A stretch of DNA of 64,000 nt, taken from NCBI RefSeq assembly GCF_030013595.1, contig NZ_CP122768.1; one strand, 5' to 3'. Below the pieces are notes generated by a model. The model was not told the origin of the DNA, did no database searches, and was given only the letters and a program-made list of their open reading frames with translations. The stretch comes from Escherichia coli. Lineage in GTDB: Bacteria; Pseudomonadota; Gammaproteobacteria; Enterobacterales; Enterobacteriaceae. This document shows, one piece after another, positions 1-64,000 of the stretch (the stretch's first letter is position 1; the number at the start of each line of letters is the position of its first letter). The translations under genes and the position numbers were made by a program.

Positions 1-42
1 GGTGCGCCGTGGTTTGTCTGGTTGCTTGTGAGAATGCGATAA

Positions 43-810
43 ATGACTTTACGAACTGAAAATCTGACGGTCAGTTACGGGACAGACAAGGTACTTAACG
101 ACGTTTCACTCTCACTGCCAACGGGGAAGATCACCGCCCTGATCGGTCCTAACGGTTGCGGGAAATCGACGCTGTTAAACTGTTTTTCGCGGCTTTTAAT
201 GCCGCAGTCTGGCACCGTATTTCTCGGCGATAATCCCATAAATATGCTCTCATCGCGCCAGTTGGCCCGCAGGCTTTCGCTGCTGCCTCAGCACCATTTA
301 ACGCCAGAGGGGATCACAGTCCAGGAGCTGGTTTCGTATGGTCGTAATCCCTGGCTGTCACTCTGGGGGCATCTCTCCGCTGAAGACAATGCACGAGTTA
401 ATGTCGCCATGAACCAGACCCGGATTAATCATCTTGCCGTTCGTCGGTTAACCGAGCTTTCCGGCGGTCAGCGCCAGCGCGCATTTCTGGCGATGGTCCT
501 GGCCCAGAATACGCCCGTTGTATTACTTGATGAACCAACCACCTATCTTGATATCAATCACCAGGTGGACCTGATGCGGTTGATGGGCGAACTCCGGACT
601 CAGGGGAAAACGGTGGTCGCTGTGCTGCACGACCTTAATCAGGCTAGCCGGTACTGCGATCAACTGGTGGTAATGGCAAACGGGCATGTTATGGCGCAAG
701 GCACACCAGAAGAGGTGATGACCCCAGGATTGCTGAGAACAGTATTCAGCGTGGAAGCGGAAATACACCCCGAGCCGGTATCTGGCAGGCCGATGTGCCT
801 AATGAGGTAG
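43..810 (+). CDS. fecE: Ferric citrate ABC transporter ATP-binding protein FecE (last gene of fecABCDE)
   Basis: 255-aa ORF with Walker A GPNGCGKST, ABC signature LSGGQRQR and Walker B VVLLDEP; full-length agreement with E. coli FecE as recalled. Confidence 0.92.
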   Translation: MTLRTENLTVSYGTDKVLNDVSLSLPTGKITALIGPNGCGKSTLLNCFSRLLMPQSGTVFLGDNPINMLSSRQLARRLSLLPQHHLTPEGITVQELVSYGRNPWLSLWGHLSAEDNARVNVAMNQTRINHLAVRRLTELSGGQRQRAFLAMVLAQNTPVVLLDEPTTYLDINHQVDLMRLMGELRTQGKTVVAVLHDLNQASRYCDQLVVMANGHVMAQGTPEEVMTPGLLRTVFSVEAEIHPEPVSGRPMCLMR

Positions 811-1347
811 ATTGCACAGGCCGTAAGAACCAAACCACGACTGAATGAAACTGGACTGGCGCCAGCAAGCCAGTTCAGACTGGGGCTGAACTTTTCCGGA
901 CTCTGAAAGATTACCAATACTCATCGTCCATCCGCTTGCTTTAGGCTGACAGGTTCATAATCAACGCAAACCAGAGCTGTACAGGCTTGGGCGCGGCTTT
1001 CAAACCAGTCGTGATCACGGCAATCAATTTTGAACTCTGCTTAACGGACATTTCTGTATAACCCTTACGGCAACGAAAAACGCGAAGTTAAAATTTTAGA
1101 AACCCAAAAACGTGACATGACTAAGTTTAGATTTCAGGGGGGAGATCAAAAAATTTCGCTCTGTGCCAGAGCGGACATTCATGGAGCTGGTTCATTACCA
1201 ATGAGGTTGGGCTTTTGAGGATAAATCAATGATCAGACGCCAACGTAAATCAAAAGCAACCCTGGAACGGAATTGCTAATCCAGTTTCTGACCATCGATT
1301 TTTCTAAAAAGTGTGCGTTTGCTACTACTTAGGTAGGTGCAGCTTTC

Positions 1348-1839
1348 TTAATCACCGGCAGCCACGCTGGTCTGTTTACTGTCGTACTTACTGGTGTCCT
1401 GCTGGCTGCTTATCAGCAGGTCGTGGCCCACATCGGCGATAATCCTGTTGCCGTTGACCTGAGCACCGTTCAGTACCGTATCCCGACCACTGTTGATGGT
1501 GACGGTTTTACCGCTGTCTGTTGTGGTTTCAGTCCACTCAGTACCGTTACCTTTCTCGCTGCCTTTTGCCGCATTAACGCTGGCAAAGACGCTGATACCG
1601 GCACCGTTACCACCGGCACCGATACTGACACCCACGCCACCGCCAGCCCCGGTTATCAATGGTGCTGAGGTAGTCACTCCATGAATACGTGTAATCCACC
1701 AGGGTATAGCCATACGGCAGACTGACACCGGCGGCAAAATTCCTCGCATCATGTGACACCGAAAAGTCACTGCTCCGTCCCCCGCTGACAAACCAGTTGT
1801 CAGCCAGCCCCAGAGGATTATTAAAGGAAAGGACACCAT
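1348..1839 (-). pseudogene. Hemagglutinin/CdiA-like repeat fragment (TpsA remnant) in a different frame from the TpsB fragment
   Basis: Gly-rich stretch followed by ...[39 protein letters not shown]..., resembling filamentous hemagglutinin/CdiA repeats; frame overlaps the end of the TpsB fragment, suggesting a deletion/frameshift fusion. Confidence 0.4.
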
Positions 1840-2662
1840 TTAACTGCCCCGTACCGGTATTCTTCTGCCCGCTGTTGTCGATGCCCACGCTCCCTGTGAC
1901 TGGCCATTCCGGCAATGCCGTCAGTGTCACCACCGACCATCCCTCACGGTCACCGGGCGATATTTCAATCTGTACCGGTTCCGTACGCAGACGATTAATC
2001 TGCTCCATCCCCTGCTCAATATCCCGCAGGTTCAGAACCTTCCCCTCCATTCCCGGGAAAACCATCTTCAGGGTGCGGGCAGGAAGGTCAGCGCCTTCCG
2101 CCCGGATTTGCTGCAGCCTGCCTTCCATGACCGTTATGTGCAGTACGCCCCCTGAAAGGTCCTGCTCTGTCAGAAAGGCCCGGCTGGTGATATATCCCCG
2201 GCGTATATAGCCGTCCGTCACGGCATCCGTGACCGCAGTCAGGCCGGTGATATTCAGACACTGATTCACCCACGGTGCCACCAGTCTGTCGGTTTCTGCA
2301 GACGTCAGTCGGGTGGCCCCACTGACAACAATGCGTGACACCGTAAAGCAGGGGCCTTCAGTACCGGCAGACGTTTCCGGAGACGGCGTGATAGTCAGCG
2401 GCGCACTGCGCTCCAGCGCATCACGCTGATGCTGGTTTTCATCCAGCAACTGCTGCTGTTGCTGCTGAATTGCACTGCGGTCACCCGGAGACAGCATGGC
2501 TGCCGGAGACGAAAATGCGGGGATAAAAAAACCAGAAAAAACGGAGAGGGAGAGATAGCATATCCACGGAGAGCCACGCCGGAACATATCACAACAGGGG
2601 ACAGACAACGCACGGGATAAAAGGGACGTTTTCGTCAGAATGTTGTTCTGCCGGCGCTGCAT
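1607..2662 (-). pseudogene. Two-partner secretion transporter (ShlB/FhaC/CdiB family, TpsB) N-terminal fragment, about 351 codons of an expected 550-590
   Basis: Signal-peptide-like N-terminus, glutamine-rich linker, POTRA-like segment and start of the beta-barrel, then premature stop; family assignment by motif recall. Confidence 0.55.
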
Positions 2663-3177
2663 GTTCTCCCCGTATTCTGGCCTGTGTGATGCCAGTGTAA
2701 ATTCATGTCAAAAAGTGTCAGCGAGAAAATTTACACCTGAAAAAGTCTGTCATGAAACAGTTTTATGACAAGACATCAAAAAAATGTCAAAAACGTGATC
2801 TTTCTTCAGCTTTTCAGAATATTGAGTACCAGGAAGTCAATATCAATTCTGGGACACATATGCATTTACCATTAAAACCGGGCACAACAAGCTGTTCAGT
2901 CTCAATCCATACCCCGTGTTTTATCAATATCAGAATAAGAATATCTGCGGATAAATAAAAAAGGAATGTCGAGGGAGCTTACCGCAGAGGGCTCTCCACC
3001 TCACAAACCATTTACAAAAATGATACCGGCATATCTTTGGTCCCTGTCACAACCAGACATTGACAATCCAATATAACCCCAAATATATTTCGGGTAAGAA
3101 GTCTGGGATTTATACAGATATACTGTCTGTTATTACTATTTAATTATATAATTGTATTGCATACATAAGAGGCACTA

Positions 3178-3567
3178 ATGAAACGTTATATAAAATGGTT
3201 TGCCATCACAATTTTTATCAGTATGTTGAGTGCCTGTGCCCGTACGGCCCCAGTGCAACAGATAAGCACCACTGTCAGTGTGGGTCATACTCAGGAGCAG
3301 GTTAAAAATGCCATTTTGAAAGCAGGTGCGCAGCGCAAGTGGATTATGACGCAAGTGTCCCCTGGAGTTATTAAAGCTCGCTATCAAACACGAAATCACG
3401 TTGCAGAGGTTCGTATTACATATACAGCTACCTACTATAACATCAAATATGACAGTAGCCTGAATCTGCAGGCTTCTGATGGAAAAATTCATAAAAACTA
3501 TAACCGCTGGGTGCGTAACCTAGATAAAGATATACAGGTTAACTTATCTACAGGAGCAACGTTATAG
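3178..3567 (+). CDS. Small predicted lipoprotein, first gene of the lipid-biosynthesis cluster region
   Basis: 129-aa ORF with signal peptide and lipobox (ISMLSAC); lies in visibly AT-rich DNA immediately upstream of the cluster methyltransferase. Confidence 0.6.
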   Translation: MKRYIKWFAITIFISMLSACARTAPVQQISTTVSVGHTQEQVKNAILKAGAQRKWIMTQVSPGVIKARYQTRNHVAEVRITYTATYYNIKYDSSLNLQASDGKIHKNYNRWVRNLDKDIQVNLSTGATL

Positions 3568-3631
3568 TGATGCTGATATCGGGCTGGAATGGCCCGATAG
3601 TATTTAACTTTCTCTATAAGAATGGTTATAT

Positions 3632-4690
3632 ATGTACGAACAGGACACGCTCAGCGCACTGGATGCCATCACCGAAGCACAGCGGATTGCCTTTGCTCCT
3701 ATGCTTTTCCAGGCAGCTTTGTGCCTGCGCAATGCAGGAATATTAGATTATTTGGATCAACAGGGTAAACAGGGAGCTCCCCTTAATGCGATTACTGAGC
3801 ACACAGTCCTGAATGAATATGCCGTGGGTGTGTTACTGGATATGGGCTTAAGCGGGCGAATTATTACCTGTAAAGAGGGAATTTATTACCTGGCGAAAAT
3901 CGGTCATTACCTCCTGCATGACACTATGACTCGCGTGAATATGGATTTCACCCAGGATGTCTGTTACCAGGGGCTCTTCTTCCTTGCCGATTCACTCAAT
4001 GAAGGAAAACCTTCCGGGTTAAAAGTATTTGGCGACTGGCCGACGATATATCCGGCACTTTCGCAATTACCAGACGCCGCACGTGATAGCTGGTTTGCGT
4101 TTGATCATTACTATTCAGATGGCGCATTTAACGCCGCACTGCCTTATGTATTCGCCAACAACCCCACAACCTTGTACGATGTGGGTGGCAATACGGGTAA
4201 GTGGGCTTTGCGCTGCTGCAAATTCAATGAAAACATCGCCGTTACGTTATTAGATCTGCCACAACAAATCGTACTGGCGAAAGAAAATATCGCGAATGCA
4301 GGTTTTTCTGATCGCATAGATTTCCATGCGGTGGATATGCTAAGCGATGCCCCATTACCAGGCGAGGCTGATATCTGGTGGATGAGCCAATTTTTAGACT
4401 GTTTTTCACCCGAACAAATAATTAGCATACTCAGCAAAATTGCCAGCGTAATGAAGCCTGGCGCAAAACTTTGCATCATGGAGTTGTTCTGGGATGCACA
4501 GCGGTTTGAAGCGACATCGTTTAGCCTGAATGCATCCTCACTTTATTTTACCTGCATGGCAAACGGTAACAGCCGTTTCTATAGTGCAGAGAAATTTTAC
4601 GACTATCTGAATAAAGCAGGATTCCAGGTAGCAGAGTGTCACGATAATTTAGGCGTTGGGCATACACTTTTGATATGCCAAAAGAAATAA
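3632..4690 (+). CDS. SAM-dependent methyltransferase (APE-cluster methyltransferase-like)
   Basis: 352-aa ORF with SAM-binding motif LYDVGGNTGKWA; position matches the methyltransferase of aryl-polyene clusters. Confidence 0.75.
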   Translation: MYEQDTLSALDAITEAQRIAFAPMLFQAALCLRNAGILDYLDQQGKQGAPLNAITEHTVLNEYAVGVLLDMGLSGRIITCKEGIYYLAKIGHYLLHDTMTRVNMDFTQDVCYQGLFFLADSLNEGKPSGLKVFGDWPTIYPALSQLPDAARDSWFAFDHYYSDGAFNAALPYVFANNPTTLYDVGGNTGKWALRCCKFNENIAVTLLDLPQQIVLAKENIANAGFSDRIDFHAVDMLSDAPLPGEADIWWMSQFLDCFSPEQIISILSKIASVMKPGAKLCIMELFWDAQRFEATSFSLNASSLYFTCMANGNSRFYSAEKFYDYLNKAGFQVAECHDNLGVGHTLLICQKK

Positions 4691-4730
4691 TCGTCACTTA
4701 ATAATTTTGGTTTACCGCGGGCGCGCGTTG

Positions 4731-5453
4731 ATGAAATTTGCATTAAATATTACCAACTGGCAGGCACTGGCGCCTGGACTTAGCGATGTGCAGCAATGGC
4801 AAGCATGGTCGCGCCAGCCGTGGGCGATTGACCCTGCCGCGCCGTTGGCAAAATTAAGTGAACTGCCAATGATGACCGCTCGTCGTCTCAGTTCAGGCAG
4901 CAAACTGGCTGTTGAATGCGGTCTGACAATGCTACGCCGCCATCAGCCAGACGCTGTTTTGTATACCAGTCGTCATGGCGAACTGGAGCGCAATTACCGC
5001 ATTGTTCATGCACTGGCAACCGAACAGGCGCTTTCTCCGACGGACTTCGCGCTTTCCGTACACAACTCTTCCGTGGGTAACCTGACCATTGTGGCCAAAC
5101 AGCCGATCGTTTCGTCATCGCTTTCGGCTGGTCGCGACAGTTTCCAGCAAGGTTTGTGTGAAGTGCTTAGCCTGCTACAAGCGGGATACCAGCGCGTGTT
5201 GATGGTCGATTTTGATGGCTTTCTACCTGAGTTTTATCACCCGCAACTGCCCGCAGAAATGCCTACCTGGCCGTACGCCGTCGCGCTGGTGATTGAAGCT
5301 GGCGATGACTGGCAATGTGAAACGCAGCCAGCCATTGCGGTAAATGAAACAACACTGCCGCAAAGCATCTTGTTTTTACAGCACTATTTACAAAATGCAG
5401 ATGCTTTTTCACTGCCTGGCGAGCGCGTGCAATGGCGCTGGAGCCGCAGATGA
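4731..5453 (+). CDS. Beta-ketoacyl-synthase-like protein (short KS-like, possible chain-length-factor partner)
   Basis: ORF track starts at TTG 4707; ATG at 4731 (MKFALNITNW) is more plausible. About 240 aa, shorter than a catalytic KS. Confidence 0.6.
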   Translation: MKFALNITNWQALAPGLSDVQQWQAWSRQPWAIDPAAPLAKLSELPMMTARRLSSGSKLAVECGLTMLRRHQPDAVLYTSRHGELERNYRIVHALATEQALSPTDFALSVHNSSVGNLTIVAKQPIVSSSLSAGRDSFQQGLCEVLSLLQAGYQRVLMVDFDGFLPEFYHPQLPAEMPTWPYAVALVIEAGDDWQCETQPAIAVNETTLPQSILFLQHYLQNADAFSLPGERVQWRWSRR

Positions 5454-6271
5454 GTAAGCTGATGTCGCGCCTGGGATGGGCATGGCGACTGGTCATGACC
5501 GGGTTATGTTTTGTCCTGTTTGGTCTCGGCGGCCTGCTGCTTTCAGTCGTGTGGTTTAACATATTGTTAGTTTTGGTGTGGGATACTTCCCGCCGCCGTC
5601 GTTTGGCACGTCGCAGCATTGCCGCCAGTTTTCGCCTGTTTTTAACTGTCGCGAAAGGGCTTGGCGTGCTGGATTATCGTATTGATGGCGCTGAAATTTT
5701 ACGTCAGGAACGCGGTTGCCTCGTCGTAGCCAATCATCCCACGCTGATCGATTACGTGCTGCTGGCATCAGTCATGCCAGAAACTGACTGCCTGGTGAAA
5801 AGCGCGCTGTTAAAAAATCCTTTTCTTGGCGGCGTCGTGCGAGCGGCAGATTATTTAATCAACAGCGAAGCAGAAACCCTGTTACCCCGCTGCCAACAGC
5901 GACTGGCACAGGGTGACACTATCCTGATTTTCCCCGAAGGCACACGAACGAAGCCCGGTGAAAAAATGACGTTACAGCGCGGTGCAGCGAATATTGCCGT
6001 GCGCTGCACCAGCGATTTACGCATCGTGACGATCGGCTGTAGCGAGCATCTGCTGGATAAACAAAGTAAGTGGTATGACGTCCCGCCTGCCAGGCCGTTT
6101 TTTACGGTTGAAGTCCGTGGGCGGGTAGAAATCAATAAATTTTACGATGCAACTTCACAAGAGCCGACGCTGGCTGCAAGACAGTTAAACCGGCATCTTT
6201 TGCTTCAATTACAGCAAGGTTGTTTACCTCTATCAGGAATAAATAATGCAAGCGCTTTATCTGGAAATTAA
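5450..6271 (+). CDS. Lysophospholipid/1-acyl-glycerol-3-phosphate acyltransferase family protein
   Basis: N-terminal membrane helix, acyltransferase motifs NHPTLIDYV (HX4D) and FPEGTR; ATG at 5450 overlaps the upstream stop (ATGA); the ORF track's alternative start is 5432. Confidence 0.8.
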   Translation: MSKLMSRLGWAWRLVMTGLCFVLFGLGGLLLSVVWFNILLVLVWDTSRRRRLARRSIAASFRLFLTVAKGLGVLDYRIDGAEILRQERGCLVVANHPTLIDYVLLASVMPETDCLVKSALLKNPFLGGVVRAADYLINSEAETLLPRCQQRLAQGDTILIFPEGTRTKPGEKMTLQRGAANIAVRCTSDLRIVTIGCSEHLLDKQSKWYDVPPARPFFTVEVRGRVEINKFYDATSQEPTLAARQLNRHLLLQLQQGCLPLSGINNASALSGN

Positions 6272-6503
6272 AAACCTCATCATCAGCACCCTCAATCTGG
6301 ACGACTTGACTCCTGATGATATTGATATCAATGCGCCACTGTTTGGCGACGGTTTAGGGCTGGACTCTATCGATGCACTGGAACTGGGACTGGCAGTAAA
6401 AAATGAGTACGGCATCGTGCTCTCTGCGGAAAGCGAAGAAATGCGTCAGCACTTTTTCTCCGTCGCCACTCTGGCCTCTTTCATTGCTGCGCAACGTGCC
6501 TGA
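6246..6503 (+). CDS. Acyl carrier protein (first of tandem pair)
   Basis: 85-aa acidic ORF with phosphopantetheine attachment motif GLDSID. Confidence 0.85.
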   Translation: MQALYLEIKNLIISTLNLDDLTPDDIDINAPLFGDGLGLDSIDALELGLAVKNEYGIVLSAESEEMRQHFFSVATLASFIAAQRA

Positions 6504-6514
6504 GGAAAACCATC

Positions 6515-6766
6515 ATGACAGACCAACAAACCATTTATCAGGAAGTCTCAGCCCTGCTGGTTAAGCTGTTTGAAATCGATCCGCAGGACATCAAACCTGA
6601 AGCGCGACTGTACGAAGATCTGGAACTGGACAGCATCGACGCCGTTGACATGATTGTGCACCTGCAAAAGAAAACCGGTAAGAAAATCAAGCCGGAAGAG
6701 TTTAAAGCAGTGCGTACAGTCCAGGATGTTGTCGAGGCTGTAGAACGCCTGCTACAAGAAGGCTAA
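6515..6766 (+). CDS. Acyl carrier protein (second of tandem pair)
   Basis: 83-aa acidic ORF with LELDSIDAV motif. Confidence 0.85.
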   Translation: MTDQQTIYQEVSALLVKLFEIDPQDIKPEARLYEDLELDSIDAVDMIVHLQKKTGKKIKPEEFKAVRTVQDVVEAVERLLQEG

Positions 6767-6767
6767 T

Positions 6768-7352
6768 TTGATGTCGGGCATTCGCTCGCTACCGATGATT
6801 AAGTTGCTGACCGGATTATTGCTGCTCGTCTGGCCTTTTTTAATCTGGCTAGGTTTGGTGCATAACAGCCTGCACTGGCTGTTGCCGCTGATGGCGCTGT
6901 TGCTTTTATTGCGCCTGCGCCAGCCCCGTCGCCAGACGGGGCCGCTCCAGGTCGTCACAAAAATCGTTGCTGTTGTGGGCATTGTATTGTGTGTCTCCAG
7001 TTTTCTGTTGAAAACGTACCAGTTACTGCTGTTTTACCCGGTAGTGGTTAACGCAGTCATGCTGGCGGTTTTTGGCGGTTCGCTGCGGTCGACAATGCCG
7101 ATAGTTGAGCGGCTGGCACGTTTGCAGGAGCCAGACCTCCCGGAAAAGGCCGTGCGATATACCCGCCGCGTAACGCAGGTCTGGTGCCTGTTTTTTATTT
7201 TCAATGGCAGTATTGCGTTATTTACCACCTTGTATGGCAACATGCCCTTGTGGACAGCCTGGAACGGTATCATTGCTTACCTTCTGATAGGTTTCCTGAC
7301 TGCAGGGGAATGGCTGATACGTCGTAAGATGATCAAACGGAAAACACCATGA
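6768..7352 (+). CDS. Small integral membrane protein of the cluster
   Basis: 194-aa ORF with several hydrophobic helices; no catalytic motif recognised. Confidence 0.6.
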   Translation: MMSGIRSLPMIKLLTGLLLLVWPFLIWLGLVHNSLHWLLPLMALLLLLRLRQPRRQTGPLQVVTKIVAVVGIVLCVSSFLLKTYQLLLFYPVVVNAVMLAVFGGSLRSTMPIVERLARLQEPDLPEKAVRYTRRVTQVWCLFFIFNGSIALFTTLYGNMPLWTAWNGIIAYLLIGFLTAGEWLIRRKMIKRKTP

Positions 7353-8707
7353 ATCAGACTCTCTCACTTTCACAGTGGTTGACAGCCTCTCGCCCTGTAA
7401 CAACTCCTGTTGCCTGGCTTGGGGAATATACCTGGACACTGGGGCATCTGCGGCATGATGTAGCGCTTTTGATCGACCATTTACGCGACCAGCCAGGCAA
7501 TCGCTGGGCACTTTGTTTTGAAAACAGCTATCTTTTTATTGTAGCGTTGTTGGCCACGCTACACTCAGGTAAAATCCCGGTAATCCCGGGCCATAATCGC
7601 GCCGCTTTGTTAAATGTACAACGCTCTTTGTTTGATTGCGTCCTGAGTGATAAAAGGCTGGGCTGGAACGGTCCACAGTTTGTTGTAAGCACATCTCACC
7701 AGATGACGACCAGCACGATAGCCTTTGATGATATTGCTTCTGACGCGTTTATTGAACTTTTCACATCGGGTTCAACCGGACAACCAAAACAAATTGCAAA
7801 ACCTGTTATCAGCCTTGATCAAGAAGCAAACATGCTGGCAACTCACTTTGCAGACCGACTACTGGGCTGTCGTTTTGTAGCATCCGTGATGCCTCAGCAC
7901 CTGTATGGGCTAACTTTCCGTATTTTTTTACCCATGGCACTTGGCCTGCCATTGCATGCCGCAATGCTCTGGTATTCTGAGCAACTTGCCGCATTAAGCC
8001 ATACCTACCGCTATGCCTTTGTCAGCAGCCCGGCGTTCCTTAAGCGACTCGACCTTCATCTGACGCCTCCCCCAGTGGAAATGATTCTCTCTGCCGGCGG
8101 TATGCTACCATGGCAGGATGTAGAGAAAACTTCCACCTGGCTGAATATATGGCCCGATGAAATCTATGGTAGTACCGAAACAGGTATTCTCGCATGGCGT
8201 TACCGTCAACAGGATAATATCCCCTGGTTTACTTTTTCTGATGTTCATCTTTCACAGGAAAGTGAGGGGGTTCGTGTCTTTTCGCCACTAATCCCTGCTG
8301 AAGGATTGGTGCTTGACGATATGTTGCAATTCAATGAAAACGGTCAGTTCCACCTGATCGGACGACGTGGTCGAGTGGTAAAAATAGAGGAGAAGCGGAT
8401 ATCACTGGTTGAAATCGAACAACGACTTCTGGCACTTGACGGTATTATGGATGTCGCTGCAATACCATTAATACGCAATGGCCGCCAGGCTATCGGTGTC
8501 GTGGTTGTACCAAATAAAGAGGCCCGTCAAATATGGCAATGCTCCGGAGGGAAAACTCTGGAGTTGTCCTGGCGCAAAGCACTATTACCATGGCTTGAAC
8601 CTGTTGCAGTACCTCGTTACTGGCGCATTATTGATGAAATACCAGTAAACAGTATGAACAAGCGTGTCTATGCGCAATTACAGGAGTTATTTCATGATAC
8701 GCCATGA
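7349..8707 (+). CDS. AMP-dependent synthetase/ligase (adenylating enzyme, probable starter-acid:ACP ligase)
   Basis: 452-aa ORF with AMP-binding motif TSGSTGQPKQ; ATGA overlap with upstream gene. Confidence 0.8.
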   Translation: MNQTLSLSQWLTASRPVTTPVAWLGEYTWTLGHLRHDVALLIDHLRDQPGNRWALCFENSYLFIVALLATLHSGKIPVIPGHNRAALLNVQRSLFDCVLSDKRLGWNGPQFVVSTSHQMTTSTIAFDDIASDAFIELFTSGSTGQPKQIAKPVISLDQEANMLATHFADRLLGCRFVASVMPQHLYGLTFRIFLPMALGLPLHAAMLWYSEQLAALSHTYRYAFVSSPAFLKRLDLHLTPPPVEMILSAGGMLPWQDVEKTSTWLNIWPDEIYGSTETGILAWRYRQQDNIPWFTFSDVHLSQESEGVRVFSPLIPAEGLVLDDMLQFNENGQFHLIGRRGRVVKIEEKRISLVEIEQRLLALDGIMDVAAIPLIRNGRQAIGVVVVPNKEARQIWQCSGGKTLELSWRKALLPWLEPVAVPRYWRIIDEIPVNSMNKRVYAQLQELFHDTP

Positions 8708-9047
8708 AATTGAGCGCCATCTGGTTCAACCGCAGGAGATGGAAATCGTTCTATACCTTGACCCGATGCTCTACTGGTTTAATGGTCATTTTGCCGTACA
8801 GCCTCTGTTACCAGGCGTGGCCCAGTTGGACTGGGTAATGCATTATGCTACCACGCTGCTTGCTCCGGGCTGGCGTTTTCGTAGTATCCAGAATGTTAAA
8901 TTTCTGGCGCCACTTATACCTGAGACGACTGTTACCCTGCAATTAACATGGCAGGAAACAAGTCAGGTACTCACTTTCTGCTATCAGCGTCACGACGGTG
9001 ACGCCCGCCACACCGCCAGTAGCGGGAAGATCCGTCTATGTCGGTAA
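8664..9047 (+). CDS. Hot-dog fold dehydratase/thioesterase-like protein
   Basis: About 120-aa ORF in the position of the small dehydratase of APE clusters; start may be the ATG at 8694. Confidence 0.55.
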   Translation: MSMRNYRSYFMIRHEIERHLVQPQEMEIVLYLDPMLYWFNGHFAVQPLLPGVAQLDWVMHYATTLLAPGWRFRSIQNVKFLAPLIPETTVTLQLTWQETSQVLTFCYQRHDGDARHTASSGKIRLCR

Positions 9048-10714
9048 ACTTTTCTCCCTGCGTGTTGATCCCCTGCTACAACCACGGCGCGATGATGCCG
9101 GGCGTGCTGGCGCGTCTTAAGCCATTTAATCTGCCCTGTATTGTGGTGGATGACGGCAGCGATGCCGCCACGCAACAGCAACTGGATAATCTGGTTAGCG
9201 AACAGCCTGGCGTGACCTTAATTCGCCTGGCAGAAAACGCAGGTAAAGGCGCAGCGGTGATGCGTGGCTTGCAGGCAGCGGCAGACGCAGGGTTCAGCCA
9301 TGCGGTGCAGGTGGATGCTGACGGTCAACATGCGATTGAAGATATCCCCAAACTGCTGGCACTCGCTGAACAACACCCTGTGGCGCTGATCTCCGGTCAG
9401 CCAATTTACGATGACTCCATTCCCCGCTCACGGCTGTACGGGCGCTGGGTCACCCACGTCTGGGTATGGATCGAAACGCTCTCCCTGCAACTGAAAGACA
9501 GCATGTGCGGTTTTCGCGTTTATCCGGTTGCGCCGACGCTGCAACTGGCAAAACGCGCCACCATCGGCAAGCGGATGGATTTCGACACCGAAGTGATGGT
9601 GCGCCTCTACTGGCAGGGAAATACCAGCTATTTCGTGCCGACCCGCGTCACCTATCCACTGGACGGGCTTTCGCATTTTGATGCCCTGAAAGATAACGTC
9701 CGCATCTCGCTCATGCACACGCGTCTGTTTTTCGGCATGTTGCCGCGTATTCCTTCACTGCTGATGTGCCACTCTTCCAGCCACTGGGCGCGGCAGAGTG
9801 AAGTTAAAGGGTTATGGGGAATGCGCCTGATGCTGCTGGTCTGGCGTCTGCTGGGAAGAACGGCGTTTACCGCGCTGCTTTACCCGGTGGTTGGCGTCTA
9901 CTGGCTCACCGCTGCTCGTGCGCGTAAAGCGTCGCAAGACTGGCTCGCCCGTGTGCGCCAACAACAACCACAGGCAGCAAAAATCAACAGCTATCAGCAC
10001 TTTCTACGTTTCGGCAACGCCATGCTCGACAAAATCGCCAGCTGGCGCGGCGAGCTGCAACTCGGGCGTGATGTGCTGTTTGCGCCAGGCGCAGAAGCGG
10101 CGCTTGACGTCCGCGATCCGCGCGGCAAATTGCTGCTGGCCTCACATCTTGGCGATGTGGAAGTGTGCCGGGCGCTGGCAAAAATTGAGGGCTACAAAAC
10201 CATTAACGCGCTGGTGTTTAGCGAAAACGCCCAACGCTTTAAACAGATAATGCAGGAGATGGCTCCCCAGGCAGGCATTAACCTGATGCCGGTAACAGAT
10301 ATCGGCCCGGAAACCGCCATCCTGCTGAAAGAGAAGCTGGATAACGGCGAATGGGTGGCGATTGTCGGTGACCGCATCGCCGTCACCCCGCAACGCGGCG
10401 GCGACTGGCGCGTCTGCTGGAGTCCGTTTATGGGCCAGCCTGCGCCCTTCCCACAGGGGCCGTTTATTCTCGCCTCTATTTTGCGCTGCCCGGTGAATCT
10501 GATTTTCGCCCTACGCCAGCACGGCAAGCTGCATATTCACTGCGAAACCTTTGCCGACCCGCTGCTGTTGCCGCGTGGCGAACGCCAACAGGCGCTGCAA
10601 AACGCTATCGACCACTACGCCGCGCGTCTGGAACATTACGCGCTCCAGTCGCCCCTCGACTGGTTTAATTTTTTCGATTTCTGGCAACTGCCGGAAATTC
10701 AGGACAAGGAGTAA
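9038..10714 (+). CDS. Fusion protein: family-2 glycosyltransferase N-terminal domain plus lipid-A-type (LpxL/HtrB-like) acyltransferase C-terminal domain
   Basis: N-terminus CVLIPCYNH...VVDDGSDAAT...VQVDADGQH (GT2 DxD-type motifs); C-terminal about 330 aa with membrane anchor and acyltransferase-like region. Confidence 0.7.
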   Translation: MSVNFSPCVLIPCYNHGAMMPGVLARLKPFNLPCIVVDDGSDAATQQQLDNLVSEQPGVTLIRLAENAGKGAAVMRGLQAAADAGFSHAVQVDADGQHAIEDIPKLLALAEQHPVALISGQPIYDDSIPRSRLYGRWVTHVWVWIETLSLQLKDSMCGFRVYPVAPTLQLAKRATIGKRMDFDTEVMVRLYWQGNTSYFVPTRVTYPLDGLSHFDALKDNVRISLMHTRLFFGMLPRIPSLLMCHSSSHWARQSEVKGLWGMRLMLLVWRLLGRTAFTALLYPVVGVYWLTAARARKASQDWLARVRQQQPQAAKINSYQHFLRFGNAMLDKIASWRGELQLGRDVLFAPGAEAALDVRDPRGKLLLASHLGDVEVCRALAKIEGYKTINALVFSENAQRFKQIMQEMAPQAGINLMPVTDIGPETAILLKEKLDNGEWVAIVGDRIAVTPQRGGDWRVCWSPFMGQPAPFPQGPFILASILRCPVNLIFALRQHGKLHIHCETFADPLLLPRGERQQALQNAIDHYAARLEHYALQSPLDWFNFFDFWQLPEIQDKE

Positions 10715-10717
10715 AGG

Positions 10718-11140
10718 GTGCTTAACGATCCCCGATTTACCGCTGAAGTCGAGCTGACCATTCCCTTTCACGACGTCGATATGATGGGCGTGGCCTGGCA
10801 CGGTAACTATTTTCGCTACTTTGAAGTGGCCCGCGAGGCGCTGCTCAACCAGTTCAATTACGGCTATCGGCAGATGAAAGAGTCCGGTTATTTGTGGCCA
10901 GTGGTCGATGCGCGGGTGAAATATCGCCACGCCCTCACCTTTGAGCAACGCATCCGCGTGCGTGCGCATATCGAAGAGTTCGAAAACCGTCTGCGGATTG
11001 GCTATCAGATTTTCGATGCCGAAACGGGCAAACGCGCCACCACCGGATACACCATTCAGGTCGCAGTCGACGAGCAAAGCCGCGAACTGTGCTTTGTCAG
11101 CCCCGATATTCTGTTTGAACGCATGGGAGTCAAACCATGA
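10718..11140 (+). CDS. 4HBT-type acyl-CoA/ACP thioesterase (hot-dog fold)
   Basis: 140-aa ORF with GTG start; resembles YbgC/4-hydroxybenzoyl-CoA thioesterase family. Confidence 0.7.
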   Translation: MLNDPRFTAEVELTIPFHDVDMMGVAWHGNYFRYFEVAREALLNQFNYGYRQMKESGYLWPVVDARVKYRHALTFEQRIRVRAHIEEFENRLRIGYQIFDAETGKRATTGYTIQVAVDEQSRELCFVSPDILFERMGVKP

Positions 11141-11742
11141 AATTTTTACCGCTGCTGGCGCTGCTGATTAGCCCGTTTGTGAGCGCCCTGACCCGGGACG
11201 ATCTTCAGCAACGCTTTACCGAACAACCGGTGATCCGCGCCCATTTCGATCAAACCCGGACGATTAAAGATCTGCCGCAGCCGCTGCGATCTCAGGGTCA
11301 GATGTTGATCGCCCGCGACCAGGGGTTATTGTGGGATCAAACCTCACCGTTCCCCATGCAACTATTACTGGACGATAAACGCATGGTGCAGGTGATCAAC
11401 GGTCAGCCGCCGCAAATCATCACGGCAGAAAACAACCCACAGATGTTCCAGTTTAACCACCTGCTGCGCGCGCTGTTCCAGGCCGATCGCAAAGTGCTGG
11501 AACAAAACTTCCGCGTCGAATTTGCCGACAAAGGCGAAGGCCGCTGGACGCTGCGCCTGACGCCGACCACCACGCCGCTGGACAAAATTTTCAACACCAT
11601 CGATCTCGCCGGGCAAACCTATCTGGAGAGCATTCAGCTTAATGATAAACAGGGCGATCGCACCGATATCGCTCTTACCCAACATCAACTGACACCAGCG
11701 CAACTGACCGATGACGAACGCCAACGCTTTGCCACCCAGTAA
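11137..11742 (+). CDS. LolA-like outer-membrane lipoprotein carrier protein
   Basis: 201-aa ORF with signal peptide; LolA-like by recall of family features and position beside the MMPL exporter. Confidence 0.65.
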   Translation: MKFLPLLALLISPFVSALTRDDLQQRFTEQPVIRAHFDQTRTIKDLPQPLRSQGQMLIARDQGLLWDQTSPFPMQLLLDDKRMVQVINGQPPQIITAENNPQMFQFNHLLRALFQADRKVLEQNFRVEFADKGEGRWTLRLTPTTTPLDKIFNTIDLAGQTYLESIQLNDKQGDRTDIALTQHQLTPAQLTDDERQRFATQ

Positions 11743-14029
11743 ACGCCCCGCGCTGTTATGGGGGCTAGTCTGCCTGGTCATGGCGGCGGCGTTGCTGATC
11801 CTGCTGCCACAATCACGACTGAACAGTAGCGTGCTGGCTATGTTACCCAAACAGGCGATGGGCGATATTCCTCCGGCGCTGAATGACGGCTTTATGCAGC
11901 GTCTGGACCGCCAACTGGTGTGGCTGGTCAGCCCCGGTAAAGAGGCTAATCCCAGGGTGGCTCAGGAGTGGCTGACGCTGCTGCAAAAATCCGCTGCGCT
12001 CGGCGACATTAAAGGGCCAATGGATGCCGCCAGCCAGCAGGCGTGGGGAGCGTTTTTCTGGCAGCACCGCAACGGCCTGATTGACCCCGACACCCGCGCC
12101 CGCCTGCAAAATGGCGGCGAAGCGCAGGCGAAGTGGATCCTCTCCCAGCTTTATTCTGCGTTCTCCGGGGTAAGCGGCAAGGAGCTGCAAAACGATCCGC
12201 TGATGTTAATGCGCGGCTCGCAGCTGGCGATGGCGAAAAATGGCCAGCGTTTACGACTAATGGACGGCTGGCTGGTGACGCAGGATCCCCAGGGCAATTA
12301 CTGGTATCTGCTGCACGGCGAACTGGCGGGATCGTCGTTTGATATGCAGCAAACCCACCAGCTCATCACGACCCTGAATACGCTGGAAAAGGCTCTGAAA
12401 ACGCGTTACCCGCAGGCGCAGTTGCTCTCACGCGGCACGGTGTTTTACAGCGATTACGCCAGCCAACAGGCGAAGCAGGATATCTCCACCCTGGGCGTGG
12501 CAACGCTGCTGGGGGTGATATTGCTGATTGTGGCGGTGTTCCGCTCTTTGCGCCCGTTGCTGCTTTGCGTGATTTCCATCGGCATCGGCGCGCTGGCGGG
12601 AACGGCCGCCACATTGTTGATTTTCGGTGAATTACACCTGATGACGCTGGTGATGAGCATGAGCGTTATCGGCATTTCCGCTGACTACACGCTCTATTAT
12701 CTCACCGAGCGGATGGTGCACGGCAACGACGTTTCGCCGTGGCAAAGCCTGGCGAAAGTACGCAATGCCCTGCTGCTGGCGCTGCTCACAACCGTGGCGG
12801 CATATCTGATTATGATGCTCGCCCCCTTCCCCGGCATTCGCCAGATGGCGATTTTTGCCGCCGTCGGGTTGAGCGCCTCTTGTCTGACCGTCCTGTTCTG
12901 GCATCCGTGGCTGTGCCGTGGTCTGCCGGTGCGCCCGGTTCCGGCGATGGCGCTGATGCTACGCTGGCTGGCAGCGTGGCGGCGCAATAAAAAACTGTCG
13001 CGGGGTCTGCCCGTTGCGCTGGCGCTGTTTTCGCTGGCGGGGATGTCAATGCTGCGCGTCGATGACGATATCTCGCAGTTACAGGCGCTGCCGCAGCACA
13101 TTCTGGCGCAGGAGAAAGCCATTACCGCCCTGACCGGACAAAGCGTCGATCAAAAATGGTTTGTAGTTTACGGCGACTCCCCACAGCAAACATTGCGGCG
13201 ACTGGAGAAATATACCGCCTCACTTGAGTATGCGAAAAAAGAGGGGCTTATCAGCAACTACCGCACTATTCCGCTGAACTCCCTGGCGCGGCAGGAGGAA
13301 GACTTAGACCTGCTGAAAACGGCTGCCCCGACGGTAACAAAAGCACTGCAAAATGCAGGGCTGACGGCGGTGAAACCAGATCTCAACGCCATGCCGGTGA
13401 AGGTCGATGAATGGCTGGCAAGCCCCGCCAGTGAAGGCTGGCGTCTGCTGTGGCTGACGCTGGAAAACGGCGAAAGCGGTGTACTGGTGCCGGTTGAAGG
13501 GGTTAAAAGTAGCGCATTGTTGCAGGAAATCGCCAGCTATTACCCTTGCGGCATTGCCTGGGTTGATCGCAAAAGCTCCTTTGATGAATTGTTCGCACTT
13601 TACCGCTACGTCTTAACCGGCTTGTTGCTGGTGGCGCTGGCAGTGATTGCCTGCGGCGCAGTGGCCCGTCTCGGCTGGCGCAAAGGGCTTATCAGCCTGG
13701 TGCCTTCGGTGCTTTCGCTGGGCTGTGGTCTGGCGGTGCTGGCGATGAGCGGGCAGGCGGTGAATCTCTTTTCGCTGCTGGCGCTGGTGCTGGTGCTTGG
13801 CATCGGTATCAACTACACGCTGTTTTTCAGTAATCCGCGCGGTACACCGTTAACTTCGCTACTGGCGATCGCGCTGGCAATGCTCACCACCTTGCTGACG
13901 CTGGGAATGCTGGTATTCAGCGCCACCCAGGCCATCAGCAGTTTTGGCATTGTGCTGGTGAGCGGTATTTTCACCGCCTTCCTGCTTTCGCCGCTGGCTA
14001 TGCCCGATAAAAAGAGAACAAAAAAATGA
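11711..14029 (+). CDS. MMPL/RND-superfamily membrane exporter
   Basis: About 770-aa ORF with two blocks of transmembrane helices separated by soluble domains; exact start codon uncertain. Confidence 0.8.
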   Translation: MTNANALPPSKRPALLWGLVCLVMAAALLILLPQSRLNSSVLAMLPKQAMGDIPPALNDGFMQRLDRQLVWLVSPGKEANPRVAQEWLTLLQKSAALGDIKGPMDAASQQAWGAFFWQHRNGLIDPDTRARLQNGGEAQAKWILSQLYSAFSGVSGKELQNDPLMLMRGSQLAMAKNGQRLRLMDGWLVTQDPQGNYWYLLHGELAGSSFDMQQTHQLITTLNTLEKALKTRYPQAQLLSRGTVFYSDYASQQAKQDISTLGVATLLGVILLIVAVFRSLRPLLLCVISIGIGALAGTAATLLIFGELHLMTLVMSMSVIGISADYTLYYLTERMVHGNDVSPWQSLAKVRNALLLALLTTVAAYLIMMLAPFPGIRQMAIFAAVGLSASCLTVLFWHPWLCRGLPVRPVPAMALMLRWLAAWRRNKKLSRGLPVALALFSLAGMSMLRVDDDISQLQALPQHILAQEKAITALTGQSVDQKWFVVYGDSPQQTLRRLEKYTASLEYAKKEGLISNYRTIPLNSLARQEEDLDLLKTAAPTVTKALQNAGLTAVKPDLNAMPVKVDEWLASPASEGWRLLWLTLENGESGVLVPVEGVKSSALLQEIASYYPCGIAWVDRKSSFDELFALYRYVLTGLLLVALAVIACGAVARLGWRKGLISLVPSVLSLGCGLAVLAMSGQAVNLFSLLALVLVLGIGINYTLFFSNPRGTPLTSLLAIALAMLTTLLTLGMLVFSATQAISSFGIVLVSGIFTAFLLSPLAMPDKKRTKK

Positions 14030-14610
14030 TCAAATCCACATTCTGGCGAGCGTTCGCCCTGACCGCTACGCTTATCCTCACCGGCTGTAGCCACTCGCAA
14101 CCAGAACAGGAAGGCCGCCCGCAGGCGTGGCTGCAACCTGGCACGCGCATCACGCTGCCGGCACCAGGGATTTCACCCGCAGTCAATTCGCAGCAACTGT
14201 TGACCGGCAGCTTCAACGGCAAAACCCAGTCGCTGTTAGTGATGCTTAACGCCGACGATCAGAAAATCACCCTTGCCGGGCTGTCGTCGGTCGGCATTCG
14301 CCTGTTTCTGGTGACCTACGATGCGCAAGGGCTACGCGCCGAGCAATCCATCGTCGTCCCACAGTTACCGCCCGCAAGTCAGGTACTGGCTGACGTGATG
14401 CTCAGCCACTGGCCGATTAGCGCCTGGGAGGCGCAACTTCCCGCAGGATGGACACTTCGCGACAACGGTGACAAACGCGAGCTGCGTAACGCCAGCGGCA
14501 AACTGGTCACGGAAATCACCTATCTGAATCGCCAGGGAAAACGCGTGCCAATCAGAATTGAGCAGCATGTCTTTAAATACCACATCACCATTCAATACTT
14601 AGGTGAATGA
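14026..14610 (+). CDS. Lipoprotein of unknown function
   Basis: 194-aa ORF with lipobox LTGC; ATGA overlap with upstream exporter gene. Confidence 0.65.
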   Translation: MIKSTFWRAFALTATLILTGCSHSQPEQEGRPQAWLQPGTRITLPAPGISPAVNSQQLLTGSFNGKTQSLLVMLNADDQKITLAGLSSVGIRLFLVTYDAQGLRAEQSIVVPQLPPASQVLADVMLSHWPISAWEAQLPAGWTLRDNGDKRELRNASGKLVTEITYLNRQGKRVPIRIEQHVFKYHITIQYLGE

Positions 14611-14611
14611 T

Positions 14612-15781
14612 ATGATTTATATTTCCGCCGTCGGCATGATCAACGCCCTGGGAAATAACCTTGACGAAATCGCAGCCAACCTGGCTCGCGGTGTCGCCCC
14701 CGGCATGCGCCCACGCGCAGGCTGGTTGCAGGGGCATCCGCAGGCGGTCCTGGCTGGCGTGGATGGCGAGCTTCCGCTTATCCCGGAAAAATTCGCTGCG
14801 CATCGCTCGCGCAACAATCAGATCCTGCTGGCGGCGCTGGCGCAGCTCCAGCCGCAGGTTGATGACGCTATCGCGAAATATGGCTGCGAGCGCATCGCGA
14901 TTGTGCTTGGCACCAGCACCTCCGGCCTGCATGAAGGCGACACGCACGTTAACCTGCACACCCACGGGCAGCCGAGCACCACGTGGCACTATGCACAACA
15001 AGAACTCGGCGATCCGTCGCGTTTTCTCAGCCACTGGCTGGCGCTCGACGGCCCGGCTTATACCCTTTCAACCGCCTGCTCCTCCAGTGCCAGAGCAATG
15101 ATCAGCGGGCGCAGGCTTATCGAAGCGGGGCTGGTCGATGCCGCCATTGTGGGTGGCGCAGACACCCTGAGCCGAATGCCGATTAACGGTTTTCACAGCC
15201 TCGAATCGCTCTCGCCAACCTTATGTCAGCCGTTTAGTCGTGACCGCGCAGGTATCACCATTGGTGAAGGGGCGGGGCTAATGCTGCTGACCCGGGAACC
15301 GCAGCCCATCGCGTTGCTGGGCGTTGGTGAATCGAGCGACGCTTACCATATTTCAGCCCCGCATCCGCAGGGCGAAGGAGCGATCCGCGCTATTAATCAG
15401 GCGCTGACCGATGCGCAGCTTACGCCGGATGACGTCGGCTATATCAACCTGCACGGCACCGCCACACAGCTCAACGACCAGATTGAATCAATGGTGGTTA
15501 ACGCCCTGTTTGGCGAACGCGTACCGTGCAGCTCCACCAAACATTTGACCGGACACACGCTCGGCGCGGCTGGCATTACCGAGGCGGCAATTAGTATGTT
15601 GATTTTACAGCGTGATTTACCGCTGCCCGCTCAGGACTTCAGCCTGTCGCCGCGCGATCCCACGCTGCCACCGTGTGGCATTATCGAAAAACCGCAGCCG
15701 CTGGCACGTCCGGTGATCCTGTCCAATTCCTTCGCCTTTGGCGGCAATAACGCCAGCATTCTGCTCGGGAGGGTTTCGTGA
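14612..15781 (+). CDS. Beta-ketoacyl-ACP synthase (FabF/FabB-like KS)
   Basis: About 390-aa ORF with KS catalytic-region motifs (active-site Cys context STACSS, HGTAT, GHTLGAAG); ATG at 14612 preceded by AGGTGA. Confidence 0.85.
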   Translation: MIYISAVGMINALGNNLDEIAANLARGVAPGMRPRAGWLQGHPQAVLAGVDGELPLIPEKFAAHRSRNNQILLAALAQLQPQVDDAIAKYGCERIAIVLGTSTSGLHEGDTHVNLHTHGQPSTTWHYAQQELGDPSRFLSHWLALDGPAYTLSTACSSSARAMISGRRLIEAGLVDAAIVGGADTLSRMPINGFHSLESLSPTLCQPFSRDRAGITIGEGAGLMLLTREPQPIALLGVGESSDAYHISAPHPQGEGAIRAINQALTDAQLTPDDVGYINLHGTATQLNDQIESMVVNALFGERVPCSSTKHLTGHTLGAAGITEAAISMLILQRDLPLPAQDFSLSPRDPTLPPCGIIEKPQPLARPVILSNSFAFGGNNASILLGRVS

Positions 15782-16242
15782 GCCACTATTTATCCCCCGG
15801 CGCTTATCTGCCCCACGACGCGCCCATGTTACTGCTGGAAGACGTGGTGAGCGTCAGCGATGACAGCGCGGTGTGCCGCGTGACGGTTTCGCCCAGTGGC
15901 GTACTGGCACCGTTTCTCGACCCGGACGGCAATCTCCCTGGCTGGTTTGCCCTTGAACTGATGGCGCAAACCGTCGGCGTCTGGTCTGGCTGGCATCGCC
16001 ACCAGCAGGGCAAAAACAGTATTGAGTTAGGGATGATACTGGGCGCGCGTGAATTGCTTTGCACCACTGGCATTCTGCCCGCAGGCCAGACGCTGACCAT
16101 TACCGTCAAACTGCTGATGCAGGACGATCGCTTCGGCAGCTTTGAGTGCAGCATCAACGACGGCGAGGCGACGGGCCGCATTAACACCTTCCAGCCGACC
16201 GCGGAAGAACTTACCACCCTGTTTCAACAAGGAGCGTCCTGA
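15778..16242 (+). CDS. FabA/FabZ-like 3-hydroxyacyl-ACP dehydratase (hot-dog fold)
   Basis: 154-aa ORF, GTG start overlapping upstream stop. Confidence 0.7.
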   Translation: MSHYLSPGAYLPHDAPMLLLEDVVSVSDDSAVCRVTVSPSGVLAPFLDPDGNLPGWFALELMAQTVGVWSGWHRHQQGKNSIELGMILGARELLCTTGILPAGQTLTITVKLLMQDDRFGSFECSINDGEATGRINTFQPTAEELTTLFQQGAS

Positions 16243-16973
16243 TGAGTCGTTCAGTTCTGGTTACTGGTGCCAGCAAAGGCATTGGTCGCGCCATCGCCTG
16301 CAAGCTTGCGGCAGACGGCTTTAACATTGGCGTTCACTATCACCGTGACGCCACAGGCGCTCAGGAAACGCTGAATGCCATTGTCGCCAACGGGGGTAAC
16401 GGGCGTTTGCTCAGTTTCGACGTCGCAAACCGCGAACAGTGTCGGGAAGTGCTGGAGCATGAGATCGCGCAACACGGTGCCTGGTACGGCGTGGTCAGTA
16501 ACGCCGGGATCGCCCGCGATGCCGCTTTTCCGGCTTTAAGCGATGACGACTGGGATGCGGTGATCCACACCAACCTCGACAGTTTCTACAACGTCATTCA
16601 GCCGTGCATTATGCCAATGATCGGCGCGCGCCAGGGTGGGCGCATCATCACGCTGTCCTCGGTTTCCGGCGTAATGGGCAATCGCGGCCAGGTGAATTAC
16701 AGCGCAGCCAAAGCCGGAATTATCGGCGCAACAAAAGCACTGGCTATCGAACTCGCAAAGCGCAAAATCACCGTCAATTGCATCGCGCCAGGGCTTATTG
16801 ATACCGGGATGATCGAAATGGAAGAAAGCGCTCTGAAAGAGGCAATGTCGATGATCCCCATGAAACGTATGGGCCAGGCGGAAGAAGTTGCCGGGCTTGC
16901 CAGTTATTTAATGTCTGATATTGCGGGTTACGTCACCCGCCAGGTTATTTCCATCAACGGAGGGATGTTATGA
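16242..16973 (+). CDS. 3-oxoacyl-ACP reductase (FabG-like short-chain dehydrogenase)
   Basis: 243-aa ORF with NAD(P)-binding TGASKGIGRA and SDR catalytic YSAAK motif. Confidence 0.9.
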   Translation: MSRSVLVTGASKGIGRAIACKLAADGFNIGVHYHRDATGAQETLNAIVANGGNGRLLSFDVANREQCREVLEHEIAQHGAWYGVVSNAGIARDAAFPALSDDDWDAVIHTNLDSFYNVIQPCIMPMIGARQGGRIITLSSVSGVMGNRGQVNYSAAKAGIIGATKALAIELAKRKITVNCIAPGLIDTGMIEMEESALKEAMSMIPMKRMGQAEEVAGLASYLMSDIAGYVTRQVISINGGML

Positions 16974-18199
16974 CACGTCGCGTAGTGATTACAGGAATGG
17001 GCGGCGTGACTGCCTTTGGTGAAAACTGGCAGGACGTTTCTGCACGCTTACTGGCGTATGAAAATGCGGTGCGCAAAATGCCGGAGTGGCAGGTCTACGA
17101 TGGGCTGCACACCCTGCTTGGCGCGCCTGTTGATGATTTCACGCTACCGGAGCACTACACCCGCAAGCGTATCCGTGCGATGGGCCGCGTGTCGCAAATG
17201 TCGACCCGTGCCAGCGAGCTGGCGTTAGAGCAGGCAGGGTTGATTGGCGATCCGATATTAACCAGCGGCGAAACGGGCATTGCGTACGGTTCATCGACCG
17301 GCAGTACCGGTCCGGTGAGCGAATTTGCCACCATGCTGACTGAAAAGCACACGAACAACATCACTGGCACCACCTATGTGCAGATGATGCCGCACACCAC
17401 CGCTGTTAATACTGGCCTCTTTTTCGGCCTGCGCGGGCGGGTGATCCCAACCTCCAGCGCCTGTACCTCCGGCAGCCAGGCGATCGGTTATGCGTGGGAA
17501 GCCATTCGCCACGGTTATCAAACGGTGATGGTTGCCGGTGGTGCCGAAGAGTTATGCCCTTCAGAAGCAGCAGTGTTTGATACCCTTTTTGCCACCAGCC
17601 AGCACAATGATGCGCCGAAAACCACACCTTCACCGTTCGATGAAAACCGCGACGGACTGGTGATTGGTGAAGGCGCAGGTACGCTCATTCTCGAAGAACT
17701 GGAGCATGCCAAAGCGCGCGGCGCGACCATTTACGGTGAAATCGTCGGCTTTGCGACGAACTGCGACGCGGCACATATTACCCAGCCGCAGCGCGAAACC
17801 ATGCAGTATTGTATGGAGCAATCGCTGAAAATCGCAGGGTTAAGCGCACAAGATATCGGCTATATTTCAGCGCATGGTACGGCGACCGATCGCGGTGATA
17901 TGGCAGAAAGTCTGGCGACAGCAACCATTTACGGTGATAATGTGCCGCTCTCCTCGCTGAAAAGTTATTTTGGTCATACGCTTGGTGCCTGTGGCGCGCT
18001 CGAAGCCTGGATGAGTCTGCAAATGATGCGCGAAGGTTGGTTTGCGCCTACGCTAAACCTGAATAAACCAGACCCGAATTGTGGCGCGCTGGATTACATC
18101 ATGCATGAAGCCCGCAGGGTTGATTGTGAGTTTTTGCAGAGTAACAACTTTGCCTTTGGCGGCATTAATACATCCATCATTATTAAGCGCTGGCCCTGA
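16970..18199 (+). CDS. Beta-ketoacyl-ACP synthase (FabB/FabF-like KS)
   Basis: 409-aa ORF with KS motifs (SSACTSG, HGTAT, GHTLGACG); ATGA overlap with reductase gene. Confidence 0.9.
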   Translation: MTRRVVITGMGGVTAFGENWQDVSARLLAYENAVRKMPEWQVYDGLHTLLGAPVDDFTLPEHYTRKRIRAMGRVSQMSTRASELALEQAGLIGDPILTSGETGIAYGSSTGSTGPVSEFATMLTEKHTNNITGTTYVQMMPHTTAVNTGLFFGLRGRVIPTSSACTSGSQAIGYAWEAIRHGYQTVMVAGGAEELCPSEAAVFDTLFATSQHNDAPKTTPSPFDENRDGLVIGEGAGTLILEELEHAKARGATIYGEIVGFATNCDAAHITQPQRETMQYCMEQSLKIAGLSAQDIGYISAHGTATDRGDMAESLATATIYGDNVPLSSLKSYFGHTLGACGALEAWMSLQMMREGWFAPTLNLNKPDPNCGALDYIMHEARRVDCEFLQSNNFAFGGINTSIIIKRWP

Positions 18200-18206
18200 G
18201 TTATAC

Positions 18207-18229
18207 AACCACATGGACATCCCATGTGG
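18207..18229 (+). terminator. Hairpin immediately after the last cluster gene (weak terminator candidate)
   Basis: accacatgg / ccatgtggt inverted repeat with 5-nt loop; no strong T-run, so low confidence. Confidence 0.3.
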
Positions 18230-19038
18230 TGATTCTTCAAAAAATCTGAATCAATGAATATGAACCTCAAATTCTCTTACGCATACTGAAGAGCATTCCG
18301 TATAACGATTCAGCAGACAAAACTTTATCAGTCCACACGAATCAACGGATGCACAGATGACACGCCCGGTTATCACCGGGCAATGGTTGCCATAACGGGT
18401 AACATAAGGGACTGAACAGTTGTCTTTAGCGCAACGAACTGATCTAACGTACCTGAACGGACAACCTGAAAACAGTCTTTCACCCTGCATTGTCCGCCAG
18501 TGCTTATTACCAACCACGTCTGTTGCAGTAAAGTAATCAGTTGCGAACATTATTTATCAATCGTGACGCTGGCTCGCGCATGGCAGAAAAGGTCCTGACT
18601 GAGCAACAACAGGCATCGTACTGTTGCTGCTCCATGTTGTTTATATGAACGCATCCCGTTTGCAAGGCTTCCGTGTTTTTGACGTTGACGGTAGATTGCT
18701 GCTCTATATCCTTATTGCAGCCGGTGCTGCGGGCCTCAATGAGATTCGCTGACTCTCGCCTTATTCACGCAACGAGCTTTAAGCTCAGAAAAACATCCAA
18801 GTTTGGTGAGTCACAGTCTTACCTGTCGTTGTCATCAATATAGGAATGGATAATCTGGAGAGCGATACTGCAGGCTGATATTGCGGTTTTGCGACAAGTT
18901 TTTAGCATCCGCTTCTACGCCAAATACCTGAAGTAGGAATGGATGCGTTAGCAGCATACATCCGGAACTGCGCGGGGAATAGCCGGAAACGGCTATCCCT
19001 ACCACAATAGCTAACTTTGTAATAGCGCTCTTTTAGGC

Positions 19039-20070
19039 TCATGTACTCTGACGTAATTCTATCTGGTAGTTGAATTGCACGATACGCGACTCTTCTGATT
19101 CATCATGATTATTATTCAATAGTCCAATCAGTAACTTACCTGTCTCTATCCCCATTTTTTTGTAGTCAATACGGATGGATGTCAAAGTTGGGTGTGTTTG
19201 ATCGCAATTGTCTGAACCGTCAAGACAAGCTACAGCGATATTTCCAGGGATTTTTAACAAACGCCGCTGGCACTCAAACATTATACCCAGCGCAATCTCT
19301 TCGTGGCTGCAAATCACAGCATCCAGCTCTGGTTGTCGCAGTAATATCTCGTTTAATGCGTAACGCCCCAATTGCAGACTTGCGGCATCCGGCATGGTGA
19401 TAACAAGATCAGTGTTCTGGTAATGGCTCAGCATTGCTTTATGCCAGCCGTTCAGTTGCTGACGTTGCAGGCGGTTGTCCATATGCGCACCGATAAATCC
19501 GATATTCTTATAACCCTGCTCCAGCAGATGTTCGGTCAGTTTATGTGATGCTTCAAAAAATGCTGTTTCGATGGTAATTTGAGCCGGACTGAAAGGGGAA
19601 CCGATAACGTTAATGGTAGGTATATTTGTTTTCTCGAGTATCTGGTGAGTTTTATCAGCCAACTGAGAACCAAAAATAACTAACGCCGCCGGGTTGCCTT
19701 GAAGAAGCGTCATCAGAATTTCAGCTTCTTTGAGCTGATTATACTCATGACACCCAAGCAGTAGCTGGAATTCATTTTTATTAAGCACCTGCTGTAATGA
19801 CTGCATAAAGCGGGAGCTGGCTTTATCTGTCAGGGAAGGAACCAGTACGGCGACTGTATGACTGTGACCAGATGCAAGGGCGCCAGCAGTTCTGTTGGGA
19901 ATATAACCCAACTCTTCTACGGCCTGTTCTATCTTTTCCCTCAGCTTGTCAGAAACCTGTTCCGGTGTTCTCAGCGCGCGGGAAACGGTCATAGTTCCGA
20001 CACCTGCAAAGTTAGCGACCTCCTGCAGCGTCACCCGTCCGGTACCACGGCGCTTACGTGTTTTTTCCAT
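19039..20070 (-). CDS. LacI/GalR-family transcriptional regulator
   Basis: 343-aa ORF with N-terminal HTH (VTLQEVANFAGVGTMTVSRAL) and periplasmic-binding-protein-like sugar-binding domain. Confidence 0.9.
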   Translation of the reverse strand: MEKTRKRRGTGRVTLQEVANFAGVGTMTVSRALRTPEQVSDKLREKIEQAVEELGYIPNRTAGALASGHSHTVAVLVPSLTDKASSRFMQSLQQVLNKNEFQLLLGCHEYNQLKEAEILMTLLQGNPAALVIFGSQLADKTHQILEKTNIPTINVIGSPFSPAQITIETAFFEASHKLTEHLLEQGYKNIGFIGAHMDNRLQRQQLNGWHKAMLSHYQNTDLVITMPDAASLQLGRYALNEILLRQPELDAVICSHEEIALGIMFECQRRLLKIPGNIAVACLDGSDNCDQTHPTLTSIRIDYKKMGIETGKLLIGLLNNNHDESEESRIVQFNYQIELRQST

Positions 20071-20215
20071 TTCGACTCCATGGATAATTACAACCAGCTG
20101 TTTTCATTACTTTTATTTCACCATTACTCTTTCCAGTTTTTGCCCACGGTAGCAAATATCCTGTTGCATTGTATATGCAGGAACCGAATATAGCCAAAGC
20201 ATGGCGGCAGAGAAA

Positions 20216-20263
20216 TGATAGCGCTATCACAAAGATTGGTAGCGTTATCAGATAGCGCTATCA
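20216..20263. promoter_or_regulatory. Two copies of a 14-bp palindrome (TGATAGCGCTATCA and AGATAGCGCTATCA), candidate LacI-family operators
   Basis: Perfect and near-perfect palindromes at 20216-20229 and 20250-20263, in the divergent intergenic region between the regulator and the PTS operon. Confidence 0.55.
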
Positions 20264-20340
20264 AATGCGACAATCATCACATTAATTAATGCGTAAAATA
20301 TCTACTCTCCTGTTAATTATCATCGGGAGTTATCAGTAGC

Positions 20341-20784
20341 ATGTTAAAAAATCTATTAAATACAGAGGTCGTTCAGGTCGTGGAACAGGTCAAAGACTGG
20401 CGGGAAGCCGTGGCGATTTCATGCCGACCGTTGATTGAAAACGGCTCTATCGAACCGCGTTATGTTGATGCGATCTATCACTCGCACGACACTATCGGTC
20501 CGTACTATGTGGTTGGCCCTGGTATTGCGATGCCTCATGCGCGCCCGGAAGAGGGGGCTAACAAGCTGTCATTAGCACTGACCCTGATCCCTTCAGGTGT
20601 GAATTTTGATGCCGATGAAAACGATCCAGTGAAATTACTGATTGTGCTGGCTGCAACCGACAGTACCAGCCACATTGAAGCGATTTCTCAACTCGCCAAG
20701 TTATTCGATAACGAAAAAGACATACAGGCCATTTTGACGGCCAAAACGACGCAGGACATTTTGTCTGTTATTGCGCGCTATTAA
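20341..20784 (+). CDS. PTS EIIA component (mannitol/fructose/ascorbate-type EIIA)
   Basis: 147-aa ORF with active-site His context (GIAMPHAR). Confidence 0.85.
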   Translation: MLKNLLNTEVVQVVEQVKDWREAVAISCRPLIENGSIEPRYVDAIYHSHDTIGPYYVVGPGIAMPHARPEEGANKLSLALTLIPSGVNFDADENDPVKLLIVLAATDSTSHIEAISQLAKLFDNEKDIQAILTAKTTQDILSVIARY

Positions 20785-20799
20785 TCCAGAGGAACATTT

Positions 20800-21087
20800 A
20801 TGAAAATTACAGTGGTTTGCGGTAACGGCTTAGGCACCAGCCTGATGATGGAAATGAGCATTAAAAGCATTTTGAAGGATTTGTCCGTCAGCGCTGATGT
20901 TGATCACGTCGACCTGGGCTCCGCGAAAGGGACGCCGAGTGATATCTATGTCGGCACCAAAGACATTGCCGAGCAGTTAGCCGCGCAGTCTGTCGCAGGC
21001 AAAATCGTCGCACTGGAAAATATGATTGATAAGAAAGCCATGAGAGAACGTTTGTCCGTGGTATTAACCGAATTAGGCGCACTGTAA
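20800..21087 (+). CDS. PTS EIIB component (ascorbate/galactitol-type)
   Basis: 95-aa ORF with N-terminal phospho-Cys motif VVCGNGLGTS. Confidence 0.85.
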   Translation: MKITVVCGNGLGTSLMMEMSIKSILKDLSVSADVDHVDLGSAKGTPSDIYVGTKDIAEQLAAQSVAGKIVALENMIDKKAMRERLSVVLTELGAL

Positions 21088-21099
21088 GCTGGGGGCGAT

Positions 21100-22356
21100 A
21101 TGGATTTCTTTCGTTTTTTGATGAGCGATGTACTTTCCGAACCCGCAGTGCTGGTCGGTTTAATCGCCCTGATTGGCCTGATTGCACAGAAAAAACCGGT
21201 AACCGAATGCATTAAAGGTACCGTCAAGACCATTATGGGGTTTGTGATTTTAGGCGCAGGGGCGGGTTTAGTTGTGTCGTCACTGGGTGACTTCGCAAAC
21301 ATTTTCCAGCATGCCTTTGGTATTCAGGGTGTAGTGCCGAACAATGAAGCCATTGTTTCCGTAGCGCAGAAAAGCTTCGGGAAAGAAATGGCGATGATTA
21401 TGTTCTTTGCGATGGTTATCAACATTATGATTGCCCGTTTCACACCGTGGAAATTTATCTTCCTGACCGGTCATCACACGTTGTTTATGTCGATGATGGT
21501 AGCGGTAATTCTGGCAACAGCAGGCATGACCGGCATTACGCTTATAGCCGTTGGCTCTTTGGTTGTTGGCGTGGCAATGGTCTTTTTCCCGGCTATTGCG
21601 CATCCGTACATGAAGAAAGTGACCGGTTCTGATGACGTTGCCATCGGCCACTTCTCAACATTATCTTATGTATTGGCCGGTTTCATCGGCAGCAAGTTTG
21701 GTAATAAAGAGCACTCGACTGAAGACATGAATGTGCCGAAAAGTCTGCTGTTCTTGCGCGACACGCCGGTTGCTATCTCTTTTACCATGAGCATAATTTT
21801 CCTGGTGACGTGCCTGTTTGCGGGTGCAGATGCGGTGAAAGAGCTTAGCGGTGGTAAAAACTGGTTCATGTTCTCTATCATGCAATCCATTACCTTCGCA
21901 GCTGGCGTGTACATCATTCTGCAGGGTGTGCGCATGGTGATTGCGGAGATTGTCCCGGCATTCAAAGGTATTTCAGACAAGCTGGTTCCGAATGCCAGAC
22001 CTGCTCTCGATTGCCCGGTCGTCTTCCCTTACGCACCTAACGCTGTACTGGTTGGTTTCCTGAGTAGCTTTGCTGCAGGTTTAATCGGTATGTTCACGTT
22101 GTATCTGCTGAACATGATCGTGATTATTCCTGGTGTGGTGCCGCACTTCTTCGTAGGTGCAGCTGCAGGGGTATTCGGTAATGCAACGGGTGGACGTCGT
22201 GGTGCGATTTTGGGTGCCTTCGCTCAGGGCTTGCTTATTACCTTCCTGCCAGTATTCTTATTGCCGGTGCTGGGTGATATTGGTTTTGCTAACACCACCT
22301 TCAGTGATGCTGACTTTGGCGCACTGGGTATTTTGTTAGGGATTATCGTTCGCTAA
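21100..22356 (+). CDS. PTS EIIC permease (UlaA/SgaT family)
   Basis: 418-aa polytopic membrane ORF following IIA and IIB. Confidence 0.85.
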   Translation: MDFFRFLMSDVLSEPAVLVGLIALIGLIAQKKPVTECIKGTVKTIMGFVILGAGAGLVVSSLGDFANIFQHAFGIQGVVPNNEAIVSVAQKSFGKEMAMIMFFAMVINIMIARFTPWKFIFLTGHHTLFMSMMVAVILATAGMTGITLIAVGSLVVGVAMVFFPAIAHPYMKKVTGSDDVAIGHFSTLSYVLAGFIGSKFGNKEHSTEDMNVPKSLLFLRDTPVAISFTMSIIFLVTCLFAGADAVKELSGGKNWFMFSIMQSITFAAGVYIILQGVRMVIAEIVPAFKGISDKLVPNARPALDCPVVFPYAPNAVLVGFLSSFAAGLIGMFTLYLLNMIVIIPGVVPHFFVGAAAGVFGNATGGRRGAILGAFAQGLLITFLPVFLLPVLGDIGFANTTFSDADFGALGILLGIIVR

Positions 22357-22369
22357 TATTTTGATGACA

Positions 22370-22425
22370 TTAATATCCTCCAGGATTTCAGGAACGTGGA
22401 GGATATTAATTCCTCTTATTTTCTC
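22370..22425 (+). terminator. Rho-independent terminator after the PTS EIIC gene
   Basis: Perfect 13-bp inverted repeat ttaatatcctcca / tggaggatattaa (22370-22382, 22397-22409) followed by T-rich tract. Confidence 0.6.
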
Positions 22426-22571
22426 CATTTTTCTTTCTTCCAGTCAGGACTGCATCCGATTAATCGTAAGCGCTCCGAGAAGTACGTAGCGTAAGGATTA
22501 TTTTACAGCTGAGAAGTTTCAGTGCAGCAGTTCATGCACACGGTTCGACGGCTAGTCATTGATCTTCATAA

Positions 22572-22856
22572 TTACCTCGCGTAAAAAACGGGGTAAGGCC
22601 GCTCATCCAGCGTCATCTCCACAGGTAATAATTCAACGCCAATGCCAGAAGAGTTCGTTACCGGAAGACGCCGTGATATACGCCCTTTGATCAGCGAGAG
22701 CCTGAGCCATTTGAACAGAAGATTATCATTGATATCATGCTCCCGGGCAATACGGGCAACAGAACCCCTTGGTTGTAAAGCCAGTTTAACCATTTGAAGT
22801 TTAAACTCATTTGAAAATGACCTGCGGGGTTCAACTGATAATGTTTTTTGTTCCAT
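22572..22856 (-). mobile_element. IS3-family transposase OrfA-like remnant (degraded)
   Basis: 94-aa ORF with the helix-turn-helix region typical of IS3-family OrfA (FSNEFKLQMVKLA...SVARIAREHDINDNLLFKWLR); no intact second transposase ORF or terminal repeats seen. Confidence 0.5.
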
Positions 22857-23277
22857 AACAGGTGTCCACTAGTTGAAAAGGTGGGTACCTATGTTACCAA
22901 TACTGGCTTAATGGCTACATACAGCAGTCGGTTTACGCATACACTTTTATAGTGCACTCCGGCCTCATGAATATAACGGTGGATTACCGCCGAACGAATC
23001 GGAAAATAGATACTGGAAAAAAACTGAAATTGTGACCAGTTTTTGTTGACCACTACAAATAAATAAAAGAGTTGCAGTGCTTGCTCGGTAAGAAAACAAT
23101 GGAGGTTAAGCTCCTCAAAGAAGCTGTGGAGTACACCACTCTACAGTAGTTGCGCAAATTTGGAGTGGACGATAATGTGATCGTCTATAAGGGCAACGCT
23201 ATCATAGTCTTGTCCTGGCGGGTAAAAAAACGCGCTTACCTTAACGATAAGCGCGCCGCTGTTCAGGCCTTGAGTGG

Positions 23278-24291
23278 TTATTCAATTCCTGTGGTGACTG
23301 TAAAAGTGCGCGTTTGCTGCGGTGCAACCTGAATCAGCGTGCCATTACGTTGCGCGGCAAGATACCCCTCAGGCCGACAGGTTGCAGGTAATGCAAAGGC
23401 GGCTACCTGTTGCTCTCCGTTATAAAGGATCCAGCGTGTCACATAATTTAGTTCAGCACTGTAGAAACGAGTAACAAACGTAGTGCCATCGGGAGAGATC
23501 ATGCGAAACTCTGGCTGATCTGTATAAGCGTCCAGTTTGTCTGCAAAGAAGACAATTTCTGGATCATAAAATTCCGGTTGACTCAGCGTCGACAGAGAGG
23601 CTTCTCCCTGCATAATCCGTTGATTAAACGCCAGCCACTGAGCGGTGGGATTAACATGCGAAGGCACTGATTCACGCAATCTTAATATTTCGTCCGGGAT
23701 ATTCTGGCTGAATGTAGCATTTGGTATATATGCATAATTCATGTGGCACATATATTGTAGTGGCATATCTACAGAAGCCAGATTGGTTACGGCCATCTTA
23801 ATATCGAACAGTGTAGAGGATTTGTGAAGGACCACTGTTGGCTGAGCCAGATAATGATGACCGAAACCCATTACATACTCGTAACGCCCGTTAAGGCGTA
23901 ACATATCTCCGTCTAATTCCAGCCATGCTTCATCCATCGCGGCACAGGCCATTTCACCGTGTAGCAGATGAGTATCTTCCACAGATGGGCAGCCATTAGC
24001 CAGCAAACCTGAATGAAAAGCAAAACAGCCATAGGTCTCTATCACCTCTGTCGCCGGTTTAGGCTGGCGAAACATATTGCACATGGTGAGGCCGTGTCCA
24101 TCAAATTGCGCATCCCAAATCATCTGCCCCATCCAGGGAAGAATAATCAAATGTCCACGACTGTTTGCAATTTTAAGCCCCTCGACACCGCTGTCATATC
24201 GAAAAGACGTGACAGTAAAATCACTATTTTCCAGCAAGATACGAGGTTTCTCGCCAAAAAGCGCCCGCCACAAATTAATACGCGTACTCAT
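23278..24291 (-). CDS. deoX: DeoX-like protein of the deoxyribose operon (function unknown, possibly mutarotase-like)
   Basis: 337-aa ORF downstream of the kinase and permease in the same orientation; assignment by operon synteny with Salmonella/pathogenic E. coli deoK-deoP-deoX as recalled. Confidence 0.55.
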   Translation of the reverse strand: MSTRINLWRALFGEKPRILLENSDFTVTSFRYDSGVEGLKIANSRGHLIILPWMGQMIWDAQFDGHGLTMCNMFRQPKPATEVIETYGCFAFHSGLLANGCPSVEDTHLLHGEMACAAMDEAWLELDGDMLRLNGRYEYVMGFGHHYLAQPTVVLHKSSTLFDIKMAVTNLASVDMPLQYMCHMNYAYIPNATFSQNIPDEILRLRESVPSHVNPTAQWLAFNQRIMQGEASLSTLSQPEFYDPEIVFFADKLDAYTDQPEFRMISPDGTTFVTRFYSAELNYVTRWILYNGEQQVAAFALPATCRPEGYLAAQRNGTLIQVAPQQTRTFTVTTGIE

Positions 24292-24302
24292 AACGATTCT
24301 CC

Positions 24303-25619
24303 TCAGGACGCTGTGACTTCAGCCAGTGCGGTACGTACTTTGCTTTCACGCCAGAAGTAGACTCCGACATAGACAAAGCAGAGCATAGAAACCAGGAATG
24401 AAAGCTGTAGTGAGTGGAACATATCTGCAATATATCCCTGAATTGCCGGAACCACCGCGGCACCGACAATAGCCATAACAATGACTGCTCCTGCCATTTC
24501 TGTATGTTCGTTATCAACTGTATCCAGTGTTCCTGCATAGATCGTCGCCCAGCAAGGGCCAAACAAAACACTTACCAGGACGGCGACATAGACCGCGCTG
24601 AAACTTGGAGCCAGTGCAACATATGCCAGGAACAGCGCCCCTATAACGGAATAGAGAATCAATACTTTTTCCGGATTAAAACGCGTCATAAGGATATTGG
24701 CTATAAACTTGCCAATAAAGAAGCAGGCAAAGCTATAGACCATGAAGTTTGAAGCATCACGTTCGTTGATATCGCCCAACTCCAGCGCCAGACGGATGGT
24801 AAATGACCATACTGCGACCTGCATACCCACATAAAGGAACTGCGCCACAATACCGCGACGAAAGCGCGGATTTCTAGCCAGATAGCGCAGCGTATCCATT
24901 GCTGACGGGCGTTTATGGTGACTTGTCTGTGCCACTTTACAGGTTGGGAAGCGGGTTAAAAGGAACAACACCATGACCACAACCAGAATCATAATCATAT
25001 ACTTATACGGTTCAAGGGTGTTCTCTAACATCAGCACCTTAAAGTTGTGAATTTGCTCGGCGTTCATTCCTGACATCTGCTTTTCAAGGCTTTCCCCCTC
25101 GGAGAAAACCAGATATTTGCCCAATAAAATACCAGACGCAGCACCAATCGGATAAAAGGTCTGGCTGATATTGAGCCGCAATGTGGCATAGGCTTTTGGA
25201 CCGATCATTGAACTGTATGTGTTCGCTGCAGTTTCAAGGAAACTCAGGCCAATCGCAATCGCAAAAATAGCTGCAAGGAACATAGTGTAGGTTGCCATAT
25301 GCGAGGCAGGGAAAAAAAGTGTACAACCACCAATATACAGCGTCAGGCCAATTAAAATTGCCACCTTATAACTGGTCTTTTTAATCACAAGGGATGCTGG
25401 TATTGCAATTAAAAAATAACCTCCATAAAATGCGCTCTGCACCAATGCTGAAGCAAAGTTACTTAGCGAAAATACACTTTTGAATTGAGTGATTAATATG
25501 TCATTTAATGCAGCTGCGCATCCCCATAGCGGGAATAAACACGATAACAAAATAAACTGGAACAAGGGAGTCTTATTCAGATACCCATCAGGCATCTGAA
25601 TGATGTTTTTATCGTTCAT
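24303..25619 (-). CDS. deoP: MFS sugar permease, FucP family (DeoP-like deoxyribose permease)
   Basis: 438-aa 12-helix MFS ORF; FucP-like N-terminus. Confidence 0.7.
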   Translation of the reverse strand: MNDKNIIQMPDGYLNKTPLFQFILLSCLFPLWGCAAALNDILITQFKSVFSLSNFASALVQSAFYGGYFLIAIPASLVIKKTSYKVAILIGLTLYIGGCTLFFPASHMATYTMFLAAIFAIAIGLSFLETAANTYSSMIGPKAYATLRLNISQTFYPIGAASGILLGKYLVFSEGESLEKQMSGMNAEQIHNFKVLMLENTLEPYKYMIMILVVVMVLFLLTRFPTCKVAQTSHHKRPSAMDTLRYLARNPRFRRGIVAQFLYVGMQVAVWSFTIRLALELGDINERDASNFMVYSFACFFIGKFIANILMTRFNPEKVLILYSVIGALFLAYVALAPSFSAVYVAVLVSVLFGPCWATIYAGTLDTVDNEHTEMAGAVIVMAIVGAAVVPAIQGYIADMFHSLQLSFLVSMLCFVYVGVYFWRESKVRTALAEVTAS

Positions 25620-25646
25620 AGTGCTACCTTTAACTGTGCAGGATGA

Positions 25647-26557
25647 TTATTCGTTTAAGGTTAAAAATTCATTAAATTGTTCAATACTCGGATAAGATGA
25701 TTGCGTACCTTTCCCTGTGACGCTGAAAGCGGCAAAGAGAGCGGCTTTTTTCAAAGCGGCTTCAACATCACCGCTTTGAACATAATAATGGGAAAAGCAA
25801 CCAATAAATGCGTCACCAGCGCCACTAGTATCAACAGCATTTACTTTGAATGCAGGAACATGGACTTCCTGATCGCGGGTCATCCATAATGCGCCTTTTT
25901 CGCTCATGGTAACAATAATATTGTTCAGCCCTTTATCAACTAACGAACGTGCGGCCAAACGAATATGATCATAAGTATCAACCGACATACCGGTTAATAT
26001 TTCCAGTTCTGTTTCATTCGGGATAAAGAAATCACATTTGCAGGCATAAGACATATCTAACTCACGCAATGCCGGAGCCGGATTTAATAACACTTCAATA
26101 CCATTTTTCTTACCAAACTCAATCGCGTGGTAAACTGTTTCCAGTTGAACTTCCAGTTGTAAAACGATCAATTTGCATTTTTTCAGATCTTCTGCAGCTC
26201 GATCGATATCTTCCGGGGAAAGAAATTTATTCGCTCCCTTAATTATTAATATACTATTGCTCGAGTTGGCATTAACAAAGATCGGTGCAACACCACTGCT
26301 GGTACAGGGGACTTTCTCAACATAAGTGGTATTAATTCCCCATGATTCGAGATTACGAATAGTATTATCCGCAAAAATATCATCACCTACTTTAGTCAGC
26401 ATCAGGACTTTTGAATTCAATTTAGCCGCCGCCACCGCTTGATTAGCACCTTTCCCACCACATCCGATTTTGAAGGCAGGTGCTTCCAGAGTTTCTCCTT
26501 CTTTAGGCATCTGATTAGTGTAAGTAATGAGATCCACCATATTGGAACCAATAACTG
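25647..26557 (-). pseudogene. deoK: Ribokinase-family sugar kinase (DeoK-like deoxyribokinase), 5' end removed by IS1
   Basis: PfkB/ribokinase motifs (GGKGANQAVAAA, DTSGAGDAF); reading frame runs upstream (VIGSNMVDL...) straight into the IS1 end at 26558 with no start codon or promoter. Confidence 0.7.
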
Positions 26558-26572
26558 GGTAATGACTCCAAC

Positions 26573-27076
26573 TTACTGATAGTGTTTTATGTTCAGATAA
26601 TGCCCGATGACCTTGTCATGCAGCTCCACCGATTTTGAGAACGACAGTGACTTCCGTCCCAGCCTTGCCAGATGTTGTCTCAGATTCAGGTTATGCCGCT
26701 CAATGCGCTGAGTATAACGCTTGCTGATAACGTGCAGCTTTCCCTTCAGGCGTGATTCATACAGCGGCCAGCCATCCGTCATCCATACCACGACCTCAAA
26801 GGCCGACAGCAGGCTCAGAAGACGCTCCAGTGTGGCCAGAGTGCGTTCACCGAAGACGTGCGCCACAACCGTCCTCCGCATCCTGTCATACGCGTAAAAC
26901 AGCCAGCGCTGACGTGATTTAGCACCGACGTAGCCCCACTGTTCGTCCATTTCAGCGCAGACAATCACATCACTGCCCGGTTGTATGCGCGAGGTTACCG
27001 ACTGCGGCCTGAGTTTTTTAAGTGGCGGAAAATCGTGTTGAGGCCAACGCCAATAATGCGTGCACTGGCGCGACAT
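26573..27076 (-). CDS. insB: IS1 transposase InsB reading frame
   Basis: 167-aa ORF matching IS1 InsB with a few substitutions relative to the K-12 copy as recalled. Confidence 0.9.
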
Positions 27077-27270
27077 CCGACGCCATTCATGGCCATATCA
27101 ATGATTTTCTGGTGCGTACCGGGCTGAGAGGCGGCGTAAGTGAACTGTAGTTGCCATGTTTTACGGCAGTGAGAGCAGAGATAGCGCTGATGTCCGGCGG
27201 TGCTTTTGCCGTTACGCACCACCCCGTCAGTAGCTGAACAGGAGGGACAGCTGATAGAAACAGAAGCCAC
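26995..27270 (-). CDS. insA: IS1 InsA
   Basis: 91-aa [19 protein letters not shown]...; start codon here is GTG. Confidence 0.9.
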
Positions 27271-27325
27271 TGGAGCACCTCAAAAACACCATCATACACT
27301 AAATCAGTAAGTTGGCAGCATCACC

Positions 27326-28027
27326 GACAATGCAGATGGTTCAACCATGCTGGATAAACGTTATGTCATCACTAACGGTAATCAGCTGGCGATTCAAAAT
27401 GATTTACTGGAGAGTTTATCAAAAGCGTTAAACCAACCGTGGCCACAACGAATGCAGGAGATGCTCCAGCAAATTTTGCCTCATCGTGGTGCGTTATTAA
27501 CTAATTTTTATCAGGCACATGATTATTTACTGCATGGCGATGATAAATCATTGAACCGTGCCAGTGAATTATTAGGTGAGATTGTTCAATCATCCCCAGA
27601 ATTTACCTACGCGAGAGCAGAAAAAGCATTAGTTGATATCGTGCGCCATTCTCAACATCCTTTAGATGAAAAACAATTAGCAGCACTGAACACAGACATA
27701 GATAACATTGTTACACTACCGGAATTGAATAACCTGTCCATTATATATCAAATAAAAGCGGTCAGTGCTCTGGTAAAAGGTAAAACAGATGAGTCTTACC
27801 AGGCGATAAATACTGGCATTGATCTTGAAATGTCCTGGCTAAATTATGTGTTGCTTGGCAAGGTTTATGAAATGAAGGGGATGAACCGGGAAGCAGCTGA
27901 TGCATATCTCACCGCCTTTAATTTACGCCCAGGGGCAAACACCCTTTACTGGATTGAAAATGGTATATTCCAGACTTCTGTTCCTTATGTTGTACCTTAT
28001 CTCGACAAATTTCTCGCTTCAGAATAA
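27326..28027 (+). pseudogene. cadC: cadC 3' fragment (C-terminal about 233 codons of the ToxR-like activator); 5' half replaced by IS1
   Basis: ORF ends about 365 bp upstream of cadB in the position and orientation of cadC; begins abruptly at the IS1 end. Confidence 0.8.
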
Positions 28028-28392
28028 GTAACTCCCGGGTTGATTTATGCTCGGCAAGATTTGTTGTTGAGTTTTTGTATGTTTCTGTTGGTATAATATG
28101 TTGCGGCAATTTATTTGCCGCATAATTTTTATTACATAAATTTAACCAGAAAATGTCCCACAATCCATTGTAAATATTGAATGTTTATCTTTTCATGATA
28201 TCAACTTGCGATCCTGATGTGTTAATAAAAAACCTCAAGTTCTCACTTACAGAAACTTTTGTGTTATTTCACCTAATCTTTAGGATTAATCCTTTTTTCG
28301 TGAGTATTCTTAGCGCCAGTTTGGTCTGGTCAGGAAATAGTTATACATCATGACCCGGACTCCAAATTCAAAAATGAAATTAGGAGAAGAGC
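28028..28392 (+). promoter_or_regulatory. cadBA promoter/regulatory region (Pcad)
   Basis: Conserved intergenic region between cadC and cadB; individual CadC sites not mapped. Confidence 0.5.
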
Positions 28393-29727
28393 ATGAGTTC
28401 TGCCAAGAAGATCGGGCTATTTGCCTGTACCGGTGTTGTTGCCGGTAATATGATGGGGAGCGGTATTGCATTATTACCTGCGAACCTAGCAAGTATCGGT
28501 GGTATTGCTATCTGGGGTTGGATTATCTCTATTATTGGTGCAATGTCGCTGGCGTATGTATATGCCCGACTGGCAACAAAAAACCCGCAACAAGGTGGCC
28601 CAATTGCTTATGCCGGAGAAATTTCCCCTGCATTTGGTTTTCAGACAGGTGTTCTTTATTACCATGCTAACTGGATTGGTAACCTGGCGATTGGTATTAC
28701 CGCTGTATCTTATCTTTCCACCTTCTTCCCAGTATTAAATGATCCTGTTCCGGCGGGTATCGCCTGTATTGCTATCGTCTGGGTATTTACCTTTGTAAAT
28801 ATGCTCGGCGGTACCTGGGTAAGCCGTTTAACCACTATTGGTCTGGTGCTGGTTCTTATTCCTGTGGTAATGACAGCTATTGTTGGCTGGCATTGGTTTG
28901 ATGCTGCGACTTATGCTGCTAACTGGAATACTGCGGATACCACCGATGGTCATGCGATCATTAAAAGTATTCTGCTCTGCCTGTGGGCCTTCGTGGGTGT
29001 TGAATCCGCAGCTGTAAGTACTGGTATGGTTAAAAACCCGAAACGTACCGTTCCGCTGGCAACCATGCTGGGTACTGGTTTAGCAGGTATTGTTTATATC
29101 GCTGCGACTCAGGTGCTTTCCGGTATGTATCCGTCTTCTGTAATGGCAGCTTCCGGTGCTCCGTTTGCAATCAGTGCTTCAACTATCCTCGGTAACTGGG
29201 CTGCGCCGCTGGTTTCTGCATTCACCGCCTTTGCGTGCCTGACCTCTCTGGGCTCCTGGATGATGTTGGTAGGCCAGGCAGGTGTACGTGCCGCTAACGA
29301 CGGTAACTTCCCGAAAGTTTATGGTGAAGTCGACAGCAACGGTATTCCGAAAAAAGGTCTGCTGCTGGCTGCAGTGAAAATGACTGCCCTGATGATCCTC
29401 ATCACTCTGATGAACTCTGCCGGTGGTAAAGCATCTGACCTGTTCGGTGAACTGACCGGTATCGCAGTACTGCTGACTATGCTGCCGTACTTCTACTCTT
29501 GCGTTGACCTGATTCGTTTTGAAGGCGTTAACATCCGCAACTTTGTCAGCCTGATCTGCTCTGTACTGGGTTGCGTGTTCTGCTTCATCGCGCTGATGGG
29601 CGCAAGCTCCTTCGAGCTGGCAGGTACCTTCATCGTCAGCCTGATTATCCTGATGTTCTACGCTCGCAAAATGCACGAGCGCCAGAGCCACTCAATGGAT
29701 AACCACACAGCGTCTAACGCACATTAA
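28393..29727 (+). CDS. cadB: Lysine:cadaverine antiporter
   Basis: 444-aa APC-family transporter upstream of cadA. Confidence 0.95.
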   Translation: MSSAKKIGLFACTGVVAGNMMGSGIALLPANLASIGGIAIWGWIISIIGAMSLAYVYARLATKNPQQGGPIAYAGEISPAFGFQTGVLYYHANWIGNLAIGITAVSYLSTFFPVLNDPVPAGIACIAIVWVFTFVNMLGGTWVSRLTTIGLVLVLIPVVMTAIVGWHWFDAATYAANWNTADTTDGHAIIKSILLCLWAFVGVESAAVSTGMVKNPKRTVPLATMLGTGLAGIVYIAATQVLSGMYPSSVMAASGAPFAISASTILGNWAAPLVSAFTAFACLTSLGSWMMLVGQAGVRAANDGNFPKVYGEVDSNGIPKKGLLLAAVKMTALMILITLMNSAGGKASDLFGELTGIAVLLTMLPYFYSCVDLIRFEGVNIRNFVSLICSVLGCVFCFIALMGASSFELAGTFIVSLIILMFYARKMHERQSHSMDNHTASNAH

Positions 29728-29806
29728 TTAAAAGTATTTTCCGAGGCTCCTCCTTTCATTTTGTCCCATGTGTTGGGAGGGGCCTTTTTTACCTGGAGAT
29801 ATGACT

Positions 29807-31954
29807 ATGAACGTTATTGCAATATTGAATCACATGGGGGTTTATTTTAAAGAAGAACCCATCCGTGAACTTCATCGCGCGCTTGAACGTCTGAACTTCC
29901 AGATTGTTTACCCGAACGACCGTGACGACTTATTAAAACTGATCGAAAACAATGCGCGTCTGTGCGGCGTTATTTTTGACTGGGATAAATATAATCTCGA
30001 GCTGTGCGAAGAAATTAGCAAAATGAACGAGAACCTGCCGTTGTACGCGTTCGCTAATACGTATTCCACTCTCGATGTAAGCCTGAATGACCTGCGTTTA
30101 CAGATTAGCTTCTTTGAATATGCGCTGGGTGCTGCTGAAGATATTGCTAACAAGATCAAGCAGACCACTGACGAATATATCAACACTATTCTGCCTCCGC
30201 TGACCAAAGCACTGTTTAAATATGTTCGTGAAGGTAAATATACTTTCTGTACTCCTGGTCACATGGGCGGTACTGCATTCCAGAAAAGCCCGGTAGGTAG
30301 CCTGTTCTATGATTTCTTTGGTCCGAACACCATGAAATCTGATATTTCCATTTCAGTATCTGAACTGGGTTCTCTGCTGGATCACAGTGGTCCACACAAA
30401 GAAGCAGAACAGTATATCGCTCGCGTCTTTAACGCAGACCGCAGCTACATGGTGACCAACGGTACTTCCACTGCGAACAAAATTGTTGGTATGTACTCTG
30501 CTCCAGCAGGCAGCACCATTCTGATTGACCGTAACTGCCACAAATCGCTGACCCACCTGATGATGATGAGCGATGTTACGCCAATCTATTTCCGCCCGAC
30601 CCGTAACGCTTACGGTATTCTTGGTGGTATCCCACAGAGTGAATTCCAGCACGCTACCATTGCTAAGCGCGTGAAAGAAACACCAAACGCAACCTGGCCG
30701 GTACATGCTGTAATTACTAACTCTACCTATGATGGTCTGCTGTACAACACCGACTTCATCAAGAAAACACTGGATGTGAAATCCATCCACTTTGACTCCG
30801 CGTGGGTGCCTTACACCAACTTCTCACCGATTTACGAAGGTAAATGCGGTATGAGCGGTGGCCGTGTAGAAGGGAAAGTGATTTACGAAACCCAGTCTAC
30901 TCACAAACTGCTGGCGGCGTTCTCTCAGGCTTCCATGATCCACGTTAAAGGTGACGTAAACGAAGAAACCTTTAACGAAGCCTACATGATGCACACCACC
31001 ACTTCTCCGCACTACGGTATCGTGGCGTCCACTGAAACCGCTGCGGCGATGATGAAAGGCAATGCAGGTAAGCGTCTGATCAACGGTTCCATTGAACGTG
31101 CGATCAAATTCCGTAAAGAGATCAAACGTCTGAGAACGGAATCTGATGGCTGGTTCTTTGATGTATGGCAGCCGGATCATATCGATACGACTGAATGCTG
31201 GCCGCTGCGTTCTGACAGCACCTGGCACGGCTTCAAAAACATCGATAACGAGCACATGTATCTTGACCCGATCAAAGTCACCCTGCTGACTCCGGGGATG
31301 GAAAAAGACGGCACCATGAGCGACTTTGGTATTCCGGCCAGCATCGTGGCGAAATACCTCGACGAACATGGCATCGTTGTTGAGAAAACCGGTCCGTATA
31401 ACCTGCTGTTCCTGTTCAGCATCGGTATCGATAAGACCAAAGCACTGAGCCTGCTGCGTGCTCTGACAGACTTCAAACGTGCGTTCGATCTGAACCTGCG
31501 TGTGAAAAACATGCTGCCGTCTCTGTATCGTGAAGATCCTGAATTCTATGAAAACATGCGTATTCAGGAACTGGCTCAGAATATCCACAAACTGATTGTT
31601 CACCACAATCTGCCGGATCTGATGTATCGCGCATTTGAAGTTCTGCCGACCATGGTAATGACTCCGTATGCTGCGTTCCAGAAAGAGCTGCACGGTATGA
31701 CCGAAGAAGTTTACCTCGACGAAATGGTAGGTCGTATTAACGCCAATATGATCCTTCCGTATCCGCCGGGAGTTCCTCTGGTAATGCCGGGTGAAATGAT
31801 CACCGAAGAAAGCCGTCCGGTTCTGGAGTTCCTGCAGATGCTGTGTGAAATCGGCGCTCACTATCCGGGCTTTGAAACCGATATTCACGGTGCATACCGT
31901 CAGGCTGATGGCCGCTATACCGTTAAGGTATTGAAAGAAGAAAGCAAAAAATAA
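29807..31954 (+). CDS. cadA: Inducible lysine decarboxylase
   Basis: 715 aa from MNVIAILNHMGVYF...; full-length agreement with E. coli CadA as recalled. ORF track start at 29768 is an upstream in-frame extension. Confidence 0.95.
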   Translation: MNVIAILNHMGVYFKEEPIRELHRALERLNFQIVYPNDRDDLLKLIENNARLCGVIFDWDKYNLELCEEISKMNENLPLYAFANTYSTLDVSLNDLRLQISFFEYALGAAEDIANKIKQTTDEYINTILPPLTKALFKYVREGKYTFCTPGHMGGTAFQKSPVGSLFYDFFGPNTMKSDISISVSELGSLLDHSGPHKEAEQYIARVFNADRSYMVTNGTSTANKIVGMYSAPAGSTILIDRNCHKSLTHLMMMSDVTPIYFRPTRNAYGILGGIPQSEFQHATIAKRVKETPNATWPVHAVITNSTYDGLLYNTDFIKKTLDVKSIHFDSAWVPYTNFSPIYEGKCGMSGGRVEGKVIYETQSTHKLLAAFSQASMIHVKGDVNEETFNEAYMMHTTTSPHYGIVASTETAAAMMKGNAGKRLINGSIERAIKFRKEIKRLRTESDGWFFDVWQPDHIDTTECWPLRSDSTWHGFKNIDNEHMYLDPIKVTLLTPGMEKDGTMSDFGIPASIVAKYLDEHGIVVEKTGPYNLLFLFSIGIDKTKALSLLRALTDFKRAFDLNLRVKNMLPSLYREDPEFYENMRIQELAQNIHKLIVHHNLPDLMYRAFEVLPTMVMTPYAAFQKELHGMTEEVYLDEMVGRINANMILPYPPGVPLVMPGEMITEESRPVLEFLQMLCEIGAHYPGFETDIHGAYRQADGRYTVKVLKEESKK

Positions 31955-31967
31955 TTAGCTCGTACAA

Positions 31968-31996
31968 GGGAAGTGGCTTGCCACTTCCCTTTTTTG
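31968..31996 (+). terminator. Rho-independent terminator after cadA
   Basis: gggaagtgg-cttg-ccacttccc hairpin followed by TTTTTTG. Confidence 0.8.
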
Positions 31997-32012
31997 CTCA
32001 TAAGGAGAACAC

Positions 32013-33470
32013 ATGAAAACACCCTCACAGCCGCGCGCGATATACTATATCGTGGCGATCCAAATCTGGGAGTACTTCAGTTTTTACGGCATGCGTGCCT
32101 TACTCATTCTCTATCTCACCCATCAGCTTGGTTTTGATGATAACCATGCCATCAGCCTGTTCAGCGCATATGCTTCTCTGGTTTACGTTACCCCTATTCT
32201 CGGCGGCTGGCTTGCCGACCGCCTGCTCGGCAACCGCACTGCAGTGATTGCCGGCGCGCTGTTAATGACCCTTGGCCATGTGGTGCTGGGCATTGATACA
32301 AATTCAACCTTTAGCCTGTATCTGGCGCTGGCAATCATTATTTGTGGCTACGGTTTATTCAAATCAAACATCAGCTGTTTGCTTGGCGAGCTCTACGACG
32401 AGAACGATCATCGACGTGATGGCGGTTTTTCGCTGCTGTATGCTGCAGGCAATATCGGTTCTATCGCCGCCCCCATCGCCTGCGGCCTGGCTGCTCAGTG
32501 GTATGGATGGCATGTTGGCTTTGCCCTTGCGGGTGGCGGCATGTTTATCGGTTTGTTGATTTTCTTAAGCGGTCATCGTCATTTCCAGTCCACGCGTAGT
32601 ATGGATAAGAAAGCGCTCACTAGCGTCAAATTTGCCTTACCAGTATGGAGCTGGTTAGTGGTGATGCTCTGTTTAGCCCCAGTATTTTTTACCCTGCTGC
32701 TGGAGAACGACTGGTCCGGATATTTGCTGGCGATCGTTTGCCTCATTGCAGCACAAATCATTGCCCGCATGATGATCAAATTCCCCGAACACCGCCGTGC
32801 TCTTTGGCAAATTGTATTGTTGATGTTTGTCGGGACGTTGTTCTGGGTACTGGCACAACAGGGCGGCAGTACCATCAGCTTGTTTATCGATCGCTTTGTG
32901 AATCGTCAGGCATTCAATATTGAAGTACCTACAGCACTATTCCAGTCGGTGAATGCCATTGCGGTGATGCTCGCTGGGGTTGTTCTGGCCTGGCTGGCGT
33001 CGCCAGAAAGCCGCGGCAATTCAGCATTGCGCGTCTGGCTGAAGTTTGCCTTTGGCTTACTGCTGATGGCTTGTGGCTTTATGTTGCTGGCATTTGATGC
33101 CCGACATGCAGCGGCTGGCGGTCAAGCGTCAATGGGCGTGATGGTATCCGGGCTGGCGCTAATGGGCTTTGCTGAACTCTTTATTGACCCGGTGGCGATT
33201 GCGCAAATCACGCGTCTGAAAATGTCTGGCGTATTAACCGGTATTTATATGCTGGCAACAGGCGCGGTCGCCAACTGGCTGGCAGGCGTCGTGGCACAGC
33301 AGACGACAGAGTCGCAAATTAGCGGTATGGCAATTGCCGCTTACCAGCGATTCTTTTCTCAGATGGGAGAGTGGACGTTGGCTTGTGTCGCGATCATCGT
33401 GGTATTGGCCTTTGCTACCCGTTTTCTGTTTAGCACGCCGACGAATATGATACAGGAGAGCAACGATTAA
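32013..33470 (+). CDS. dtpC: Dipeptide/tripeptide:H+ permease (POT family)
   Basis: 485-aa POT-family ORF in the conserved position between cadA and lysU. Confidence 0.9.
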
Positions 33471-33706
33471 CTGTCGTAAAAACAATTGGTTATGAATAAA
33501 TTAACTTTCAGTTTATCACACTAGCAAATCGAGATTAATAAGTCATTTAAACCATTTTTATGGTTATTTATTAGTGATATCAACTTGAGGTAAGCGTTAG
33601 TTTCGATAAGATAAACTGAGTTATTAATAGTCGAGGCAGATAATACAGTGTACCGATCTGTCTCTTTATCTACGCTAAATTGAAAGCTGGATTTAGAGGA
33701 ACCAAA

Positions 33707-35224
33707 ATGTCTGAACGAGAAACACGGGGAGCCAATGAGGCTATTGATTTTAACGATGAACTGAGAAATCGCCGCGAAAAACTGGCGGCACTACGTCAGC
33801 AAGGTGTGGCGTTTCCCAATGATTTTCGCCGCGACCATACCTCTGACCAGTTGCACGAAGAGTTTGATGCGAAGGATAACCAGGAACTGGAATCCTTAAA
33901 CATTGAAGTCTCGGTTGCTGGCCGAATGATGACCCGTCGTATCATGGGGAAAGCCTCCTTTGTAACGTTGCAGGATGTCGGTGGCCGTATTCAACTGTAC
34001 GTTGCAAGAGATAGCCTGCCAGAAGGTGTTTATAACGATCAGTTTAAAAAATGGGATCTGGGTGACATTATCGGTGCCCGCGGTACGCTGTTTAAGACGC
34101 AAACGGGTGAGCTTTCCATTCACTGTACTGAGCTGCGCCTGCTGACTAAAGCACTACGTCCTTTACCAGATAAATTCCATGGTCTGCAGGATCAGGAAGT
34201 CCGTTATCGTCAACGTTATCTGGACCTCATCGCTAACGATAAATCCCGTCAAACGTTTGTTGTCCGTTCAAAAATTCTGGCCGCTATCCGTCAGTTCATG
34301 GTCGCGCGCGGCTTTATGGAAGTAGAAACCCCGATGATGCAGGTAATTCCAGGTGGGGCATCTGCTCGCCCGTTTATTACCCATCATAACGCTCTGGATT
34401 TAGATATGTACCTGCGTATCGCGCCAGAGCTGTATCTGAAACGTCTGGTTGTAGGCGGTTTTGAACGGGTATTCGAAATCAACCGTAACTTCCGTAATGA
34501 AGGTATTTCTGTTCGCCATAATCCTGAGTTCACAATGATGGAACTCTACATGGCGTATGCGGATTACCACGATTTGATTGAACTGACAGAGTCACTGTTC
34601 CGCACCCTGGCACAAGAGGTTCTGGGTACCACTAAAGTCACTTATGGCGAGCATGTGTTTGATTTCGGCAAACCGTTTGAAAAACTCACCATGCGCGAAG
34701 CAATCAAAAAATATCGTCCAGAAACCGATATGGCCGACCTGGATAATTTTGATGCCGCTAAAGCATTAGCTGAATCTATTGGTATTACGGTAGAGAAAAG
34801 CTGGGGGCTGGGACGTATTGTCACGGAGATCTTTGATGAAGTGGCAGAAGCACATCTGATTCAGCCAACCTTTATTACGGAATATCCCGCAGAAGTGTCA
34901 CCGCTGGCGCGCCGTAATGATGTTAACCCGGAAATCACCGACCGATTTGAATTCTTCATCGGTGGTCGTGAAATCGGTAATGGTTTTAGCGAATTAAACG
35001 ACGCAGAAGATCAGGCTGAACGTTTCCAGGAACAGGTTAACGCTAAAGCTGCAGGTGACGACGAAGCCATGTTCTATGACGAAGATTACGTGACTGCGCT
35101 GGAATATGGTTTGCCACCAACCGCTGGTCTGGGTATTGGTATCGACCGAATGATTATGCTGTTTACAAACAGTCATACTATTCGCGACGTTATTCTCTTC
35201 CCGGCGATGCGCCCACAGAAATAA
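33707..35224 (+). CDS. lysU: Lysyl-tRNA synthetase, inducible isoform
   Basis: 505 aa from MSERETRG...; class II aaRS motifs; identification as lysU (not lysS) by genomic context. Confidence 0.92.
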
Positions 35225-35235
35225 TTTTCACTTTA

Positions 35236-35269
35236 ATGAACGAAGCAGTCAGGCGACTGCTTCGTTCAT
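35236..35269 (+). terminator. Hairpin after lysU
   Basis: atgaacgaagcagtc-aggc-gactgcttcgttcat inverted repeat. Confidence 0.55.
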
Positions 35270-35343
35270 CATTCCGCAAATCCAGTTTTGAGGAGAGACG
35301 CTTCGTTTCACGATAACCAGCGGGTCCACTCAACTACAGCTCC

Positions 35344-35516
35344 TAAAAGAGAGAAAAAAGTAATGCCACAGGCAGACTCATTGGCCAGGTTATTCCTACC
35401 AGGAATGCACTAAGTAAACGAATATGTGTTTTCTCATGTGAGATAAACCAGATAATGACAAAGGATATGTTCACACCAATCACATAAAAAATTAATATTT
35501 TAGAGAATAGTGCCAT
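35344..35516 (-). pseudogene. ghoT: ghoT (type V toxin) with apparent 1-bp deletion causing frameshift after codon 18
   Basis: ATG at 35516 gives MALFSKILIFYVIGVNIS then shifts; the +1 frame continues VIIWFISHEKTHIRLLSAFLVGITWPMSLPVALLFSLF-stop, which restores the recalled 57-aa GhoT. Deletion is in an A-run near 35459-35461. Confidence 0.6.
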
Positions 35517-35543
35517 TTTTTATGTTCTTCTTATCCTTCCTGG

Positions 35544-35840
35544 CTACTTGTAAAACTGACGGAAATAGTCATCAACGGTCATAATGTTGAGGTCAAAGTC
35601 AATATCCGGTAAGTCTAAGCATTTAAGCCTGATTAAATCTTCGATTTCACTTGCGGCTAACGATGTCGTTATTGCGAAGGAGTTTTCATTCAATTGTCGT
35701 GGTATCCCATATTCATCAGCCACGATAGAGGAGAAATTCATATCATACATCAATGATCTTAACCTTAAGAACACTGAGGAATAAGATGATGGATAATCAA
35801 AAGAAACAACATAAGTATTGAACTTGTTTTTACCTTCCAT
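35544..35840 (-). CDS. ghoS: GhoS antitoxin (endoribonuclease) of the GhoT/GhoS type V toxin-antitoxin system
   Basis: 98-aa ORF upstream of ghoT in the same orientation. Confidence 0.85.
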   Translation of the reverse strand: MEGKNKFNTYVVSFDYPSSYSSVFLRLRSLMYDMNFSSIVADEYGIPRQLNENSFAITTSLAASEIEDLIRLKCLDLPDIDFDLNIMTVDDYFRQFYK

Positions 35841-36066
35841 AATATGACTCCTATCAATATTGAACGCTCTGGGGACGCAAAACTTATTAACCCCGATTGA
35901 TGATTCTCATATAGGAGATATTCTTTTTTTTGCTCAGTAAAGGGGATGACTTGGGACAAAAAAACGCGCTCTCTGCCCATTCTTTGTGCATCCCCCTACC
36001 CTTCAGATGCTCACCTGCATCACACCGCGGAGAGCATGAAAAATATTGTGACTCTGTACTCTCCCA

Positions 36067-36339
36067 TCAACTGCGAATATCATCATACTCCCGCGTTTTA
36101 TCAAATTCGTGTTTCGCAAATGGGCATAGTGGGATAATTTTTCGTTTTTCCCGACGCATTTTTTCCACGACTTTCGCAACCAGCTGTTTACCAATCCCCT
36201 GCCCTTTCAGGCTTTCATCGACATCGGTATGTTCGATAATCGCTAAATTCTCTCCGGTCGGCACAAAGACAATTTCAGCGATTTGCTTGCCCTGTTCGTC
36301 ATTAATGTAAAATTTATTGTGGCCTTCGCGTATTTCCAT
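36067..36339 (-). CDS. yjdJ: GNAT-family acetyltransferase-like small protein
   Basis: 90-aa ORF in conserved position next to yjdI. Confidence 0.8.
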
Positions 36340-36350
36340 TTTACCCTCGC

Positions 36351-36581
36351 TTATTTATGACGGTATTTCAGCGCGCCGCTCGGGCACGTATCAATCACTT
36401 TAACCACAGTGGCAACGTCGACTTCATCCGGCATGATCCACGGCTTTCGTTTGAGATTAAATAACTTGCCGTTGCCACGTACGCAATTGCCAGAATGCTG
36501 ACATATCGCAGTATTGAAATAGACATCGATCTTTTCGCCGGTATAACAGCGATAACCCCCGTCCAGTAGCGCCCGATCCAT
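36351..36581 (-). CDS. yjdI: Small conserved protein YjdI
   Basis: 76-aa Cys-containing ORF in conserved position, divergent from dcuS. Confidence 0.75.
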
Positions 36582-36761
36582 GACCTTCCCTCTCTCATCA
36601 GTATGATTATCGCTATAAGCATAGCCCCGGAATCTTCATACAGCACTGGCAGTTTCCGTTGCCAGAATCTCTTCCCCTATATAGCCAATCATTCTTACTC
36701 CCTTTGAATTACCCGCCTCATCAGAGATAATGCTTAAGAAATTTGTCACACAAGGAAGCTG

Positions 36762-38393
36762 ATGAGACATTCATTGCCCTACCGTATGTTACGCAAACGT
36801 CCGATGAAATTGAGTACCACTGTGATCTTAATGGTCAGCGCGGTACTGTTCTCGGTGCTATTGGTGGTGCATCTGATTTACTTCTCGCAAATCAGTGATA
36901 TGACGCGAGACGGGCTAGCCAACAAGGCGCTGGCAGTGGCGCGTACCCTCGCCGACTCGCCGGAAATCCGTCAGGGCTTGCAGAAAAAACCTCAGGAGAG
37001 CGGCATCCAGGCCATCGCGGAAGCCGTGCGCAAACGCAACGATCTGCTATTTATTGTCGTTACCGATATGCAAAGTCTTCGCTACTCGCATCCTGAAGCC
37101 CAGCGTATTGGTCAGCCATTTAAAGGTGATGACATCCTTAAAGCGCTGAATGGCGAAGAAAATGTCGCTATCAATCGCGGTTTTCTGGCGCAGGCTTTAC
37201 GCGTATTTACCCCCATCTACGATGAAAATCATAAACAAATTGGCGTGGTGGCGATCGGCCTTGAGTTAAGTCGCGTGACCCAACAGATCAATGACAGTCG
37301 CTGGAGCATTATCTGGTCGGTATTATTTGGCATGCTGGTCGGACTGATCGGCACCTGCATTCTGGTTAACGTACTGAAAAAAATCCTTTTTGGCCTGGAA
37401 CCCTACGAAATCTCCACGCTGTTTGAGCAGCGCCAGGCCATGTTGCAGTCTATCAAAGAAGGCGTCGTTGCCGTGGACGATCGCGGTGAAGTCACGCTGA
37501 TCAACGATGCCGCACAAGAATTGCTGAATTACCGTAAGTCGCAGGACGATGAGAAACTGTCGACGCTAAGCCACTCGTGGTCACAGGTGGTAGATGTCTC
37601 GGAAGTGTTACGCGACGGTACCCCGCGGCGCGACGAAGAGATTACGATTAAAGACCGGCTATTACTGATCAACACCGTTCCGGTGCGCAGTAATGGCGTT
37701 ATCATCGGTGCCATTTCAACCTTCAGGGACAAAACTGAAGTACGTAAACTGATGCAGCGACTCGATGGTCTGGTCAACTATGCTGACGCACTTCGTGAAC
37801 GATCCCACGAATTTATGAATAAATTGCACGTGATTCTCGGATTATTGCATCTGAAGAGTTATAAGCAGTTGGAAGATTACATTCTCAAAACAGCCAATAA
37901 CTATCAGGAAGAGATTGGCTCTCTGCTGGGTAAGATCAAATCTCCGGTTATCGCTGGTTTTTTAATCAGCAAGATTAACCGCGCGACCGATTTAGGCCAT
38001 ACGCTGATTTTAAACAGTGAAAGCCAGCTGCCAGACAGCGGCAGTGAAGACCAGGTCGCGACGCTGATTACCACGTTGGGAAATCTGATAGAAAACGCGC
38101 TGGAAGCATTAGGGCCGGAACCCGGAGGCGAAATTAGCGTAACATTGCACTACCGTCACGGCTGGCTGCACTGTGAAGTTAATGATGATGGACCGGGGAT
38201 CGCACCCGATAAAATCGATCACATTTTTGACAAAGGTGTCTCGACAAAAGGAAGCGAGCGAGGCGTCGGTTTAGCACTTGTCAAACAACAGGTAGAAAAT
38301 CTCGGCGGCAGCATCGCCGTGGAATCGGAACCCGGGATTTTCACACAATTTTTTGTCCAGATACCCTGGGACGGGGAGAGGTCGAACAGATGA
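36762..38393 (+). CDS. dcuS: C4-dicarboxylate sensor histidine kinase
   Basis: 543-aa ORF with two TM helices, periplasmic sensing domain, PAS and HATPase domains. Confidence 0.95.
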   Translation: MRHSLPYRMLRKRPMKLSTTVILMVSAVLFSVLLVVHLIYFSQISDMTRDGLANKALAVARTLADSPEIRQGLQKKPQESGIQAIAEAVRKRNDLLFIVVTDMQSLRYSHPEAQRIGQPFKGDDILKALNGEENVAINRGFLAQALRVFTPIYDENHKQIGVVAIGLELSRVTQQINDSRWSIIWSVLFGMLVGLIGTCILVNVLKKILFGLEPYEISTLFEQRQAMLQSIKEGVVAVDDRGEVTLINDAAQELLNYRKSQDDEKLSTLSHSWSQVVDVSEVLRDGTPRRDEEITIKDRLLLINTVPVRSNGVIIGAISTFRDKTEVRKLMQRLDGLVNYADALRERSHEFMNKLHVILGLLHLKSYKQLEDYILKTANNYQEEIGSLLGKIKSPVIAGFLISKINRATDLGHTLILNSESQLPDSGSEDQVATLITTLGNLIENALEALGPEPGGEISVTLHYRHGWLHCEVNDDGPGIAPDKIDHIFDKGVSTKGSERGVGLALVKQQVENLGGSIAVESEPGIFTQFFVQIPWDGERSNR

Positions 38394-39109
38394 TCAATGT
38401 ATTAATTATCGATGACGACGCAATGGTCGCGGAGCTGAATCGCCGATACGTAGCACAAATCCCAAGCTTTCAATGCTGTGGAACAGCCTCGACGCTGGAG
38501 AAAGCCAAAGAGATTATCTTCAATAGCGATACGCCTATCGACCTGATATTGCTCGATATCTATATGCAAAAAGAGAACGGGCTCGATTTACTGCCTGTCC
38601 TGCATAACGCGCGTTGCAAAAGTGATGTGATTGTCATCTCCTCCGCAGCCGATGCGGCAACCATTAAAGATTCGCTGCATTACGGTGTCGTGGATTACCT
38701 GATCAAACCCTTCCAGGCTTCCCGCTTTGAAGAGGCGCTCACCGGCTGGCGGCAAAAGAAAATGGCGCTGGAAAAACATCAGTATTATGACCAGGCCGAG
38801 CTTGATCAGCTAATCCACGGCAGCAGCTCCAACGAGCAGGATCCTCGTCGCTTGCCAAAAGGCTTAACGCCGCAGACGTTACGCACGCTGTGCCAGTGGA
38901 TTGACGCGCATCAGGACTATGAGTTTTCAACCGACGAGCTGGCTAACGAGGTTAACATTTCGCGTGTTTCCTGCCGTAAATACCTCATCTGGCTGGTCAA
39001 CTGCCACATCTTGTTCACCAGTATCCATTATGGCGTCACGGGGCGTCCGGTTTACCGTTACCGTATTCAGGCAGAACACTACTCACTGCTGAAACAATAT
39101 TGCCAATAA
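38390..39109 (+). CDS. dcuR: C4-dicarboxylate response regulator
   Basis: 239-aa response regulator; ATGA overlap with dcuS. Confidence 0.95.
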   Translation: MINVLIIDDDAMVAELNRRYVAQIPSFQCCGTASTLEKAKEIIFNSDTPIDLILLDIYMQKENGLDLLPVLHNARCKSDVIVISSAADAATIKDSLHYGVVDYLIKPFQASRFEEALTGWRQKKMALEKHQYYDQAELDQLIHGSSSNEQDPRRLPKGLTPQTLRTLCQWIDAHQDYEFSTDELANEVNISRVSCRKYLIWLVNCHILFTSIHYGVTGRPVYRYRIQAEHYSLLKQYCQ

Positions 39110-39679
39110 CGGATCGCTGGTTATCTGTAAGTAATAATTATTACCGTAATGCAAAATATTCCTGGCACAAGTTACATTCTTCATCAGTAAAACTTGTGCC
39201 AGATCAAATATAATTATCCCTCCATCATCGTTAAAAATTAATATCTCTTCAGATGAACGGTGTTTTTAATTTCAAAACGCTAACAAAAGTTAATTAACTA
39301 TTATGTCACCCGCATTATGTGTATTTTTACCCACAAATGGGTAGATCAGATTAATCTATAAACCTAATGATATCTGCCCTGAGAACAAAAAATAGACCGA
39401 TAAATATCAATAAGATAACAGCAAACAAAACATTAACATCTGCGCAGTACAAACTATAAACCCATCGCCAGAGAGTCATTCTCTCTGAAAAAGCCGCTTA
39501 TCACAGTGCATAAATTTGCCGCTGCTTTAATCAGCCAATATTCACTGTGAGGTATTTGCTAAAGCCGGTAACGACCAAACGGATATTTAGTCAGGCTCTG
39601 AAAACAGTTCATACAAAACAGAACGTGACTGTGATCTATTCAGCAAAAATTTAAATAGGATTATCGCGAGGGTTCACAC
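39110..39679 (+). promoter_or_regulatory. Long AT-rich dcuB upstream control region
   Basis: 570-bp non-coding AT-rich interval ahead of dcuB; sites not individually mapped. Confidence 0.4.
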
Positions 39680-41020
39680 ATGTTATTTACTATCCAACTT
39701 ATCATAATACTGATATGTCTGTTTTATGGTGCCAGAAAGGGTGGTATCGCGCTGGGTTTATTAGGCGGTATCGGTCTGGTCATTCTGGTCTTCGTCTTCC
39801 ACCTTCAGCCAGGTAAACCACCGGTTGATGTCATGCTGGTTATCATTGCGGTGGTGGCGGCATCGGCGACCTTGCAAGCTTCGGGCGGTCTTGATGTCAT
39901 GCTGCAAATTGCCGAGAAGCTGCTGCGCCGCAACCCGAAATATGTCTCAATTGTCGCGCCGTTTGTGACCTGTACGCTGACCATTCTTTGCGGTACGGGT
40001 CATGTGGTTTACACCATTCTGCCGATCATCTACGACGTCGCTATTAAGAACAACATCCGTCCGGAACGCCCGATGGCGGCAAGTTCTATCGGTGCACAGA
40101 TGGGGATTATCGCCAGTCCGGTGTCGGTTGCAGTCGTGTCTCTGGTTGCGATGCTGGGTAATGTCACCTTTGATGGTCGCCATCTTGAGTTCCTCGACCT
40201 GCTAGCAATCACCATTCCATCGACGTTAATCGGTATCCTGGCGATCGGTATCTTCAGCTGGTTCCGCGGTAAAGATCTGGATAAAGACGAAGAGTTCCAG
40301 AAATTCATCTCCGTACCGGAAAACCGTGAGTATGTTTACGGTGATACCGCGACGCTGCTGGATAAAAAACTGCCGAAAAGCAACTGGCTTGCAATGTGGA
40401 TCTTCCTCGGGGCAATCGCTGTAGTCGCCCTTCTTGGTGCTGATTCGGACCTGCGTCCATCCTTCGGCGGCAAACCGCTGTCGATGGTACTGGTTATTCA
40501 GATGTTTATGCTGCTGACCGGGGCGCTGATTATTATCCTGACCAAAACCAATCCCGCGTCTATCTCAAAAAACGAAGTCTTCCGTTCCGGTATGATCGCC
40601 ATCGTGGCGGTGTACGGTATCGCATGGATGGCAGAAACCATGTTCGGTGCGCATATGTCTGAAATTCAGGGCGTACTGGGTGAAATGGTGAAAGAGTATC
40701 CGTGGGCCTATGCCATTGTTCTGCTGCTGGTTTCCAAGTTTGTAAACTCTCAGGCTGCGGCGCTGGCGGCGATTGTTCCGGTCGCGCTGGCGATCGGCGT
40801 TGATCCGGCATACATCGTGGCTTCAGCACCGGCTTGCTACGGTTATTACATCCTGCCGACTTATCCGAGCGATCTGGCAGCGATTCAGTTTGACCGTTCC
40901 GGCACCACCCACATCGGTCGCTTCGTCATCAACCACAGCTTTATTCTGCCGGGGTTGATTGGTGTGAGCGTATCGTGCGTCTTCGGCTGGATCTTCGCCG
41001 CGATGTACGGGTTCTTATAA
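39680..41020 (+). CDS. dcuB: Anaerobic C4-dicarboxylate antiporter
   Basis: 446-aa polytopic membrane ORF. Confidence 0.95.
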
Positions 41021-41029
41021 ATGCACTTT

Positions 41030-41065
41030 GCGTGCCGCCCGTGACTACGCGGCACGCCATTTTCG
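41030..41065 (+). terminator. Hairpin with T-tract after dcuB
   Basis: gcgtgccgc ... gcggcacgc followed by CATTTTCG. Confidence 0.55.
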
Positions 41066-41097
41066 AATAACAAATACAGAGTTACAGGCTGGAAGCT

Positions 41098-42744
41098 ATG
41101 TCAAACAAACCCTTTATCTACCAGGCACCTTTCCCGATGGGGAAAGACAATACCGAATACTATCTACTCACTTCCGATTACGTTAGCGTTGCCGACTTCG
41201 ACGGCGAAACCATTCTGAAAGTGGAACCAGAAGCCCTGACCCTGCTGGCGCAGCAAGCCTTTCACGACGCTTCTTTCATGCTCCGTCCGGCACACCAGAA
41301 ACAGGTTGCGGCTATTCTTCACGATCCAGAAGCCAGCGAAAACGACAAGTACGTGGCGCTGCAATTCTTAAGAAACTCCGAAATCGCCGCCAAAGGCGTG
41401 CTGCCGACCTGCCAGGATACCGGCACCGCAATCATCGTCGGTAAAAAAGGTCAGCGCGTGTGGACCGGCGGCGGTGATGAAGAAGCACTGTCGAAAGGCG
41501 TGTACAACACCTATATCGAAGATAACCTGCGCTACTCGCAAAACGCGGCGCTGGACATGTACAAAGAGGTCAACACCGGCACTAACCTGCCTGCGCAAAT
41601 CGACCTGTACGCGGTAGATGGCGATGAGTACAAATTCCTCTGTGTCGCTAAAGGCGGCGGCTCTGCCAACAAAACCTATCTCTACCAGGAAACCAAAGCC
41701 CTGCTGACTCCCGGCAAACTGAAAAACTTCCTCGTTGAGAAAATGCGTACCCTCGGTACTGCAGCCTGCCCGCCGTACCATATCGCGTTTGTGATTGGCG
41801 GTACGTCTGCGGAAACCAACCTGAAAACCGTCAAGTTAGCAAGCGCTCACTATTATGATGAACTGCCGACGGAAGGGAACGAACATGGTCAGGCGTTCCG
41901 CGATGTCCAACTGGAACAGGAACTGCTGGAAGAGGCCCAGAAACTCGGTCTTGGCGCGCAGTTTGGCGGTAAATACTTCGCGCACGACATTCGCGTTATC
42001 CGTCTGCCACGTCACGGCGCATCCTTCCCGGTAGGCATGGGAGTCTCCTGCTCCGCTGACCGTAACATTAAAGCGAAAATCAACCGCGAAGGTATCTGGA
42101 TCGAAAAACTGGAACACAATCCAGGCCAGTACATTCCACAAGAACTGCGTCAGGCCGGTGAAGGCGAAGCGGTGAAAGTCGACCTTAACCGCCCGATGAA
42201 AGAGATCCTCGCCCAGCTTTCGCAATATCCGGTTTCCACTCGTTTGTCGCTCACCGGCACCATTATTGTGGGTCGAGATATTGCACACGCCAAGCTGAAA
42301 GAGCTGATTGACTCCGGTAAAGAACTTCCGCAGTACATCAAAGATCACCCGATCTACTACGCGGGTCCGGCGAAAACGCCTGCCGGTTATCCATCAGGTT
42401 CACTTGGCCCAACCACCGCAGGTCGTATGGACTCCTACGTGGATCTGCTGCAATCCCACGGCGGCAGCATGATCATGCTGGCGAAAGGTAACCGCAGTCA
42501 GCAGGTTACCGACGCGTGTCATAAACATGGCGGCTTCTACCTCGGTAGTATCGGCGGTCCGGCGGCGGTACTGGCGCAGCAGAGCATCAAGCATCTGGAA
42601 TGCGTCGCTTATCCGGAGCTGGGTATGGAAGCTATCTGGAAAATCGAAGTAGAAGATTTCCCGGCGTTTATCCTGGTCGATGACAAAGGCAACGACTTCT
42701 TCCAGCAAATCGTCAACAAACAGTGCGCGAACTGCACTAAGTAA
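41098..42744 (+). CDS. fumB: Class I (Fe-S) fumarate hydratase, anaerobic isozyme
   Basis: 548-aa ORF downstream of dcuB. Confidence 0.93.
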
Positions 42745-42866
42745 CCTCTTCGGCCCAGCGCCTGGCAGCATGCTGCCAGGTGATCCCCCTGGGCCACCTC
42801 TTTTGCGATTGTAATTTCACGCTTGCTGGTGAATAGTCAGTATTTTCCCTGACTTGCGAACTCACC

Positions 42867-43496
42867 ATGACCCGCACACTCAAGCCGTTAATTCTTAACA
42901 CCGGCGCACTGGCGCTAACGTTAATCCTGATTTATACCGGCATTTCGGCCAATGACAAACTCACCTGGCTGATGGAAGTGACACCGGTGATTATTGTCGT
43001 GCCGCTACTGCTTGCCACCGCTAAACGTTATCCGTTAACGCCGCTGCTCTATACGCTCATTTTCTTTCACGCCATCATCCTGATGGTCGGCGGACAATAC
43101 ACCTACGCGAAAGTCCCCGTTGGTTTTGAGGTGCAGGAATGGCTGGGGTTGAGTCGTAATCCGTATGACAAACTGGGGCATTTTTTCCAAGGGCTGGTGC
43201 CTGCACTGGTGGCACGAGAGATCCTTGTGCGCGGGATGTACGTTCGCGGACATAAGATGGTGGCGTTTCTGGTCTGCTGCGTGGCGCTGGCGATAAGCGC
43301 GATGTATGAATTAATCGAGTGGTGGGCGGCGCTGGCAATGGGTCAGGGAGCGGATGATTTTCTCGGCACCCAGGGCGACCAGTGGGACACGCAATCCGAT
43401 ATGTTCTGCGCGCTGCTTGGCGCATTAACGACGGTGATATTCCTCGCTCGCTTTCATTGCCGCCAGCTACGGCGCTTTGGCTTGATAACCGGATAA
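42867..43496 (+). CDS. yjdF: Inner membrane protein YjdF
   Basis: 209-aa membrane ORF in conserved position. Confidence 0.85.
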   Translation: MTRTLKPLILNTGALALTLILIYTGISANDKLTWLMEVTPVIIVVPLLLATAKRYPLTPLLYTLIFFHAIILMVGGQYTYAKVPVGFEVQEWLGLSRNPYDKLGHFFQGLVPALVAREILVRGMYVRGHKMVAFLVCCVALAISAMYELIEWWAALAMGQGADDFLGTQGDQWDTQSDMFCALLGALTTVIFLARFHCRQLRRFGLITG

Positions 43497-43515
43497 CAAC
43501 GTGCGCTTTGTTGAC

Positions 43516-43549
43516 GCCGGATGCGGCGTGAATTCCTTATCCGGTCTAC
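43516..43549. repeat. REP (repetitive extragenic palindromic) element
   Basis: gccggatgcggcgtgaattccttatccggtctac, classic REP sequence. Confidence 0.8.
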
Positions 43550-44083
43550 AAAATTTGCAAATCCAAAGCATTACATTAAGACATGGCCTGATAAACATAT
43601 CGCATCAGGCCATTTTCGTTAGCTATTGTCCACGTCAGGCTTTCACATCACTCACTGCACCGACCGGAATATCAGCATGAACAGGCTCGGGCGGTACTTT
43701 GCGATATTTATCCAGCAGATGGATCTGGATCCTGCGCAGCGTGCACCATTGAGGCGATAGAAACGGAAGTAGAGAATCAGCGTTACCATGAAAAACAGAG
43801 TCGGTAGAGCAATCATAATAAACTGCATACCTAATAGGGCTTGCGTAGACTGTTCAACATTCGGTACATAGCCAATCATCCCTAACACAACCGCAATGAA
43901 AAAAGCCGCAAAGGCTGAACCGCCCTTCACCACCATAGTCTGCACGGAGTAAGCGATGCTTTCACAGCGTACGTGCAGTTTATATTCACCGTAATCAACG
44001 GTATCTGCCACCATGATGACCTGTAATACCCAGAAAAGCGCCGTTCCCACATTCAGCAAGATACCCGCAATCACAATGAGGAC

Positions 44084-44092
44084 GACGTTGTG
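44084..44092. repeat. Target-site duplication (gacgttgtg), left copy
   Basis: Identical 9 bp directly flank both ends of IS1 copy 2. Confidence 0.9.
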
Positions 44093-44107
44093 GGTAATGA
44101 CTCCAAC

Positions 44108-44611
44108 TTACTGATAGTGTTTTATGTTCAGATAATGCCCGATGACCTTGTCATGCAGCTCCACCGATTTTGAGAACGACAGTGACTTCCGTCCCAGCCT
44201 TGCCAGATGTTGTCTCAGATTCAGGTTATGCCGCTCAATGCGCTGAGTATAACGCTTGCTGATAACGTGCAGCTTTCCCTTCAGGCGTGATTCATACAGC
44301 GGCCAGCCATCCGTCATCCATACCACGACCTCAAAGGCCGACAGCAGGCTCAGAAGACGCTCCAGTGTGGCCAGAGTGCGTTCACCGAAGACGTGCGCCA
44401 CAACCGTCCTCCGCATCCTGTCATACGCGTAAAACAGCCAGCGCTGACGTGATTTAGCACCGACGTAGCCCCACTGTTCGTCCATTTCAGCGCAGACAAT
44501 CACATCACTGCCCGGTTGTATGCGCGAGGTTACCGACTGCGGCCTGAGTTTTTTAAGTGGCGGAAAATCGTGTTGAGGCCAACGCCAATAATGCGTGCAC
44601 TGGCGCGACAT
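44108..44611 (-). CDS. insB: IS1 transposase InsB reading frame
   Basis: Identical translation to copy 1. Confidence 0.9.
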
Positions 44612-44805
44612 CCGACGCCATTCATGGCCATATCAATGATTTTCTGGTGCGTACCGGGCTGAGAGGCGGCGTAAGTGAACTGTAGTTGCCATGTTTTACG
44701 GCAGTGAGAGCAGAGATAGCGCTGATGTCCGGCGGTGCTTTTGCCGTTACGCACCACCCCGTCAGTAGCTGAACAGGAGGGACAGCTGATAGAAACAGAA
44801 GCCAC
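44530..44805 (-). CDS. insA: IS1 InsA
   Basis: Identical translation to copy 1. Confidence 0.9.
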
Positions 44806-44860
44806 TGGAGCACCTCAAAAACACCATCATACACTAAATCAGTAAGTTGGCAGCATCACC

Positions 44861-44869
44861 GACGTTGTG
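44861..44869. repeat. Target-site duplication (gacgttgtg), right copy
   Basis: See left copy. Confidence 0.9.
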
Positions 44870-45934
44870 ATAGCTCATTAATGCCATTAACAGGAGAACA
44901 CCACAGCTTAACACCGGAAGAATAGATGCTCCGGCCCATAAAATGCGTCGGGATAATGATTTAACTAAGCGTGGGAAGAATACTAACGTCACCAGATTAG
45001 CAGCTCCCGCATACGACAGATAATAGGGGAACAAATCCGCATCACCGATAACATATGAGAAATAATAGATAGCAAAGCCGGTAATAATATTGCTGGCTAC
45101 ATTATAAGCAAGAGCCATACCCAAGAGGCATGAAAGCTGATCGTTTTTATAAATTAGCGCAACGATGGCTTTAAGTGTCAGATGGCTTCCTTCAGCAGAC
45201 GGTTGATTGTCTGACGAAAAGACTTCATGCACATTGCGCAGAGTGATGATGGTTGAAACAATAAAAAAGGCGATCAGTACCAGAGTGAACATCTGAAAGC
45301 CAAATCCCCGATCGCCACCGCCGACATAATTAACAAATGGTAGCGTCACACCTGCCGTAACAAAGCCTGCCAGACTGGCAAAAAAACGCGGATAAGGAAC
45401 CAGTTGTTCGCGCTCACGTTTATCGAGCGTTATGGTTGGAACCAGCGACCAGAAGGGAATATCCATAATGGTGTAAGTCATGCCCCAGAGGATGTAGGTC
45501 ACGCAAACAAAGACAATCTGAGTAGTACCTTCAAACAGATGCGCACTAAAGAGGAGAAATAAGATTACAGAGTTTGCCAACGTACCGATCAGGATCCAGG
45601 GTTTGAACTTACCCCATCGCGATCGCGTAGCATTTACAATCCATCCCATAATCGGATCGTTAATAGCATCCCAGATCCTCGCCACCAGAAACAAAGTACC
45701 GACCAAACCCACAGACAGCCCGACGACATCGGTGTAGTAATACATGAGGTACATATACACAATGCCGATCGCAAAATCCTTCCCGAACGCTCCAAATCCA
45801 TAACTGAGTTTTGTAGTCATTGAAATGCTCATAGGGTATCGGGTCGTTGTTACCAACGCCCGCCTTCTGTTATTGGTATCGTCAGAGGTGTGCGCCGGAA
45901 TAAATCCCCCGGCGCAGTAGCGTTTAGTCGCGTT

Positions 45935-47290
45935 TTAACGGTGCAACCAGCCTGGCAGCCAGTCGCCGTGGGCGGCAATCAGGTCGTCAACAAGAGCATA
46001 TATTTCGTCAATGCCCAGCACGGCGGCAGTATGCGGGTCCATCATCGCGGCGTGGTAAACACGGTCGCGGTTTTCCGTAAGAATGGCTTCGGTCAGCAGC
46101 GTCTGTACGTTGATGTTGGTTTGCATCAGAGCGGCCAGATGCGAAGGTAGCGTACCGACTTTGGTCGGCTGAATGCCATTAGCATCAACCAGACAGGCTA
46201 CTTCCACGCAACATCCTTGTGGCAGGTTATCAATCAAATCATCGTTACGGACGTTGCCGTAAATCACACTCGGCTCGCCAGTCCAGATAGCGTTCATGAT
46301 TGTGCTGGCATATTCCCGTGACGGTTTAATATCAATCCGGGAGGCGTTTTTATACTCCTCCAGCTCTTTATGCCAGTTCGCCAGCTGCTCGACGCAGCGT
46401 TTCGGGTACTCATCCAGCGGTACTTTATAACGCTCAATCAAATCCTCACGACCTGGCTTAATAAACCACGGTGTGTACTCAGCAAAATGTTCTGACGATT
46501 CCGTGACGAAGTAGCCCAGCTTTTTGAACATTTCGTAGCGCACAATATTCTGGCAGCGAGTATTGCCATGAATATTCGGCTTCGGTGCCTGCCCTGCTTC
46601 ATAAGCCGCCAGCAGTTCCGGGTAGAGATTCACGTAACTGCCGTCGGCGGTTTTGCGCTCCAGTTCCAGGTAAAACGCCATATGGTTGATACCTGCACAA
46701 CGGTAACGCAGCGTAGACGGGTCGATATTGAGGTCACGCGCCAGCTCTTCCGCCGTTCCCTGCACCGAATGGCACAGCCCTACCTGTTTGATATGCGGAT
46801 AGCGGGCATACATCGCCCAGGTATTCATCGCCATTGGGTTAACATAGTTGAGCATGGTGGCATCGGGGCAGACTTCCGTCATGTCCTCGCAAATTTGCCA
46901 CAGATGCGGAATGGTACGTAGCGCGCGCATAATACCGCCCGGCCCCAACGTATCGGCAATGGTTTGTTCCAGACCATGCCGCTTACAGACCTCGAAATCA
47001 GTCACCGTGCAAGGTTCATAACCGCCAATCTGAAATGCCACCACGACAAAATCAGCATCCTGTAAGGCTTCTTTCTGTTGGGTGTGGCAGGTGATTTTGC
47101 CGCTGGCCCCTGCTGAATCCATCAGCTTACGCACCACAATGTGCGACTCTTCCAGGCGGGTGGGATCAATGTCCATCAGGGCAATATGCGCCGTTTTCAG
47201 CGCCTCGCGATGGAACACATCACCAAGAATATTTTTAACGAAAATCGTCGAACCAGCGCCGATAAATGTAATTTTGGGTGCAGACATCAT
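45935..47290 (-). CDS. melA: Alpha-galactosidase (NAD/Mn-dependent, GH4)
   Basis: 451-aa ORF with N-terminal Rossmann motif; upstream of melB in the same orientation. Confidence 0.95.
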   Translation of the reverse strand: MMSAPKITFIGAGSTIFVKNILGDVFHREALKTAHIALMDIDPTRLEESHIVVRKLMDSAGASGKITCHTQQKEALQDADFVVVAFQIGGYEPCTVTDFEVCKRHGLEQTIADTLGPGGIMRALRTIPHLWQICEDMTEVCPDATMLNYVNPMAMNTWAMYARYPHIKQVGLCHSVQGTAEELARDLNIDPSTLRYRCAGINHMAFYLELERKTADGSYVNLYPELLAAYEAGQAPKPNIHGNTRCQNIVRYEMFKKLGYFVTESSEHFAEYTPWFIKPGREDLIERYKVPLDEYPKRCVEQLANWHKELEEYKNASRIDIKPSREYASTIMNAIWTGEPSVIYGNVRNDDLIDNLPQGCCVEVACLVDANGIQPTKVGTLPSHLAALMQTNINVQTLLTEAILTENRDRVYHAAMMDPHTAAVLGIDEIYALVDDLIAAHGDWLPGWLHR

Positions 47291-47572
47291 GCAGATCTCC
47301 TAGCTTGCTTGAATAACTTCATCATGGCAGGCGAATCTGCAGAAAACCTCCGGCTTCCAGGTTGAGCATTCCCATAAACTCAGATCCTACGTGAAGCAGC
47401 AGTAAATCTGAGTTTATGGGAATAAATTACCTGAAAAGCAGAGTTTTCGGCCTCAGAATGCTCGGACGGTCCCCTCGCCTCTCTGGGAAGAGAGTGAAAA
47501 CCGTGCTCCCACTCGCAGTCATCCTCCCTCACTCCTGCCATAATTCTGATATTCCAGGAAAGAGAGCCATCC
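47291..47572. promoter_or_regulatory. melR-melAB divergent control region
   Basis: Intergenic region between divergent melA and melR; sites not individually mapped. Confidence 0.5.
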
Positions 47573-48481
47573 ATGAATAAAGATACGTTTATGTGCAGTA
47601 GCGACGAAAAACAGACCCGCAGCCCGCTATCGCTGTATTCGGAATACCAGCGGATGGAGATTGAGTTTCGCGCACCGCATATCATGCCCACCAGCCACTG
47701 GCATGGTCAGGTCGAAGTGAATGTGCCTTTCGATGGCGATGTGGAATACCTGATCAACAATGAAAAAGTGAATATCAATCAGGGTCATATCACGCTGTTC
47801 TGGGCCTGTACACCGCACCAACTAACAGATACCGGAACCTGTCAGAGCATGGCGATTTTTAATCTGCCGATGCATCTGTTTCTCTCCTGGCCGCTGGATA
47901 AAGACCTGATTAACCACGTCACTCACGGTATGGTGATCAAATCACTGGCGACACAGCAACTTAGCCCGTTTGAAGTGCGCCGCTGGCAGCAGGAATTGAA
48001 CAGTCCGAACGAGCAAATTCGCCAGCTCGCCATTGATGAAATTGGCCTGATGCTCAAGCGATTTAGCCTCTCTGGCTGGGAACCGATTCTGGTCAATAAA
48101 ACCTCGCGCACACACAAAAACAGCGTCTCGCGCCATGCGCAATTTTATGTCAGCCAGATGCTGGGCTTTATTGCCGAAAACTATGATCAGGCGCTGACCA
48201 TCAACGATGTGGCTGAGCACGTCAAACTTAACGCCAACTATGCAATGGGGATATTCCAGCGGGTCATGCAATTGACGATGAAACAGTACATTACCGCGAT
48301 GCGCATCAACCACGTTCGCGCGTTACTGAGCGATACCGATAAAAGTATTCTCGATATTGCCCTGACGGCAGGCTTTCGTTCAAGTAGTCGTTTTTACAGC
48401 ACGTTCGGCAAATATGTCGGCATGTCGCCGCAACAATACCGCAAACTTAGCCAACAGCGCCGCCAGACGTTTCCCGGCTAA
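47573..48481 (+). CDS. melR: AraC-family melibiose operon activator
   Basis: 302-aa ORF with C-terminal AraC-type HTH. Confidence 0.93.
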   Translation: MNKDTFMCSSDEKQTRSPLSLYSEYQRMEIEFRAPHIMPTSHWHGQVEVNVPFDGDVEYLINNEKVNINQGHITLFWACTPHQLTDTGTCQSMAIFNLPMHLFLSWPLDKDLINHVTHGMVIKSLATQQLSPFEVRRWQQELNSPNEQIRQLAIDEIGLMLKRFSLSGWEPILVNKTSRTHKNSVSRHAQFYVSQMLGFIAENYDQALTINDVAEHVKLNANYAMGIFQRVMQLTMKQYITAMRINHVRALLSDTDKSILDIALTAGFRSSSRFYSTFGKYVGMSPQQYRKLSQQRRQTFPG

Positions 48482-48679
48482 AGACGATATCAGTATCAGC
48501 CAAAAAAATAGTTTAGCCGTCGATAATAAGCAGTGAAAATAATTTAAAATAATCACATAACATATTGTTTATAAAAACAAATATTTCAAAAATGTTTGTT
48601 TTTCACGCGCTTTACAGCCCGAAAAGGCCGGAAGATACTTGCCCGCACCGAAGATTCCTTCATAACCGGGTAAGCAATG

Positions 48680-50947
48680 ATGAAAGTATTAATTGTTGAA
48701 AGCGAGTTTCTCCATCAAGACACCTGGGTCGGTAACGCCGTTGAGCGTCTGGCAGATGCTTTAAGCCAGCAAAATGTTACCGTGATTAAATCCACCTCCT
48801 TTGATGATGGTTTTGCCATTCTCTCTTCAAACGAAGCCATTGACTGCCTGATGTTCAGCTATCAAATGGAACATCCGGACGAACATCAAAACGTCAGACA
48901 ATTGATCGGTAAGCTTCATGAGCGCCAACAAAACGTGCCGGTCTTCCTGTTGGGCGATCGGGAAAAAGCCCTCGCCGCAATGGATCGCGACCTGCTGGAG
49001 CTTGTCGATGAATTCGCCTGGATTCTGGAAGATACCGCCGACTTTATCGCCGGACGCGCCGTTGCCGCGATGACCCGCTACCGCCAGCAACTGTTGCCGC
49101 CACTGTTCAGCGCGCTGATGAAATATAGCGACATCCATGAATATTCCTGGGCAGCACCAGGCCACCAGGGTGGCGTTGGTTTTACCAAAACACCCGCCGG
49201 ACGTTTCTACCATGACTACTATGGTGAAAACCTGTTCCGCACCGACATGGGCATCGAACGAACTTCCCTCGGTTCTTTGCTTGACCATACTGGCGCATTT
49301 GGCGAAAGCGAAAAATATGCTGCACGCGTATTTGGTGCCGATCGCTCCTGGTCGGTAGTCGTCGGTACTTCCGGCTCTAACCGCACCATCATGCAGGCTT
49401 GCATGACCGATAACGATGTCGTGGTCGTTGACCGTAACTGCCATAAATCCATCGAACAAGGCTTGATGCTGACAGGCGCGAAACCGGTCTACATGGTGCC
49501 AAGCCGCAACCGCTACGGCATTATCGGGCCAATCTATCCGCAGGAAATGCAACCTGAAACCTTGCAGAAGAAAATCAGTGAAAGCCCGCTGAATAAAGAC
49601 AAAGCCGGGCAAAAACCGTCTTACTGCGTGGTGACCAACTGCACCTATGACGGCGTGTGTTATAACGCTAAAGAAGCGCAGGATCTGCTGGAAAAAACCT
49701 CCGATCGTCTGCACTTTGACGAAGCCTGGTACGGCTATGCACGTTTCAACCCGATCTATGCCGATCACTATGCCATGCGCGGCGAACCTGGCGATCACAA
49801 CGGTCCTACCGTTTTCGCCACCCACTCCACCCACAAACTGCTGAATGCGCTGTCACAGGCCTCTTATATTCATGTACGTGAAGGTCGTGGGGCGATTAAC
49901 TTCTCCCGCTTCAACCAGGCCTACATGATGCATGCCACCACCTCCCCGCTGTATGCCATCTGCGCATCCAACGACGTGGCGGTGTCGATGATGGACGGCA
50001 ACAGCGGCCTGTCACTGACCCAGGAAGTGATCGACGAAGCGGTTGATTTCCGTCAGGCGATGGCGCGGCTGTATAAAGAGTTCACCGCTGACGGTAGCTG
50101 GTTCTTCAAACCGTGGAACAAAGAAGTCGTCACCGACCCACAAACCGGCAAAACCTATGACTTTGCTGACGCACCAACCAAACTGCTGACCACCGTTCAG
50201 GACTGCTGGGTCATGCATCCGGGCGAAAGCTGGCACGGCTTCAAAGATATTCCGGATAACTGGAGTATGCTCGACCCGATTAAAGTCAGCATCCTTGCTC
50301 CGGGAATGGGTGAAGATGGTGAACTGGAAGAAACCGGTGTTCCGGCGGCGCTGGTCACTGCCTGGCTTGGTCGCCACGGCATTGTGCCTACCCGCACCAC
50401 TGACTTCCAAATTATGTTCCTGTTCTCTATGGGCGTAACCCGTGGGAAATGGGGGACTCTGGTTAACACCCTTTGCTCCTTCAAACGCCACTATGACGCC
50501 AACACACCGCTGGCGCAGGTGATGCCGGAACTTGTTGAACAATATCCTGACACTTACGCGAACATGGGGATTCACGATCTGGGTGACACCATGTTTGCCT
50601 GGCTGAAAGAAAACAACCCTGGCGCACGGTTGAACGAAGCCTATTCCGGCCTGCCGGTGGCGGAAATCACCCCGCGTGAAGCGTACAACGCGATTGTCGA
50701 CAACAATGTCGAACTGGTATCCATTGAAAATCTGCCAGGACGCATCGCGGCAAACTCAGTTATCCCGTATCCGCCAGGAATCCCGATGCTGCTGTCTGGT
50801 GAAAACTTCGGCGATAAAAACAGTCCGCAAGTAAGTTATTTACGCTCGCTGCAATCCTGGGACCATCATTTCCCTGGATTTGAACACGAAACAGAAGGGA
50901 CAGAAATTATTGACGGTATTTACCACGTTATGTGTGTGAAAGCGTAA
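48680..50947 (+). CDS. adiA: Biodegradative (acid-inducible) arginine decarboxylase
   Basis: 755-aa PLP-dependent decarboxylase paralogous to CadA; ORF track starts one Met codon earlier (48677). Confidence 0.95.
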   Translation: MKVLIVESEFLHQDTWVGNAVERLADALSQQNVTVIKSTSFDDGFAILSSNEAIDCLMFSYQMEHPDEHQNVRQLIGKLHERQQNVPVFLLGDREKALAAMDRDLLELVDEFAWILEDTADFIAGRAVAAMTRYRQQLLPPLFSALMKYSDIHEYSWAAPGHQGGVGFTKTPAGRFYHDYYGENLFRTDMGIERTSLGSLLDHTGAFGESEKYAARVFGADRSWSVVVGTSGSNRTIMQACMTDNDVVVVDRNCHKSIEQGLMLTGAKPVYMVPSRNRYGIIGPIYPQEMQPETLQKKISESPLNKDKAGQKPSYCVVTNCTYDGVCYNAKEAQDLLEKTSDRLHFDEAWYGYARFNPIYADHYAMRGEPGDHNGPTVFATHSTHKLLNALSQASYIHVREGRGAINFSRFNQAYMMHATTSPLYAICASNDVAVSMMDGNSGLSLTQEVIDEAVDFRQAMARLYKEFTADGSWFFKPWNKEVVTDPQTGKTYDFADAPTKLLTTVQDCWVMHPGESWHGFKDIPDNWSMLDPIKVSILAPGMGEDGELEETGVPAALVTAWLGRHGIVPTRTTDFQIMFLFSMGVTRGKWGTLVNTLCSFKRHYDANTPLAQVMPELVEQYPDTYANMGIHDLGDTMFAWLKENNPGARLNEAYSGLPVAEITPREAYNAIVDNNVELVSIENLPGRIAANSVIPYPPGIPMLLSGENFGDKNSPQVSYLRSLQSWDHHFPGFEHETEGTEIIDGIYHVMCVKA

Positions 50948-51064
50948 CCACTATTCCGCTGAAGGCGTAATTGTTAAATAACATTACGCCGCCTGGCTTG
51001 AGGCCTTTTAAGTATGGCAACGTTTTCATAAAAATTGCTGCAAACAAAAAATGTCATGCTTTTT

Positions 51065-51091
51065 GCGCGGTCCCACCCCGCGCTTTTTTTT
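51065..51091 (+). terminator. Rho-independent terminator after adiA
   Basis: gcgcgg-tcccacc-ccgcgc hairpin followed by T8. Confidence 0.8.
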
Positions 51092-51282
51092 GCCTGTTAT
51101 TTATCCTTTTTTTAGCCTGTAAAAAAATATGTACATGAGAAATTACTATAAAAATTTGTAATATTAGTAAAACTCGTTATTTTTATGCATGTTTATATTC
51201 ATCATACAATTATATAACCATTTCCCGGTATCGCTTTGCTTTAGCGAGAACTGGTCTTTTATTCGCACTCAGGAGTACATGT

Positions 51283-52044
51283 ATGAGGATTTGCAGCGAC
51301 CAACCTTGTATTGTTTTATTGACTGAAAAAGATGTCTGGATAAGGGTGAATGGGAAAGAACCTATTAGCCTTAAAGCTAACCATATGGCGTTATTAAATT
51401 GTGAAAATAATATTATCGACGTCTCCTCTCTTAATAACACTTTGGTTGCTCATATTAGTCACGACATCATCAAAGATTACCTCCGGTTTCTGAATAAAGA
51501 TCTCTCGCAAATACCAGTATGGCAACGTAGCGCTACGCCCATCCTCACTCTGCCATGCCTGACGCCAGACGTCTTTCGCGTTGCCGCGCAACACAGCATG
51601 ATGCCCGCTGAAACTGAGTCAGAAAAGGAACGAACACGTGCATTATTATTCACTGTGCTATCCCGTTTTCTCGACAGTAAAAAATTCCTTTCACTAATGA
51701 TGTATATGTTACGTAATTGTGTAAGTGACAGCGTTTATCAAATTATTGAAAGCGATATCCACAAAGACTGGAATCTTAGTATGGTAGCCAGTTGTTTATG
51801 TCTTAGCCCGAGTCTGTTAAAGAAAAAGCTGAAAAGCGAAAACACCAGTTATAGCCAAATAATCACCACCTGCCGCATGCGTTATGCCGTAAATGAATTA
51901 ATGATGGACGGTAAAAATATCTCTCAGGTATCACAGTCCTGCGGCTACAACAGTACGTCGTACTTTATTTCTGTCTTTAAAGACTTCTACGGTATGACGC
52001 CTCTGCATTATGTTAGTCAGCACAGAGAACGCACTGTCGCCTGA
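51283..52044 (+). CDS. adiY: AraC-family regulator of the adi system
   Basis: 253-aa ORF with C-terminal AraC HTH, between adiA and adiC. Confidence 0.9.
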   Translation: MRICSDQPCIVLLTEKDVWIRVNGKEPISLKANHMALLNCENNIIDVSSLNNTLVAHISHDIIKDYLRFLNKDLSQIPVWQRSATPILTLPCLTPDVFRVAAQHSMMPAETESEKERTRALLFTVLSRFLDSKKFLSLMMYMLRNCVSDSVYQIIESDIHKDWNLSMVASCLCLSPSLLKKKLKSENTSYSQIITTCRMRYAVNELMMDGKNISQVSQSCGYNSTSYFISVFKDFYGMTPLHYVSQHRERTVA

Positions 52045-52180
52045 TTTTTAACCTTAACGAAGAGCTATATTAATAACGGCATCAGCGATAACCTGGTCGA
52101 TAATAATTCAACTATCGAATGCAGGCGTATGATATGACGTAATTTATTGTCACGAAGCTCGCCTTCGCAGGAGTTTAATT

Positions 52181-53518
52181 ATGTCTTCGGATGCTGATGC
52201 TCACAAAGTGGGCTTAATCCCCGTCACCCTGATGGTGTCGGGGAATATTATGGGGTCAGGTGTTTTTCTGTTACCTGCAAACCTGGCCTCCACTGGCGGG
52301 ATTGCCATTTATGGATGGTTGGTGACGATTATCGGTGCGCTGGGGCTCTCGATGGTATACGCCAAAATGTCGTTCCTCGACCCAAGTCCTGGTGGTTCTT
52401 ACGCTTACGCCCGCCGCTGCTTTGGCCCGTTTCTCGGTTATCAAACCAACGTCCTCTATTGGCTGGCCTGCTGGATCGGCAATATCGCCATGGTGGTCAT
52501 TGGCGTAGGTTATTTAAGTTACTTCTTCCCGATTCTGAAAGATCCATTGGTATTAACCATCACCTGCGTCGTGGTGCTGTGGATCTTCGTCCTGCTGAAT
52601 ATTGTCGGTCCGAAAATGATCACCCGCGTGCAGGCCGTTGCCACCGTGCTGGCGCTGATCCCCATCGTCGGGATTGCCGTATTTGGCTGGTTCTGGTTCC
52701 GTGGTGAAACCTATATGGCGGCATGGAACGTCAGCGGCCTGGGCACCTTCGGCGCGATTCAAAGTACCCTTAACGTTACGCTGTGGTCGTTCATCGGTGT
52801 GGAAAGTGCCTCCGTTGCCGCAGGTGTGGTGAAAAACCCGAAACGCAACGTCCCTATCGCCACCATTGGTGGGGTATTGATTGCCGCCGTTTGCTATGTG
52901 CTCTCCACCACCGCGATTATGGGGATGATCCCTAATGCCGCACTGCGCGTTTCTGCCTCGCCATTCGGTGATGCCGCACGGATGGCGTTGGGTGACACCG
53001 CCGGGGCCATTGTTTCCTTCTGCGCAGCTGCGGGCTGCTTAGGTTCACTGGGCGGCTGGACATTGCTGGCGGGTCAAACGGCGAAAGCCGCTGCCGATGA
53101 CGGACTGTTCCCACCAATTTTTGCCCGTGTTAATAAAGCGGGTACACCAGTGGCGGGGCTGATTATCGTCGGTATTTTGATGACCATCTTCCAGCTCAGC
53201 AGCATTTCACCAAACGCGACCAAAGAGTTCGGTCTGGTTTCTTCCGTCTCGGTCATCTTTACACTGGTGCCATATCTTTACACCTGTGCGGCGTTACTGC
53301 TGCTCGGCCACGGTCACTTTGGTAAAGCACGCCCGGCATATCTGGCAGTTACTACCATTGCCTTCCTCTACTGCATCTGGGCCGTGGTGGGGTCCGGGGC
53401 GAAAGAGGTTATGTGGTCATTTGTCACCCTGATGGTCATCACCGCCATGTATGCGCTGAATTACAACCGGCTGCATAAAAACCCGTATCCCTTAGATGCA
53501 CCAATAAGCAAAGATTAA
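52181..53518 (+). CDS. adiC: Arginine:agmatine antiporter
   Basis: 445-aa APC-family transporter, paralogous to CadB. Confidence 0.95.
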
Positions 53519-53544
53519 TTCCCCTTAATCCAGCAAACATAAAA

Positions 53545-53580
53545 GCCAACCTTAAGAACTTAAGGTTGGCTTAATTTTGC
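53545..53580 (+). terminator. Rho-independent terminator after adiC
   Basis: gccaaccttaag ... cttaaggttggc hairpin followed by TTAATTTTGC. Confidence 0.7.
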
Positions 53581-53621
53581 TTTGCGAGCATATGCGCACT
53601 TTGTTCGATGGAAACACCGTG

Positions 53622-55265
53622 ATGTTGAAGCGCCTACTAAAAAGACCCTCTTTGAATTTACTCGCCTGGCTATTGTTGGCCGCTTTTTATATCTCTATCT
53701 GCCTGAATATTGCCTTTTTTAAACAGGTGTTACAGGCGCTGCCGCTGGACTCGCTGCATAACGTACTGGTTTTCTTGTCGATGCCGGTCGTCGCTTTCAG
53801 CGTGATTAATATTGTCCTGACACTAAGCTCTTTCTTATGGCTTAATCGACCGCTGGCCTGCCTGTTTATTCTGGTCGGCGCGGCTGCACAATATTTCATA
53901 ATGACTTACGGCATCGTCATCGACCGCTCGATGATTGCCAATATTATTGATACCACTCCGGCAGAAAGTTATGCGTTGATGACGCCACAAATGTTATTAA
54001 CGCTGGGATTCAGCGGCGTGCTTGCTGCGCTGATTGCCTGCTGGATTAAAATCAAACCTGCCGCCTCGCGCCTGCGCAGTGTTCTTTTCCGTGGAGCCAA
54101 TATTCTGGTTTCTGTACTGCTGATTTTGCTGGTCGCCGCACTGTTTTATAAAGACTACGCCTCATTGTTCCGCAACAACAAAGAGCTGGTGAAGTCCTTA
54201 AGCCCCTCTAATAGCATTGTTGCCAGCTGGTCATGGTACTCCCATCAGCGACTGGCAAATCTGCCGCTGGTGCGAATTGGAGAAGACGCGCACCGCAACC
54301 CATTAATGCAGAACGAGACACGTAAAAATTTGACCATCCTGATTGTCGGCGAAACCTCGCGGGCGGAGAACTTCTCCCTCAACGGCTACCCGCGTGAAAC
54401 TAACCCGCGGTTGGCGAAAGATAACGTGGTCTATTTCCCTAATACCGCATCTTGCGGCACGGCAACGGCAGTTTCAGTACCGTGCATGTTCTCGGATATG
54501 CCGCGTGAGCACTACAAAGAAGAGCTGGCACAGCACCAGGAAGGCGTGCTGGATATCATTCAGCGAGCGGGCATCAACGTGCTGTGGAATGACAACGATG
54601 GCGGCTGTAAAGGTGCCTGCGACCGCGTGCCTCACCAGAACGTCACCGCGCTGAATCTGCCTGGTCAGTGCATCAACGGCGAATGCTATGACGAAGTGCT
54701 GTTTCACGGGCTGGAAGAGTACATCAATAACCTGCAGGGTGATGGCGTGATTGTCTTACACACCATCGGCAGCCACGGTCCGACCTATTACAACCGCTAT
54801 CCGCCGCAGTTCAGGAAATTTACCCCTACCTGCGACACTAACGAGATCCAGACCTGTACCAAAGAGCAACTGGTGAACACTTACGACAACACGTTGGTTT
54901 ACGTCGACTATATTGTTGATAAAGCGATTAATCTGCTGAAAGAACATCAGGATAAATTCACCACCAGCCTGGTTTATCTTTCTGACCACGGTGAGTCGTT
55001 AGGTGAAAATGGCATCTATCTGCACGGTCTGCCTTATGCCATCGCCCCGGATAGCCAAAAACAGGTACCAATGCTGCTGTGGCTGTCGGAGGATTATCAA
55101 AAACGGTATCAGGTTGACCAGAACTGCCTGCAAAAACAGGCGCAAACGCAACACTATTCACAAGATAATTTATTCTCCACGCTATTGGGATTAACTGGCG
55201 TTGAGACGAAGTATTACCAGGCTGCGGATGATATTCTGCAAACTTGCAGGAGAGTGAGTGAATGA
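53622..55265 (+). CDS. eptA: Lipid A phosphoethanolamine transferase
   Basis: 547 aa from [10 protein letters not shown]...; N-terminal TM helices plus sulfatase-like domain; ORF track start 53577 is an upstream extension into the adiC terminator. Confidence 0.92.
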
Positions 55266-55930
55266 AAATTCTGATTGTTGAAGACGATACGCTGTTATTG
55301 CAGGGATTGATTCTGGCGGCGCAAACCGAAGGCTACGCGTGCGATGGCGTGACAACCGCGCGGATGGCGGAACAAAGCCTTGAGGCCGGTCATTACAGCC
55401 TGGTGGTACTGGATTTAGGGTTACCCGACGAAGATGGACTGCATTTTCTCGCCCGTATCCGGCAGAAAAAATACACCCTGCCGGTACTGATCCTCACCGC
55501 TCGCGATACGCTGACCGACAAAATCGCCGGGCTGGATGTCGGTGCCGATGACTATCTGGTGAAGCCTTTTGCGCTGGAAGAGTTACACGCCCGTATCCGC
55601 GCCCTGCTACGACGCCATAATAATCAGGGCGAAAGTGAGCTGATTGTTGGCAATCTGACGCTGAATATGGGTCGCCGTCAGGTATGGATGGGCGGTGAAG
55701 AGTTGATTCTGACGCCCAAAGAATATGCTCTGCTGTCACGGTTAATGCTCAAAGCAGGCAGTCCGGTGCATCGGGAAATTCTCTACAACGACATCTATAA
55801 CTGGGACAATGAACCCTCGACTAACACCCTGGAAGTGCATATCCACAATCTGCGCGACAAAGTGGGCAAAGCCCGTATCCGCACCGTGCGCGGATTTGGC
55901 TATATGCTGGTCGCGAATGAGGAAAACTAA
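55262..55930 (+). CDS. basR: Two-component response regulator BasR/PmrA
   Basis: 222-aa OmpR-family regulator; ATGA overlap with eptA. Confidence 0.95.
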
Positions 55931-55939
55931 TTGAATCTG

Positions 55940-57031
55940 ATGCGTTTTCTGCGCCGACCAATATCGCTGCGCCAACGGCTGATATTGACCATTGGGGCCA
56001 TTTTGTTGGTGTTTGAGCTGATCAGCGTCTTCTGGCTATGGCATGAAAGTACCGAGCAGATTCAGCTGTTTGAGCAGGCGCTACGCGACAATCGCAACAA
56101 CGATCGCCACATCATGCGTGAGATCCGCGAGGCGGTCGCCAGCCTGATCGTCCCCGGCGTCTTTATGGTCAGCCTGACGCTATTTATCTGCTATCAGGCG
56201 GTACGCCGCATCACCCGCCCGCTGGCGGAGCTGCAAAAAGAGCTGGAAGCGCGCACCGCCGACAACTTAACGCCCATTGCCATTCACAGCGCCACCCTCG
56301 AAATCGAAGCGGTGGTTTCGGCGTTAAACGATCTGGTCAGTCGCCTGACCAACACGCTGGATAACGAAAGGTTGTTTACCGCTGACGTCGCGCACGAACT
56401 GCGAACGCCACTGGCGGGGGGGCGTTTGCATCTGGAACTGCTGGCGAAAACGCATCACATTGATGTAGCACCGTTAGTGGCACGGCTTGATCAGATGATG
56501 GAGAGCGTCTCCCAGCTGCTGCAACTGGCGCGTGCCGGACAGTCATTTTCTTCCGGTAATTATCAACATGTAAAACTGCTGGAAGATGTCATTCTCCCCT
56601 CGTATGACGAACTCAGTACCATGCTCGACCAGCGACAGCAAACCCTGCTATTGCCAGAGAGCGCCGCCGACATCACCGTTCAGGGTGATGCAACCCTGCT
56701 GCGGATGTTATTGCGAAACCTGGTAGAAAACGCCCATCGTTACAGCCCGCAAGGCAGCAACATTATGATTAAGCTGCAAGAAGATGGCGGAGCGGTCATG
56801 GCTGTTGAAGATGAAGGACCGGGTATTGATGAGAGTAAATGCGGGGAGTTGAGTAAAGCATTTGTACGTATGGACAGCCGTTATGGCGGGATTGGTCTGG
56901 GGTTAAGTATTGTCAGCCGCATTACACAGTTGCATCACGGGCAGTTTTTCCTGCAAAACCAGCAAGAGACTTCCGGCACGCGGGCCTGGGTACGGCTGAA
57001 GAAAGATCAGTACGTGGCAAACCAGATATAA
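55940..57031 (+). CDS. basS: Sensor histidine kinase BasS/PmrB
   Basis: 363 aa from ATG at 55940 (MRFLRRPISL...); HAMP and H-box (ADVAHELRTPL) and HATPase domains. Confidence 0.93.
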   Translation: MRFLRRPISLRQRLILTIGAILLVFELISVFWLWHESTEQIQLFEQALRDNRNNDRHIMREIREAVASLIVPGVFMVSLTLFICYQAVRRITRPLAELQKELEARTADNLTPIAIHSATLEIEAVVSALNDLVSRLTNTLDNERLFTADVAHELRTPLAGGRLHLELLAKTHHIDVAPLVARLDQMMESVSQLLQLARAGQSFSSGNYQHVKLLEDVILPSYDELSTMLDQRQQTLLLPESAADITVQGDATLLRMLLRNLVENAHRYSPQGSNIMIKLQEDGGAVMAVEDEGPGIDESKCGELSKAFVRMDSRYGGIGLGLSIVSRITQLHHGQFFLQNQQETSGTRAWVRLKKDQYVANQI

Positions 57032-57096
57032 AGAAAGCTGCTGACCACCAGCACGCTGAACACGGTAGTTAAACTTTCATAAACACGGTTTTTCAT
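57007..57096 (-). CDS. pmrR: 29-aa membrane peptide PmrR, convergent with and overlapping the basS 3' end
   Basis: Translates to MKNRVYESLTTVFSVLVVSSFLYIWFATY; below the ORF-track size cutoff; overlaps basS by 25 nt. Confidence 0.8.
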   Translation of the reverse strand: MKNRVYESLTTVFSVLVVSSFLYIWFATY

Positions 57097-57165
57097 TGCA
57101 CTCTCCTCCGTTAACCTGGAGGAGAGTATGCGCGTCAGAGATTAAGTGAACCTTAAGACTTCAAT

Positions 57166-57194
57166 TGGCCTGATAAGACAGCGTCACATCAGGC
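57166..57194. repeat. REP-like palindromic element between pmrR and proP
   Basis: ggcctgataagacagcgtcacatcaggcc palindrome. Confidence 0.6.
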
Positions 57195-57207
57195 CATCCG
57201 TTTCAGC

Positions 57208-58710
57208 TTATTCATCAATTCGCGGATGTTGCTGCACCAGGCGGGTACGTTTCGCCTGCAAATCGGCAATCTCGTGGTCAATATCATCGATTTTCTGCTC
57301 GATATTATCGTAATGCTCGACGAGAATTTCCTTCGCTTCCTGTATATCTGACGCCGCCGGTGTCGCACCTTTCAACGGACGATTTGCCGTCTCTTTCATG
57401 GTTACGCCGGTGATTAAACCAACCACCGCCACTACCATCAGGTAATAGGCAGGCATCATCAGATTCTGCGAGCTTTCGACCAGCCAGGCCGCCAGTGTTG
57501 GCGTCAGACCGGCAACCAGCACCGAAATATTAAATGCCGCCGCCAGCGCGCTGTATCGGATATGCGTCGGGAACATCGCTGGCAAGGTAGAAGCCATAAC
57601 GCCCGTAAAGCAGTTAAGGATCACCGCCAGCATCAGTAACCCGGCAAAAATCAGGCCGATGACGTTACTGTTAATCAGAATAAACGCCGGGATCGCCAAC
57701 ACAAACAGTGCAACACTACCAAGAAGCACAAACGGACGACGGCCAAAACGGTCACTCAGCAAGCCCATCACCGGTTGAACAAACAGCATACCGATCATAA
57801 TAGCGATAATAATCAGCACCCCGTGGTCTTCGGAGTAATGCAGGTTATGCGACAAATAACTCGGCATATAGGTCAGCAACATGTAGTAAGTCACGTTGGT
57901 AGCAATTACCAGACCAATACATGTCAACAGGCTGCGCCAGTGTTTGGTGGCAATCTCTTTAAACGAGACTTTCGGGCCATCCTGCAAACCTTCGCGGTCG
58001 CCCTGTTCCAGTTTATCAACATGCTGCTGGAACGCCGGAGTCTCTTCCAGCGCATGGCGCAGGTAAAGCCCGATAATCCCTAACGGCAGAGCAATAAAGA
58101 ACGGAATACGCCAGCCCCAGTCGAGGAAGTTCGCTTCGCCGACAATGGTCGAAATTAACACCACCACGCCCGCACCCAGCACAAACCCGGCAATAGAACC
58201 GAAGTCCAGCCAGCTGCCCATAAATCCACGTTTACGGTCAGGGGAGTATTCCGCAACAAATATCGACGCCCCGGTATATTCACCGCCGACCGAGAAACCT
58301 TGTGCCATCTTACAGATCAACAGCAGAATCGGTGCCCAAATACCAATCGTGTCGTAGGACGGTATTAAGCCAATACAGAAGGTACTGATCGACATAATCA
58401 CAATAGTGATAGCGAGGATCTTCTGGCGACCATATTTATCGCCCAACATACCAAAGAAGAGTCCACCAAGCGGTCGAATCAGAAAGGGAACGGAGAAAGT
58501 GGCAAGTGCAGCAACCATCTGCACGCTGGGGTCAGCCCCCGGGAAAAAAACTTTACCTAATGCGTAAGCAACAAAACCATAAACACCAAAATCAAACCAT
58601 TCCATTGCATTACCCAGTGATGCTGCGGTAATGGCTTTACGCAGTTTACCGTCATCAATAATGGTGACATCACGAAGGGTAATTGGTTTTACTTTTTTCC
58701 TTTTCAGCAT
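57208..58710 (-). CDS. proP: Proline/glycine betaine:H+ symporter (osmosensing MFS transporter)
   Basis: 500 aa from MLKRKKVKPITL...; MFS with C-terminal coiled-coil tail; ORF track start 58743 is an upstream extension. Confidence 0.95.
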   Translation of the reverse strand: MLKRKKVKPITLRDVTIIDDGKLRKAITAASLGNAMEWFDFGVYGFVAYALGKVFFPGADPSVQMVAALATFSVPFLIRPLGGLFFGMLGDKYGRQKILAITIVIMSISTFCIGLIPSYDTIGIWAPILLLICKMAQGFSVGGEYTGASIFVAEYSPDRKRGFMGSWLDFGSIAGFVLGAGVVVLISTIVGEANFLDWGWRIPFFIALPLGIIGLYLRHALEETPAFQQHVDKLEQGDREGLQDGPKVSFKEIATKHWRSLLTCIGLVIATNVTYYMLLTYMPSYLSHNLHYSEDHGVLIIIAIMIGMLFVQPVMGLLSDRFGRRPFVLLGSVALFVLAIPAFILINSNVIGLIFAGLLMLAVILNCFTGVMASTLPAMFPTHIRYSALAAAFNISVLVAGLTPTLAAWLVESSQNLMMPAYYLMVVAVVGLITGVTMKETANRPLKGATPAASDIQEAKEILVEHYDNIEQKIDDIDHEIADLQAKRTRLVQQHPRIDE

Positions 58711-58973
58711 AGCTTTCCTCGCAGAGTTGGCCCATTTCCGCAAACGCCAGAAAAATCAGCGCGACGGCCGCAAAAGGGGAGCGGGAATTGCAGGATGCAA
58801 TCTCTGTAACAAGCGTAGCGGGTTTGCTTACACCCTCCGGTTAAGGAATGTACAATCAAACCAGTTGACGCCTGAATTGGGCAGTTAATGACCTTTTTAC
58901 CCTACCAGTGTTTAAATTTGTGATCAACTTCACACATGTATTTCGTTTAGGACTCATTGGTGTAACTGATTAT

Positions 58974-59852
58974 TTACACCAGATTTACAGAGAAGATTTC
59001 CTCGACCATTGCCCCCGCCAGACGCTGCGCTGAACAGAGTCGTGGCATCCCCAGTGCGACAGTTCGCCAGCGTTGGGTCACTGACCAGCAAACGGGTTGT
59101 TTATCTGCCGTGGTCCACTTTCCCAGCCAACTTAAAAAATCAGCATGATCCCCGCCCGTCGGAATGGTCGAAGAGGCAAACCACTGATGGTAATAGTGAC
59201 GCGTGGTCGGTGCCGCATTGATACTCTCTGCCAGATGTTGTGTCGCTTTCTCGCGCAAATCACCCAGCAACAACGCCACCGCTTGCGGGCTTCCCAGACG
59301 GCAGGCATCGCCAAATGCCCCCCAGCGCAACTCCTCCAGAACGATAAAACAGCGCCCAGGCAACGACCAGGCGTTATACGCCCCAGCACGCCAGCGGGTA
59401 AAAATTTGCTCGCTCTGTTCACCCGCCTGCACCAGTAGGCCTCGTTGCGTTAACGCCTTTTCCTTCCAGCGACAACGGGCTGAAAACCACTCATACAAGG
59501 CGGCAATTTGCTGGGGGAGCTCAGGGAAAGCAGAGTGCTGGCGGTGATCCATTTTTTGCAGCAGCGCCAGATGCTGCGCGATCTGCGTCAGCGCCAGATG
59601 ACCGGGATCCAGCATCGACGCCAGTTTTTCCACCAATGTCAGACGCAGGCTAAGCGGCGCATTTAACATCCCGCCGTTCGTCCATGCCTGAAGCTGCACA
59701 CGCGCAAGAAGTTCCTGCATCAGTCGTTCACGAAACTGCTGCTGATGGGCTTGTGGATGGCGGGCATCATCGCCCTGCGCCAGATCCACTAAAAAGCGCG
59801 GATGAACCGACTCCAGCACGCGACCGGGGCCGTCCAGTAACGTCTTGGTCAA
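58974..59852 (-). CDS. yjcZ: Conserved protein YjcZ
   Basis: 292-aa ORF immediately downstream of crfC in the same orientation. Confidence 0.8.
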   Translation of the reverse strand: MTKTLLDGPGRVLESVHPRFLVDLAQGDDARHPQAHQQQFRERLMQELLARVQLQAWTNGGMLNAPLSLRLTLVEKLASMLDPGHLALTQIAQHLALLQKMDHRQHSAFPELPQQIAALYEWFSARCRWKEKALTQRGLLVQAGEQSEQIFTRWRAGAYNAWSLPGRCFIVLEELRWGAFGDACRLGSPQAVALLLGDLREKATQHLAESINAAPTTRHYYHQWFASSTIPTGGDHADFLSWLGKWTTADKQPVCWSVTQRWRTVALGMPRLCSAQRLAGAMVEEIFSVNLV

Positions 59853-62077
59853 TATCGTTCTGCCGTGAAAAGTGTTTGAATATCATCGCGTAACAGCTGA
59901 GCGTCGGTGTAAATCCAGCTGTGAGTCATCACAGCCTGCTGCAATTGCTGCTGCATCAGCCTGACCACCGATTCATTTTGTTGACGCAGAGCCAGGCTTT
60001 CGCGTAAACGCGTCTGTAATTCCGTCAAACATGAAGCGAACTCAGCGAAAAAAGTATTCATGCCTGCCGTAACAGATTCATCGACCTGCTCTGCCAGAAC
60101 TTTAGCCATTTGTTGGCAATAAAGATCGACTTCTGCGCTTAATGCTCGTTGCAACACACTGTAATCAACCGTCTCTGTCGGGGATTTCTCATTTCCCCGT
60201 CCCCAGTCGGGCTGATTCAACCAGCGCGAAAAAGTCTCACGCACAACGCCTAAACGCGTGCTCTGCTCGTCCGTTGCTTCCTGGCGCGAAATGACTTCAC
60301 TGAACAGCTGGCGAGTGTTGAAGTGGGGAACTACGCCGTGAAAAACAGGAAAATGAAACCCAGGACGAAACCCTGACTCGCTCAATTCCATTTTGATTTG
60401 TTGCTCAATGGGGCGAATAACATCGGTTAACACCCGGCAAAGGGTGGATTCCAGCTCGGCAAAACGCAGCGTAAAGTCGCGACTGATGGTGTTCTGCGCC
60501 GTCTGTAACAGTGTCTCACAGCGGGTACGAATCTCGCTTAACGGCTCCGAATCATCCTGAAACAAGGCGGCAAACTGCGCATTCAGCGCATCTTGCTGTT
60601 GACGCAGAAAGTGGTTGGCGGAGGTCAGGGCCAGCTCGATTTCATGTTTAATCTCGCCGCTCACCTGCGCCTGATTGAGTTGCAATAGCTGCAAACTTTC
60701 TTCGACCTGATGGATATTTTGCCGCAATTGTTCACAAGCGACGTTTAACCCGTGCGCACGAAAATCCAGGTATTCCCGCGCCTGCTGCGCGTAATTCAAC
60801 AGTTTATGCGCGGCAGATCGCAGAGCATACAACGAGGCGTTAGCGTAAGCGGCATGAAGCAACGCCTGAATTGGCTGGGCGAACAGCGAATCTTCCCACA
60901 ACTGATCGGCAGCATGACGAATATGTTCGAGGTCCGCCAGATCGGCATGACGCCAGCGCCTGCCGAGCGCGGCATGGGCAAAATCTTCCACCCAGCGTTG
61001 TTGCTCTGGCGGTGGTAACTTACCGTTGTTGGCTAACTCATGGCGCGCCCGATTCGCCAGGTAGCCCCACATCGACGACACCGGAAATATCTGCTGTGGC
61101 GTAATACAGCCTTTCATCAGCGTCCCGGAAATCAGTGCCCGCACCTGGTCGGCGTCGTCACTGTTACGATCCTGTTGATCGAACTTATTGACCAGCACAT
61201 ACAGCGGCACCGATTGCCCCACCGCCAAAATCGCCTCACGGACCTCTTCATCGGAGATCGATTTCAGTTGCGTATAATCCAGCACCGCCAGTACCGCCGA
61301 GGCGCGAGCCAGCTGCTGGTTAAGCATTTTTTGCAGATGCGGTTGCCCGGCTTCATTTGGCCCGGGGGTATCCAGTAACGTCAACTGACCGGGATAACTC
61401 TCCAGCCCCGCCAGATGGACAAACTCCACTTCAATCACGGGAATATGCTCAATGGCGGCGTAAGCAGAAAAAGGAAAATCGACGTCCAGCGCCTTCGCCA
61501 GTCGCACCAAATCATTCAAACTTTTCAGACAATGAAAAATAGGCTGGGCACCCAGATAATATTTTTCGAAAGCGACGCCATTTTCGATCCGCTGCATAAG
61601 CGCACGCATATCTTTATCTATTTCCAGCACATCGGTCAGATGCTTAATATCGCAATCACGCAGGCGCTGTTGTAATTTTTGAATTAAACAATCGATTGGC
61701 GCGACATGTGAAAAATGCAGTACCGGTTCCTTTTGCCCGGGCGTATGGCGAATAAGCGTCGGCAGCGCAGTCATTGGGCGATTACGATTAGGCAGAACCT
61801 CCGTACCAACAATGGCATTAATGGTGGTTGATTTCCCTGCTTTCATGGTACCGACAATCGCCAGCACCATTTCCAGTCGGGAAATTTTACGCAACTCATT
61901 ATTCAGCATCGCGTGACGTTCGGCGATATTAGGCTGACTCCAGGGTAAAGCCAGTTGTGGCGCATCGTCTCCGGGGACAGAGAGAGGCATTTTTTCCAGT
62001 AACTGCAACTGTTGGCGAGAAAGCTGTAACAGGCGTTCAGCCTCCTGACTTAACTCATACAGGGTCTGTGTGTACAT
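59849..62077 (-). CDS. crfC: Dynamin-like GTPase CrfC (YjdA)
   Basis: 742-aa ORF with N-terminal GTPase P-loop (GTMKAGKST) and long coiled-coil regions. Confidence 0.88.
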   Translation of the reverse strand: MYTQTLYELSQEAERLLQLSRQQLQLLEKMPLSVPGDDAPQLALPWSQPNIAERHAMLNNELRKISRLEMVLAIVGTMKAGKSTTINAIVGTEVLPNRNRPMTALPTLIRHTPGQKEPVLHFSHVAPIDCLIQKLQQRLRDCDIKHLTDVLEIDKDMRALMQRIENGVAFEKYYLGAQPIFHCLKSLNDLVRLAKALDVDFPFSAYAAIEHIPVIEVEFVHLAGLESYPGQLTLLDTPGPNEAGQPHLQKMLNQQLARASAVLAVLDYTQLKSISDEEVREAILAVGQSVPLYVLVNKFDQQDRNSDDADQVRALISGTLMKGCITPQQIFPVSSMWGYLANRARHELANNGKLPPPEQQRWVEDFAHAALGRRWRHADLADLEHIRHAADQLWEDSLFAQPIQALLHAAYANASLYALRSAAHKLLNYAQQAREYLDFRAHGLNVACEQLRQNIHQVEESLQLLQLNQAQVSGEIKHEIELALTSANHFLRQQQDALNAQFAALFQDDSEPLSEIRTRCETLLQTAQNTISRDFTLRFAELESTLCRVLTDVIRPIEQQIKMELSESGFRPGFHFPVFHGVVPHFNTRQLFSEVISRQEATDEQSTRLGVVRETFSRWLNQPDWGRGNEKSPTETVDYSVLQRALSAEVDLYCQQMAKVLAEQVDESVTAGMNTFFAEFASCLTELQTRLRESLALRQQNESVVRLMQQQLQQAVMTHSWIYTDAQLLRDDIQTLFTAERY

Positions 62078-62478
62078 AGAAAATTCTTCCTTAAAGCAAA
62101 TTTTGTTACTTTTATTTAGCCAGATTGTTTTTGAGTTCTGTTTTCGGCTTTTATAATTACTGCAAGAAATAATTTTATATTTAGAGTGTTGTTTTTTATT
62201 AGAATAAATAACGTCTTCCGATACGTTTAAAACGTCAGAAAGATAAAAATATCATTTGAATTAAAAAAAGAACAAGTAGAGCATTAACCTTATCTTAAAT
62301 AATAAATGGAGGCAAAAAGATTATTTTCTTTTTGCGTTTCCTTTCAAATGAAAACGATCGTCGTCTAAAATCAGCAGTACCCCCGACAAACTCAGGGATT
62401 TTGTGTATAATTGCGGCCTTTTTCGGCAATCTGCCGTTTTTTGGCGCTTTTGCCCTGCTGACTTTTGAGGAAATCCAC

Positions 62479-62814
62479 ATGTCATTACCACACTGCCCAA
62501 AATGCAACTCCGAATACACCTACGAAGATAACGGCATGTACATCTGCCCGGAATGTGCCTACGAATGGAACGACGCAGAACCTGCACAGGAAAGCGACGA
62601 GCTGATCGTTAAAGATGCTAACGGCAATCTGCTGGCTGACGGCGACAGCGTTACCATCATTAAAGATCTGAAGGTGAAAGGTAGCTCTTCGATGCTGAAA
62701 ATTGGCACCAAAGTGAAAAACATCCGCCTGGTTGAAGGCGACCATAACATCGATTGCAAAATCGACGGTTTTGGTCCGATGAAACTGAAATCTGAGTTTG
62801 TGAAAAAGAACTGA
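62479..62814 (+). CDS. phnA: Zinc-ribbon protein PhnA/YjdM
   Basis: 111 aa from [30 protein letters not shown] (two CxxC pairs); ORF track start 62332 is an upstream extension. Confidence 0.9.
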
Positions 62815-62828
62815 TTGTATTGTGATCG

Positions 62829-62908
62829 GTAAGCCGGATAAGGCGCTCGCGCCGCATCCGGCAACGATGCCGACAGCCTGATGCGACGCTGACCGCGTCT
62901 TATCAGGC
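62829..62908. repeat. Two adjacent REP elements
   Basis: gtaagccggataaggcgctcgcgccgcatccggca and gcctgatgcgacgctgaccgcgtcttatcaggc. Confidence 0.8.
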
Positions 62909-62973
62909 TTCCCTCTCATCTGTATAAATTTCGAACTACACTTAACTGGCTTCTCTTAACTGAGGTCACCATC

Positions 62974-63417
62974 ATGCCGTTAAGTCCCTACCTCTCTTTT
63001 GCCGGTAACTGTGCCGACGCAATTGCTTATTATCAACGTACGTTGGGCGCTGAACTGCTCTATAAAATCAGCTTCGGCGAAATGCCAAAATCAGCGCAGG
63101 ACAGCGCCGAGAACTGCCCTTCCGGAATGCAATTTCCCGATACCGCCATCGCCCACGCCAATGTGCGCATTGCCGGAAGCGATATCATGATGAGCGATGC
63201 TATACCGTCAGGAAAAGCCAGCTACTCCGGCTTTACGCTGGTGCTCGATTCGCAACAGGTCGAAGAAGGAAAACGCTGGTTTGACAACCTTGCCGCTAAC
63301 GGAAAAATCGAAATGGCCTGGCAGGAAACTTTCTGGGCGCATGGCTTCGGCAAAGTCACCGATAAATTTGGCGTACCGTGGATGATTAATGTCGTCAAAC
63401 AACAACCAACGCACTAA
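62974..63417 (+). CDS. yjdN: Glyoxalase/VOC-family protein YjdN (PhnB)
   Basis: 147-aa ORF in conserved position between phnA and phnC. Confidence 0.85.
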   Translation: MPLSPYLSFAGNCADAIAYYQRTLGAELLYKISFGEMPKSAQDSAENCPSGMQFPDTAIAHANVRIAGSDIMMSDAIPSGKASYSGFTLVLDSQQVEEGKRWFDNLAANGKIEMAWQETFWAHGFGKVTDKFGVPWMINVVKQQPTH

Positions 63418-63548
63418 CCCGCCGGGAGGGCCGCCCTCCCGCACTGTCATCGAAATCTCGTTAACTCTTCATCCGTTAGTCACTTTTAGTTAACAAAATC
63501 GTCACAATAATCCGCCACGATGGAGCCACTTTTTTAGGGAGGCTGCAT

Positions 63549-64000
63549 CATGCAAACGATTATCCGTGTCGAGAAGCTCGCCAAAACCTTCAATCAGCAT
63601 CAGGCGCTGCACGCGGTTGATCTGAACATTCATCACGGTGAAATGGTGGCTCTGCTTGGGCCGTCGGGTTCCGGCAAATCCACCCTTTTACGTCACTTAA
63701 GCGGTTTGATTACCGGCGATAAATCTGCCGGTAGCCATATCGAGCTGCTGGGTCGCACAGTCCAGCGCGAAGGCCGCCTGGCCCGCGATATCCGCAAAAG
63801 CCGCGCCAACACCGGCTACATCTTCCAACAATTCAACCTGGTGAATCGCCTGAGCGTACTGGAGAACGTGCTGATTGGCGCGCTCGGCAGCACGCCATTC
63901 TGGCGCACCTGTTTTAGCTACTTCACCCGCGAGCAGAAACAGCGCGCGTTACAGGCGCTGACCCGCGTTGGCATGGTGCACTTTGCCCATCAGCGCGTTT
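63549..64000 (+). CDS. phnC: Phosphonate ABC transporter ATP-binding protein, 5' portion (runs off the window)
   Basis: MQTIIRVEKLAKTF... with Walker A GPSGSGKST; no ORF-track entry because the ORF is open at the window edge. Confidence 0.88.

Follow-up and report, generated by a model that had tools for sequence, protein, structure and literature searches.

ApeH as the predicted 4-hydroxybenzoate:ACP synthetase of an Escherichia coli aryl polyene cluster

What is the function of a stand-alone AMP-dependent ligase that is encoded within an operon resembling those for fatty acid synthesis? This question is raised by an open reading frame at 7349-8707 (plus strand) in a stretch of 64,000 nucleotides of Escherichia coli DNA, hereafter the window. 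A preliminary description of this DNA had proposed that the enzyme puts an activated aromatic acid directly onto an acyl carrier protein (ACP) as a starter in place of acetyl-CoA, and had named 4-hydroxybenzoate as a candidate. We identify the gene as apeH of an aryl polyene (APE) cluster, and its product is very probably an aryl-ACP synthetase of the ANL superfamily that loads 4-hydroxybenzoate onto the ACP ApeE with no CoA intermediate. The loading of an aryl starter by ApeH has already been described in publications and is thus a rediscovery. APEs are yellow membrane pigments of pathogenic E. coli; they shield pathogens, uropathogenic E. coli among them, from oxidative stress and help them to form biofilms, and among the families of biosynthetic gene clusters in Gram-negative bacteria, that of the APEs is reported as the most widespread (PMC8253772).

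The window is chromosomal, and its region 3000-18300 differs by one base from that of E. coli strain O141:H4 P13-6. The genes were called from the RefSeq annotation of this strain in combination with Pfam and NCBIfam. Together with the match to strain CFT073, this annotation delimits a whole APE cluster, apeA to apeR, of 18 genes at 3178-18199, all on the plus strand. It starts with apeA (lipoprotein, 3178-3567), apeB (O-methyltransferase, 3632-4690), apeC (chain length factor, 4731-5453) and apeD (lysophospholipid acyltransferase, 5450-6271), followed by two ACP genes. apeE (6246-6503; PP-binding domain, NF006617) encodes a protein of 85 amino acids, predicted to receive the activated aryl acid; apeF (6515-6766; PP-binding, E 2.6e-13; NF003757, 146.6 bits) encodes one of 83 amino acids, for which a role as malonyl or extender carrier has been proposed in PMC8253772 and PMC12624758. 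Then come apeG (membrane protein of COG4648, 6771-7352), apeH itself and apeI (ApeI-type hotdog dehydratase, 8694-9047; Pfam ApeI-like, E 7e-36). The remainder consists of apeJ (GT2/acyltransferase, 9038-10714), apeK (4HBT-type thioesterase, 10718-11140), apeL (LolA-like, 11137-11742), apeM (MMPL transporter, 11711-14029), apeN (DUF3261, 14026-14610), apeO (ketosynthase, 14612-15781), apeP (ApeP dehydratase, 15778-16242), apeQ (FabG2 ketoreductase, 16242-16973) and apeR (ketosynthase, 16970-18199). With a chain length factor, two ketosynthases, a ketoreductase, two dehydratases and two ACPs around apeH, the operon is indeed of the fatty acid synthase or type II polyketide synthase kind, as had been suspected. 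The ligase had also been placed next to the ACPs; both ACP genes are close by, but the single gene apeG lies between them and apeH, so that this wording was slightly loose but fair.

The cluster corresponds to APE_Ec of E. coli CFT073, whose description is credited to Cimermancic 2014 and Johnston 2021 in PMC8253772. Compared gene by gene with c1204-c1186 of CFT073 (locus tags from the table in PMC8253772), the proteins encoded in the window are 95-100% identical, and the 18 genes have the same order and the same overlaps, with apeH at the same position. ApeE is 100% identical to its CFT073 counterpart. ApeH and c1197 share 99.6% of the amino acids, with two differences, and 99.5% of the nucleotides, and the published qPCR primers for apeH (c1197) have perfect matches in the window, one at 7598-7615 (plus strand) and the other at 7685-7706 (minus strand). 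From the cluster match, the identity of ApeH and the primer matches we conclude that the gene in the window is apeH of the APE_Ec cluster. The chromosomal site differs: the cluster adjoins fecABCDE in the window, whereas in CFT073 it is found in a tyrosine-integrase island near pgaA/dgcT.

apeH has an intact reading frame from ATG to TGA (7349-8707) that encodes 452 amino acids. Its start overlaps the stop codon of apeG in the sequence ATGA at 7349-7352, its 3' end overlaps the start of apeI at 8694 by 14 nucleotides, and its translation is coupled to that of both neighbours, apeG and apeI. ANL enzymes are recognised by the A3 motif T/S-S-G-S/T-T-G-x-P-K, the A5 motif Y-G-x-T-E, an aspartate in A7, the A8 motif G-R-x-D-x-x-x-K and a lysine in A10. 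In ApeH we found TSGSTGQPK at residues 139-147, YGSTE at 273-277, D324, GRRGRVVK at 338-345 and K438. The A3 or P-loop motif TSGSTGQPKQ, from which the preliminary description had recognised an AMP-dependent adenylating enzyme, comprises residues 139-148 (7763-7792, plus strand); in an alignment of 110 family members S140 and G141 show no variation, and T139, S142 and G144 almost none. The same alignment revealed invariant G274 and E277 in the A5 motif EIYGSTETG (residues 271-279, 8159-8185, plus strand), conservation of the A7 aspartate D324, and an invariant R339 in the hinge-region motif A8, GRRGRVVKIEEKRISLVEIE (residues 338-357, 8360-8419, plus strand). The catalytic lysine K438 in the A10 motif NSMNKR (residues 434-439, 8648-8665, plus strand) is kept in at least 90% of the family. 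We considered whether apeH might be a pseudogene or an inactive copy and rejected this, given the intact frame, the complete set of catalytic residues and a dN/dS of 0.076 relative to the other E. coli allele.

The assignment to the superfamily is also borne out by Pfam: the AMP-binding model PF00501 matched ApeH with E 1.8e-11 and 43.9 bits, above the cut-off of 29.9. This match is confined to residues 132-285, so that ApeH must count as a divergent ANL enzyme. Not a single NCBIfam model was reached at its curated cut-off. The top match was TIGR02372, the short 4-coumarate-CoA ligase of the PYP type, whose cut-off is 334.7 bits, and it scored 75.4 bits; benzoate-CoA ligase (TIGR02262) scored 28.6 against 375.25 bits, the models of fatty-acid CoA ligases, with cut-offs above 470, gave about 30 bits or less (among them NF006754 with 30.3 against 478 and NF004837 with 24.8 against 476), and the acyl-ACP synthetases of the Aas/AasS type (NF005959) 27.3 against 886 bits. 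The label "AasS-like" that ApeH has been given refers to function only (PMC8358021).

A structural model of ApeH was calculated with AlphaFold2 from the alignment of 110 relatives (pLDDT 95.9, pTM 0.93). The predicted structure has the two-domain fold of ANL enzymes, with a large N-terminal domain and a small C-terminal domain of about 110 amino acids. A Foldseek search with this model returned ACSM2A, MenE, BadA and EntF (E 4e-25, TM 0.75-0.81), with identities to all solved ANL members of just 14-18%. The model is closer to structures in the thioester state (TM about 0.8 for ACSM2A-AMP, MenE and holo-EntF) than to the ATP state (about 0.64 for MatB). A single-sequence search of the PDB did not return a solved structure of ApeH; the best match was a fragment of a non-ribosomal peptide synthetase (NRPS) with E 9e-9. 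When a profile of the ApeH family was used instead, adenylation domains of NRPSs, DltA, benzoate-CoA ligase and 4-chlorobenzoate-CoA ligase were matched about equally. The two aryl-acid CoA ligases (2V7B/4EAT and 1T5D) have the fold, the motifs and an aryl carboxylate as substrate in common with ApeH (E 1.5e-31 and 2e-24 with the profile; TM 0.75-0.79 with Foldseek). However, they are only about 15-16% identical to ApeH, they use CoA and not an ACP as acceptor, and they are longer, with about 505-530 amino acids compared to 452 in ApeH, which falls below the curated cut-offs of the CoA-ligase families.

The ApeH family is large. At E ≤ 1e-30 it comprises 1138 clusters at 50% identity, a cluster look-up revealed relatives in Sodalis, Tatumella and Yersinia, and the A8 peptide pattern GRRGRVVKIEEKRISLVEIE, used as a genome query, retrieved 554 relatives. 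We inspected 80 loci from other species, covering Enterobacterales, Aeromonas, Vibrionaceae, Shewanella, Succinivibrionaceae, Verrucomicrobia and Methylococcaceae. The order ACP-ACP-apeG-apeH-apeI (E-F-G-H-I) is present in 77 of them; two of the three loci that lack it are truncated contigs. In addition, natural fusions were found that join ApeH to ApeI, to ApeI and ApeJ, to ApeG, or to both ApeG and ApeI. In these, ApeG can be joined to the N terminus of ApeH (P0254, E 2e-27; P0221, E 9e-24), and ApeI is often joined to its C terminus.

Two orthologues have been characterised, and they share family and cluster position with ApeH of the window. ApeH of Xenorhabdus doucetiae adenylates 4-hydroxybenzoate and loads an ACP without a CoA thioester, according to the account of Grammbitter 2019 in PMC8253772. 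ApeH of Acinetobacter baumannii prefers ApeE when it loads p-hydroxybenzoate in vitro, and NMR titration together with an enzyme assay showed that it binds and loads ApeE, but not ApeF (PMC12624758). In the enzyme from A. baumannii, an AasS-like adenylating domain is fused to a dehydratase domain at the C terminus (PMC8358021); in the window, apeH and apeI are two distinct genes that overlap. The sequences have also diverged. As judged from the genus Xenorhabdus, identity of the window protein to the characterised orthologues is about 45-50%: a homologue search seeded with ApeH from Morganella gave ApeH of 19 Xenorhabdus species that matched over the full length (E about 1e-128 to 1e-148), and as none of them was labelled X. 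doucetiae, the genus serves as a proxy for it. The product of the pathway in CFT073 carries a 4-hydroxy-3-methylphenyl head group, and the chromophores of CFT073 and X. doucetiae, a 4-hydroxy-3-methylphenyl hexaene, are identical (bioRxiv 10.1101/2020.12.19.423268).

The identity of the gene, its motifs and fold, its synteny and its orthology are established here, and by analogy to the orthologues ApeH of E. coli should act as they do. The substrate, the direct loading of an ACP and the preference for ApeE are assigned because all three were shown for orthologues; the structure of the product also speaks for the substrate and the loading. In PMC8253772, the activity of the E. coli enzyme is likewise termed "predicted". 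ApeE of the window has S41, the Gly-rich G34-D-G36 and the LxD motif L18-D-D20 at exactly the positions of those features that were shown to be important in ApeE of A. baumannii (PMC12624758), and these features of a starter ACP give indirect support to ApeE as the preferred acceptor. The direct transfer of an aromatic, non-acetyl starter to an ACP, as put forward in the preliminary description, would therefore be the role already published for ApeH, and its candidate 4-hydroxybenzoate agrees with the assays of the orthologues and with the head group of the CFT073 product.

The following sequence of events would be expected. 4-Hydroxybenzoate, provided by the chorismate lyase UbiC, which is encoded elsewhere in the genome, would be activated by ApeH with ATP to 4-hydroxybenzoyl-AMP. 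The C-terminal domain of ApeH would then rotate in the usual way, and the thiol of the phosphopantetheine arm on the starter ACP, holo-ApeE, would take over the aryl group with no CoA thioester in between. ApeR and ApeO-ApeC could elongate 4-hydroxybenzoyl-ApeE with malonyl units; reduction by ApeQ and dehydration by ApeI-ApeP would lead to the hexaene, and methylation of the ring by ApeB to the 4-hydroxy-3-methylphenyl head group. Finally, ApeD, ApeJ, ApeL, ApeM and ApeN would serve to join the polyene to a lipid anchor and to export it. ApeH would thus act as a gatekeeper: it would determine the head group and channel 4-hydroxybenzoate, which ubiquinone synthesis also uses, into the APE pathway, and this makes it a plausible target for inhibitors.

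The names "acyl-CoA synthetase" and "AMP-binding protein" in RefSeq would suit another enzyme, a generic (fatty) acyl-CoA synthetase whose CoA thioester is then moved to the ACP by another protein. The ANL fold is common to CoA ligases, and the cluster does encode a thioesterase of the 4HBT type, ApeK. On the other hand, ApeH scored far below the curated cut-offs of the CoA-ligase models (TIGR02372, TIGR02262 and the fatty-acid models), and its linkage and fusion to ACP-dependent partners are strictly conserved. In the account given in PMC8253772, direct loading of the ACP is described for orthologues, and 4-hydroxybenzoyl-CoA was not hydrolysed by ApeK. In view of the cut-offs, the synteny and the literature we have rejected a generic acyl-CoA synthetase as extremely improbable, and the label "acyl-CoA synthetase" in RefSeq is misleading.

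A direct loading of ApeE by ApeH may also be envisaged with an aryl acid other than 4-hydroxybenzoate, namely p-coumarate, 3-hydroxybenzoate or, if methylation by ApeB precedes loading, 4-hydroxy-3-methylbenzoate, but we consider this quite improbable. For 4-hydroxy-3-methylbenzoate, the timing of methylation by ApeB is unsettled in PMC8253772; work on X. doucetiae suggested, as reported there, that methylation takes place after assembly of the polyene, which argues against methylation before loading. p-Coumarate was indeed loaded in vitro by ApeH of A. baumannii (PMC12624758), whose specificity is thus not strict, and 3-hydroxybenzoate is used in the related xanthomonadin pathway of Xanthomonas, where XanA2 is an ATP-dependent 3-hydroxybenzoate:ACP ligase (Cao 2018, as cited in PMC6859482). 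XanA2 follows the same logic as ApeH, in that a hydroxybenzoate starter is loaded on a dedicated ACP of an APE-type type II polyketide synthase. However, as far as the comparison can be drawn from the published description, the xanthomonadin system obtains 3-hydroxybenzoate from a chorismatase encoded in the cluster, XanB2, has a single ACP and makes a brominated product. The hydroxyl group in the para position of the CFT073 product (bioRxiv 10.1101/2020.12.19.423268) rules out 3-hydroxybenzoate as a starter, and annotation and Pfam revealed neither a tyrosine ammonia lyase nor a chorismatase in the APE cluster of the window, whereas 4-hydroxybenzoate is made in E. coli by UbiC (PMC8253772). 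A difference in specificity could also be imagined from the mere 67% identity of the ApeH allele in the window to the O157-type allele, but both E. coli alleles retain all conserved positions of the family and dN/dS is low. Altogether, 4-hydroxybenzoate is by far the better candidate for the starter loaded by ApeH.

The APE cluster is present in E. coli in two versions. The type of CFT073, Nissle and the window was found in 259 records and the O157:H7 type, which sits between yhhT and acpT, in about 566. Proteins of the two types are mostly 92-100% identical; exceptions are ApeA (64%), ApeG (81%), ApeH (67%) and ApeI (72%). A sliding comparison of the window with the O157:H7 type revealed a sharp block of about 2 kb (about 7100-9000) with a nucleotide identity of 62-73%, flanked by regions with 95-100%. 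This block comprises the 3' part of apeG, apeH and apeI. Its GC content is 0.48 (GC3 0.44) in the window type, compared to 0.555 in the O157 allele and about 0.575 in the downstream genes apeJ-apeR; because of this low GC content, the block of the CFT073 type looks imported. The nearest relative of the block outside E. coli is that of Enterobacteriaceae bacterium ESL0689, with 87%. It is tempting to speculate that apeG-apeH-apeI was replaced by a horizontally acquired allele and that the two initiation modules differ in function, be it in the preference for the starter acid, in efficiency or in a membrane-tethered assembly of ApeG, ApeH and ApeI, but we regard this as unlikely. If it were true, the allelic mosaic around apeH would mean that uropathogenic and enterohaemorrhagic E. 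coli do not make their APE lipids in the same way. By default, the two ApeH alleles are taken to have the same function; every conserved residue of the family is kept in both, with a dN/dS of 0.076 between them.

The stretch from 7100 to 9000 of the window, comprising the 3′ part of apeG, the adenylating enzyme gene apeH and apeI, is only 62–73% identical at the nucleotide level to the corresponding part of the O157:H7-type aryl polyene (APE) cluster (L003:10750-12700), whereas the neighbouring cluster genes are 95–100% identical. The GC content of this mosaic block is 0.48 (GC3 0.44), compared to 0.555 in the O157 allele and about 0.575 in the downstream genes apeJ-apeR. The sharp drop in identity against conserved flanks, together with the low GC content, suggests that the initiation module of the window cluster is an imported allelic replacement. 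The dN/dS ratio between the window allele and the O157-type allele is 0.076. The cluster has a second divergent block, at its 5′ end (2900-3900), where apeA and the 5′ part of apeB have 39–73% nucleotide identity to the O157-type cluster and the ApeA proteins are 64% identical; from about 3900 onward the identity rises abruptly to about 98%.

A comparison of window 18200-18600 with L003:21856-22443 revealed that acpT lies directly 3′ of the O157-type cluster, and that no PPTase gene follows apeR in the window-type cluster. AcpT is a PPTase reported to activate ApeE and ApeF, the two ACPs, of the O157-type cluster. Therefore, the window-type cluster must depend on a PPTase encoded elsewhere.

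The APE cluster of the window is located on an island, with flanks at 1-2662 and 18250-26560. Upstream are fecE (43-810) and pseudogenes of a hemagglutinin-repeat protein and a ShlB/FhaC-family transporter (~1354-2662). Downstream, within 18250-26560, are genes for a LacI regulator, a PTS IIA/IIB/IIC set and an aldose epimerase, fucP, rbsK and a transposase fragment (22572-22856). The correspondence to the E. coli O141:H4 strain P13-6 ends at about 26560, from where the window passes directly into the core cadCBA-dtpC-lysS-dcuSR-fumB region.

Natural fusions of the adenylating enzyme occur in other organisms: with the COG4648 membrane protein ApeG (P0254, P0228, P0155), with the dehydratase ApeI (P0133, P0173, P0151, P0262, P0157), with both (P0221) or with ApeI and the GT2/acyltransferase ApeJ (P0145, 1185 aa); ApeH-ApeI is also the reported form in A. 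baumannii (PMC8358021). These fusions suggest that the initiation unit of APE synthesis is membrane-associated. In the AlphaFold model of ApeH (m0132609dbcbb, 7349-8704) the C-terminal domain is predicted in the thioester-forming orientation, with a TM-score of ~0.8 to ANL structures in the AMP- or thioester-state and of ~0.6 (rmsd 11–13 Å) to those in the ATP-state.

A homologue of the methyltransferase ApeB was detectable in only 42 of the 80 related loci, its absence from short loci possibly reflecting locus truncation; in many of the 42, apeB is on the opposite strand, along with apeA. Should the absence be genuine, methylation of the head group would be optional and would differ between lineages. 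Two loci are atypical: in Enterovibrio sp. ZSDZ35 (L053) the set is reduced to F-H-I-K-P-Q-R, with neither apeE nor apeG detectable, and an Opitutaceae MAG (L067) has a second ApeH-like match upstream, giving the order H-O-E-F-G-H-I-J.

Follow-up and report, generated by a model that had tools for sequence, protein, structure and literature searches.

Within the IS110 family, the IS1111 group is set apart by a short left end, a long right end and subterminal repeats that are also long; the bridge RNA of the group has been placed in the right end (Durrant et al. 2024, PMC11208160). An intact ISEc11-like element, L011 among the loci compared here, answers to this description. Its left end measures ~135 bp and its right end, which is 88% identical to ISEc11, ~274 bp; its perfect 13-nt subterminal inverted repeats, within the 7-17 bp that mark the group, lie 1396 nt apart. 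ISEc21 belongs to the IS110 group of the same family. Group II introns of the type group-II-D1D4-6 are found in a Salmonella diarizonae plasmid (L042) and, annotated as ltrA, between hlyE and umuD in E. coli (L055). Finally, a pheV/CP4-type island backbone, as in ATCC 25922 and SK6988, carries cdiBA, an ECs1377-family gene and a hypothetical gene.

We here discuss a stretch of 64,000 nucleotides from Escherichia coli (contig NZ_CP122768.1), called the window, in which a gap at 18200-19038 contains pieces of all of these systems. With ISEc11/ISEc66-like elements it shares the terminal sequence (..GGGATGCGTTCATATAAA), the 13-nt subterminal repeat, the conserved blocks of the right end and, as predicted from its sequence, helices 3-11 of the family RNA structure. 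In contrast to these elements, it has neither a recombinase gene nor a left end, its right end lacks the initial ~70 nt, and a conserved helix has suffered a 4-nt deletion. Residues 133-157 of the ISEc21 transposase are present with 80% identity. They represent 7% of the gene, both their ends are non-homologous joints, and the protein homology thus does not extend over the gene. An intron stub is 82-85% identical to the last ~98 nt of the L042 and L055 introns, with which it has the C-terminal maturase codons (..RF[HY]A..), the position of domain V and the domain VI hairpin with its bulged A in common. Unlike these introns, it comprises the 3' ~5% only, and the triad and the lower helix of its domain V are mutated. 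To the island backbone, window 18270-19038 is collinear with ~91% identity; the backbone, however, keeps its ECs1377-family gene, whereas in the window a 15.5-kb cluster module replaces 751 bp. Judged from these comparisons, the gap is in all probability (about 0.88) a non-functional scar at the joint of separately acquired modules in an E. coli genomic island.

Composition and setting of the gap

The gap has no credible gene, and its ORF-poor nature, which the initial annotation had pointed out, is confirmed. It consists of eight pieces, each of which was traced by comparison with other genomes. With the two bordering genes, they are:

16970-18199, plus strand: beta-ketoacyl-ACP synthase (KS), last gene of a ~15-kb cluster, left border
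18200-18269, plus strand: 3' flank of the cluster, which travels with the island-borne cluster copy and is common to strain 83972
18270-18284, minus strand: first five codons (MRKRI; ATG at 18284-18282) of an ECs1377-family gene, cut at 18270 by the cluster junction
18285-18372, no strand: spacer from the ECs1377-family start codon to the stop codon of the pseudogene, collinear with relatives
18373-18641, minus strand: pseudogene of a hypothetical protein of 170 aa (WP_001167450.1 family), of which the C-terminal ~89 codons (aa 82-170) remain, found by tblastn
18640-18838, minus strand: ISEc11-like right end (IS110 family, IS1111 group), last ~198 bp of ~274 bp, with the larger part of a bridge-RNA gene in degraded form, no transposase
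18837-18912, minus strand: fragment of an ISEc21-like IS110-family transposase, 25 codons (aa 133-157), cut on both sides
18910-19008, plus strand: 3' end of a group II intron, ~97 nt, by homology to complete introns
19009-19038, no strand: spacer of 30 bp that precedes the LacI stop codon and was once 3' exon to the intron
19039-20070, minus strand: LacI-family regulator, 343 aa (Pfam LacI and Peripla_BP_3), right border

The cluster to the left is polyketide/fatty-acid-like and of the O-island-138 type; its annotation lists MMPL, DUF3261, KS/CLF, dehydratase, FabG2, two ACPs and a glycosyltransferase. At 18200 the GC content drops from ~0.6 to ~0.45 (0.55-0.62 in the cluster, 0.42-0.47 in the gap). 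Within the gap neither an Rfam match above the gathering score nor an excess of promoters or terminators nor a conserved ORF was found. To the right, the LacI gene is the first of a LacI-PTS (IIA/IIB/IIC) module. The far side of this module is bordered by a 94-aa IS3-family OrfA-like remnant (MEQKTLSVEPRRSFSNEFKLQMVKLAL..., 22572-22856, minus strand), so that the module has IS debris on both flanks. A composite transposon was considered and dismissed, since the direct and inverted repeats shared by the gap and the IS3 remnant right of the PTS genes do not exceed chance.

A megablast search of 5,426 complete E. coli genomes matched at least 80% of the gap in 350 of them. Hundreds more contain the last 200 bp only, always beside lacI; the annotation there frequently reads 'IS110 family transposase', as a pseudogene. 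The 141 bp nearest to lacI are present in ~940 genomes, and the joint with the cluster in 132. Still others contain 18278-18641 only, there called 'hypothetical protein' or 'DNA-binding protein'. It is this unevenness of the matches that reveals the gap as a mosaic. Over 18100-19140 the window shows 100% identity to ETEC1731; for ETEC H10407, NC101 and many further strains the figure is 99.6%. Upstream of this segment ETEC1731 is no longer collinear with the window, which rules out that the two are the same along the whole length.

From the cluster flank to the pseudogene

In O145:H28 and O157:H7, homology stops at the KS stop codon (18199), and acpT-nikA follows directly. In strain 83972 (L043) it reaches 18269 and then stops. 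The 70 bp of the flank contain a hairpin of 9 bp at 18208-18230 (ACCACAUGG/CCAUGUGGU; centroid -14.8 kcal/mol, z -2.96), followed by the weakly U-rich UGAUUCUUC. The hairpin was not called in a terminator scan; from its predicted fold, it is possibly a weak terminator, which at most would help to end the cluster operon.

The cluster is found in at least three chromosomal contexts in E. coli, as its neighbours differ between O145:H28/O157:H7, strain 83972 and the window: next to acpT-nik, beside the aga/garD region (strain 83972) and in the cdiB-ECs1377 island backbone. Strain 83972 also has 56 bp extra (L043 4071-4126) at the joint of cluster and backbone, between ...GAACCTCA and AAATTCTCTTACGC; the joint accordingly differs between the two lineages. 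Either a secondary deletion in the lineage of the window or independent events would account for the difference.

Beyond 18269 the island backbone begins. At the homologous place L003, L008 and L010 have an intact ECs1377-family gene of 207 aa (NCBIfam ECs1377_fam, 317.9 bits). Relative to L003, which reads cdiA-cdiB-ECs1377-gap-lacI, 751 bp (L003 3242-3992) are exchanged for window 2742-18269, that is, for the whole cluster module. Just before the latter, window 1634-2741 is 98% identical to the 5' part of the L003 cdiB and its upstream region. The spacer at 18285-18372 is 91-97% identical to L003, L008 and L010 and 83% identical to L004.

The pseudogene that follows has 62% identity to the hypothetical protein (tblastn, E 3e-45) and one in-frame stop. 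Its N-terminal half is gone because the right end of the IS abuts there. PGAP places a pseudogene at the same span in H10407 and ETEC1731. An intact 170-aa copy is found at L004 4096-4608, and the protein has no match in Pfam, NCBIfam or PHROG. A longer pseudogene reaching 18699, at which tblastn hinted, was ruled out, as 18642-18699 is IS right end. A decayed gene had been among the guesses of the initial annotation, and it was a good one: there is the truncated, stop-containing remnant at 18373-18641 on the minus strand, and there are the five codons of the ECs1377-family gene.

Could the gap nevertheless hold a small protein gene that escaped annotation? The candidates are two ORFs:

18251-18550, minus strand: 99-aa ORF, the longest in the gap, Cys/Arg-rich
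19042-18902, minus strand: 46-aa ORF, the ATG of which overlaps the LacI stop codon (ATGA)

Neither is interrupted in the window, and the overlap of the second with the LacI stop codon resembles translational coupling. The 99-aa ORF, however, runs in another frame than the only coding homology of the gap, the pseudogene, and is interrupted by in-frame stops in three sister strains (L003, L008, L010), which bears out its early dismissal as unconvincing. The 46-aa ORF runs antisense to the intron stub; most of its differences between strains are nonsynonymous, and its stop codon is lost in L002 and L007. The 46-aa ORF matches no protein family, and the Cys/Arg-rich composition also speaks against a gene. 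A small protein encoded here is thus exceedingly unlikely, and the truncated codons of the scar remain the preferred reading.

Mobile-element relics: two insertion sequences and an intron

The ISEc11-like piece (18640-18838) is 82% identical to L009 4001-4210 and to L011, where the matching sequences immediately follow IS110-family transposase genes on their downstream side. Of the two subterminal inverted repeats of 13 nt, that of the right end, ATGAACGCATCCC, is kept at 18646-18658. No DEDD recombinase gene lies beside the relic, and IS110-family coding sequence is limited in the gap to the ISEc21 fragment of 25 codons, which is unrelated.

Right ends of ISEc11-like elements (~240 nt; L011 2499-2773, L009 and L046-L054; alignment A2) are 67-89% identical from Enterobacteriaceae to Vibrio, Burkholderia, Ralstonia, Cupriavidus and Pandoraea. 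Eleven of them, from E. coli, Klebsiella, Shigella, Pantoea, Vibrio, Pandoraea, Cupriavidus, Burkholderia and Ralstonia, were aligned and folded with RNAalifold. The result is a structure of 47 pairs, in which 93% of the cells are paired, compared with 26-37% after sliding of the partners; double-sided changes are seen in 18 pairs (2-8 in slid controls, 6.1±1.6 in shuffles). In its outermost helix, a 5' GGUGAAUGC block pairs with the subterminal repeat sequence GCGUUCAU. The right-end RNA has no match in Rfam 15; the predicted structure is consistent with the published right-end bridge RNAs.

A covariance model of this RNA (R1) scores intact copies with 260 bits and the relic of the window with 157.9 bits. 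The relic does not have the first ~35 model positions, which are the 5' strands of the two outer helices (helices 1-2). A deletion of the 4 nt GGCC removes one strand of the invariant helix 10, and more pairs are broken. The missing 5' positions, the deletion and the lower score mark the relic, as far as can be read from its sequence, as a dead right-end stub, the terminus of which, at ~18641, abuts the pseudogene.

Even a stub might have found a use. The relic could serve as an orphan guide RNA, used in trans by ISEc11-family recombinases, or the IS end could be a hot spot of recombination. Such a functional small RNA locus would build on a family in which right ends form a conserved structured RNA, with covariation support in 11 sequences, and in which the bridge RNA is published as encoded by the right end (PMC11208160). 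The relic still matches the model at 157.9 bits and has kept its terminus and its subterminal repeat, and the locus has several alternative architectures among strains. These architectures, however, break within the ISEc21 remnant and not at the IS1111-type end. The relic, moreover, is 100 bits below intact copies, with ~35 model positions and the GGCC gone; no recombinase gene is adjacent, and there is no other copy in the window; and no promoter-like site is found on the minus strand. With 158 bits against the family model, parts of the relic could still fold, but the functional reading is very improbable. Its special form, that the right terminus and the partial bridge-RNA gene at 18640-18838 are still recognised in trans by intact ISEc11-family recombinases, is to be judged even more sceptically. 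If it were true, the joint would be a recurrent, RNA-guided hot spot of recombination, which would help to explain the variety of modules beside LacI-PTS: the cluster, cdiBA, a group II intron and the DUF4007/PAPS-reductase genes. We keep to the dead stub.

The next piece, 18837-18912, is 80% identical to the ISEc21 transposase of L005 at the protein level (tblastn) and 87% identical to L005 2251-2326 in nucleotides (blastn). Other strains keep other portions of the same gene. In strain p10A (L002), aa 133-240 are kept and another group II intron follows. In the second LacI-PTS copy of ETEC1731 (L007), ~36 codons remain, and DUF4007 and PAPS-reductase genes come next. The architecture of the window recurs in L003 and L010, but with cdiBA and an intact ECs1377 gene. 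The left neighbours hence differ among strains (L002, L007, L003/L010) and are joined at different points of one and the same ISEc21 remnant. That the whole 200 bp beside lacI are IS110 sequence, possibly a left-end bridge RNA, was considered and discarded: ISEc21 coding sequence is confined to 18837-18912, the remainder being intron.

Two of these loci deserve a remark. L007 (ETEC1731 4320872-4331095) is a second copy of the whole module of LacI, PTS IIA/IIB/IIC, transposase and aldose epimerase, with ISEc21 cut at a different codon. To its left lie DUF4007, a gene for a hypothetical protein of 1110 aa and a member of the PAPS-reductase family; together they might form a cluster for defence or DNA modification. 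In L002 (1418-2751), the ISEc21 remnant reaches codon 240, and precisely there a different group II intron has its end, in antisense orientation to the transposase. This intron, with its RT split into two ORFs and a domain V/VI-like 3' end (...CCUACUCGAU), occurs in p10A and ~500 other genomes. The ISEc21 remnant has thus been met by, or fused to, introns on both sides.

The intron stub of the window (18910-19008) matches the 3' end of the complete intron on the Salmonella diarizonae plasmid CP053333.1 (L042 4001-4098; 84.8% identity over 98 nt in a plasmid search) and that of ltrA-annotated introns of E. coli (82%). The L042 intron scores 164 bits with RF02005, its RT/maturase ORF of 526 aa ends inside the match, and RF00029 recognises its domains V-VI at 4025-4099 with 38.2 bits. 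Between the L042 and L055 introns, compensatory changes are seen in domains V and VI. The stub holds the last ~14 maturase codons (with a stop), a decayed domain V and a nearly intact domain VI. An intact domain V is a hairpin of 34 nt that carries the catalytic AGC triad and a bulge of 2 nt; here the triad and the pairing of the lower helix are lost (GGAA-UGGAUGCG... vs GGAGCCGGAUGCG... in relatives), and RF00029 finds no match in the window at E<=10. Domain VI reads GCGGGGAAUAGCCG-GAAA-CGGCUAUCCC-UA-CCAC-AAU, with a bulged UA and one broken basal pair according to the fold and to the alignment with L042 and L055. The predicted 3' end of the intron, ...CCACAAU, falls at 19008, 7 nt after the bulge; in domain VI, the bulged branch-point A is expected some 7-8 nt before the 3' splice site. 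Domains I-IV and the intron-encoded reverse transcriptase are absent; the homology begins at 18910, and the sequence upstream is derived from ISEc21. The 30-bp spacer at 19009-19038 aligns to neither ISEc21 nor the ISEc11-like element, and the idea that the intron had homed into one of these IS was dropped accordingly.

A second, more decayed copy of the stub (76% identity) is present at L012 4001-4088 in ~100 E. coli genomes. It is intergenic, between genes for hypothetical proteins of 55 and 743 aa near a pef-type fimbrial operon. In L055, the Rfam sRNA C0299 (674-752, 112.5 bits) lies ~70 nt upstream of the D1-D4 model match, beside the hlyE-umuD intron. This annotated 'sRNA' may overlap the 5' region of the intron in that strain.

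Moco riboswitches sit in the 5' leader of a molybdenum-cofactor-related gene on the same strand. Segment 18887-19028 (plus strand) can be read as such a riboswitch or its remnant: cmscan reports RF01055 with 24.8 bits (E 0.0066 over 3 kb of sequence, 0.00036 over 161 nt), and hairpins like P2, P3 and P4, including a GAAA-capped stem, are present. The score, however, is below the gathering threshold of 36, and P1 and the 3' GGAAAGGAG part are wholly mismatched. In the P2-like stem, an ISEc21-derived GCATCC (at or before 18912) pairs with an intron-derived GGATGC across the joint at 18910-18912. Because it spans a recombination joint, this stem is not ancestral but fortuitous. No plus-strand gene lies downstream, LacI being convergent. 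The homologous segments of L012, L042 and L055 give no Moco match (at E<=10, E<=1 and E<=0.01, respectively), and in L012 the putative stems are broken without compensation. The same nucleotides, finally, are accounted for by domains V-VI of a group II intron. The probability of a riboswitch is as good as nil, and the reading is effectively refuted as a misfit on intron hairpins. In more general terms, relics of introns and bridge RNAs can give false riboswitch-like matches.

The initial annotation had also speculated about a small RNA locus. In a sense there are even two RNA genes here, both of mobile elements and both dead; as a functional locus the proposal is not supported, both being degraded.

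A repeated motif had further been taken as a sign that the gap is more than random sequence. The repeat exists: the exact 11-mer TAGGAATGGAT occurs at 18841-18851 and 18934-18944, slightly off the positions first reported. An exact direct repeat of at least 11 nt is, however, seen in ~8% of Markov-simulated sequences of 839 bp, and one of at least 10 nt in ~27%. Copy 1 lies in ISEc21 codons, where ISEc21 itself reads TTGGAATGGAT. Copy 2 belongs to domain V of the intron, to its decayed 5' strand, for which intact relatives have GTAGGAGCCGGATGC. Independent point changes in unrelated ancestors produced the repeat by chance, and as an indication of non-randomness it is void. The idea that the two exact copies, 93 nt apart, mark half-sites of a LacI-type operator or a recombination site meets further objections. 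The motif is not palindromic, unlike operators of the LacI family, and it is located downstream of lacI, outside the divergent promoter region of lacI-PTS (20071-20340). With copies of unrelated ancestry and a length to be expected in ~8% of such regions, a regulatory role has a negligible probability.

Joints and proposed order of assembly

On the right, the border of the gap coincides with the end of an imported module. The LacI orthologues are 87-90% identical in Buttiauxella and ~79% identical in Yersinia, and the homology of the module to these and other genera ends at 19031-19039. Of 29 LacI loci from other genera, 26 end their homology at or inside lacI, between 19137 and 19031; the remaining 3 give no alignment here. 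Since the imported module ends at the LacI stop codon, the E. coli-specific junk starts exactly there.

Inside the gap, the joints at 18269/70, ~18641, 18837 and 18910-18912 show microhomology of 0-3 nt only, which argues for illegitimate recombination or deletion and not for a site-specific process. A junction between acquisition events, one of the earlier suggestions, is therefore what the comparison supports, with at least four illegitimate joints. Related genomes further tell what occupies the place: a truncated gene, two IS fragments and the 3' end of a group II intron. After correction of frames, their alignments contain no intact conserved gene at the gap.

How, and in which order, the pieces came together can be proposed from the comparison of a handful of representative strains. 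In a first step, the LacI-PTS module would have reached E. coli already bounded on the left by the intron stub and an ISEc21 gene cut at codon 133; these are placed first because every E. coli copy examined shares these 200 bp. In a second step, and in one lineage, the ISEc21 remnant would have been recut at codon 157 and joined to the ISEc11-like right end. The ISEc11-like element presumably had inserted in the 170-aa hypothetical gene beside the ECs1377-family gene and cdiBA; the remainder of this IS and the 5' half of the hypothetical gene would have been lost. Thirdly, the 15.5-kb cluster module may have replaced the 751 bp that include the ECs1377-family gene, which would have created the left joint at 18269/18270.

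Each traced piece, be it the ECs1377 start and the pseudogene, the IS1111-group end, the ISEc21 codons or the intron end, has an independent homologue of known nature. All but 100 bp of the gap, i.e., the 30-bp spacer and the 70-bp cluster flank, are assigned to a truncated gene or to fragments of mobile elements. The gap is predicted to encode no product. Its relics may conceivably be transcribed, e.g., if transcription of the cluster operon or of lacI runs on into the gap.

The gap, in short, is an ordinary scar without new biology. For annotation this means that it should be labelled as a pseudogene with remnants of mobile elements (fragments of the IS110 family and the 3' stub of a group II intron) and is no place to look for a new gene or sRNA. 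Its breakpoints, 18269/70, ~18641, 18837, 18910-18912, 19008 and 19038, help to retrace how the cluster and LacI-PTS became neighbours in ~130 E. coli genomes.

Follow-up and report, generated by a model that had tools for sequence, protein, structure and literature searches.

The window analysed here, 64,000 nucleotides of Escherichia coli DNA (GCF_030013595.1 NZ_CP122768.1), contains a three-component PTS with no attached enzyme for the imported sugar-phosphate and with an insertion sequence (IS) remnant close behind it. Is this the remainder of an operon that has lost its catabolic genes at the IS junction, or is it complete, with a substrate that feeds an unlinked pathway? An earlier reading of the sequence alone had offered both possibilities. 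In our best overall explanation, to which we assign a probability of roughly 85%, the locus is vpeR-vpeABC, a complete, self-sufficient and horizontally mobile four-gene PTS cassette for one carbohydrate, whose catabolism is unlinked. The features on which the argument rests are collected in Table 1.

Table 1. Features of the vpe locus and its downstream flank, in coordinates of the window. Pfam values are E-values.
Feature	Position	Strand	Description
vpeR	19039-20070	-	343-aa LacI-family repressor, GntR/IdnR clade; Pfam LacI HTH and Peripla_BP_1/3
Putative operator O1	20216-20229		TGATAGCGCTATCA, perfect 14-bp palindrome
Putative operator O2	20237-20250		TGGTAGCGTTATCA, 21 bp from O1
Putative operator O3	20250-20263		AGATAGCGCTATCA, 13 bp from O2, overlaps O2
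Putative CRP-like site	20266-20281		TGCGAcaatcaTCACA, directly after O3; read from sequence
vpeA	20341-20784	+	PTS Enzyme IIA, EIIA_2 type; Pfam PTS_EIIA_2 1.8e-36; phosphorylatable His66
vpeB	20800-21087	+	PTS Enzyme IIB; Pfam PTS_IIB 7.8e-13; catalytic Cys7
vpeC	21100-22356	+	PTS Enzyme IIC, L-ascorbate family, 418 aa; Pfam EIIC-GAT (PF03611) 4.3e-150
Probable intrinsic terminator	22363-22415	+	Hairpin and T-rich tail after the vpeC stop codon
IS66-family remnant	22458-22942	-	Internally deleted; tnpC 3' fragment and tnpA fragment; ORF 22572-22856
deoX-deoP-deoK	23278-26557	-	Aldose-epimerase-like gene, FucP-type permease, ribokinase-type kinase; 5' end cut by IS1
Aldose-1-epimerase-like gene	23278-24291	opposite to vpeABC	Part of the deoK operon
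PfkB kinase	25647-26540	opposite to vpeABC	Part of the deoK operon

The transporter genes are three real, co-directional ORFs with the expected PTS domains, in the order IIA-IIB-IIC that the sequence-only reading had given. Its span of 19039-22356 does hold these genes, but the divergent regulator at 19039-20070 inside that span was missed, as was the identity of the locus with a published operon. The vpe operon was reportedly described in uropathogenic E. coli AL511 by Martinez-Jehanne et al. in 2012, in Infect Immun 80:2655, and its substrate has been an orphan since 2012. That description is cited in two secondary accounts (PMC5382810 and PMC6455142). In the window, an OI-138-like fatty-acid cluster is followed by the four vpe ORFs, one transposase ORF and the four ORFs of deoK, exactly the gene order published for pheV islands (PMC6455142; PMC5382810); in the numbering of PMC6455142, these are ORFs 17-33 for the OI-138-like cluster, 34-37 for vpe and 39-42 for deoK. 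Judged by gene content and order and by these secondary descriptions, the region is the vpeR-vpeABC operon already described, with vpeR next to vpeABC, beside deoK and downstream of the OI-138-like cluster as in the pathogenicity islands. In a nucleotide search, at least 80% of the interval 18200-23300 was carried by a minority of complete E. coli genomes (926 of 5426). As a genome-scan result the finding is ordinary and already known; the substrate is an orphan.

We found that vpeABC is a PTS Enzyme II of the L-ascorbate family (TC 4.A.7). The family assignment made from the sequence alone was borne out by the PF03611 match, by a match of VpeC to the UlaA structures 4rp8/4rp9 (2.5e-50), and by NCBIfam, in which ascorbate-type IIC models were the top hits. 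VpeC is 30% identical to UlaA and lacks its C-terminal TM11, in agreement with its classification as TC 4.A.7.1.2, without TM11 (PMC6048161). The mechanistic residues of UlaA, namely the pivot glycines G58 and G286, R288, the core residues H135, H194 and D314, and F362, are kept in VpeC and in its aligned orthologues. The separate IIA and IIB proteins have both phosphorelay residues intact: His66 of VpeA aligned to UlaC His68, and Cys7 of VpeB, within VVCGNGLGTS, aligned to UlaB Cys9. VpeA also matched a structural-genomics orthologue (PDB 3oxp, 240 bits). Orthologues of VpeC were 83-99% identical across 80 species. The dN/dS values of the four genes ranged from 0.010 (vpeC) to 0.051, with 0.047 for vpeR against Buttiauxella. 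Such values (0.01-0.05) mean strong purifying selection on all four genes, which are hence maintained.

The regulator and transporter genes were found together in about 80 species, including Buttiauxella, Yersinia, Proteus, Photorhabdus, Vibrio, Aeromonas and others, and the A-B-C order was identical in the loci of 80 species. By blastn, homology to other genera starts at 19031-19041 and stops at 22355-22363, within a few bases of the stop codons of vpeR and vpeC. The flanks are ackA-pta/yfcD in Yersinia, Brenneria and Proteus, HAD/phoU-pst in Buttiauxella, Dryocola and Enterobacter R1, fimbriae/bgl in a Klebsiella sp., and varied in Vibrio. The two neighbouring genes on either side fell into 129 distinct families, with no Pfam family in more than three of them, and across 80 other species and many chromosomal contexts we found no recurrent neighbouring enzyme and no IS at the cassette. 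Since the same four genes recur, homology ends at their stop codons and no enzyme is recurrent in 80 species, a loss of catabolic genes is refuted; the cassette has none missing and consists of the same four genes wherever it is found. It would be hardly credible, then, that an IS beside vpeC deleted a lactonase, decarboxylase, epimerases or aldolase and orphaned the transporter. An IS-family remnant does lie 100-600 bp after vpeC, and in the characterised relative ula the ulaDEF genes stand right behind the transporter genes, but the cassette of 80 species that lack this IS likewise stops with vpeC and gives way to unrelated genes, the dN/dS values are those of maintained genes, and a hairpin terminator precedes the remnant. 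This closes the question of whether the vpe operon is an IS-damaged fragment; it is not. Of the two possibilities first offered there remains a substrate that feeds an unlinked pathway, which we infer from the constancy of the cassette: since it has the same four genes everywhere, enzymes encoded elsewhere must take up its product. The sequence-only reading had also named what would tell against it, namely orthologous loci that are equally three-gene and functional for a defined substrate. The loci in other genomes are indeed equally free of enzymes; the functional half has no counterpart as yet, since the substrate is still an orphan in the literature (bioRxiv 10.1101/2020.08.12.249037).

The IS66-family remnant is context, outside the vpe cassette. 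It had been taken for an IS3 remnant, but its ORF scored 66.3 and 60.3 bits with IS66 TnpA models (NCBIfam), the best match being an IS66-family TnpA accessory protein, against 21.9 bits with the IS3 model, whose cut-off is 160 bits; by megablast, annotated IS66 tnpC matches 22458-22581 and tnpA matches 22601-22942. The strong terminator proposed from the sequence survives as a plausible hairpin terminator, with a 14-bp core stem, -21.3 kcal/mol, z = -3.4 and an interrupted T-rich tail, but it is not of textbook strength. A simple terminator scan saw only a 6-bp version of this hairpin, which lies outside the DNA common to other genera. The claim that no catabolic enzyme is linked held for the operon itself. 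The kinase and epimerase-like gene 0.9-4.2 kb downstream belong to the deoK deoxyribose operon, which has its own permease and is separate from vpe, and other genera do not have these two genes next to the cassette.

vpeR is separated from the transporter genes by a divergent promoter region of 270 bp, within which the sequence permits no confident placement of the vpe promoter. The best NCBIfam matches of VpeR were P. aeruginosa GntR (278.6 bits, cut-off 400), IdnR (207, cut-off 500) and E. coli GntR (175, cut-off 433), so that its scores lie below every equivalog cut-off; the PDB 'GntR' entry 3h5o matched at 170 bits. LacI-family regulators that are about 40% identical often differ in their effector. 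Allowing up to two mismatches, TGATAGCGCTATCA has only three matches in the 64-kb window, all of them here, against a chance expectation of 0.25. Where vpeR is present, O1 nearly always lies at about -125 relative to the vpeA ATG; most of these loci have the exact palindrome and the remainder variants with at most two mismatches. vpeR was present in 72 of the 80 species loci, and 78 loci yielded a copy. Xenorhabdus, Fukatsuia and Serratia microhaemolytica have vpeABC without it, so that some lineages can do without the regulator; among the loci compared, none without vpeR had an operator upstream of vpeA. The distance between O1 and O2 fits the 21-22 bp known as a cooperative arrangement of LacI-family sites, and overlapping sites 13 bp apart, like O2 and O3, have been called characteristic of operators of the GntR group (PMC4052901). 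Gluconate and 6-phosphogluconate are the effectors of P. aeruginosa GntR, whose operator has the same TAGCGCT core (PMC5902321). The adjacent CRP-like motif, TGnGA-N6-TCACA, is kept in the Enterobacteriaceae and Yersinia rows of the alignment; Aeromonas has TCGCGA...CTCACA, Photorhabdus a perfect TGTGA-N6-TCACT and the Vibrio rows one half-site, and it is absent in Providencia and Edwardsiella. Most of the genera examined thus keep the motif, and a role in CRP binding at 20266-20281 is putative.

Going by what is known of the family, phosphate would pass from PEP through Enzyme I and HPr to His66 of VpeA, then to Cys7 of VpeB and finally to the substrate held by VpeC. As an elevator-type permease, VpeC would deliver its substrate into the cell already phosphorylated. 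VpeR, bound to the three TGATAGCGCTATCA operators, probably represses vpe, with either the phosphorylated product or the substrate as the presumed inducer; cAMP-CRP at its site may boost transcription. Unlinked enzymes, most simply those of core pentose-phosphate or Entner-Doudoroff metabolism, would then use the product, which probably enters central metabolism directly. If the product is a central metabolite, this would explain why no catabolic gene was ever attached to vpe.

L-ascorbate itself is probably not the substrate, to judge from the predicted pocket. Eleven UlaA residues contact ascorbate (T86, Y87, H135, I136, Q139, H194, Q195, D314, I358, F362 and M410; PMC6048161). Six of them are replaced in VpeC by chemically different residues (T86N, Y87E, I136H, Q139F, Q195F and M410F/I), in addition to the conservative I358V, and these substitutions are invariant among orthologues except at the M410 position, which is F or I. 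VpeC scored 592 bits against an equivalog cut-off of 890 for UlaA, and neither linked ulaG, ulaD, ulaE or ulaF nor a UlaR-type regulator was found in the window or the related loci examined. A second transporter for L-ascorbate (or an erythorbate-like compound), with the core ulaG/ulaDEF genes, unlinked to it, dealing with ascorbate-6-phosphate, would accord with the NCBIfam/PGAP label of VpeC ('PTS ascorbate transporter subunit IIC', NF006919, 628 bits), with UlaA being its only solved homologue in the structure search and with the ula regulon elsewhere in E. coli. We nevertheless think it improbable, given the 30% identity, the essentially fixed contact changes, the equivalog score and a LacI/GntR-like regulator in place of the DeoR-type UlaR. 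A mainly regulatory role, in which the Vpe phosphorelay is a sensor and its phosphorylation state controls capsule or virulence genes instead of supplying carbon, seems equally improbable. No locus examined has catabolic genes attached, and vpeBC mutants are attenuated and have less capsule-like material, as summarised in secondary accounts (PMC5382810, PMC6455142), but a full permease under such extreme purifying selection, combined with LacI-type repression and a CRP-like site, is what a catabolic uptake operon normally looks like, and VpeR-type loci have neither a PRD nor any other output domain linked to them.

For a transporter whose product enters central metabolism, two candidates lead: gluconate or a closely related aldonate, which would yield 6-phosphogluconate, and a ketose (a ketopentose or heptulose, for example) whose phosphate transketolase/transaldolase would accept as substrate. 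The leads diverge: the regulator suggests an aldonate and the relatives of the IIC suggest a neutral ketose. It is possible, though we hold it tentatively, that gluconate (or 2-/5-ketogluconate, idonate or gulonate) is converted to 6-phosphogluconate or a close relative that also induces VpeR, and would enter the Entner-Doudoroff or pentose-phosphate pathway without a dedicated enzyme. The profile matches of VpeR, including 3h5o, its operator core and the overlapping 13-bp spacing all point this way, as does a PQQ glucose dehydrogenase gene (gcd) one or two genes from the cassette in Proteus, and the redundancy of GntT/U/P and GntK would be expected to mask a growth phenotype. Against it stand the sub-threshold scores of VpeR, the restriction of the gcd adjacency to that one lineage, and the gene neighbourhoods of IICs that share this pocket, which hold transketolase, transaldolase and SIS isomerases rather than gluconate enzymes; we also know of no gluconate PTS in the ascorbate family. 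No less tentative is a ketose, for instance xylulose, ribulose or sedoheptulose, that on phosphorylation becomes an intermediate of the pentose-phosphate pathway. Metagenomic IICs that are 50-53% identical to VpeC carry the same or a near-identical predicted pocket signature (N82 E83 H125 H126 F129 H184 F185 D304 V/I347 F351 F396), and such IICs stand beside a transketolase and two SIS_2 isomerases (P0121) and beside a TAL/FSA gene (P0122). A bare IIA-IIB-IIC operon with such an IIC was also found (P0123). Ketopentoses were proposed for a pneumococcal ascorbate-type PTS adjoining a split transketolase, a proposal that is itself without experimental confirmation (PMC3302838), and a supply of sugars derived from Ru5P or S7P could, speculatively, fit the vpeBC capsule defect as summarised in PMC5382810. 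However, an IIC identity of about 50% is no guarantee of a shared substrate, and the regulator evidence favours aldonates.

The literature describes vpe as a determinant of fitness and virulence in extraintestinal E. coli, and secondary accounts report effects in sepsis, in kidney and gut colonisation and on capsule-like material. Our analysis makes it a minimal, strongly conserved cassette common to Yersinia, Proteus, Photorhabdus, Vibrio and Aeromonas, and narrows the substrate search, with ascorbate unlikely and aldonates and ketoses of the pentose-phosphate pathway coming first. In its sharpest form, which is possible but doubtful, the proposal is of a widespread gammaproteobacterial PTS that turns external gluconate or a closely related aldonate straight into the central metabolite 6-phosphogluconate, sensed by a GntR-derived repressor. 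If true, this would de-orphan a virulence-associated transporter.

Compared by its descriptions, the published vpe operon of AL511 and of the pheV/pheU pathogenicity islands showed no difference from the locus in the window: it has four ORFs with the same functions at the same site, between the OI-138-like fatty-acid cluster and the deoK operon (PMC6455142, PMC5382810), and a VpeC that is likewise shorter than UlaA and without TM11 (PMC6048161); only the adjoining deoK operon is additionally truncated by IS1 in the window. Ula (SgaTBA; TC 4.A.7.1.1) belongs to the same three-protein Enzyme II family, with like phosphorelay residues in IIA and IIB and with the elevator pivots, R288 and core residues in common. 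Its gene order in K-12, ulaA(IIC)-ulaB(IIB)-ulaC(IIA), is the reverse of vpe, as the different arrangement noted from the sequence had implied, and it has ulaG/ulaDEF and a DeoR-type UlaR, whereas Vpe has no enzymes attached and a LacI/GntR-like regulator. Firmicute-type PTS of the ascorbate family, such as S. pneumoniae SP2129-30 with the split transketolase SP2127/8, are likened to Vpe through the metagenomic IICs; their operons have PRD/EIIA multidomain regulators and pentose-phosphate enzymes, in contrast to the LacI-type repressor and enzyme-free operon of Vpe. The GntR/IdnR repressors (E. coli GntR and IdnR; P. aeruginosa GntR, PA2320) are the best profile matches of VpeR. The palindromic operator of P. 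aeruginosa GntR has the same TAGCGCT core (PMC5902321), and operators of the group are multiple and include an overlapping pair 13 bp apart, as at vpe (PMC4052901). One difference lies in the target, which is a PTS for VpeR and a GntP-type permease with gluconokinase for the GntR/IdnR group.

The gene arrangement in the window is that published for E. coli genomic islands, and the locus is therefore the already known vpe operon. The pheV island carries an OI-138-like cluster (ORFs 17-33), vpe (34-37), one ORF and the deoK operon (39-42) (PMC6455142), and in strain NCTC 86 vpe and deoK lie on one shared region of difference (PMC5382810). As these two papers summarise the earlier work, the operon was described in the uropathogenic strain AL511, favours colonisation, and its mutants have reduced capsule-like material. 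The substrate is still reported as unknown (bioRxiv 10.1101/2020.08.12.249037).

Features of the vpe locus and of its surroundings in the window
Feature	Position	Strand or location	Evidence or description
Fatty-acid/aryl-polyene-type cluster	11711-18199 and further upstream	directly upstream of vpeR	
vpeR	19039-20070	-	divergent LacI-family repressor gene
Putative VpeR operators, palindrome TGATAGCGCTATCA, three copies	starts 20216, 20237, 20250	270-bp vpeR-vpeA divergent region	
CRP-like site TGCGA-N6-TCACA	20266-20281	directly after third operator	
vpeA (IIA)	20341-20784	+	PTS_EIIA_2, E = 1.8e-36 (Pfam)
vpeB (IIB)	20800-21087	+	PTS_IIB, E = 7.8e-13 (Pfam)
vpeC (IIC)	21100-22356	+	EIIC-GAT, E = 4.3e-150 (Pfam)
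Hairpin	22363-22415	3' of vpeC stop codon	14-bp core stem, -21.3 kcal/mol, z = -3.4 vs shuffles
Transposase fragment ORF, next after vpeC	22572-22856	-	IS66-family TnpA models
deoK operon: aldose-1-epimerase-like gene, FucP-type permease, ribokinase-type kinase	downstream of IS remnant	-	

The interval 19039-22356 contains four genes rather than three. The sequence-only reading had described a IIA-IIB-IIC trio followed by a strong terminator and an IS3 remnant, with no linked kinase or epimerase; the three domains and their order were confirmed, and that observation is real once the overlooked regulator, the family of the IS remnant and a nearby kinase and epimerase-like gene are taken into account. 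A hairpin is indeed present, and the T-rich tract directly 3' of it is interrupted; the element is a plausible terminator, less canonical than "strong" implies. The transposase fragment belongs to the IS66 family, scoring 66 and 60 bits with IS66-family TnpA models against 22 bits for IS3, and the DNA flanking it matches annotated IS66 tnpC and tnpA. A subset of E. coli genomes (matches H10-H13) has lost the 5' part of vpeC and the rest of the cassette, so that vpeC begins at about window position 21479, adjoining the IS66-family element ISEc23; the operon is disrupted in these strains. An Rfam scan of 18000-23500 returned sub-threshold matches only. One, to the AfaR sRNA, lies in or beside the IS66 remnant (22839-23043, +) and reaches 33 bits, below the gathering score of 100; the other, to a Moco riboswitch, lies just past the vpeR stop codon (18887-19028, +; 24.8 bits against 36). 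Both are probably noise. AfaR is an sRNA of the afa-8 island, which belongs to the strains from which vpe was reported.

Comparison with Buttiauxella, at a dS of about 0.7-1.1, gave dN/dS values of 0.010 for vpeC, 0.036 for vpeB, 0.051 for vpeA and 0.047 for vpeR. His66 of VpeA aligns to His68 of UlaC, the IIA of the L-ascorbate PTS of E. coli K-12, and Cys7 of VpeB to Cys9 of UlaB (IIB), while the pivot glycines, Arg288 and core His/His/Asp of UlaA (IIC) are all kept in VpeC. Judged by their sequences, the vpe genes are functional. Two structural-genomics entries, PDB 3oxp (240 bits to VpeA; annotated only as PTS enzyme IIA component) and the regulator domain 3d8u (231 bits to VpeR; carrying no functional annotation), are close relatives and probably orthologues.

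Close relatives of VpeC (83-99% identity) were observed in 80 species representatives, from genera including Buttiauxella, Yersinia, Brenneria, Providencia, Proteus, Edwardsiella, Photorhabdus, Xenorhabdus, Vibrio, Photobacterium, Grimontia and Aeromonas. By tblastn, the A-B-C order was common to all of these loci bar one Y. pestis assembly with vpeC only, and vpeR was detected in 72 of the 80, the search failing to find it in Xenorhabdus, Fukatsuia, Serratia microhaemolytica and that same assembly. In comparisons with every other genus, DNA homology is confined to the stretch between 19031-19041 and 22355-22363, whose limits are the stop codons of vpeR and vpeC. The flanks vary: ackA-pta on one side and yfcD/yfcE on the other in Yersinia, Brenneria and Proteus; a HAD hydrolase and phoU-pstBAC in Buttiauxella, Dryocola and Enterobacter R1; a fimbrial operon and a bgl PTS in Klebsiella sp. 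BIGb0407; and mostly unique neighbours in Vibrio. When two genes on each side were taken and their 129 distinct families scanned against Pfam, no Pfam family was shared by more than three, and no recurrent kinase, isomerase, aldolase or lactonase was found among them. Since its content is uniform, its homology stops at the stop codons and its flanks are variable with no recurrent enzyme, the cassette is complete as four genes. The proposal that catabolic genes were lost at the IS junction is refuted by the same observations; orthologous loci elsewhere are equally small, as far as gene content goes.

Among the neighbours considered, an alanine racemase, a BCCT transporter, LuxR/PAS regulators and a subtilase were lineage-specific and mutually unrelated. 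A PQQ-dependent glucose dehydrogenase (798 aa; PF01011, 1.5e-220) lies one to two genes downstream of vpeC in two Proteus loci (L052 and L054, ~9300-11800); it was rejected as a recurrent neighbour, being found in Proteus only, and this adjacency, confined to one lineage, is suggestive of gluconate or gluconolactone as substrate. In Yersinia pestis NCTC5923 (L032, 1-8000) vpeC is kept at 95% identity, and vpeR, vpeA and vpeB were undetected in the 8 kb upstream of it; given 3oxp as a close relative of VpeA, this suggests a strain-specific disruption.

No kinase or epimerase lies in the cassette, as had been noted; those nearby belong to a separate operon. A PTS product arrives already phosphorylated, so a kinase is unnecessary. 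For this reason, and because the deoK genes are encoded on the other strand, belong to an operon that has a permease of its own, and are not beside the cassette in other genera, we rejected deoK/deoX as the missing enzymes. An IS1 (26558-27325) stands in place of the first 10 nt of deoK, the deoK promoter and the deoQ regulator are also gone at this insertion, and homology to E. coli O141:H4 P13-6 ends at 26557. At its far end, IS1 borders on a 3' cadC fragment (27347-28027; CadC residues 292-515), and it looks as if an IS1-mediated deletion joined the island to the truncated cadC. Among complete RefSeq genomes of E. coli, none covered at least 80% of 22300-30300. The segment 18200-23300 is 100% identical to that of P13-6, and at least 80% of it is present in 926 of 5426 complete E. 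coli genomes. The cluster upstream of vpeR (an MMPL transporter, a LolA-like protein, DUF3261, ketosynthases, ApeP/ApeI dehydratases and FabG2) is the counterpart of the OI-138-like genes known from pheV islands; one MAG of an enterobacterium (L021) has these same genes inverted and on the opposite side of the cassette.

The three putative operators were the only matches to TGATAGCGCTATCA in the 64-kb window at up to 2 mismatches (expected 0.25), with no further VpeR sites at that threshold. Most loci carrying vpeR have two to three such sites, near positions -125, -104 and -91 relative to the vpeA start, with only scattered matches (1-2 mismatches) outside the vpeR-vpeA intergenic region. Loci without vpeR have no site upstream of vpeA; operator and regulator therefore co-occur. 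These loci are Xenorhabdus L074, L080, L081, L083 and L084, Fukatsuia L077 and Serratia microhaemolytica L086; in Xenorhabdus a BCCT-family transporter gene lies immediately upstream of vpeABC in the same orientation. The CRP-like pattern is present in most genera compared, and Photorhabdus has it in the perfect form TGTGA-N6-TCACT. VpeR would repress vpeABC until an effector lifts repression, and cAMP-CRP would activate transcription; operons for catabolic uptake are usually controlled in this way. A promoter consensus scan gave 10 matches against 7.8 +- 3.3 in shuffled sequence, so the transcription start was not assigned. In Photorhabdus luminescens (L065, ~7070-7227) a series of GACAGARGAC-like tandem repeats lies between the operators and the vpeA start codon; they were absent from the vpeA leader in the other genera aligned.

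The remaining value of the locus lies in its leads for de-orphaning the Vpe substrate. The regulator points to aldonates. The best family match of VpeR is P. aeruginosa GntR (278.6 bits), followed by IdnR (207 bits) and E. coli GntR (175 bits), although its scores against the GntR/IdnR models are all below equivalog cut-offs. Its operators share the core TAGCGCT with P. aeruginosa GntR, a repressor that has gluconate and 6-phosphogluconate as effectors (PMC5902321), and GntR orthologues are reported typically to have overlapping operators spaced 13 bp apart, as here (PMC4052901). If Vpe were a gluconate-type PTS, it would yield 6-phosphogluconate, for which no dedicated enzyme is required.

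The relatives of the IIC, on the other hand, point to a ketose that, once phosphorylated, is an intermediate of the pentose-phosphate pathway; the two leads differ in the compound they favour. Outside the Vpe clade, the closest IICs share 50-53% identity with VpeC and have an identical or nearly identical predicted pocket signature; one lies in an operon with a transketolase and two SIS_2 isomerases, one beside a TAL/FSA-type transaldolase, and one in a bare IIA-IIB-IIC trio. For a similar pneumococcal PTS next to a split transketolase, ketopentoses were proposed as cargo, without proof (PMC3302838). Both leads agree that the Vpe product would pass straight into core metabolism, which would explain why enzyme genes do not travel with the cassette. 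The sequence-only reading was thus half right: IS-mediated loss falls away, and we infer that the substrate feeds an unlinked pathway.

The IIA-IIB-IIC order of vpe runs opposite to that of the ula genes of E. coli K-12, ulaA(IIC)-ulaB-ulaC(IIA). VpeC (TCDB 4.A.7.1.2) is without the 11th TM of UlaA (PMC6048161), which fits its length of 418 aa against 465 aa. Of the 11 UlaA residues that contact vitamin C (PMC6048161), six are chemically different in VpeC (T86N, Y87E, I136H, Q139F, Q195F and M410F/I), and VpeC orthologues show the same residue without exception at the first five positions and F or I at the last. Given these replacements and an identity to UlaA of 30%, L-ascorbate is an unlikely substrate of Vpe.

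Follow-up and report, generated by a model that had tools for sequence, protein, structure and literature searches.

How is the PTS operon of the vpe locus of Escherichia coli controlled, and what part do the palindromes upstream of it play? In the 64 kb stretch of DNA analysed here (64,000 nucleotides of contig NZ_CP122768.1; hereafter the window), a LacI-family gene on the minus strand faces the genes for the PTS enzymes IIA, IIB and IIC on the plus strand (20341-22356), with a divergent gap of 270 bp between them. The product of the LacI-family gene is called VpeR below, which is a name of convenience. RefSeq annotates no feature in the gap. An earlier note had pointed to two palindromes there, with centres 34 bp apart, and had read them as paired operators of the LacI/GalR type, through which the regulator would control both its own gene and the PTS genes, possibly via DNA looping. 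The sequence agrees with the position of these palindromes (O1 and O3 in Table 1) and with the distance between them. The observation is therefore confirmed, and it is stronger than first stated: the region contains three deeply conserved sites.

The locus is the accessory vpe cassette of E. coli, next to the deoK island. The same arrangement, in which vpe lies beside the deoK operon on pheV-type islands, has been described (PMC5382810, PMC6455142), and these two papers, in the passages that relate the work of Martinez-Jehanne (2012), attribute to the vpe PTS a contribution to urovirulence, sepsis, capsule-like material and gut colonisation. In the RefSeq annotation, IS remnants flank the cassette, and a cluster with a kinase, a fucP-like gene and an epimerase lies alongside. 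The cassette is present in about 17% of the complete E. coli genomes. A search with its 3.4 kb gave matches in 1349 of 5426 complete genomes, with at least 80% of the cassette in 935; the intergenic region was found in 941 genomes, and its identity is at least 99% in 887 of these. In a second E. coli allele, the operators, including the sequence of O2, are identical. The type of the transporter is clear from its IIC protein, which scores 628 bits against NCBIfam NF006919 (cut-off 380), in concordance with the RefSeq annotation. Catabolic genes are absent from the cassette in E. coli and in most of its relatives, so the array appears to control only the four-gene module.

Table 1. Features of the vpe locus and of its control region (positions in the window)
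Feature	Coordinates	Strand	Details
LacI-family regulator gene (VpeR)	19039-20070	-	343 aa ORF; RefSeq: LacI family regulator
Predicted sigma-70 promoter of the regulator gene	20168-20197	-	-35 TTGGCT, 20197-20192; 18 bp spacer; -10 TACAAT, 20173-20168
O1, TGATAGCGCTATCA	20216-20229	.	Perfect 14 bp palindrome, central CG; weight matrix 26.5 bits; column conservation 0.99
O2, TGGTAGCGTTATCA	20237-20250	.	Two mismatches in E. coli; weight matrix 17.9 bits; column conservation 0.94
O3, AGATAGCGCTATCA	20250-20263	.	Central CG kept; weight matrix 24.2 bits; column conservation 0.95
CRP-like site, AAATGCGACAATCATCACATTA	20263-20284	.	Core TGCGA-N6-TCACA, 20266-20281; centre 20273.5; abuts O3
Conserved box, CTACTCTC	20302-20309	+	Candidate -10 TACTCT, 20303-20308; conservation of segment 20296-20310, 0.86
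Shine-Dalgarno GGGAG of the IIA gene	20325-20329	+	Read from the sequence; conservation of segment 20325-20330, 0.91
PTS enzyme IIA gene (vpeA)	20341-20784	+	147 aa; ORF, NCBIfam and RefSeq; ATG at 20341
PTS enzyme IIB gene	20800-21087	+	95 aa; ORF, NCBIfam and RefSeq
PTS enzyme IIC gene, SgaT/UlaA (ascorbate-type) family	21100-22356	+	418 aa; NCBIfam and RefSeq

The two palindromes of the earlier note are both real sites, but they do not form a pair. A repeat search made without a prior motif returned a family of three copies with spacings of 21 and 13 bp; the third copy, O2, lies between the other two and turns them into a triplet, 34 bp being the sum of 21 and 13. From centre to centre, the array thus reads O1-21 bp-O2-13 bp-O3, and the last base of O2 is also the first base of O3, so that the 13 bp pair shares one base. 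The copies are mutually complementary, and each of them is also palindromic alone, with a central CG. The rule for LacI-family operators, an even palindrome with a central CG (PMC4052901), is matched by O1, and the central CG step is kept in both O2 and O3. The attribution to the LacI/GalR type of operator architecture holds on the side of the protein too, as the adjacent gene encodes a PF00356 HTH and a hinge leucine. With its two mismatches, the O2 of E. coli may be a weak operator.

A chance origin of these palindromes is excluded. In the 64 kb window, the only matches to the motif with at most two mismatches are O1, O2 and O3, all within 48 bp; when three mismatches are allowed, there are nine matches against 2.75 expected, and none of 100 shuffled sequences reached nine. 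A weight matrix built from the sites of the orthologues only gives the scores in Table 1 to the three operators, and nowhere else in the window does it exceed 7.1 bits, whereas shuffled sequence has best scores of 8.3 on average. That the palindrome might be a frequent sequence unrelated to the regulator was the objection foreseen in the earlier note, and it can be set aside: in the window and related loci taken together (about 465 kb), only three sites with at most two mismatches lie outside the arrays. No further regulon sites were found in the window or in these roughly 465 kb of related loci.

The conservation of the array was followed in an orthologue scan, with one genome per species, which yielded 29 loci whose regulators are 61-90% identical to VpeR. 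These loci span Buttiauxella, Yersinia, Dryocola, Brenneria, Citrobacter, Moellerella, Edaphovirga and other Enterobacterales. In all 29, the regulator and IIA genes point away from each other and have the array between them; three sites are present in 28 loci, and two in that of Moellerella. The spacing is 21+13 bp in nearly all of the 29, the variants being 22+13 in Yersinia ruckeri and 22+22 in Klebsiella sp. BIGb0407. O1 differs from the consensus by at most two mismatches in every one of the orthologous loci, is perfect in most of them, and is also found in Vibrio, Proteus and Edwardsiella. The O2 position is occupied in most orthologues by the perfect palindrome, TGATAGCGCTATCA; the O3 position has AGGTAGCGCTATCA or AGATAGCGCTA(T/C)CA. 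Vibrio diabolicus, where the regulator is 48% identical, has AAATGATAGCGCTATCACAATTAATGGTAGCGCTATCAGATAGCGCTACCA and the full 21+13 array. Proteus, Moellerella and Edwardsiella have kept only O1 and O3, which are 34 bp apart. Across the 30 aligned intergenic regions, the operators are the most conserved columns, with values of 0.94-0.99 as against 0.55-0.64 for unconstrained DNA.

The lineage of Erwinia, Pectobacterium and Winslowiella has regulators with two tandem LacI headpieces; there the operators have diverged and the spacing is the same. The two-headpiece protein of Pectobacterium has 396 aa, and a TAL/FSA gene belongs to the operon in Pectobacterium and Winslowiella, which suggests pentulose or hexulose phosphates, besides ascorbate-6-phosphate, as candidate effectors.

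The genes that flank the cassette vary by genus (pta-ackA, pstB-phoU and others), which makes the four-gene cassette and its array a conserved unit. Through these differing chromosomal contexts the motif accompanies the regulator gene, as far as a genomic island of E. coli. The family itself is well delimited in a clustering at 50% identity, where three clusters score 585, 467 and 354 bits and are followed by a sharp fall to 245; of the two next relatives inspected (38-39% identity), one has no PTS nearby and the other is on a contig of 2.5 kb with little context. Within the family, the DNA-binding domain is nearly invariant across the orthologous and the distant loci (...GRVTLQEVA..AGVG.MTVSRALRTPEQVSDKLREKIEQAVE.LGYIPNR.AGALAS). 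The motif, its spacing and the DNA-binding domain are thus conserved together, which is the pattern expected of a regulator and its own operator. The reading of the palindromes as operators of the adjacent LacI-family regulator, through which it would control the PTS operon, is well supported by this comparison.

What sort of regulator is VpeR? It has the Pfam domains PF00356 (residues 14-59), PF00532 and PF13377, and from its N-terminus it begins with a basic arm, which is followed by an HTH (MTVSRALR), the hinge NRTAGALAS and an effector domain like the periplasmic binding proteins. NCBIfam gives 17 LacI-family matches to it, the best being models of the GntR/IdnR type, whose cut-offs it does not reach in any case (NF052440, 278.6 against 400; NF047913, 207.1 against 500; NF011563, 174.6 against 433). 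At E < 1e-10, 45 solved structures of the LacI family match VpeR; the closest are 3d8u (effector domain, 231 bits) and 3h5o (GntR), and CcpA, LacI and PurR also match. Judged from these sequence comparisons, VpeR is a relative of GntR and not a GntR, with 33% identity to the GntR of K-12 and scores below the equivalog cut-offs.

Two parts of the protein bear on the way in which it might use the array. The hinge, which follows the HTH, aligns with the hinge of GntR in 3h5o and is invariant among the orthologues. The structures of PurR and LacI have revealed the role of the hinge-helix leucine, which inserts at the central CpG; by analogy, the hinge leucine of VpeR would be suited to the central CpG of the operators. 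The other part is the C-terminus. In the alignment with LacI, residues 13-311 of VpeR correspond to residues 4-301 of LacI, with no room for LacI residues 340-357, and the end of VpeR corresponds to about LacI residue 333. Because the protein ends near this residue, VpeR is without the C-terminal tetramerisation helix of the LacI type.

On the side of the regulator gene, the promoter in Table 1 was found by a consensus scan, and the same hexamers are present in Buttiauxella; the columns of the -10 and the -35 are conserved at 0.92 and 0.87, respectively, as against 0.55-0.64 in the flanking DNA. Transcription of the regulator gene would, from this promoter, start near 20161. The leader that this start implies, up to the start codon at 20070 on the minus strand, is about 90 nt long and poorly conserved. 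The array begins 18 bp beyond the predicted -35 hexamer, hence upstream of this promoter, and O1 is at -61.5 relative to the start so placed.

On the side of the PTS genes, the two sites of the earlier note stand, but its account of the region was incomplete, since it had missed not only O2 but also a conserved CRP-like site that abuts O3. This site has one mismatch to TGTGA-N6-TCACA, and alone it is at chance level, with two such matches in the window where 2.24 are expected. Among the 30 aligned intergenic regions, however, 28 have TGnGA-N6-TCACA, its two pentamers are conserved at 0.94 and 0.98, and the alignment between it and O3 is gap-free. It is because of this conservation and this fixed spacing that the CRP-like site is kept in the model, the match alone not being significant. 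The site is lost from two of the 30 aligned loci, and none was seen in the intergenic sequence of Edwardsiella. From the conserved core, CRP would be expected to bind here.

No clear sigma-70 promoter for vpeA was found by the consensus scan. The want of a consensus sigma-70 promoter is common among activator-dependent promoters. If TACTCT, in the conserved box CTACTCTC, is taken as the -10, vpeA would start near 20315 and the CRP-like site would be at -41.5 (class II); simple arithmetic from the coordinates would then put O3 at -58.5, O2 at -71.5 and O1 at -92.5. The CTACTCTC box is also complementary to the Shine-Dalgarno GGGAG. An RNA hairpin between the two was considered and rejected: folds of single sequences pair ACUCUC with GGGAGU, and a fold of the alignment gives no consensus structure. 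No family reached significance in an Rfam search.

How, then, might the array act? The explanation that we consider likely is that VpeR binds the three-site array O1-21-O2-13-O3 and represses vpeABC, probably by blocking CRP or RNA polymerase and not by looping. When the inducer is absent, dimers of VpeR would bind to the sites via their HTH, and the leucine of the hinge helix would lie at the central CpG. The distance from O1 to O2 is two helical turns, and cooperative binding of dimers side by side would be possible there; O2 and O3 would be bound as a pair that is 13 bp apart and has one base in common, an arrangement typical of the GntR clade. The occupation of O3 would block either the binding of CRP or the docking of the C-terminal domain of the alpha subunit of RNA polymerase (alpha-CTD), and a CRP-dependent vpeABC promoter would be held off by the bound VpeR in a layout that resembles gal P1. 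O1, for its part, would modulate the promoter of the VpeR gene. VpeR would leave the array in response to an effector, probably a sugar phosphate that the transporter produces.

The proposal that the repressor blocks CRP-dependent activation is based on the edge of O3, which touches the 22 bp CRP-like site, and on the place of the array in the zone where the alpha-CTD docks. Since neither predicted promoter has its -35 or -10 hexamer under the array, which is upstream of both, we infer the mechanism of repression from geometry only. The autoregulation of the VpeR gene via O1 is plausible.

Another possibility is that the sites are indeed VpeR operators and that the repressor occludes the vpeA promoter directly. 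The -35 (TTGGTA, 20236-20241) would then lie under O2 and the -10 (TATCAA, 20259-20264) under O3, both made of operator half-sites and separated by 17 bp, and the operators would be set 13 bp apart because a promoter spacer of 17 bp results from this. Most orthologues have TTGATA at this place, which has five of the six bases of TTGACA, with a spacer of exactly 17 bp, and the GntR-type pair of gntK is also near the gene start, in the promoter region. However, TATCAA is without the highly conserved final T of the -10, and the consensus scan does not call a TTGGTA/TATCAA promoter. Moreover, with a start near 20271, transcription would begin within the conserved CRP-like site and leave this site without an activating role, and the two-site variants with 34 bp between their operators have no O2 and therefore no -35 of the TTGGTA type. 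Direct occlusion is, on these points, unlikely. A quite different action, which we regard as very improbable, would be that of an activator or dual regulator, VpeR working mainly from about -61.5 at its own promoter and from about -58.5 at vpeA. Activators typically bind at such positions, which precede both -35 regions, and a LacI-family protein of Salmonella, STM2345/PagR, is reported to activate SPI-2 genes (PMC7808427, PMC12413039). Against this, nearly all local sugar-specific regulators of the LacI family are repressors released by an effector (PMC4052901), no Salmonella protein is among the best 120 matches to VpeR, which go down to 45% identity, and the positions are counted from predicted transcription starts.

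The looping suggested in the earlier note, in which one multimeric repressor would join two operators 34 bp apart, has even less to recommend it and can be given hardly any weight. Several sites are conserved, which suggests cooperation, and Proteus, Moellerella and Edwardsiella have just the two operators, O1 and O3, at this distance. In E. coli and most orthologues, however, a third site lies in between. A loop between O1 and O3 is unlikely because 34 bp is a short distance and, at about 3.2 helical turns, out of phase (the known repression loops are far longer, and the other spacings are 13 and 21 bp), because the 343 residues of VpeR include no C-terminal extension matching the tetramerisation helix of LacI, and because no distal or auxiliary operator was found in the window. 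The least credible reading of all, which we think extremely improbable, is that the palindromes have nothing to do with VpeR and are a generic repeat, an element that forms a hairpin or resembles a terminator, or a site for some other host factor. A terminator scan does flag the arrays of the orthologues as stem-loops followed by T-rich DNA, and the copies can pair with each other. Yet every copy is a palindrome alone, with its own central CG, and the array has a divergent start codon on each side and no gene upstream from which transcription would enter it; for these reasons the terminator was rejected. The motif is, besides, essentially confined to one intergenic region in about 465 kb, it moves with the regulator gene from one chromosomal context to another, and an Rfam match is absent.

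Several well-known systems of the family can be set beside the vpe array. At gal P1, the GalR operator OE is at -60.5 and CRP is at -41.5, and the proposed repression of vpeABC would resemble the action of GalR at OE. The vpe layout is similar in that an operator of the LacI family lies directly upstream of a CRP-like site, with 17 bp between the centres of O3 and of that site; with a vpeA start near 20315, the CRP-like site would be at -41.5 and O3 at -58.5. It differs in having three clustered sites and not one, and its geometry is a deduced one. No downstream operator of the OI type was found at vpe, so a loop of the gal type is not expected. As for lac, the ideal symmetric operator, TGTGAGCGCTCACA, shares 10 of 14 bases with TGATAGCGCTATCA, including the central GCGC, and both proteins have a recognition helix of the TVSR type in the HTH and a leucine in the hinge. 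The vpe sites, at 13-34 bp from each other, are unlike those of lac at 92 or 401 bp, and no looping is expected of them.

There is also a close likeness to E. coli GntR, which has operators at gntKU and gntT and belongs to the GntR/IdnR group whose NCBIfam models fit VpeR best. In the gntK region of K-12, the GntR-type sites TGTTACCGATAACA and AGTTACCCGTAACA lie at a distance of 13 bp with one base in common, as do O2 and O3 of vpe; in both systems the operator is an even palindrome of 14 bp with a central CG, and both proteins have a basic arm before the HTH. The systems differ in the half-site (TGATAG as against TGTTAC), in what is regulated (gluconate kinase and permease as against a PTS of the SgaT type) and in the additional third site of the vpe array, which is in phase and 21 bp away.

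The work of Ravcheev et al. (2014; PMC4052901) places these spacings in a wider context. They found that the 13 bp overlapping pair is functional at gntKU and typical of the GntR orthologues, that the distances between sites of LacI-family regulators peak at 13, 22 and 32 bp, that 116 operons have triple sites, that 72% of the regulators are autoregulated, and that a spacing of two turns is associated with cooperative binding side by side. They also remarked that the simultaneous binding of overlapping sites is hard to reconcile with the solved structures. One conceivable answer would be an obligate higher-order complex, in which two dimers sit together on O2 and O3, on different faces of the DNA or with a distortion of it, and of which the lineage with two headpieces would be a natural variant; we hold this to be doubtful. 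The layout kept from Vibrio to E. coli would then reflect this complex, and, if it were true, the unexplained 13 bp peak in the spacing of LacI-family sites could be studied in the vpe system as a tractable model.

Has the array been noticed before? In the accessible part of the supplement to PMC4052901, the RegPrecise SgaR regulog comprises a LacI-family regulator and the SgaT/B/A-like PTS genes that it is predicted to control in 9 of 12 genomes of Enterobacteriales; it extends to Vibrionales, Aeromonadales and Pasteurellales, and it has 34 predicted sites in nine regulons, about 3.8 in each. The same part of the supplement gives as the example of SgaR (ascorbate utilization) the STM2345 protein of Salmonella, later called PagR, and predicts ascorbate-6-phosphate as the effector. 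As far as these entries go, the taxonomic spread of the regulog and the multiplicity of its sites resemble those of VpeR, and the VpeR family may be the same as the SgaR regulog; none of the 120 best matches of VpeR, which go down to 45% identity, is a Salmonella protein. The vpe operator array has probably already been predicted computationally. In the literature searched, a set to which the original vpe study does not belong, we found no account of the regulation of vpe and no experiments on the operator array, be it on binding, expression or transcription start. A full-text search of this literature for GATAGCGCTATC turned it up only in HhaI substrates and in a streptococcal CcpA site, neither of them related to vpe.

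Palindromic operators of the LacI family in divergent regions, tandem and triple sites, and autoregulation are well documented, and the vpe array belongs to the ordinary biology of local repressors and operators in sugar transport; it is no new kind of system. Its value lies elsewhere. The operator array, the CRP-like site and the regulator promoter are concrete targets for the study of the virulence-associated vpe transporter. The array is also a clean example of the unexplained arrangement in which operators overlap at 13 bp, and, being conserved in its 21+13 bp form, it could help to explain how overlapping operators are read in the LacI family.

In the Erwinia, Pectobacterium and Winslowiella lineage, the DNA-binding part of the regulator homologues is doubled, with two LacI-type HTH-hinge headpieces in tandem; Pfam places PF00356 twice in each of these proteins, at around residues 11-56 and 71-116. 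The intergenic arrays of this lineage retain the 21+13 bp spacing of the three operators, while the operator sequences themselves have diverged (see the table). To our knowledge, duplication of the DNA-binding domain has not been described for any LacI-family protein. At the Erwinia locus, the space from the regulator gene to the array is filled by a GC-rich palindromic element of roughly 80 bp (GGTGAGGCGT.CCTCGCCCC...GGGGTCAGGCA.GCCTGACCC), repeated in tandem about six times.

Coordinates of the features discussed (window positions unless a related locus, L, or homologous proteins, P, are named)
Feature	Location	Remark
Regulator gene	19039-20070 (-)	
IIC gene	21100-22356	
Conserved box to IIA Shine-Dalgarno	20302-20339	
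ORF run upstream of the vpe cassette	14603-18199 (+)	
CRP-consensus core	58919-58934	between ORFs ending at 58743 (-) and 58974 (-)
Double-headpiece regulator, Pectobacterium	L032:8001-9191	
Double-headpiece regulator, Erwinia	L035:6001-7191	
Double-headpiece regulator, Winslowiella	L036:6001-7188	
Further double-headpiece homologues	P0037-P0070	~396 aa
Diverged operators, Erwinia/Pectobacterium/Winslowiella lineage		O1' TGATAAGCCGATCA; O2' TGATAGTTATAACA; O3' AGTTAGCGTTATCT
Tandem repeats, Erwinia	L035:5311-6000	
PF00923 family gene, Pectobacterium	L032:4936-5601	same strand as IIC
PF00923 family gene, Winslowiella	L036:3004-3666	same strand as IIC
Damaged PTS genes, Y. pestis NCTC5923	L018:~3500-5700	
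Regulator gene, Y. rohdei	L026:6001-7031	

The conserved box CTACTCTC, which lies ahead of the IIA gene, could be a -10 element, part of a translational hairpin, or neither. It is complementary to GGGAGT in the Shine-Dalgarno region of that gene, and the two pair in single-sequence folds, with -13 kcal/mol for E. coli; the fold of the alignment gave no consensus structure, and no clear covariation was seen.

The sole metabolic gene seen joined to the cassette encodes a member of PF00923 (the transaldolase/fructose-6-phosphate-aldolase family), located 3' of IIC in Pectobacterium and Winslowiella, and is a possible clue to the PTS substrate. Between E. coli and Yersinia (loci L023 and L026), IIC is 96% identical, with the regulator (around 78%) and IIA (around 75-79%) far below it; from these sequences, the membrane subunit may be under unusually strong constraint or may have been exchanged recently. 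In Y. pestis NCTC5923, IIB breaks off at residue 80 and IIC could not be detected at the locus. The PTS of this strain is thus inactivated; the operator array is still present. The Y. rohdei regulator gene has an early frameshift or stop, and short repeats enlarge the intergenic regions in Y. pestis and Y. similis.

Elsewhere in the window, a perfect CRP-consensus core, TGTGATCAACTTCACA, was observed. One of the plus-strand ORFs in the run upstream of the cassette encodes a beta-ketoacyl-ACP synthase (NF006587, 778 bits), pointing to an accessory cluster of fatty-acid or polyketide-like type; since other genes occupy this position in another E. coli strain (L001), the island is a mosaic.

The effector domain of the regulator matched PDB entry 3d8u at 231 bits, far exceeding the match of every characterised LacI-family structure. 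This structural-genomics entry (275 aa), labelled "PurR transcriptional regulator", may, judging from sequence similarity, represent this domain from another protein of the vpe-regulator family, possibly an orthologue, and could serve to dock or screen ligands.

Follow-up and report, generated by a model that had tools for sequence, protein, structure and literature searches.

Fragments of IS66- and IS3-family elements between the vpe operon and the deoK cluster of Escherichia coli

The window, a stretch of 64,000 nucleotides from Escherichia coli, contains a 921-bp interval (22357–23277) between two convergent gene modules, and this interval is 100% identical in many complete E. coli genomes. 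On its left lie a LacI-type regulator (19039–20070, minus strand) and a PTS EIIA/EIIB/EIIC-GAT operon (20341–22356, plus strand), which are the published vpe operon (VpeR, VpeA, VpeB and VpeC); the stop codon of vpeC, the plus-strand EIIC gene, at 22356 marks the left edge. On its right, the minus strand carries the DUF4432/aldose-epimerase-like gene deoX (23278–24291, with its stop at 23278) together with genes for a FucP-type permease and a ribokinase-type kinase, which are the deoK cluster (DeoM/X, DeoP and DeoK). Each module has retained its own terminator-like hairpin, and both hairpins are located outside the insertion sequence (IS) debris that fills the interval (Table 1). A first-pass annotation had described this debris as the OrfA-like remnant of an IS3-family element, devoid of OrfB and of evident terminal repeats, at an old insertion or recombination scar. 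The 94-aa open reading frame (ORF) on which that description relied does exist on the minus strand between vpeABC and deoX(deoM)-deoP-deoK and does encode an HTH transposase domain. The absence of OrfB was also borne out, as tblastn of 18000–23400 returned TnpA-like sequence as the sole coding sequence, with neither a tnpB/OrfB-type gene nor an intact transposase gene.

Table 1. Positions in the window of the features within the interval and at the left border of the vpe module
Feature	Position	Strand	Description
ECs1377-family prophage-like fragment	18270–18641		
IS66 tnpB-like piece, 52 bp	18640–18691		88% identity to the ISSfl3 locus
IS110-family (ISEc21-like) fragment	18837–19038		
Probable vpe operon terminator	22369–22410	+	Perfect 14-bp inverted repeat, then T-rich sequence, right after the vpeC stop; outside the IS debris
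Terminator-like site overlapping the vpe hairpin	22398–22416		
Right arm of the IS66 scar	22466–22584	-	IRR (outer end 22466, GTAAGCGCTCCGAGAAG...) and last 10 tnpC codons with stop (22552–22584); ISSfl3-like, 86.7% identity (L004/L010)
94-aa ORF	22572–22856	-	Residues 1–85, N-terminal HTH part of IS66-family TnpA; residues 86–94 (RPYPVFYAR), out of frame across the joint into tnpC'
Joint between the IS66 arms	22585–22600		Deletion or recombination point; about 13–16 nt that could be assigned to neither arm
Left arm of the IS66 scar	22601–22942	-	5' 256 nt of tnpA (22601–22856), leader with hairpin, IRL (outer end 22942, degenerate GTATGCG); IS682/ISEc23 group
IS911-like (IS3 family) 3' end	22943–23057	+	Last ~100 nt of orfB and IRR (...GTTGACCACTACA); left side cut by the IS66 IRL
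Secondary ISEc23 insertion site	23038–23045		ST131-type strains (L006), 8-bp duplication AGTTTTTG; empty in the window
IS2-like (IS3 family) orfA 3' fragment	23058–~23136	+	..KKTMEVKLLKEAVEY..; left side interrupted by the IS911-like end
Secondary IS2 insertion site	23180–23184		Other strains (L007), 5-bp duplication ATCGT; empty in the window
deoX (deoM) rho-independent terminator	23229–23257	-	12-bp stem, then T run

The 94-aa ORF is a remnant of an IS66-family TnpA and not an IS3 OrfA. Its product matched Pfam HTH_Tnp_1 with 51 bits (E=1.3e-13, cutoff 24), a domain common to IS3 OrfA and IS66 TnpA, which makes the IS3 label understandable. Discrimination came from the NCBIfam models, since the two IS66 TnpA models (NF038385, E=2.5e-18; NF047595, E=2.5e-16) gave 66.3 and 60.3 bits, both under their full-length cutoffs because the 94-aa protein is truncated, compared with 21.9 bits for transpos_IS3, whose cutoff is 160. 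Protein alignment of residues 1–85 with IS682 TnpA agreed with this placement. As the ORF is transposase-derived, a non-transposase regulator is not what the fragment matches.

The reading of the ORF as OrfA of an IS3-family element that has lost OrfB and its ends could appeal to the shared HTH domain, to the weak match to the NCBIfam IS3 transposase model and to the presence of true IS3-family fragments 90–280 bp away. That match falls far short of its cutoff and below the scores of both IS66 models. At the nucleotide level, the DNA shares 89.5% identity with IS682 tnpA and stays collinear with that element into its IRL, and on the other side come the tail of an IS66 tnpC and an IS66 IRR, oriented as expected. 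Neither an orfB with a DDE integrase-like domain and a -1 frameshift, expected after an IS3 OrfA, nor TG...CA repeats with 3–5 bp duplications were found around the ORF, which instead enters the IS66 tnpC tail and has IS66 ends of the GTAAGCG type on either side (22466 and 22942). The IS3 OrfA reading can therefore practically be dismissed. An IS3-family remnant at this junction is real all the same, in the form of two other fragments within 22943–~23136 (IS911-like and IS2-like) that do not overlap the ORF and by coincidence lie in the same interval, so the family label fails for the ORF and holds for its neighbours.

The IS66-family material spans 22466–22942. Its right end begins at 22466 (GTAAGCGCTCCGAGAAGTACG...) and is nearly identical to the ISSfl3 IRR, and its left end, which aligns collinearly with the IRL of IS682, has its outer limit at 22942 (...GGTTTACGCATAC), exactly where strain MFDS1006657 (L005) diverges structurally from the window. 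Both ends conform to the GTAAGCG start of IS66 terminal repeats, the IRR as GTAAGCGCTCCG... and the IRL as GTATGCGTAAACC... with one change. Together with the IS911-like IRR ending at 23057, they overturn the earlier statement that no terminal repeats are evident.

The left arm aligned without gaps with IS682 (L002 3501–3842) from tnpA codon 85 to the IRL tip, with 89.5% identity over 342 bp, compared with 74% for ISEc23; as it diverges from IS682 by about 10%, the arm represents neither of these two named elements. Elements of the IS682/ISEc23 group are about 2.5 kb long, with the gene order tnpA-tnpB-tnpC, GTAAGCG... ends and 8-bp duplications, as exemplified by the intact IS682 in the O157:H7 locus (L002 1310–3842, 2533 bp, 8-bp duplication GAGAAAGA). 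The leader hairpin of IS682 is conserved in the scar, which differs from IS682 in keeping 342 of about 2533 bp, in the loss of tnpB, in carrying ten tnpC codons from another lineage and in its mutated IRL tip. The right arm showed 88–90% identity to other IS66 tnpC 3' ends (H86–H88). Its IRR (GTAAGCGCTCCGAGAAGTACGTAGCGTAAGG...) agrees with that of ISSfl3 at nearly every base of the first ~45 nt and its last ten tnpC codons (REVIMKIND*, stop at 22552–22554) resemble the TnpC C-terminus of ISSfl3 (..REVIxKxND*), although overall identity is 86.7% over 119 bp alone. Between the arms, tnpC homology to intact elements stops at 22581–22584 and tnpA homology begins at about 22598–22601.

Beyond the HTH-containing TnpA part, which is homologous to IS66-family TnpA, the gene complement of an IS66 element is gone. 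About 2 kb is missing: tnpA has lost its 3' third, tnpB is gone entirely, and almost nothing is left of tnpC, the DDE transposase gene. With tnpB absent and the last ten tnpC codons alone remaining, the interval holds a remnant and not an element, and no intact IS emerges on frame correction, as 477 bp is left of a roughly 2.5 kb IS66-type element. The ORF itself is decaying across strains, in which its length is 94, 84, 49 or 38 aa or its start is missing, and it differs from IS682 at 15 non-synonymous and 10 synonymous codons.

The two arms look like parts of two different IS66-family elements. The scar IRL and IRR match at 11 of 30 positions, compared with 22 of 30 for the ends of intact IS682, and ISSfl3 tnpA is no more than 77% identical to the tnpA' of the scar over 86 bp; on these two grounds the scar is read as a hybrid. 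No 8-bp target duplication surrounds it, the flanking octamers being GATTAATC and ACTTTTAT, in contrast to the duplications present in intact IS682 and ISEc23 (GAGAAAGA and AGTTTTTG, respectively). Because these octamers differ, the scar does not represent a simple insertion.

A single IS66-family element with one internal deletion, derived from a now extinct parent that resembled IS682 at its left end and ISSfl3 at its right and inserted once downstream of vpeC, would account for two arms that share one orientation and stand in the right order for one element. IS66 members are modular in this sense, with variable left ends beside a conserved tnpB and tnpC; L016, L018 and ISEc23, for instance, share an identical tnpB with left ends that differ by 10–25%, and the same joint occurs in more than one context (chromosome and pAA plasmid). 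The mismatched ends and the missing 8-bp duplication speak against such a parent. Furthermore, neither the 5426 E. coli genomes nor the 72,556 plasmids yielded an intact element combining these two ends, and the best intact relatives among complete genomes and plasmids reach about 90% identity. A single deleted element is thus regarded as unlikely, if worth keeping in mind, and the hybrid of two IS66-family copies is preferred.

A protein search did recover full-length TnpA proteins of the window type (P0018, P0019, P0020, P0037 and P0050). The two whose contigs were inspected, P0018 (L016) and P0019 (L019), are encoded on low-coverage short-read ENA metagenome contigs, on which the full-length tnpA is linked to the same IS911-like flank or to deoX. 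These five proteins continue into three different C-terminal halves past a 21-nt conserved word located just before the joint, and this word at the C-terminal switch is conserved among IS66 copies. Complete genomes contained no full-length window-type tnpA on the same flank. In view of the low coverage, the three C-terminal continuations and the lack of this state in complete genomes, the five proteins were rejected as the parent and are considered probable assembly chimeras, in which the tnpA' of the scar has been joined at the 21-nt word to the remainder of different intact IS66 copies. L019 also lacks the DNA corresponding to window 22902–23096, and the breakpoints share the microhomology ATTG. 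Another candidate, P0033 (141 aa), turned out to be a chance-extended ORF at the ST131-type locus. No state preceding the fusion, with vpeC followed by an intact ISSfl3-like element, was found on the vpe side, where a synthetic query joining the vpeC flank to ISSfl3 tnpC returned split matches only and nothing contiguous. The motif CGCTTAC at about 23233 was likewise discarded as an IS66 left end, because it is part of the deoX terminator stem and the true IRL ends at 22942.

To the right of the IS66 left end, both remaining fragments belong to the IS3 family according to DNA homology to named elements, including a terminal repeat. The first (22943–23057) is 82% identical to IS911 over 112 bp (L014 1801–1912, the end of the annotated IS911 transposase CDS) and ends exactly at the IRR. 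The second is 77% identical to IS2 orfA over 71 bp (23063–23133). Short and diverged as they are, the two fragments represent relatives of IS911 and IS2 and not the named elements. In strain E272 (L003), a longer IS2-like copy adjoins deoX (73% over 159 bp, annotated as a frameshifted transposase pseudogene) without interruption by IS911- or IS66-type sequence. The deoK cluster of this strain lies in another context from which vpe is absent.

From left to right, the interval is composed of the vpe terminator, an ISSfl3-like IS66 right end, the joint of 13–16 nt, the 5' part of tnpA with an IRL of IS682/ISEc23 type, the IS911-like orfB tail with its IRR, the IS2-like orfA fragment and the deoX terminator. 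It is very probably a non-functional composite scar, made of four IS fragments of three IS lineages and lodged between the terminators of two separately acquired accessory modules (vpe and deoX/M-deoP-deoK) of an E. coli tRNA-Phe-type genomic island. In the history proposed here, an IS2-like element would have adjoined deoX at the start, an IS911-like element would then have inserted into the IS2-like orfA, and the IS911-like copy would next have been cut off by an IS66-type element. The relative order on the deoK side (IS2-like, IS911-like, IS66-type truncation) follows from the uninterrupted longer IS2-like copy in E272. About 2 kb, including the 3' end of tnpA, tnpB and nearly all of tnpC, may have been lost through deletion or illegitimate recombination between two different IS66-family copies. 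The vpe and deoK modules would have been joined during that IS66 event or through flanking recombination. We infer this order of events and the actual fusion boundary from the arrangement of the fragments, and the candidates for the boundary are the internal joint (22585–22600) and the IRL edge (22942/22943).

Judging from its sequence, the interval would have no activity of its own now, being unable to encode a transposase and holding a decaying ORF. By analogy, it would behave like any IS graveyard at the boundary of genomic-island modules, as an inert record of past insertions and deletions. The family label of the ORF is accordingly corrected from IS3 to IS66, and the bare "transposase" of RefSeq appears to be a dead hybrid fragment. 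IS debris of this kind would glue the accessory modules vpe and deoK, both reported as colonisation and fitness factors, into tRNA-Phe islands.

Comparison of the junction across strains, which the first-pass annotation had proposed, located the uninterrupted 921-bp interval in 944 of 5426 complete E. coli genomes and the scar joint in 1340 of them (about 25%), with a median of one and a maximum of three places per genome. Each module was found without the other. MFDS1006657 carries vpe and the scar in the absence of deoK, as do plasmid segments bounded by IS26, and E272 carries deoK and the IS2-like remnant in the absence of vpe. Together with the differing octamers, these states uphold the view of an old IS or recombination scar at a mosaic junction. 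In MFDS1006657, identity to the window is 98–100% as far as about 22598; from there to the IRL the sequence resembles IS682 (92–96% to IS682, 82–92% to the window) and then passes into a different flank. A homologous crossover inside tnpA', with a further IS682-like copy as partner, best accounts for this state.

The scar appears to provide homology that travels with it and a harmless target for additional IS insertions and recombination. This is illustrated by the MFDS1006657 recombinant, by the insertions of ISEc23 (ST131-type strains) and IS2, and by IS26 capture onto plasmids of E. coli, Klebsiella and Citrobacter. For the same vpe block, the joint at 22585–22600 offers a convenient lineage marker.

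The chromosomal scar copies examined adjoin vpeC, and the plasmid copies came by IS26 capture of the whole vpe segment. In E. coli plasmid pRHBSTW-00304_2 (L013 1554–5758), a segment equivalent to window 19011–23214 is situated between IS26 copies. Klebsiella pneumoniae plasmid pINF102.6 (L011) bears a related vpe segment with an adjoining IS26, and its vpeC is also interrupted by ISEc22. The Citrobacter portucalensis plasmids H95 and H96 gave scar matches in the sequence search. A 297-bp piece of the hybrid scar resides on the EAEC plasmid 55989p and the O104:H4 pAA plasmids (L012 4001–4409), near aar/aatP (aar/aat). It corresponds to window 22521–22817 with 97% identity, includes the joint and lacks either end; an ISSfl3-type right end truncates it on one side.

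These copies bear on the proposal that the 477-bp unit might be a MITE-like IS66 derivative that is not autonomous and relies on resident IS66-family transposases for movement in trans. Such a derivative would be expected to keep both terminal repeats, as the unit does, and could draw on the intact IS66-family elements common in E. coli; the joint also recurs in a second context, on pAA plasmids. Yet the unit is essentially single-copy, its examined chromosomal copies share the vpeC neighbourhood and its plasmid copies are explained by IS26, and the pAA copy is without both ends. Moreover, the ends of the unit are mismatched, the IRL tip is mutated (GTATGCG), the target duplication is absent, and multiple dispersed copies with matching ends and target duplications were not seen in complete genomes. 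Mobility of this kind is highly improbable, and the inert composite scar is retained as the preferred account.

Reuse of the remnant was considered from two sides, with the 94-aa ORF as a small HTH regulator or with a small RNA resembling AfaR that would be transcribed outward through the IS66 left end. The allele of the window encodes an intact HTH domain, although the ORF is truncated, frameshifted or startless in other strains. For the RNA, window 22839–23043 (plus strand) matched the Rfam model AfaR (RF02515) with 33 bits and an E value of about 5e-4, far under the gathering threshold of 100, and model positions ~10–107 alone, the IS66 left-end part, aligned well. AfaR itself carries an IS66 left-end fragment and comes from afa-8 islands (PAI II AL862) that also carry deoK. 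The similarity is nevertheless limited to that shared left end, which does not include the sigma-E promoter of afaR, and this promoter is absent here. Reuse in either form is extremely improbable.

In the comparison locus (L015 1501–1730, the afaD-afaE intergenic region of strain PF9285), afaR nt ~11–107 are an IS66-family left-end fragment in antisense, from the tnpA ATG to the IRL tip, with 80% identity to IS682 and 77% to the window. The AfaR paper mentions similarity to IS2 at the 3' end only (PMC3664800). The nucleotides of AfaR validated for pairing, CA109/110, come immediately after the IRL tip. The sub-threshold match is due to the IS66 left end common to afaR and the scar, and an AfaR homologue in the interval was rejected on this ground and for want of the afaR promoter. 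The broader conjecture that the IS66 left-end remnant (about 22840–22942, plus strand) might give an outward-reading AfaR-related small RNA, or that the hybrid 477-bp unit might still be mobilised in trans, is very doubtful. If such an RNA did exist, the IS66 left-end fragments dispersed over E. coli islands would repeatedly give rise to regulatory RNAs.

The arrangement of vpe, "transposase" and deoK is already published and annotated, and is in itself an ordinary finding. The gene order of the window is that of the vpe-"transposase"-deoK block of pheV/pheU islands (LAC PAI, PAI II AL862 and ROD 40). The LAC PAI table lists VpeR/A/B/C, ORF38 "transposase" and DeoM/P/K/Q (PMC6455142, supplement 17). 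A small "transposase" ORF is placed between vpeC and deoM in LAC PAI as in L001, a locus 100% identical to the interval that shares with the LAC PAI table the accessions of VpeR (WP_000416157.1), VpeA (WP_000916811.1), VpeC (WP_000345347.1), DeoP (WP_000998349.1) and DeoK (WP_000350265.1). ROD 40 of NCTC 86 carries both vpe and deoK, the deoK operon being thought to derive from Salmonella. Publications on the pheV/pheU block give the ORF as "transposase" only, without family or anatomy.

Upstream of vpe, the left border (18200–19038) consists of IS and prophage debris, so that vpe is bracketed by IS remnants on both sides. Still further upstream, window ~3000–18200 holds a cluster resembling fatty-acid/aryl-polyene synthesis genes, including those for an ApeP-family dehydratase, FabG2 and several beta-ketoacyl-ACP synthases. 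This cluster corresponds to ORFs 17–33 of LAC PAI, which the LAC PAI authors relate to O-island 138.

The block of the window is further truncated than the published ones, because an IS1 removes deoQ and the start of deoK. Two identical IS1 copies of 768 bp are present in direct orientation (26558–27325 and 44093–44860). The first copy stands in place of the initial 10 nt of deoK, of deoQ and of the remainder of the island, and connects deoK' with the last 226 codons of cadC (27347–28027), beyond which lie cadB and cadA. The consequence of this joint is that cadC is inactivated and deoK is left without a promoter or start. The deoK'-IS1 joint was found in 0 of 5426 complete E. coli genomes, and some pig isolates carry IS1 at the same cadC position.
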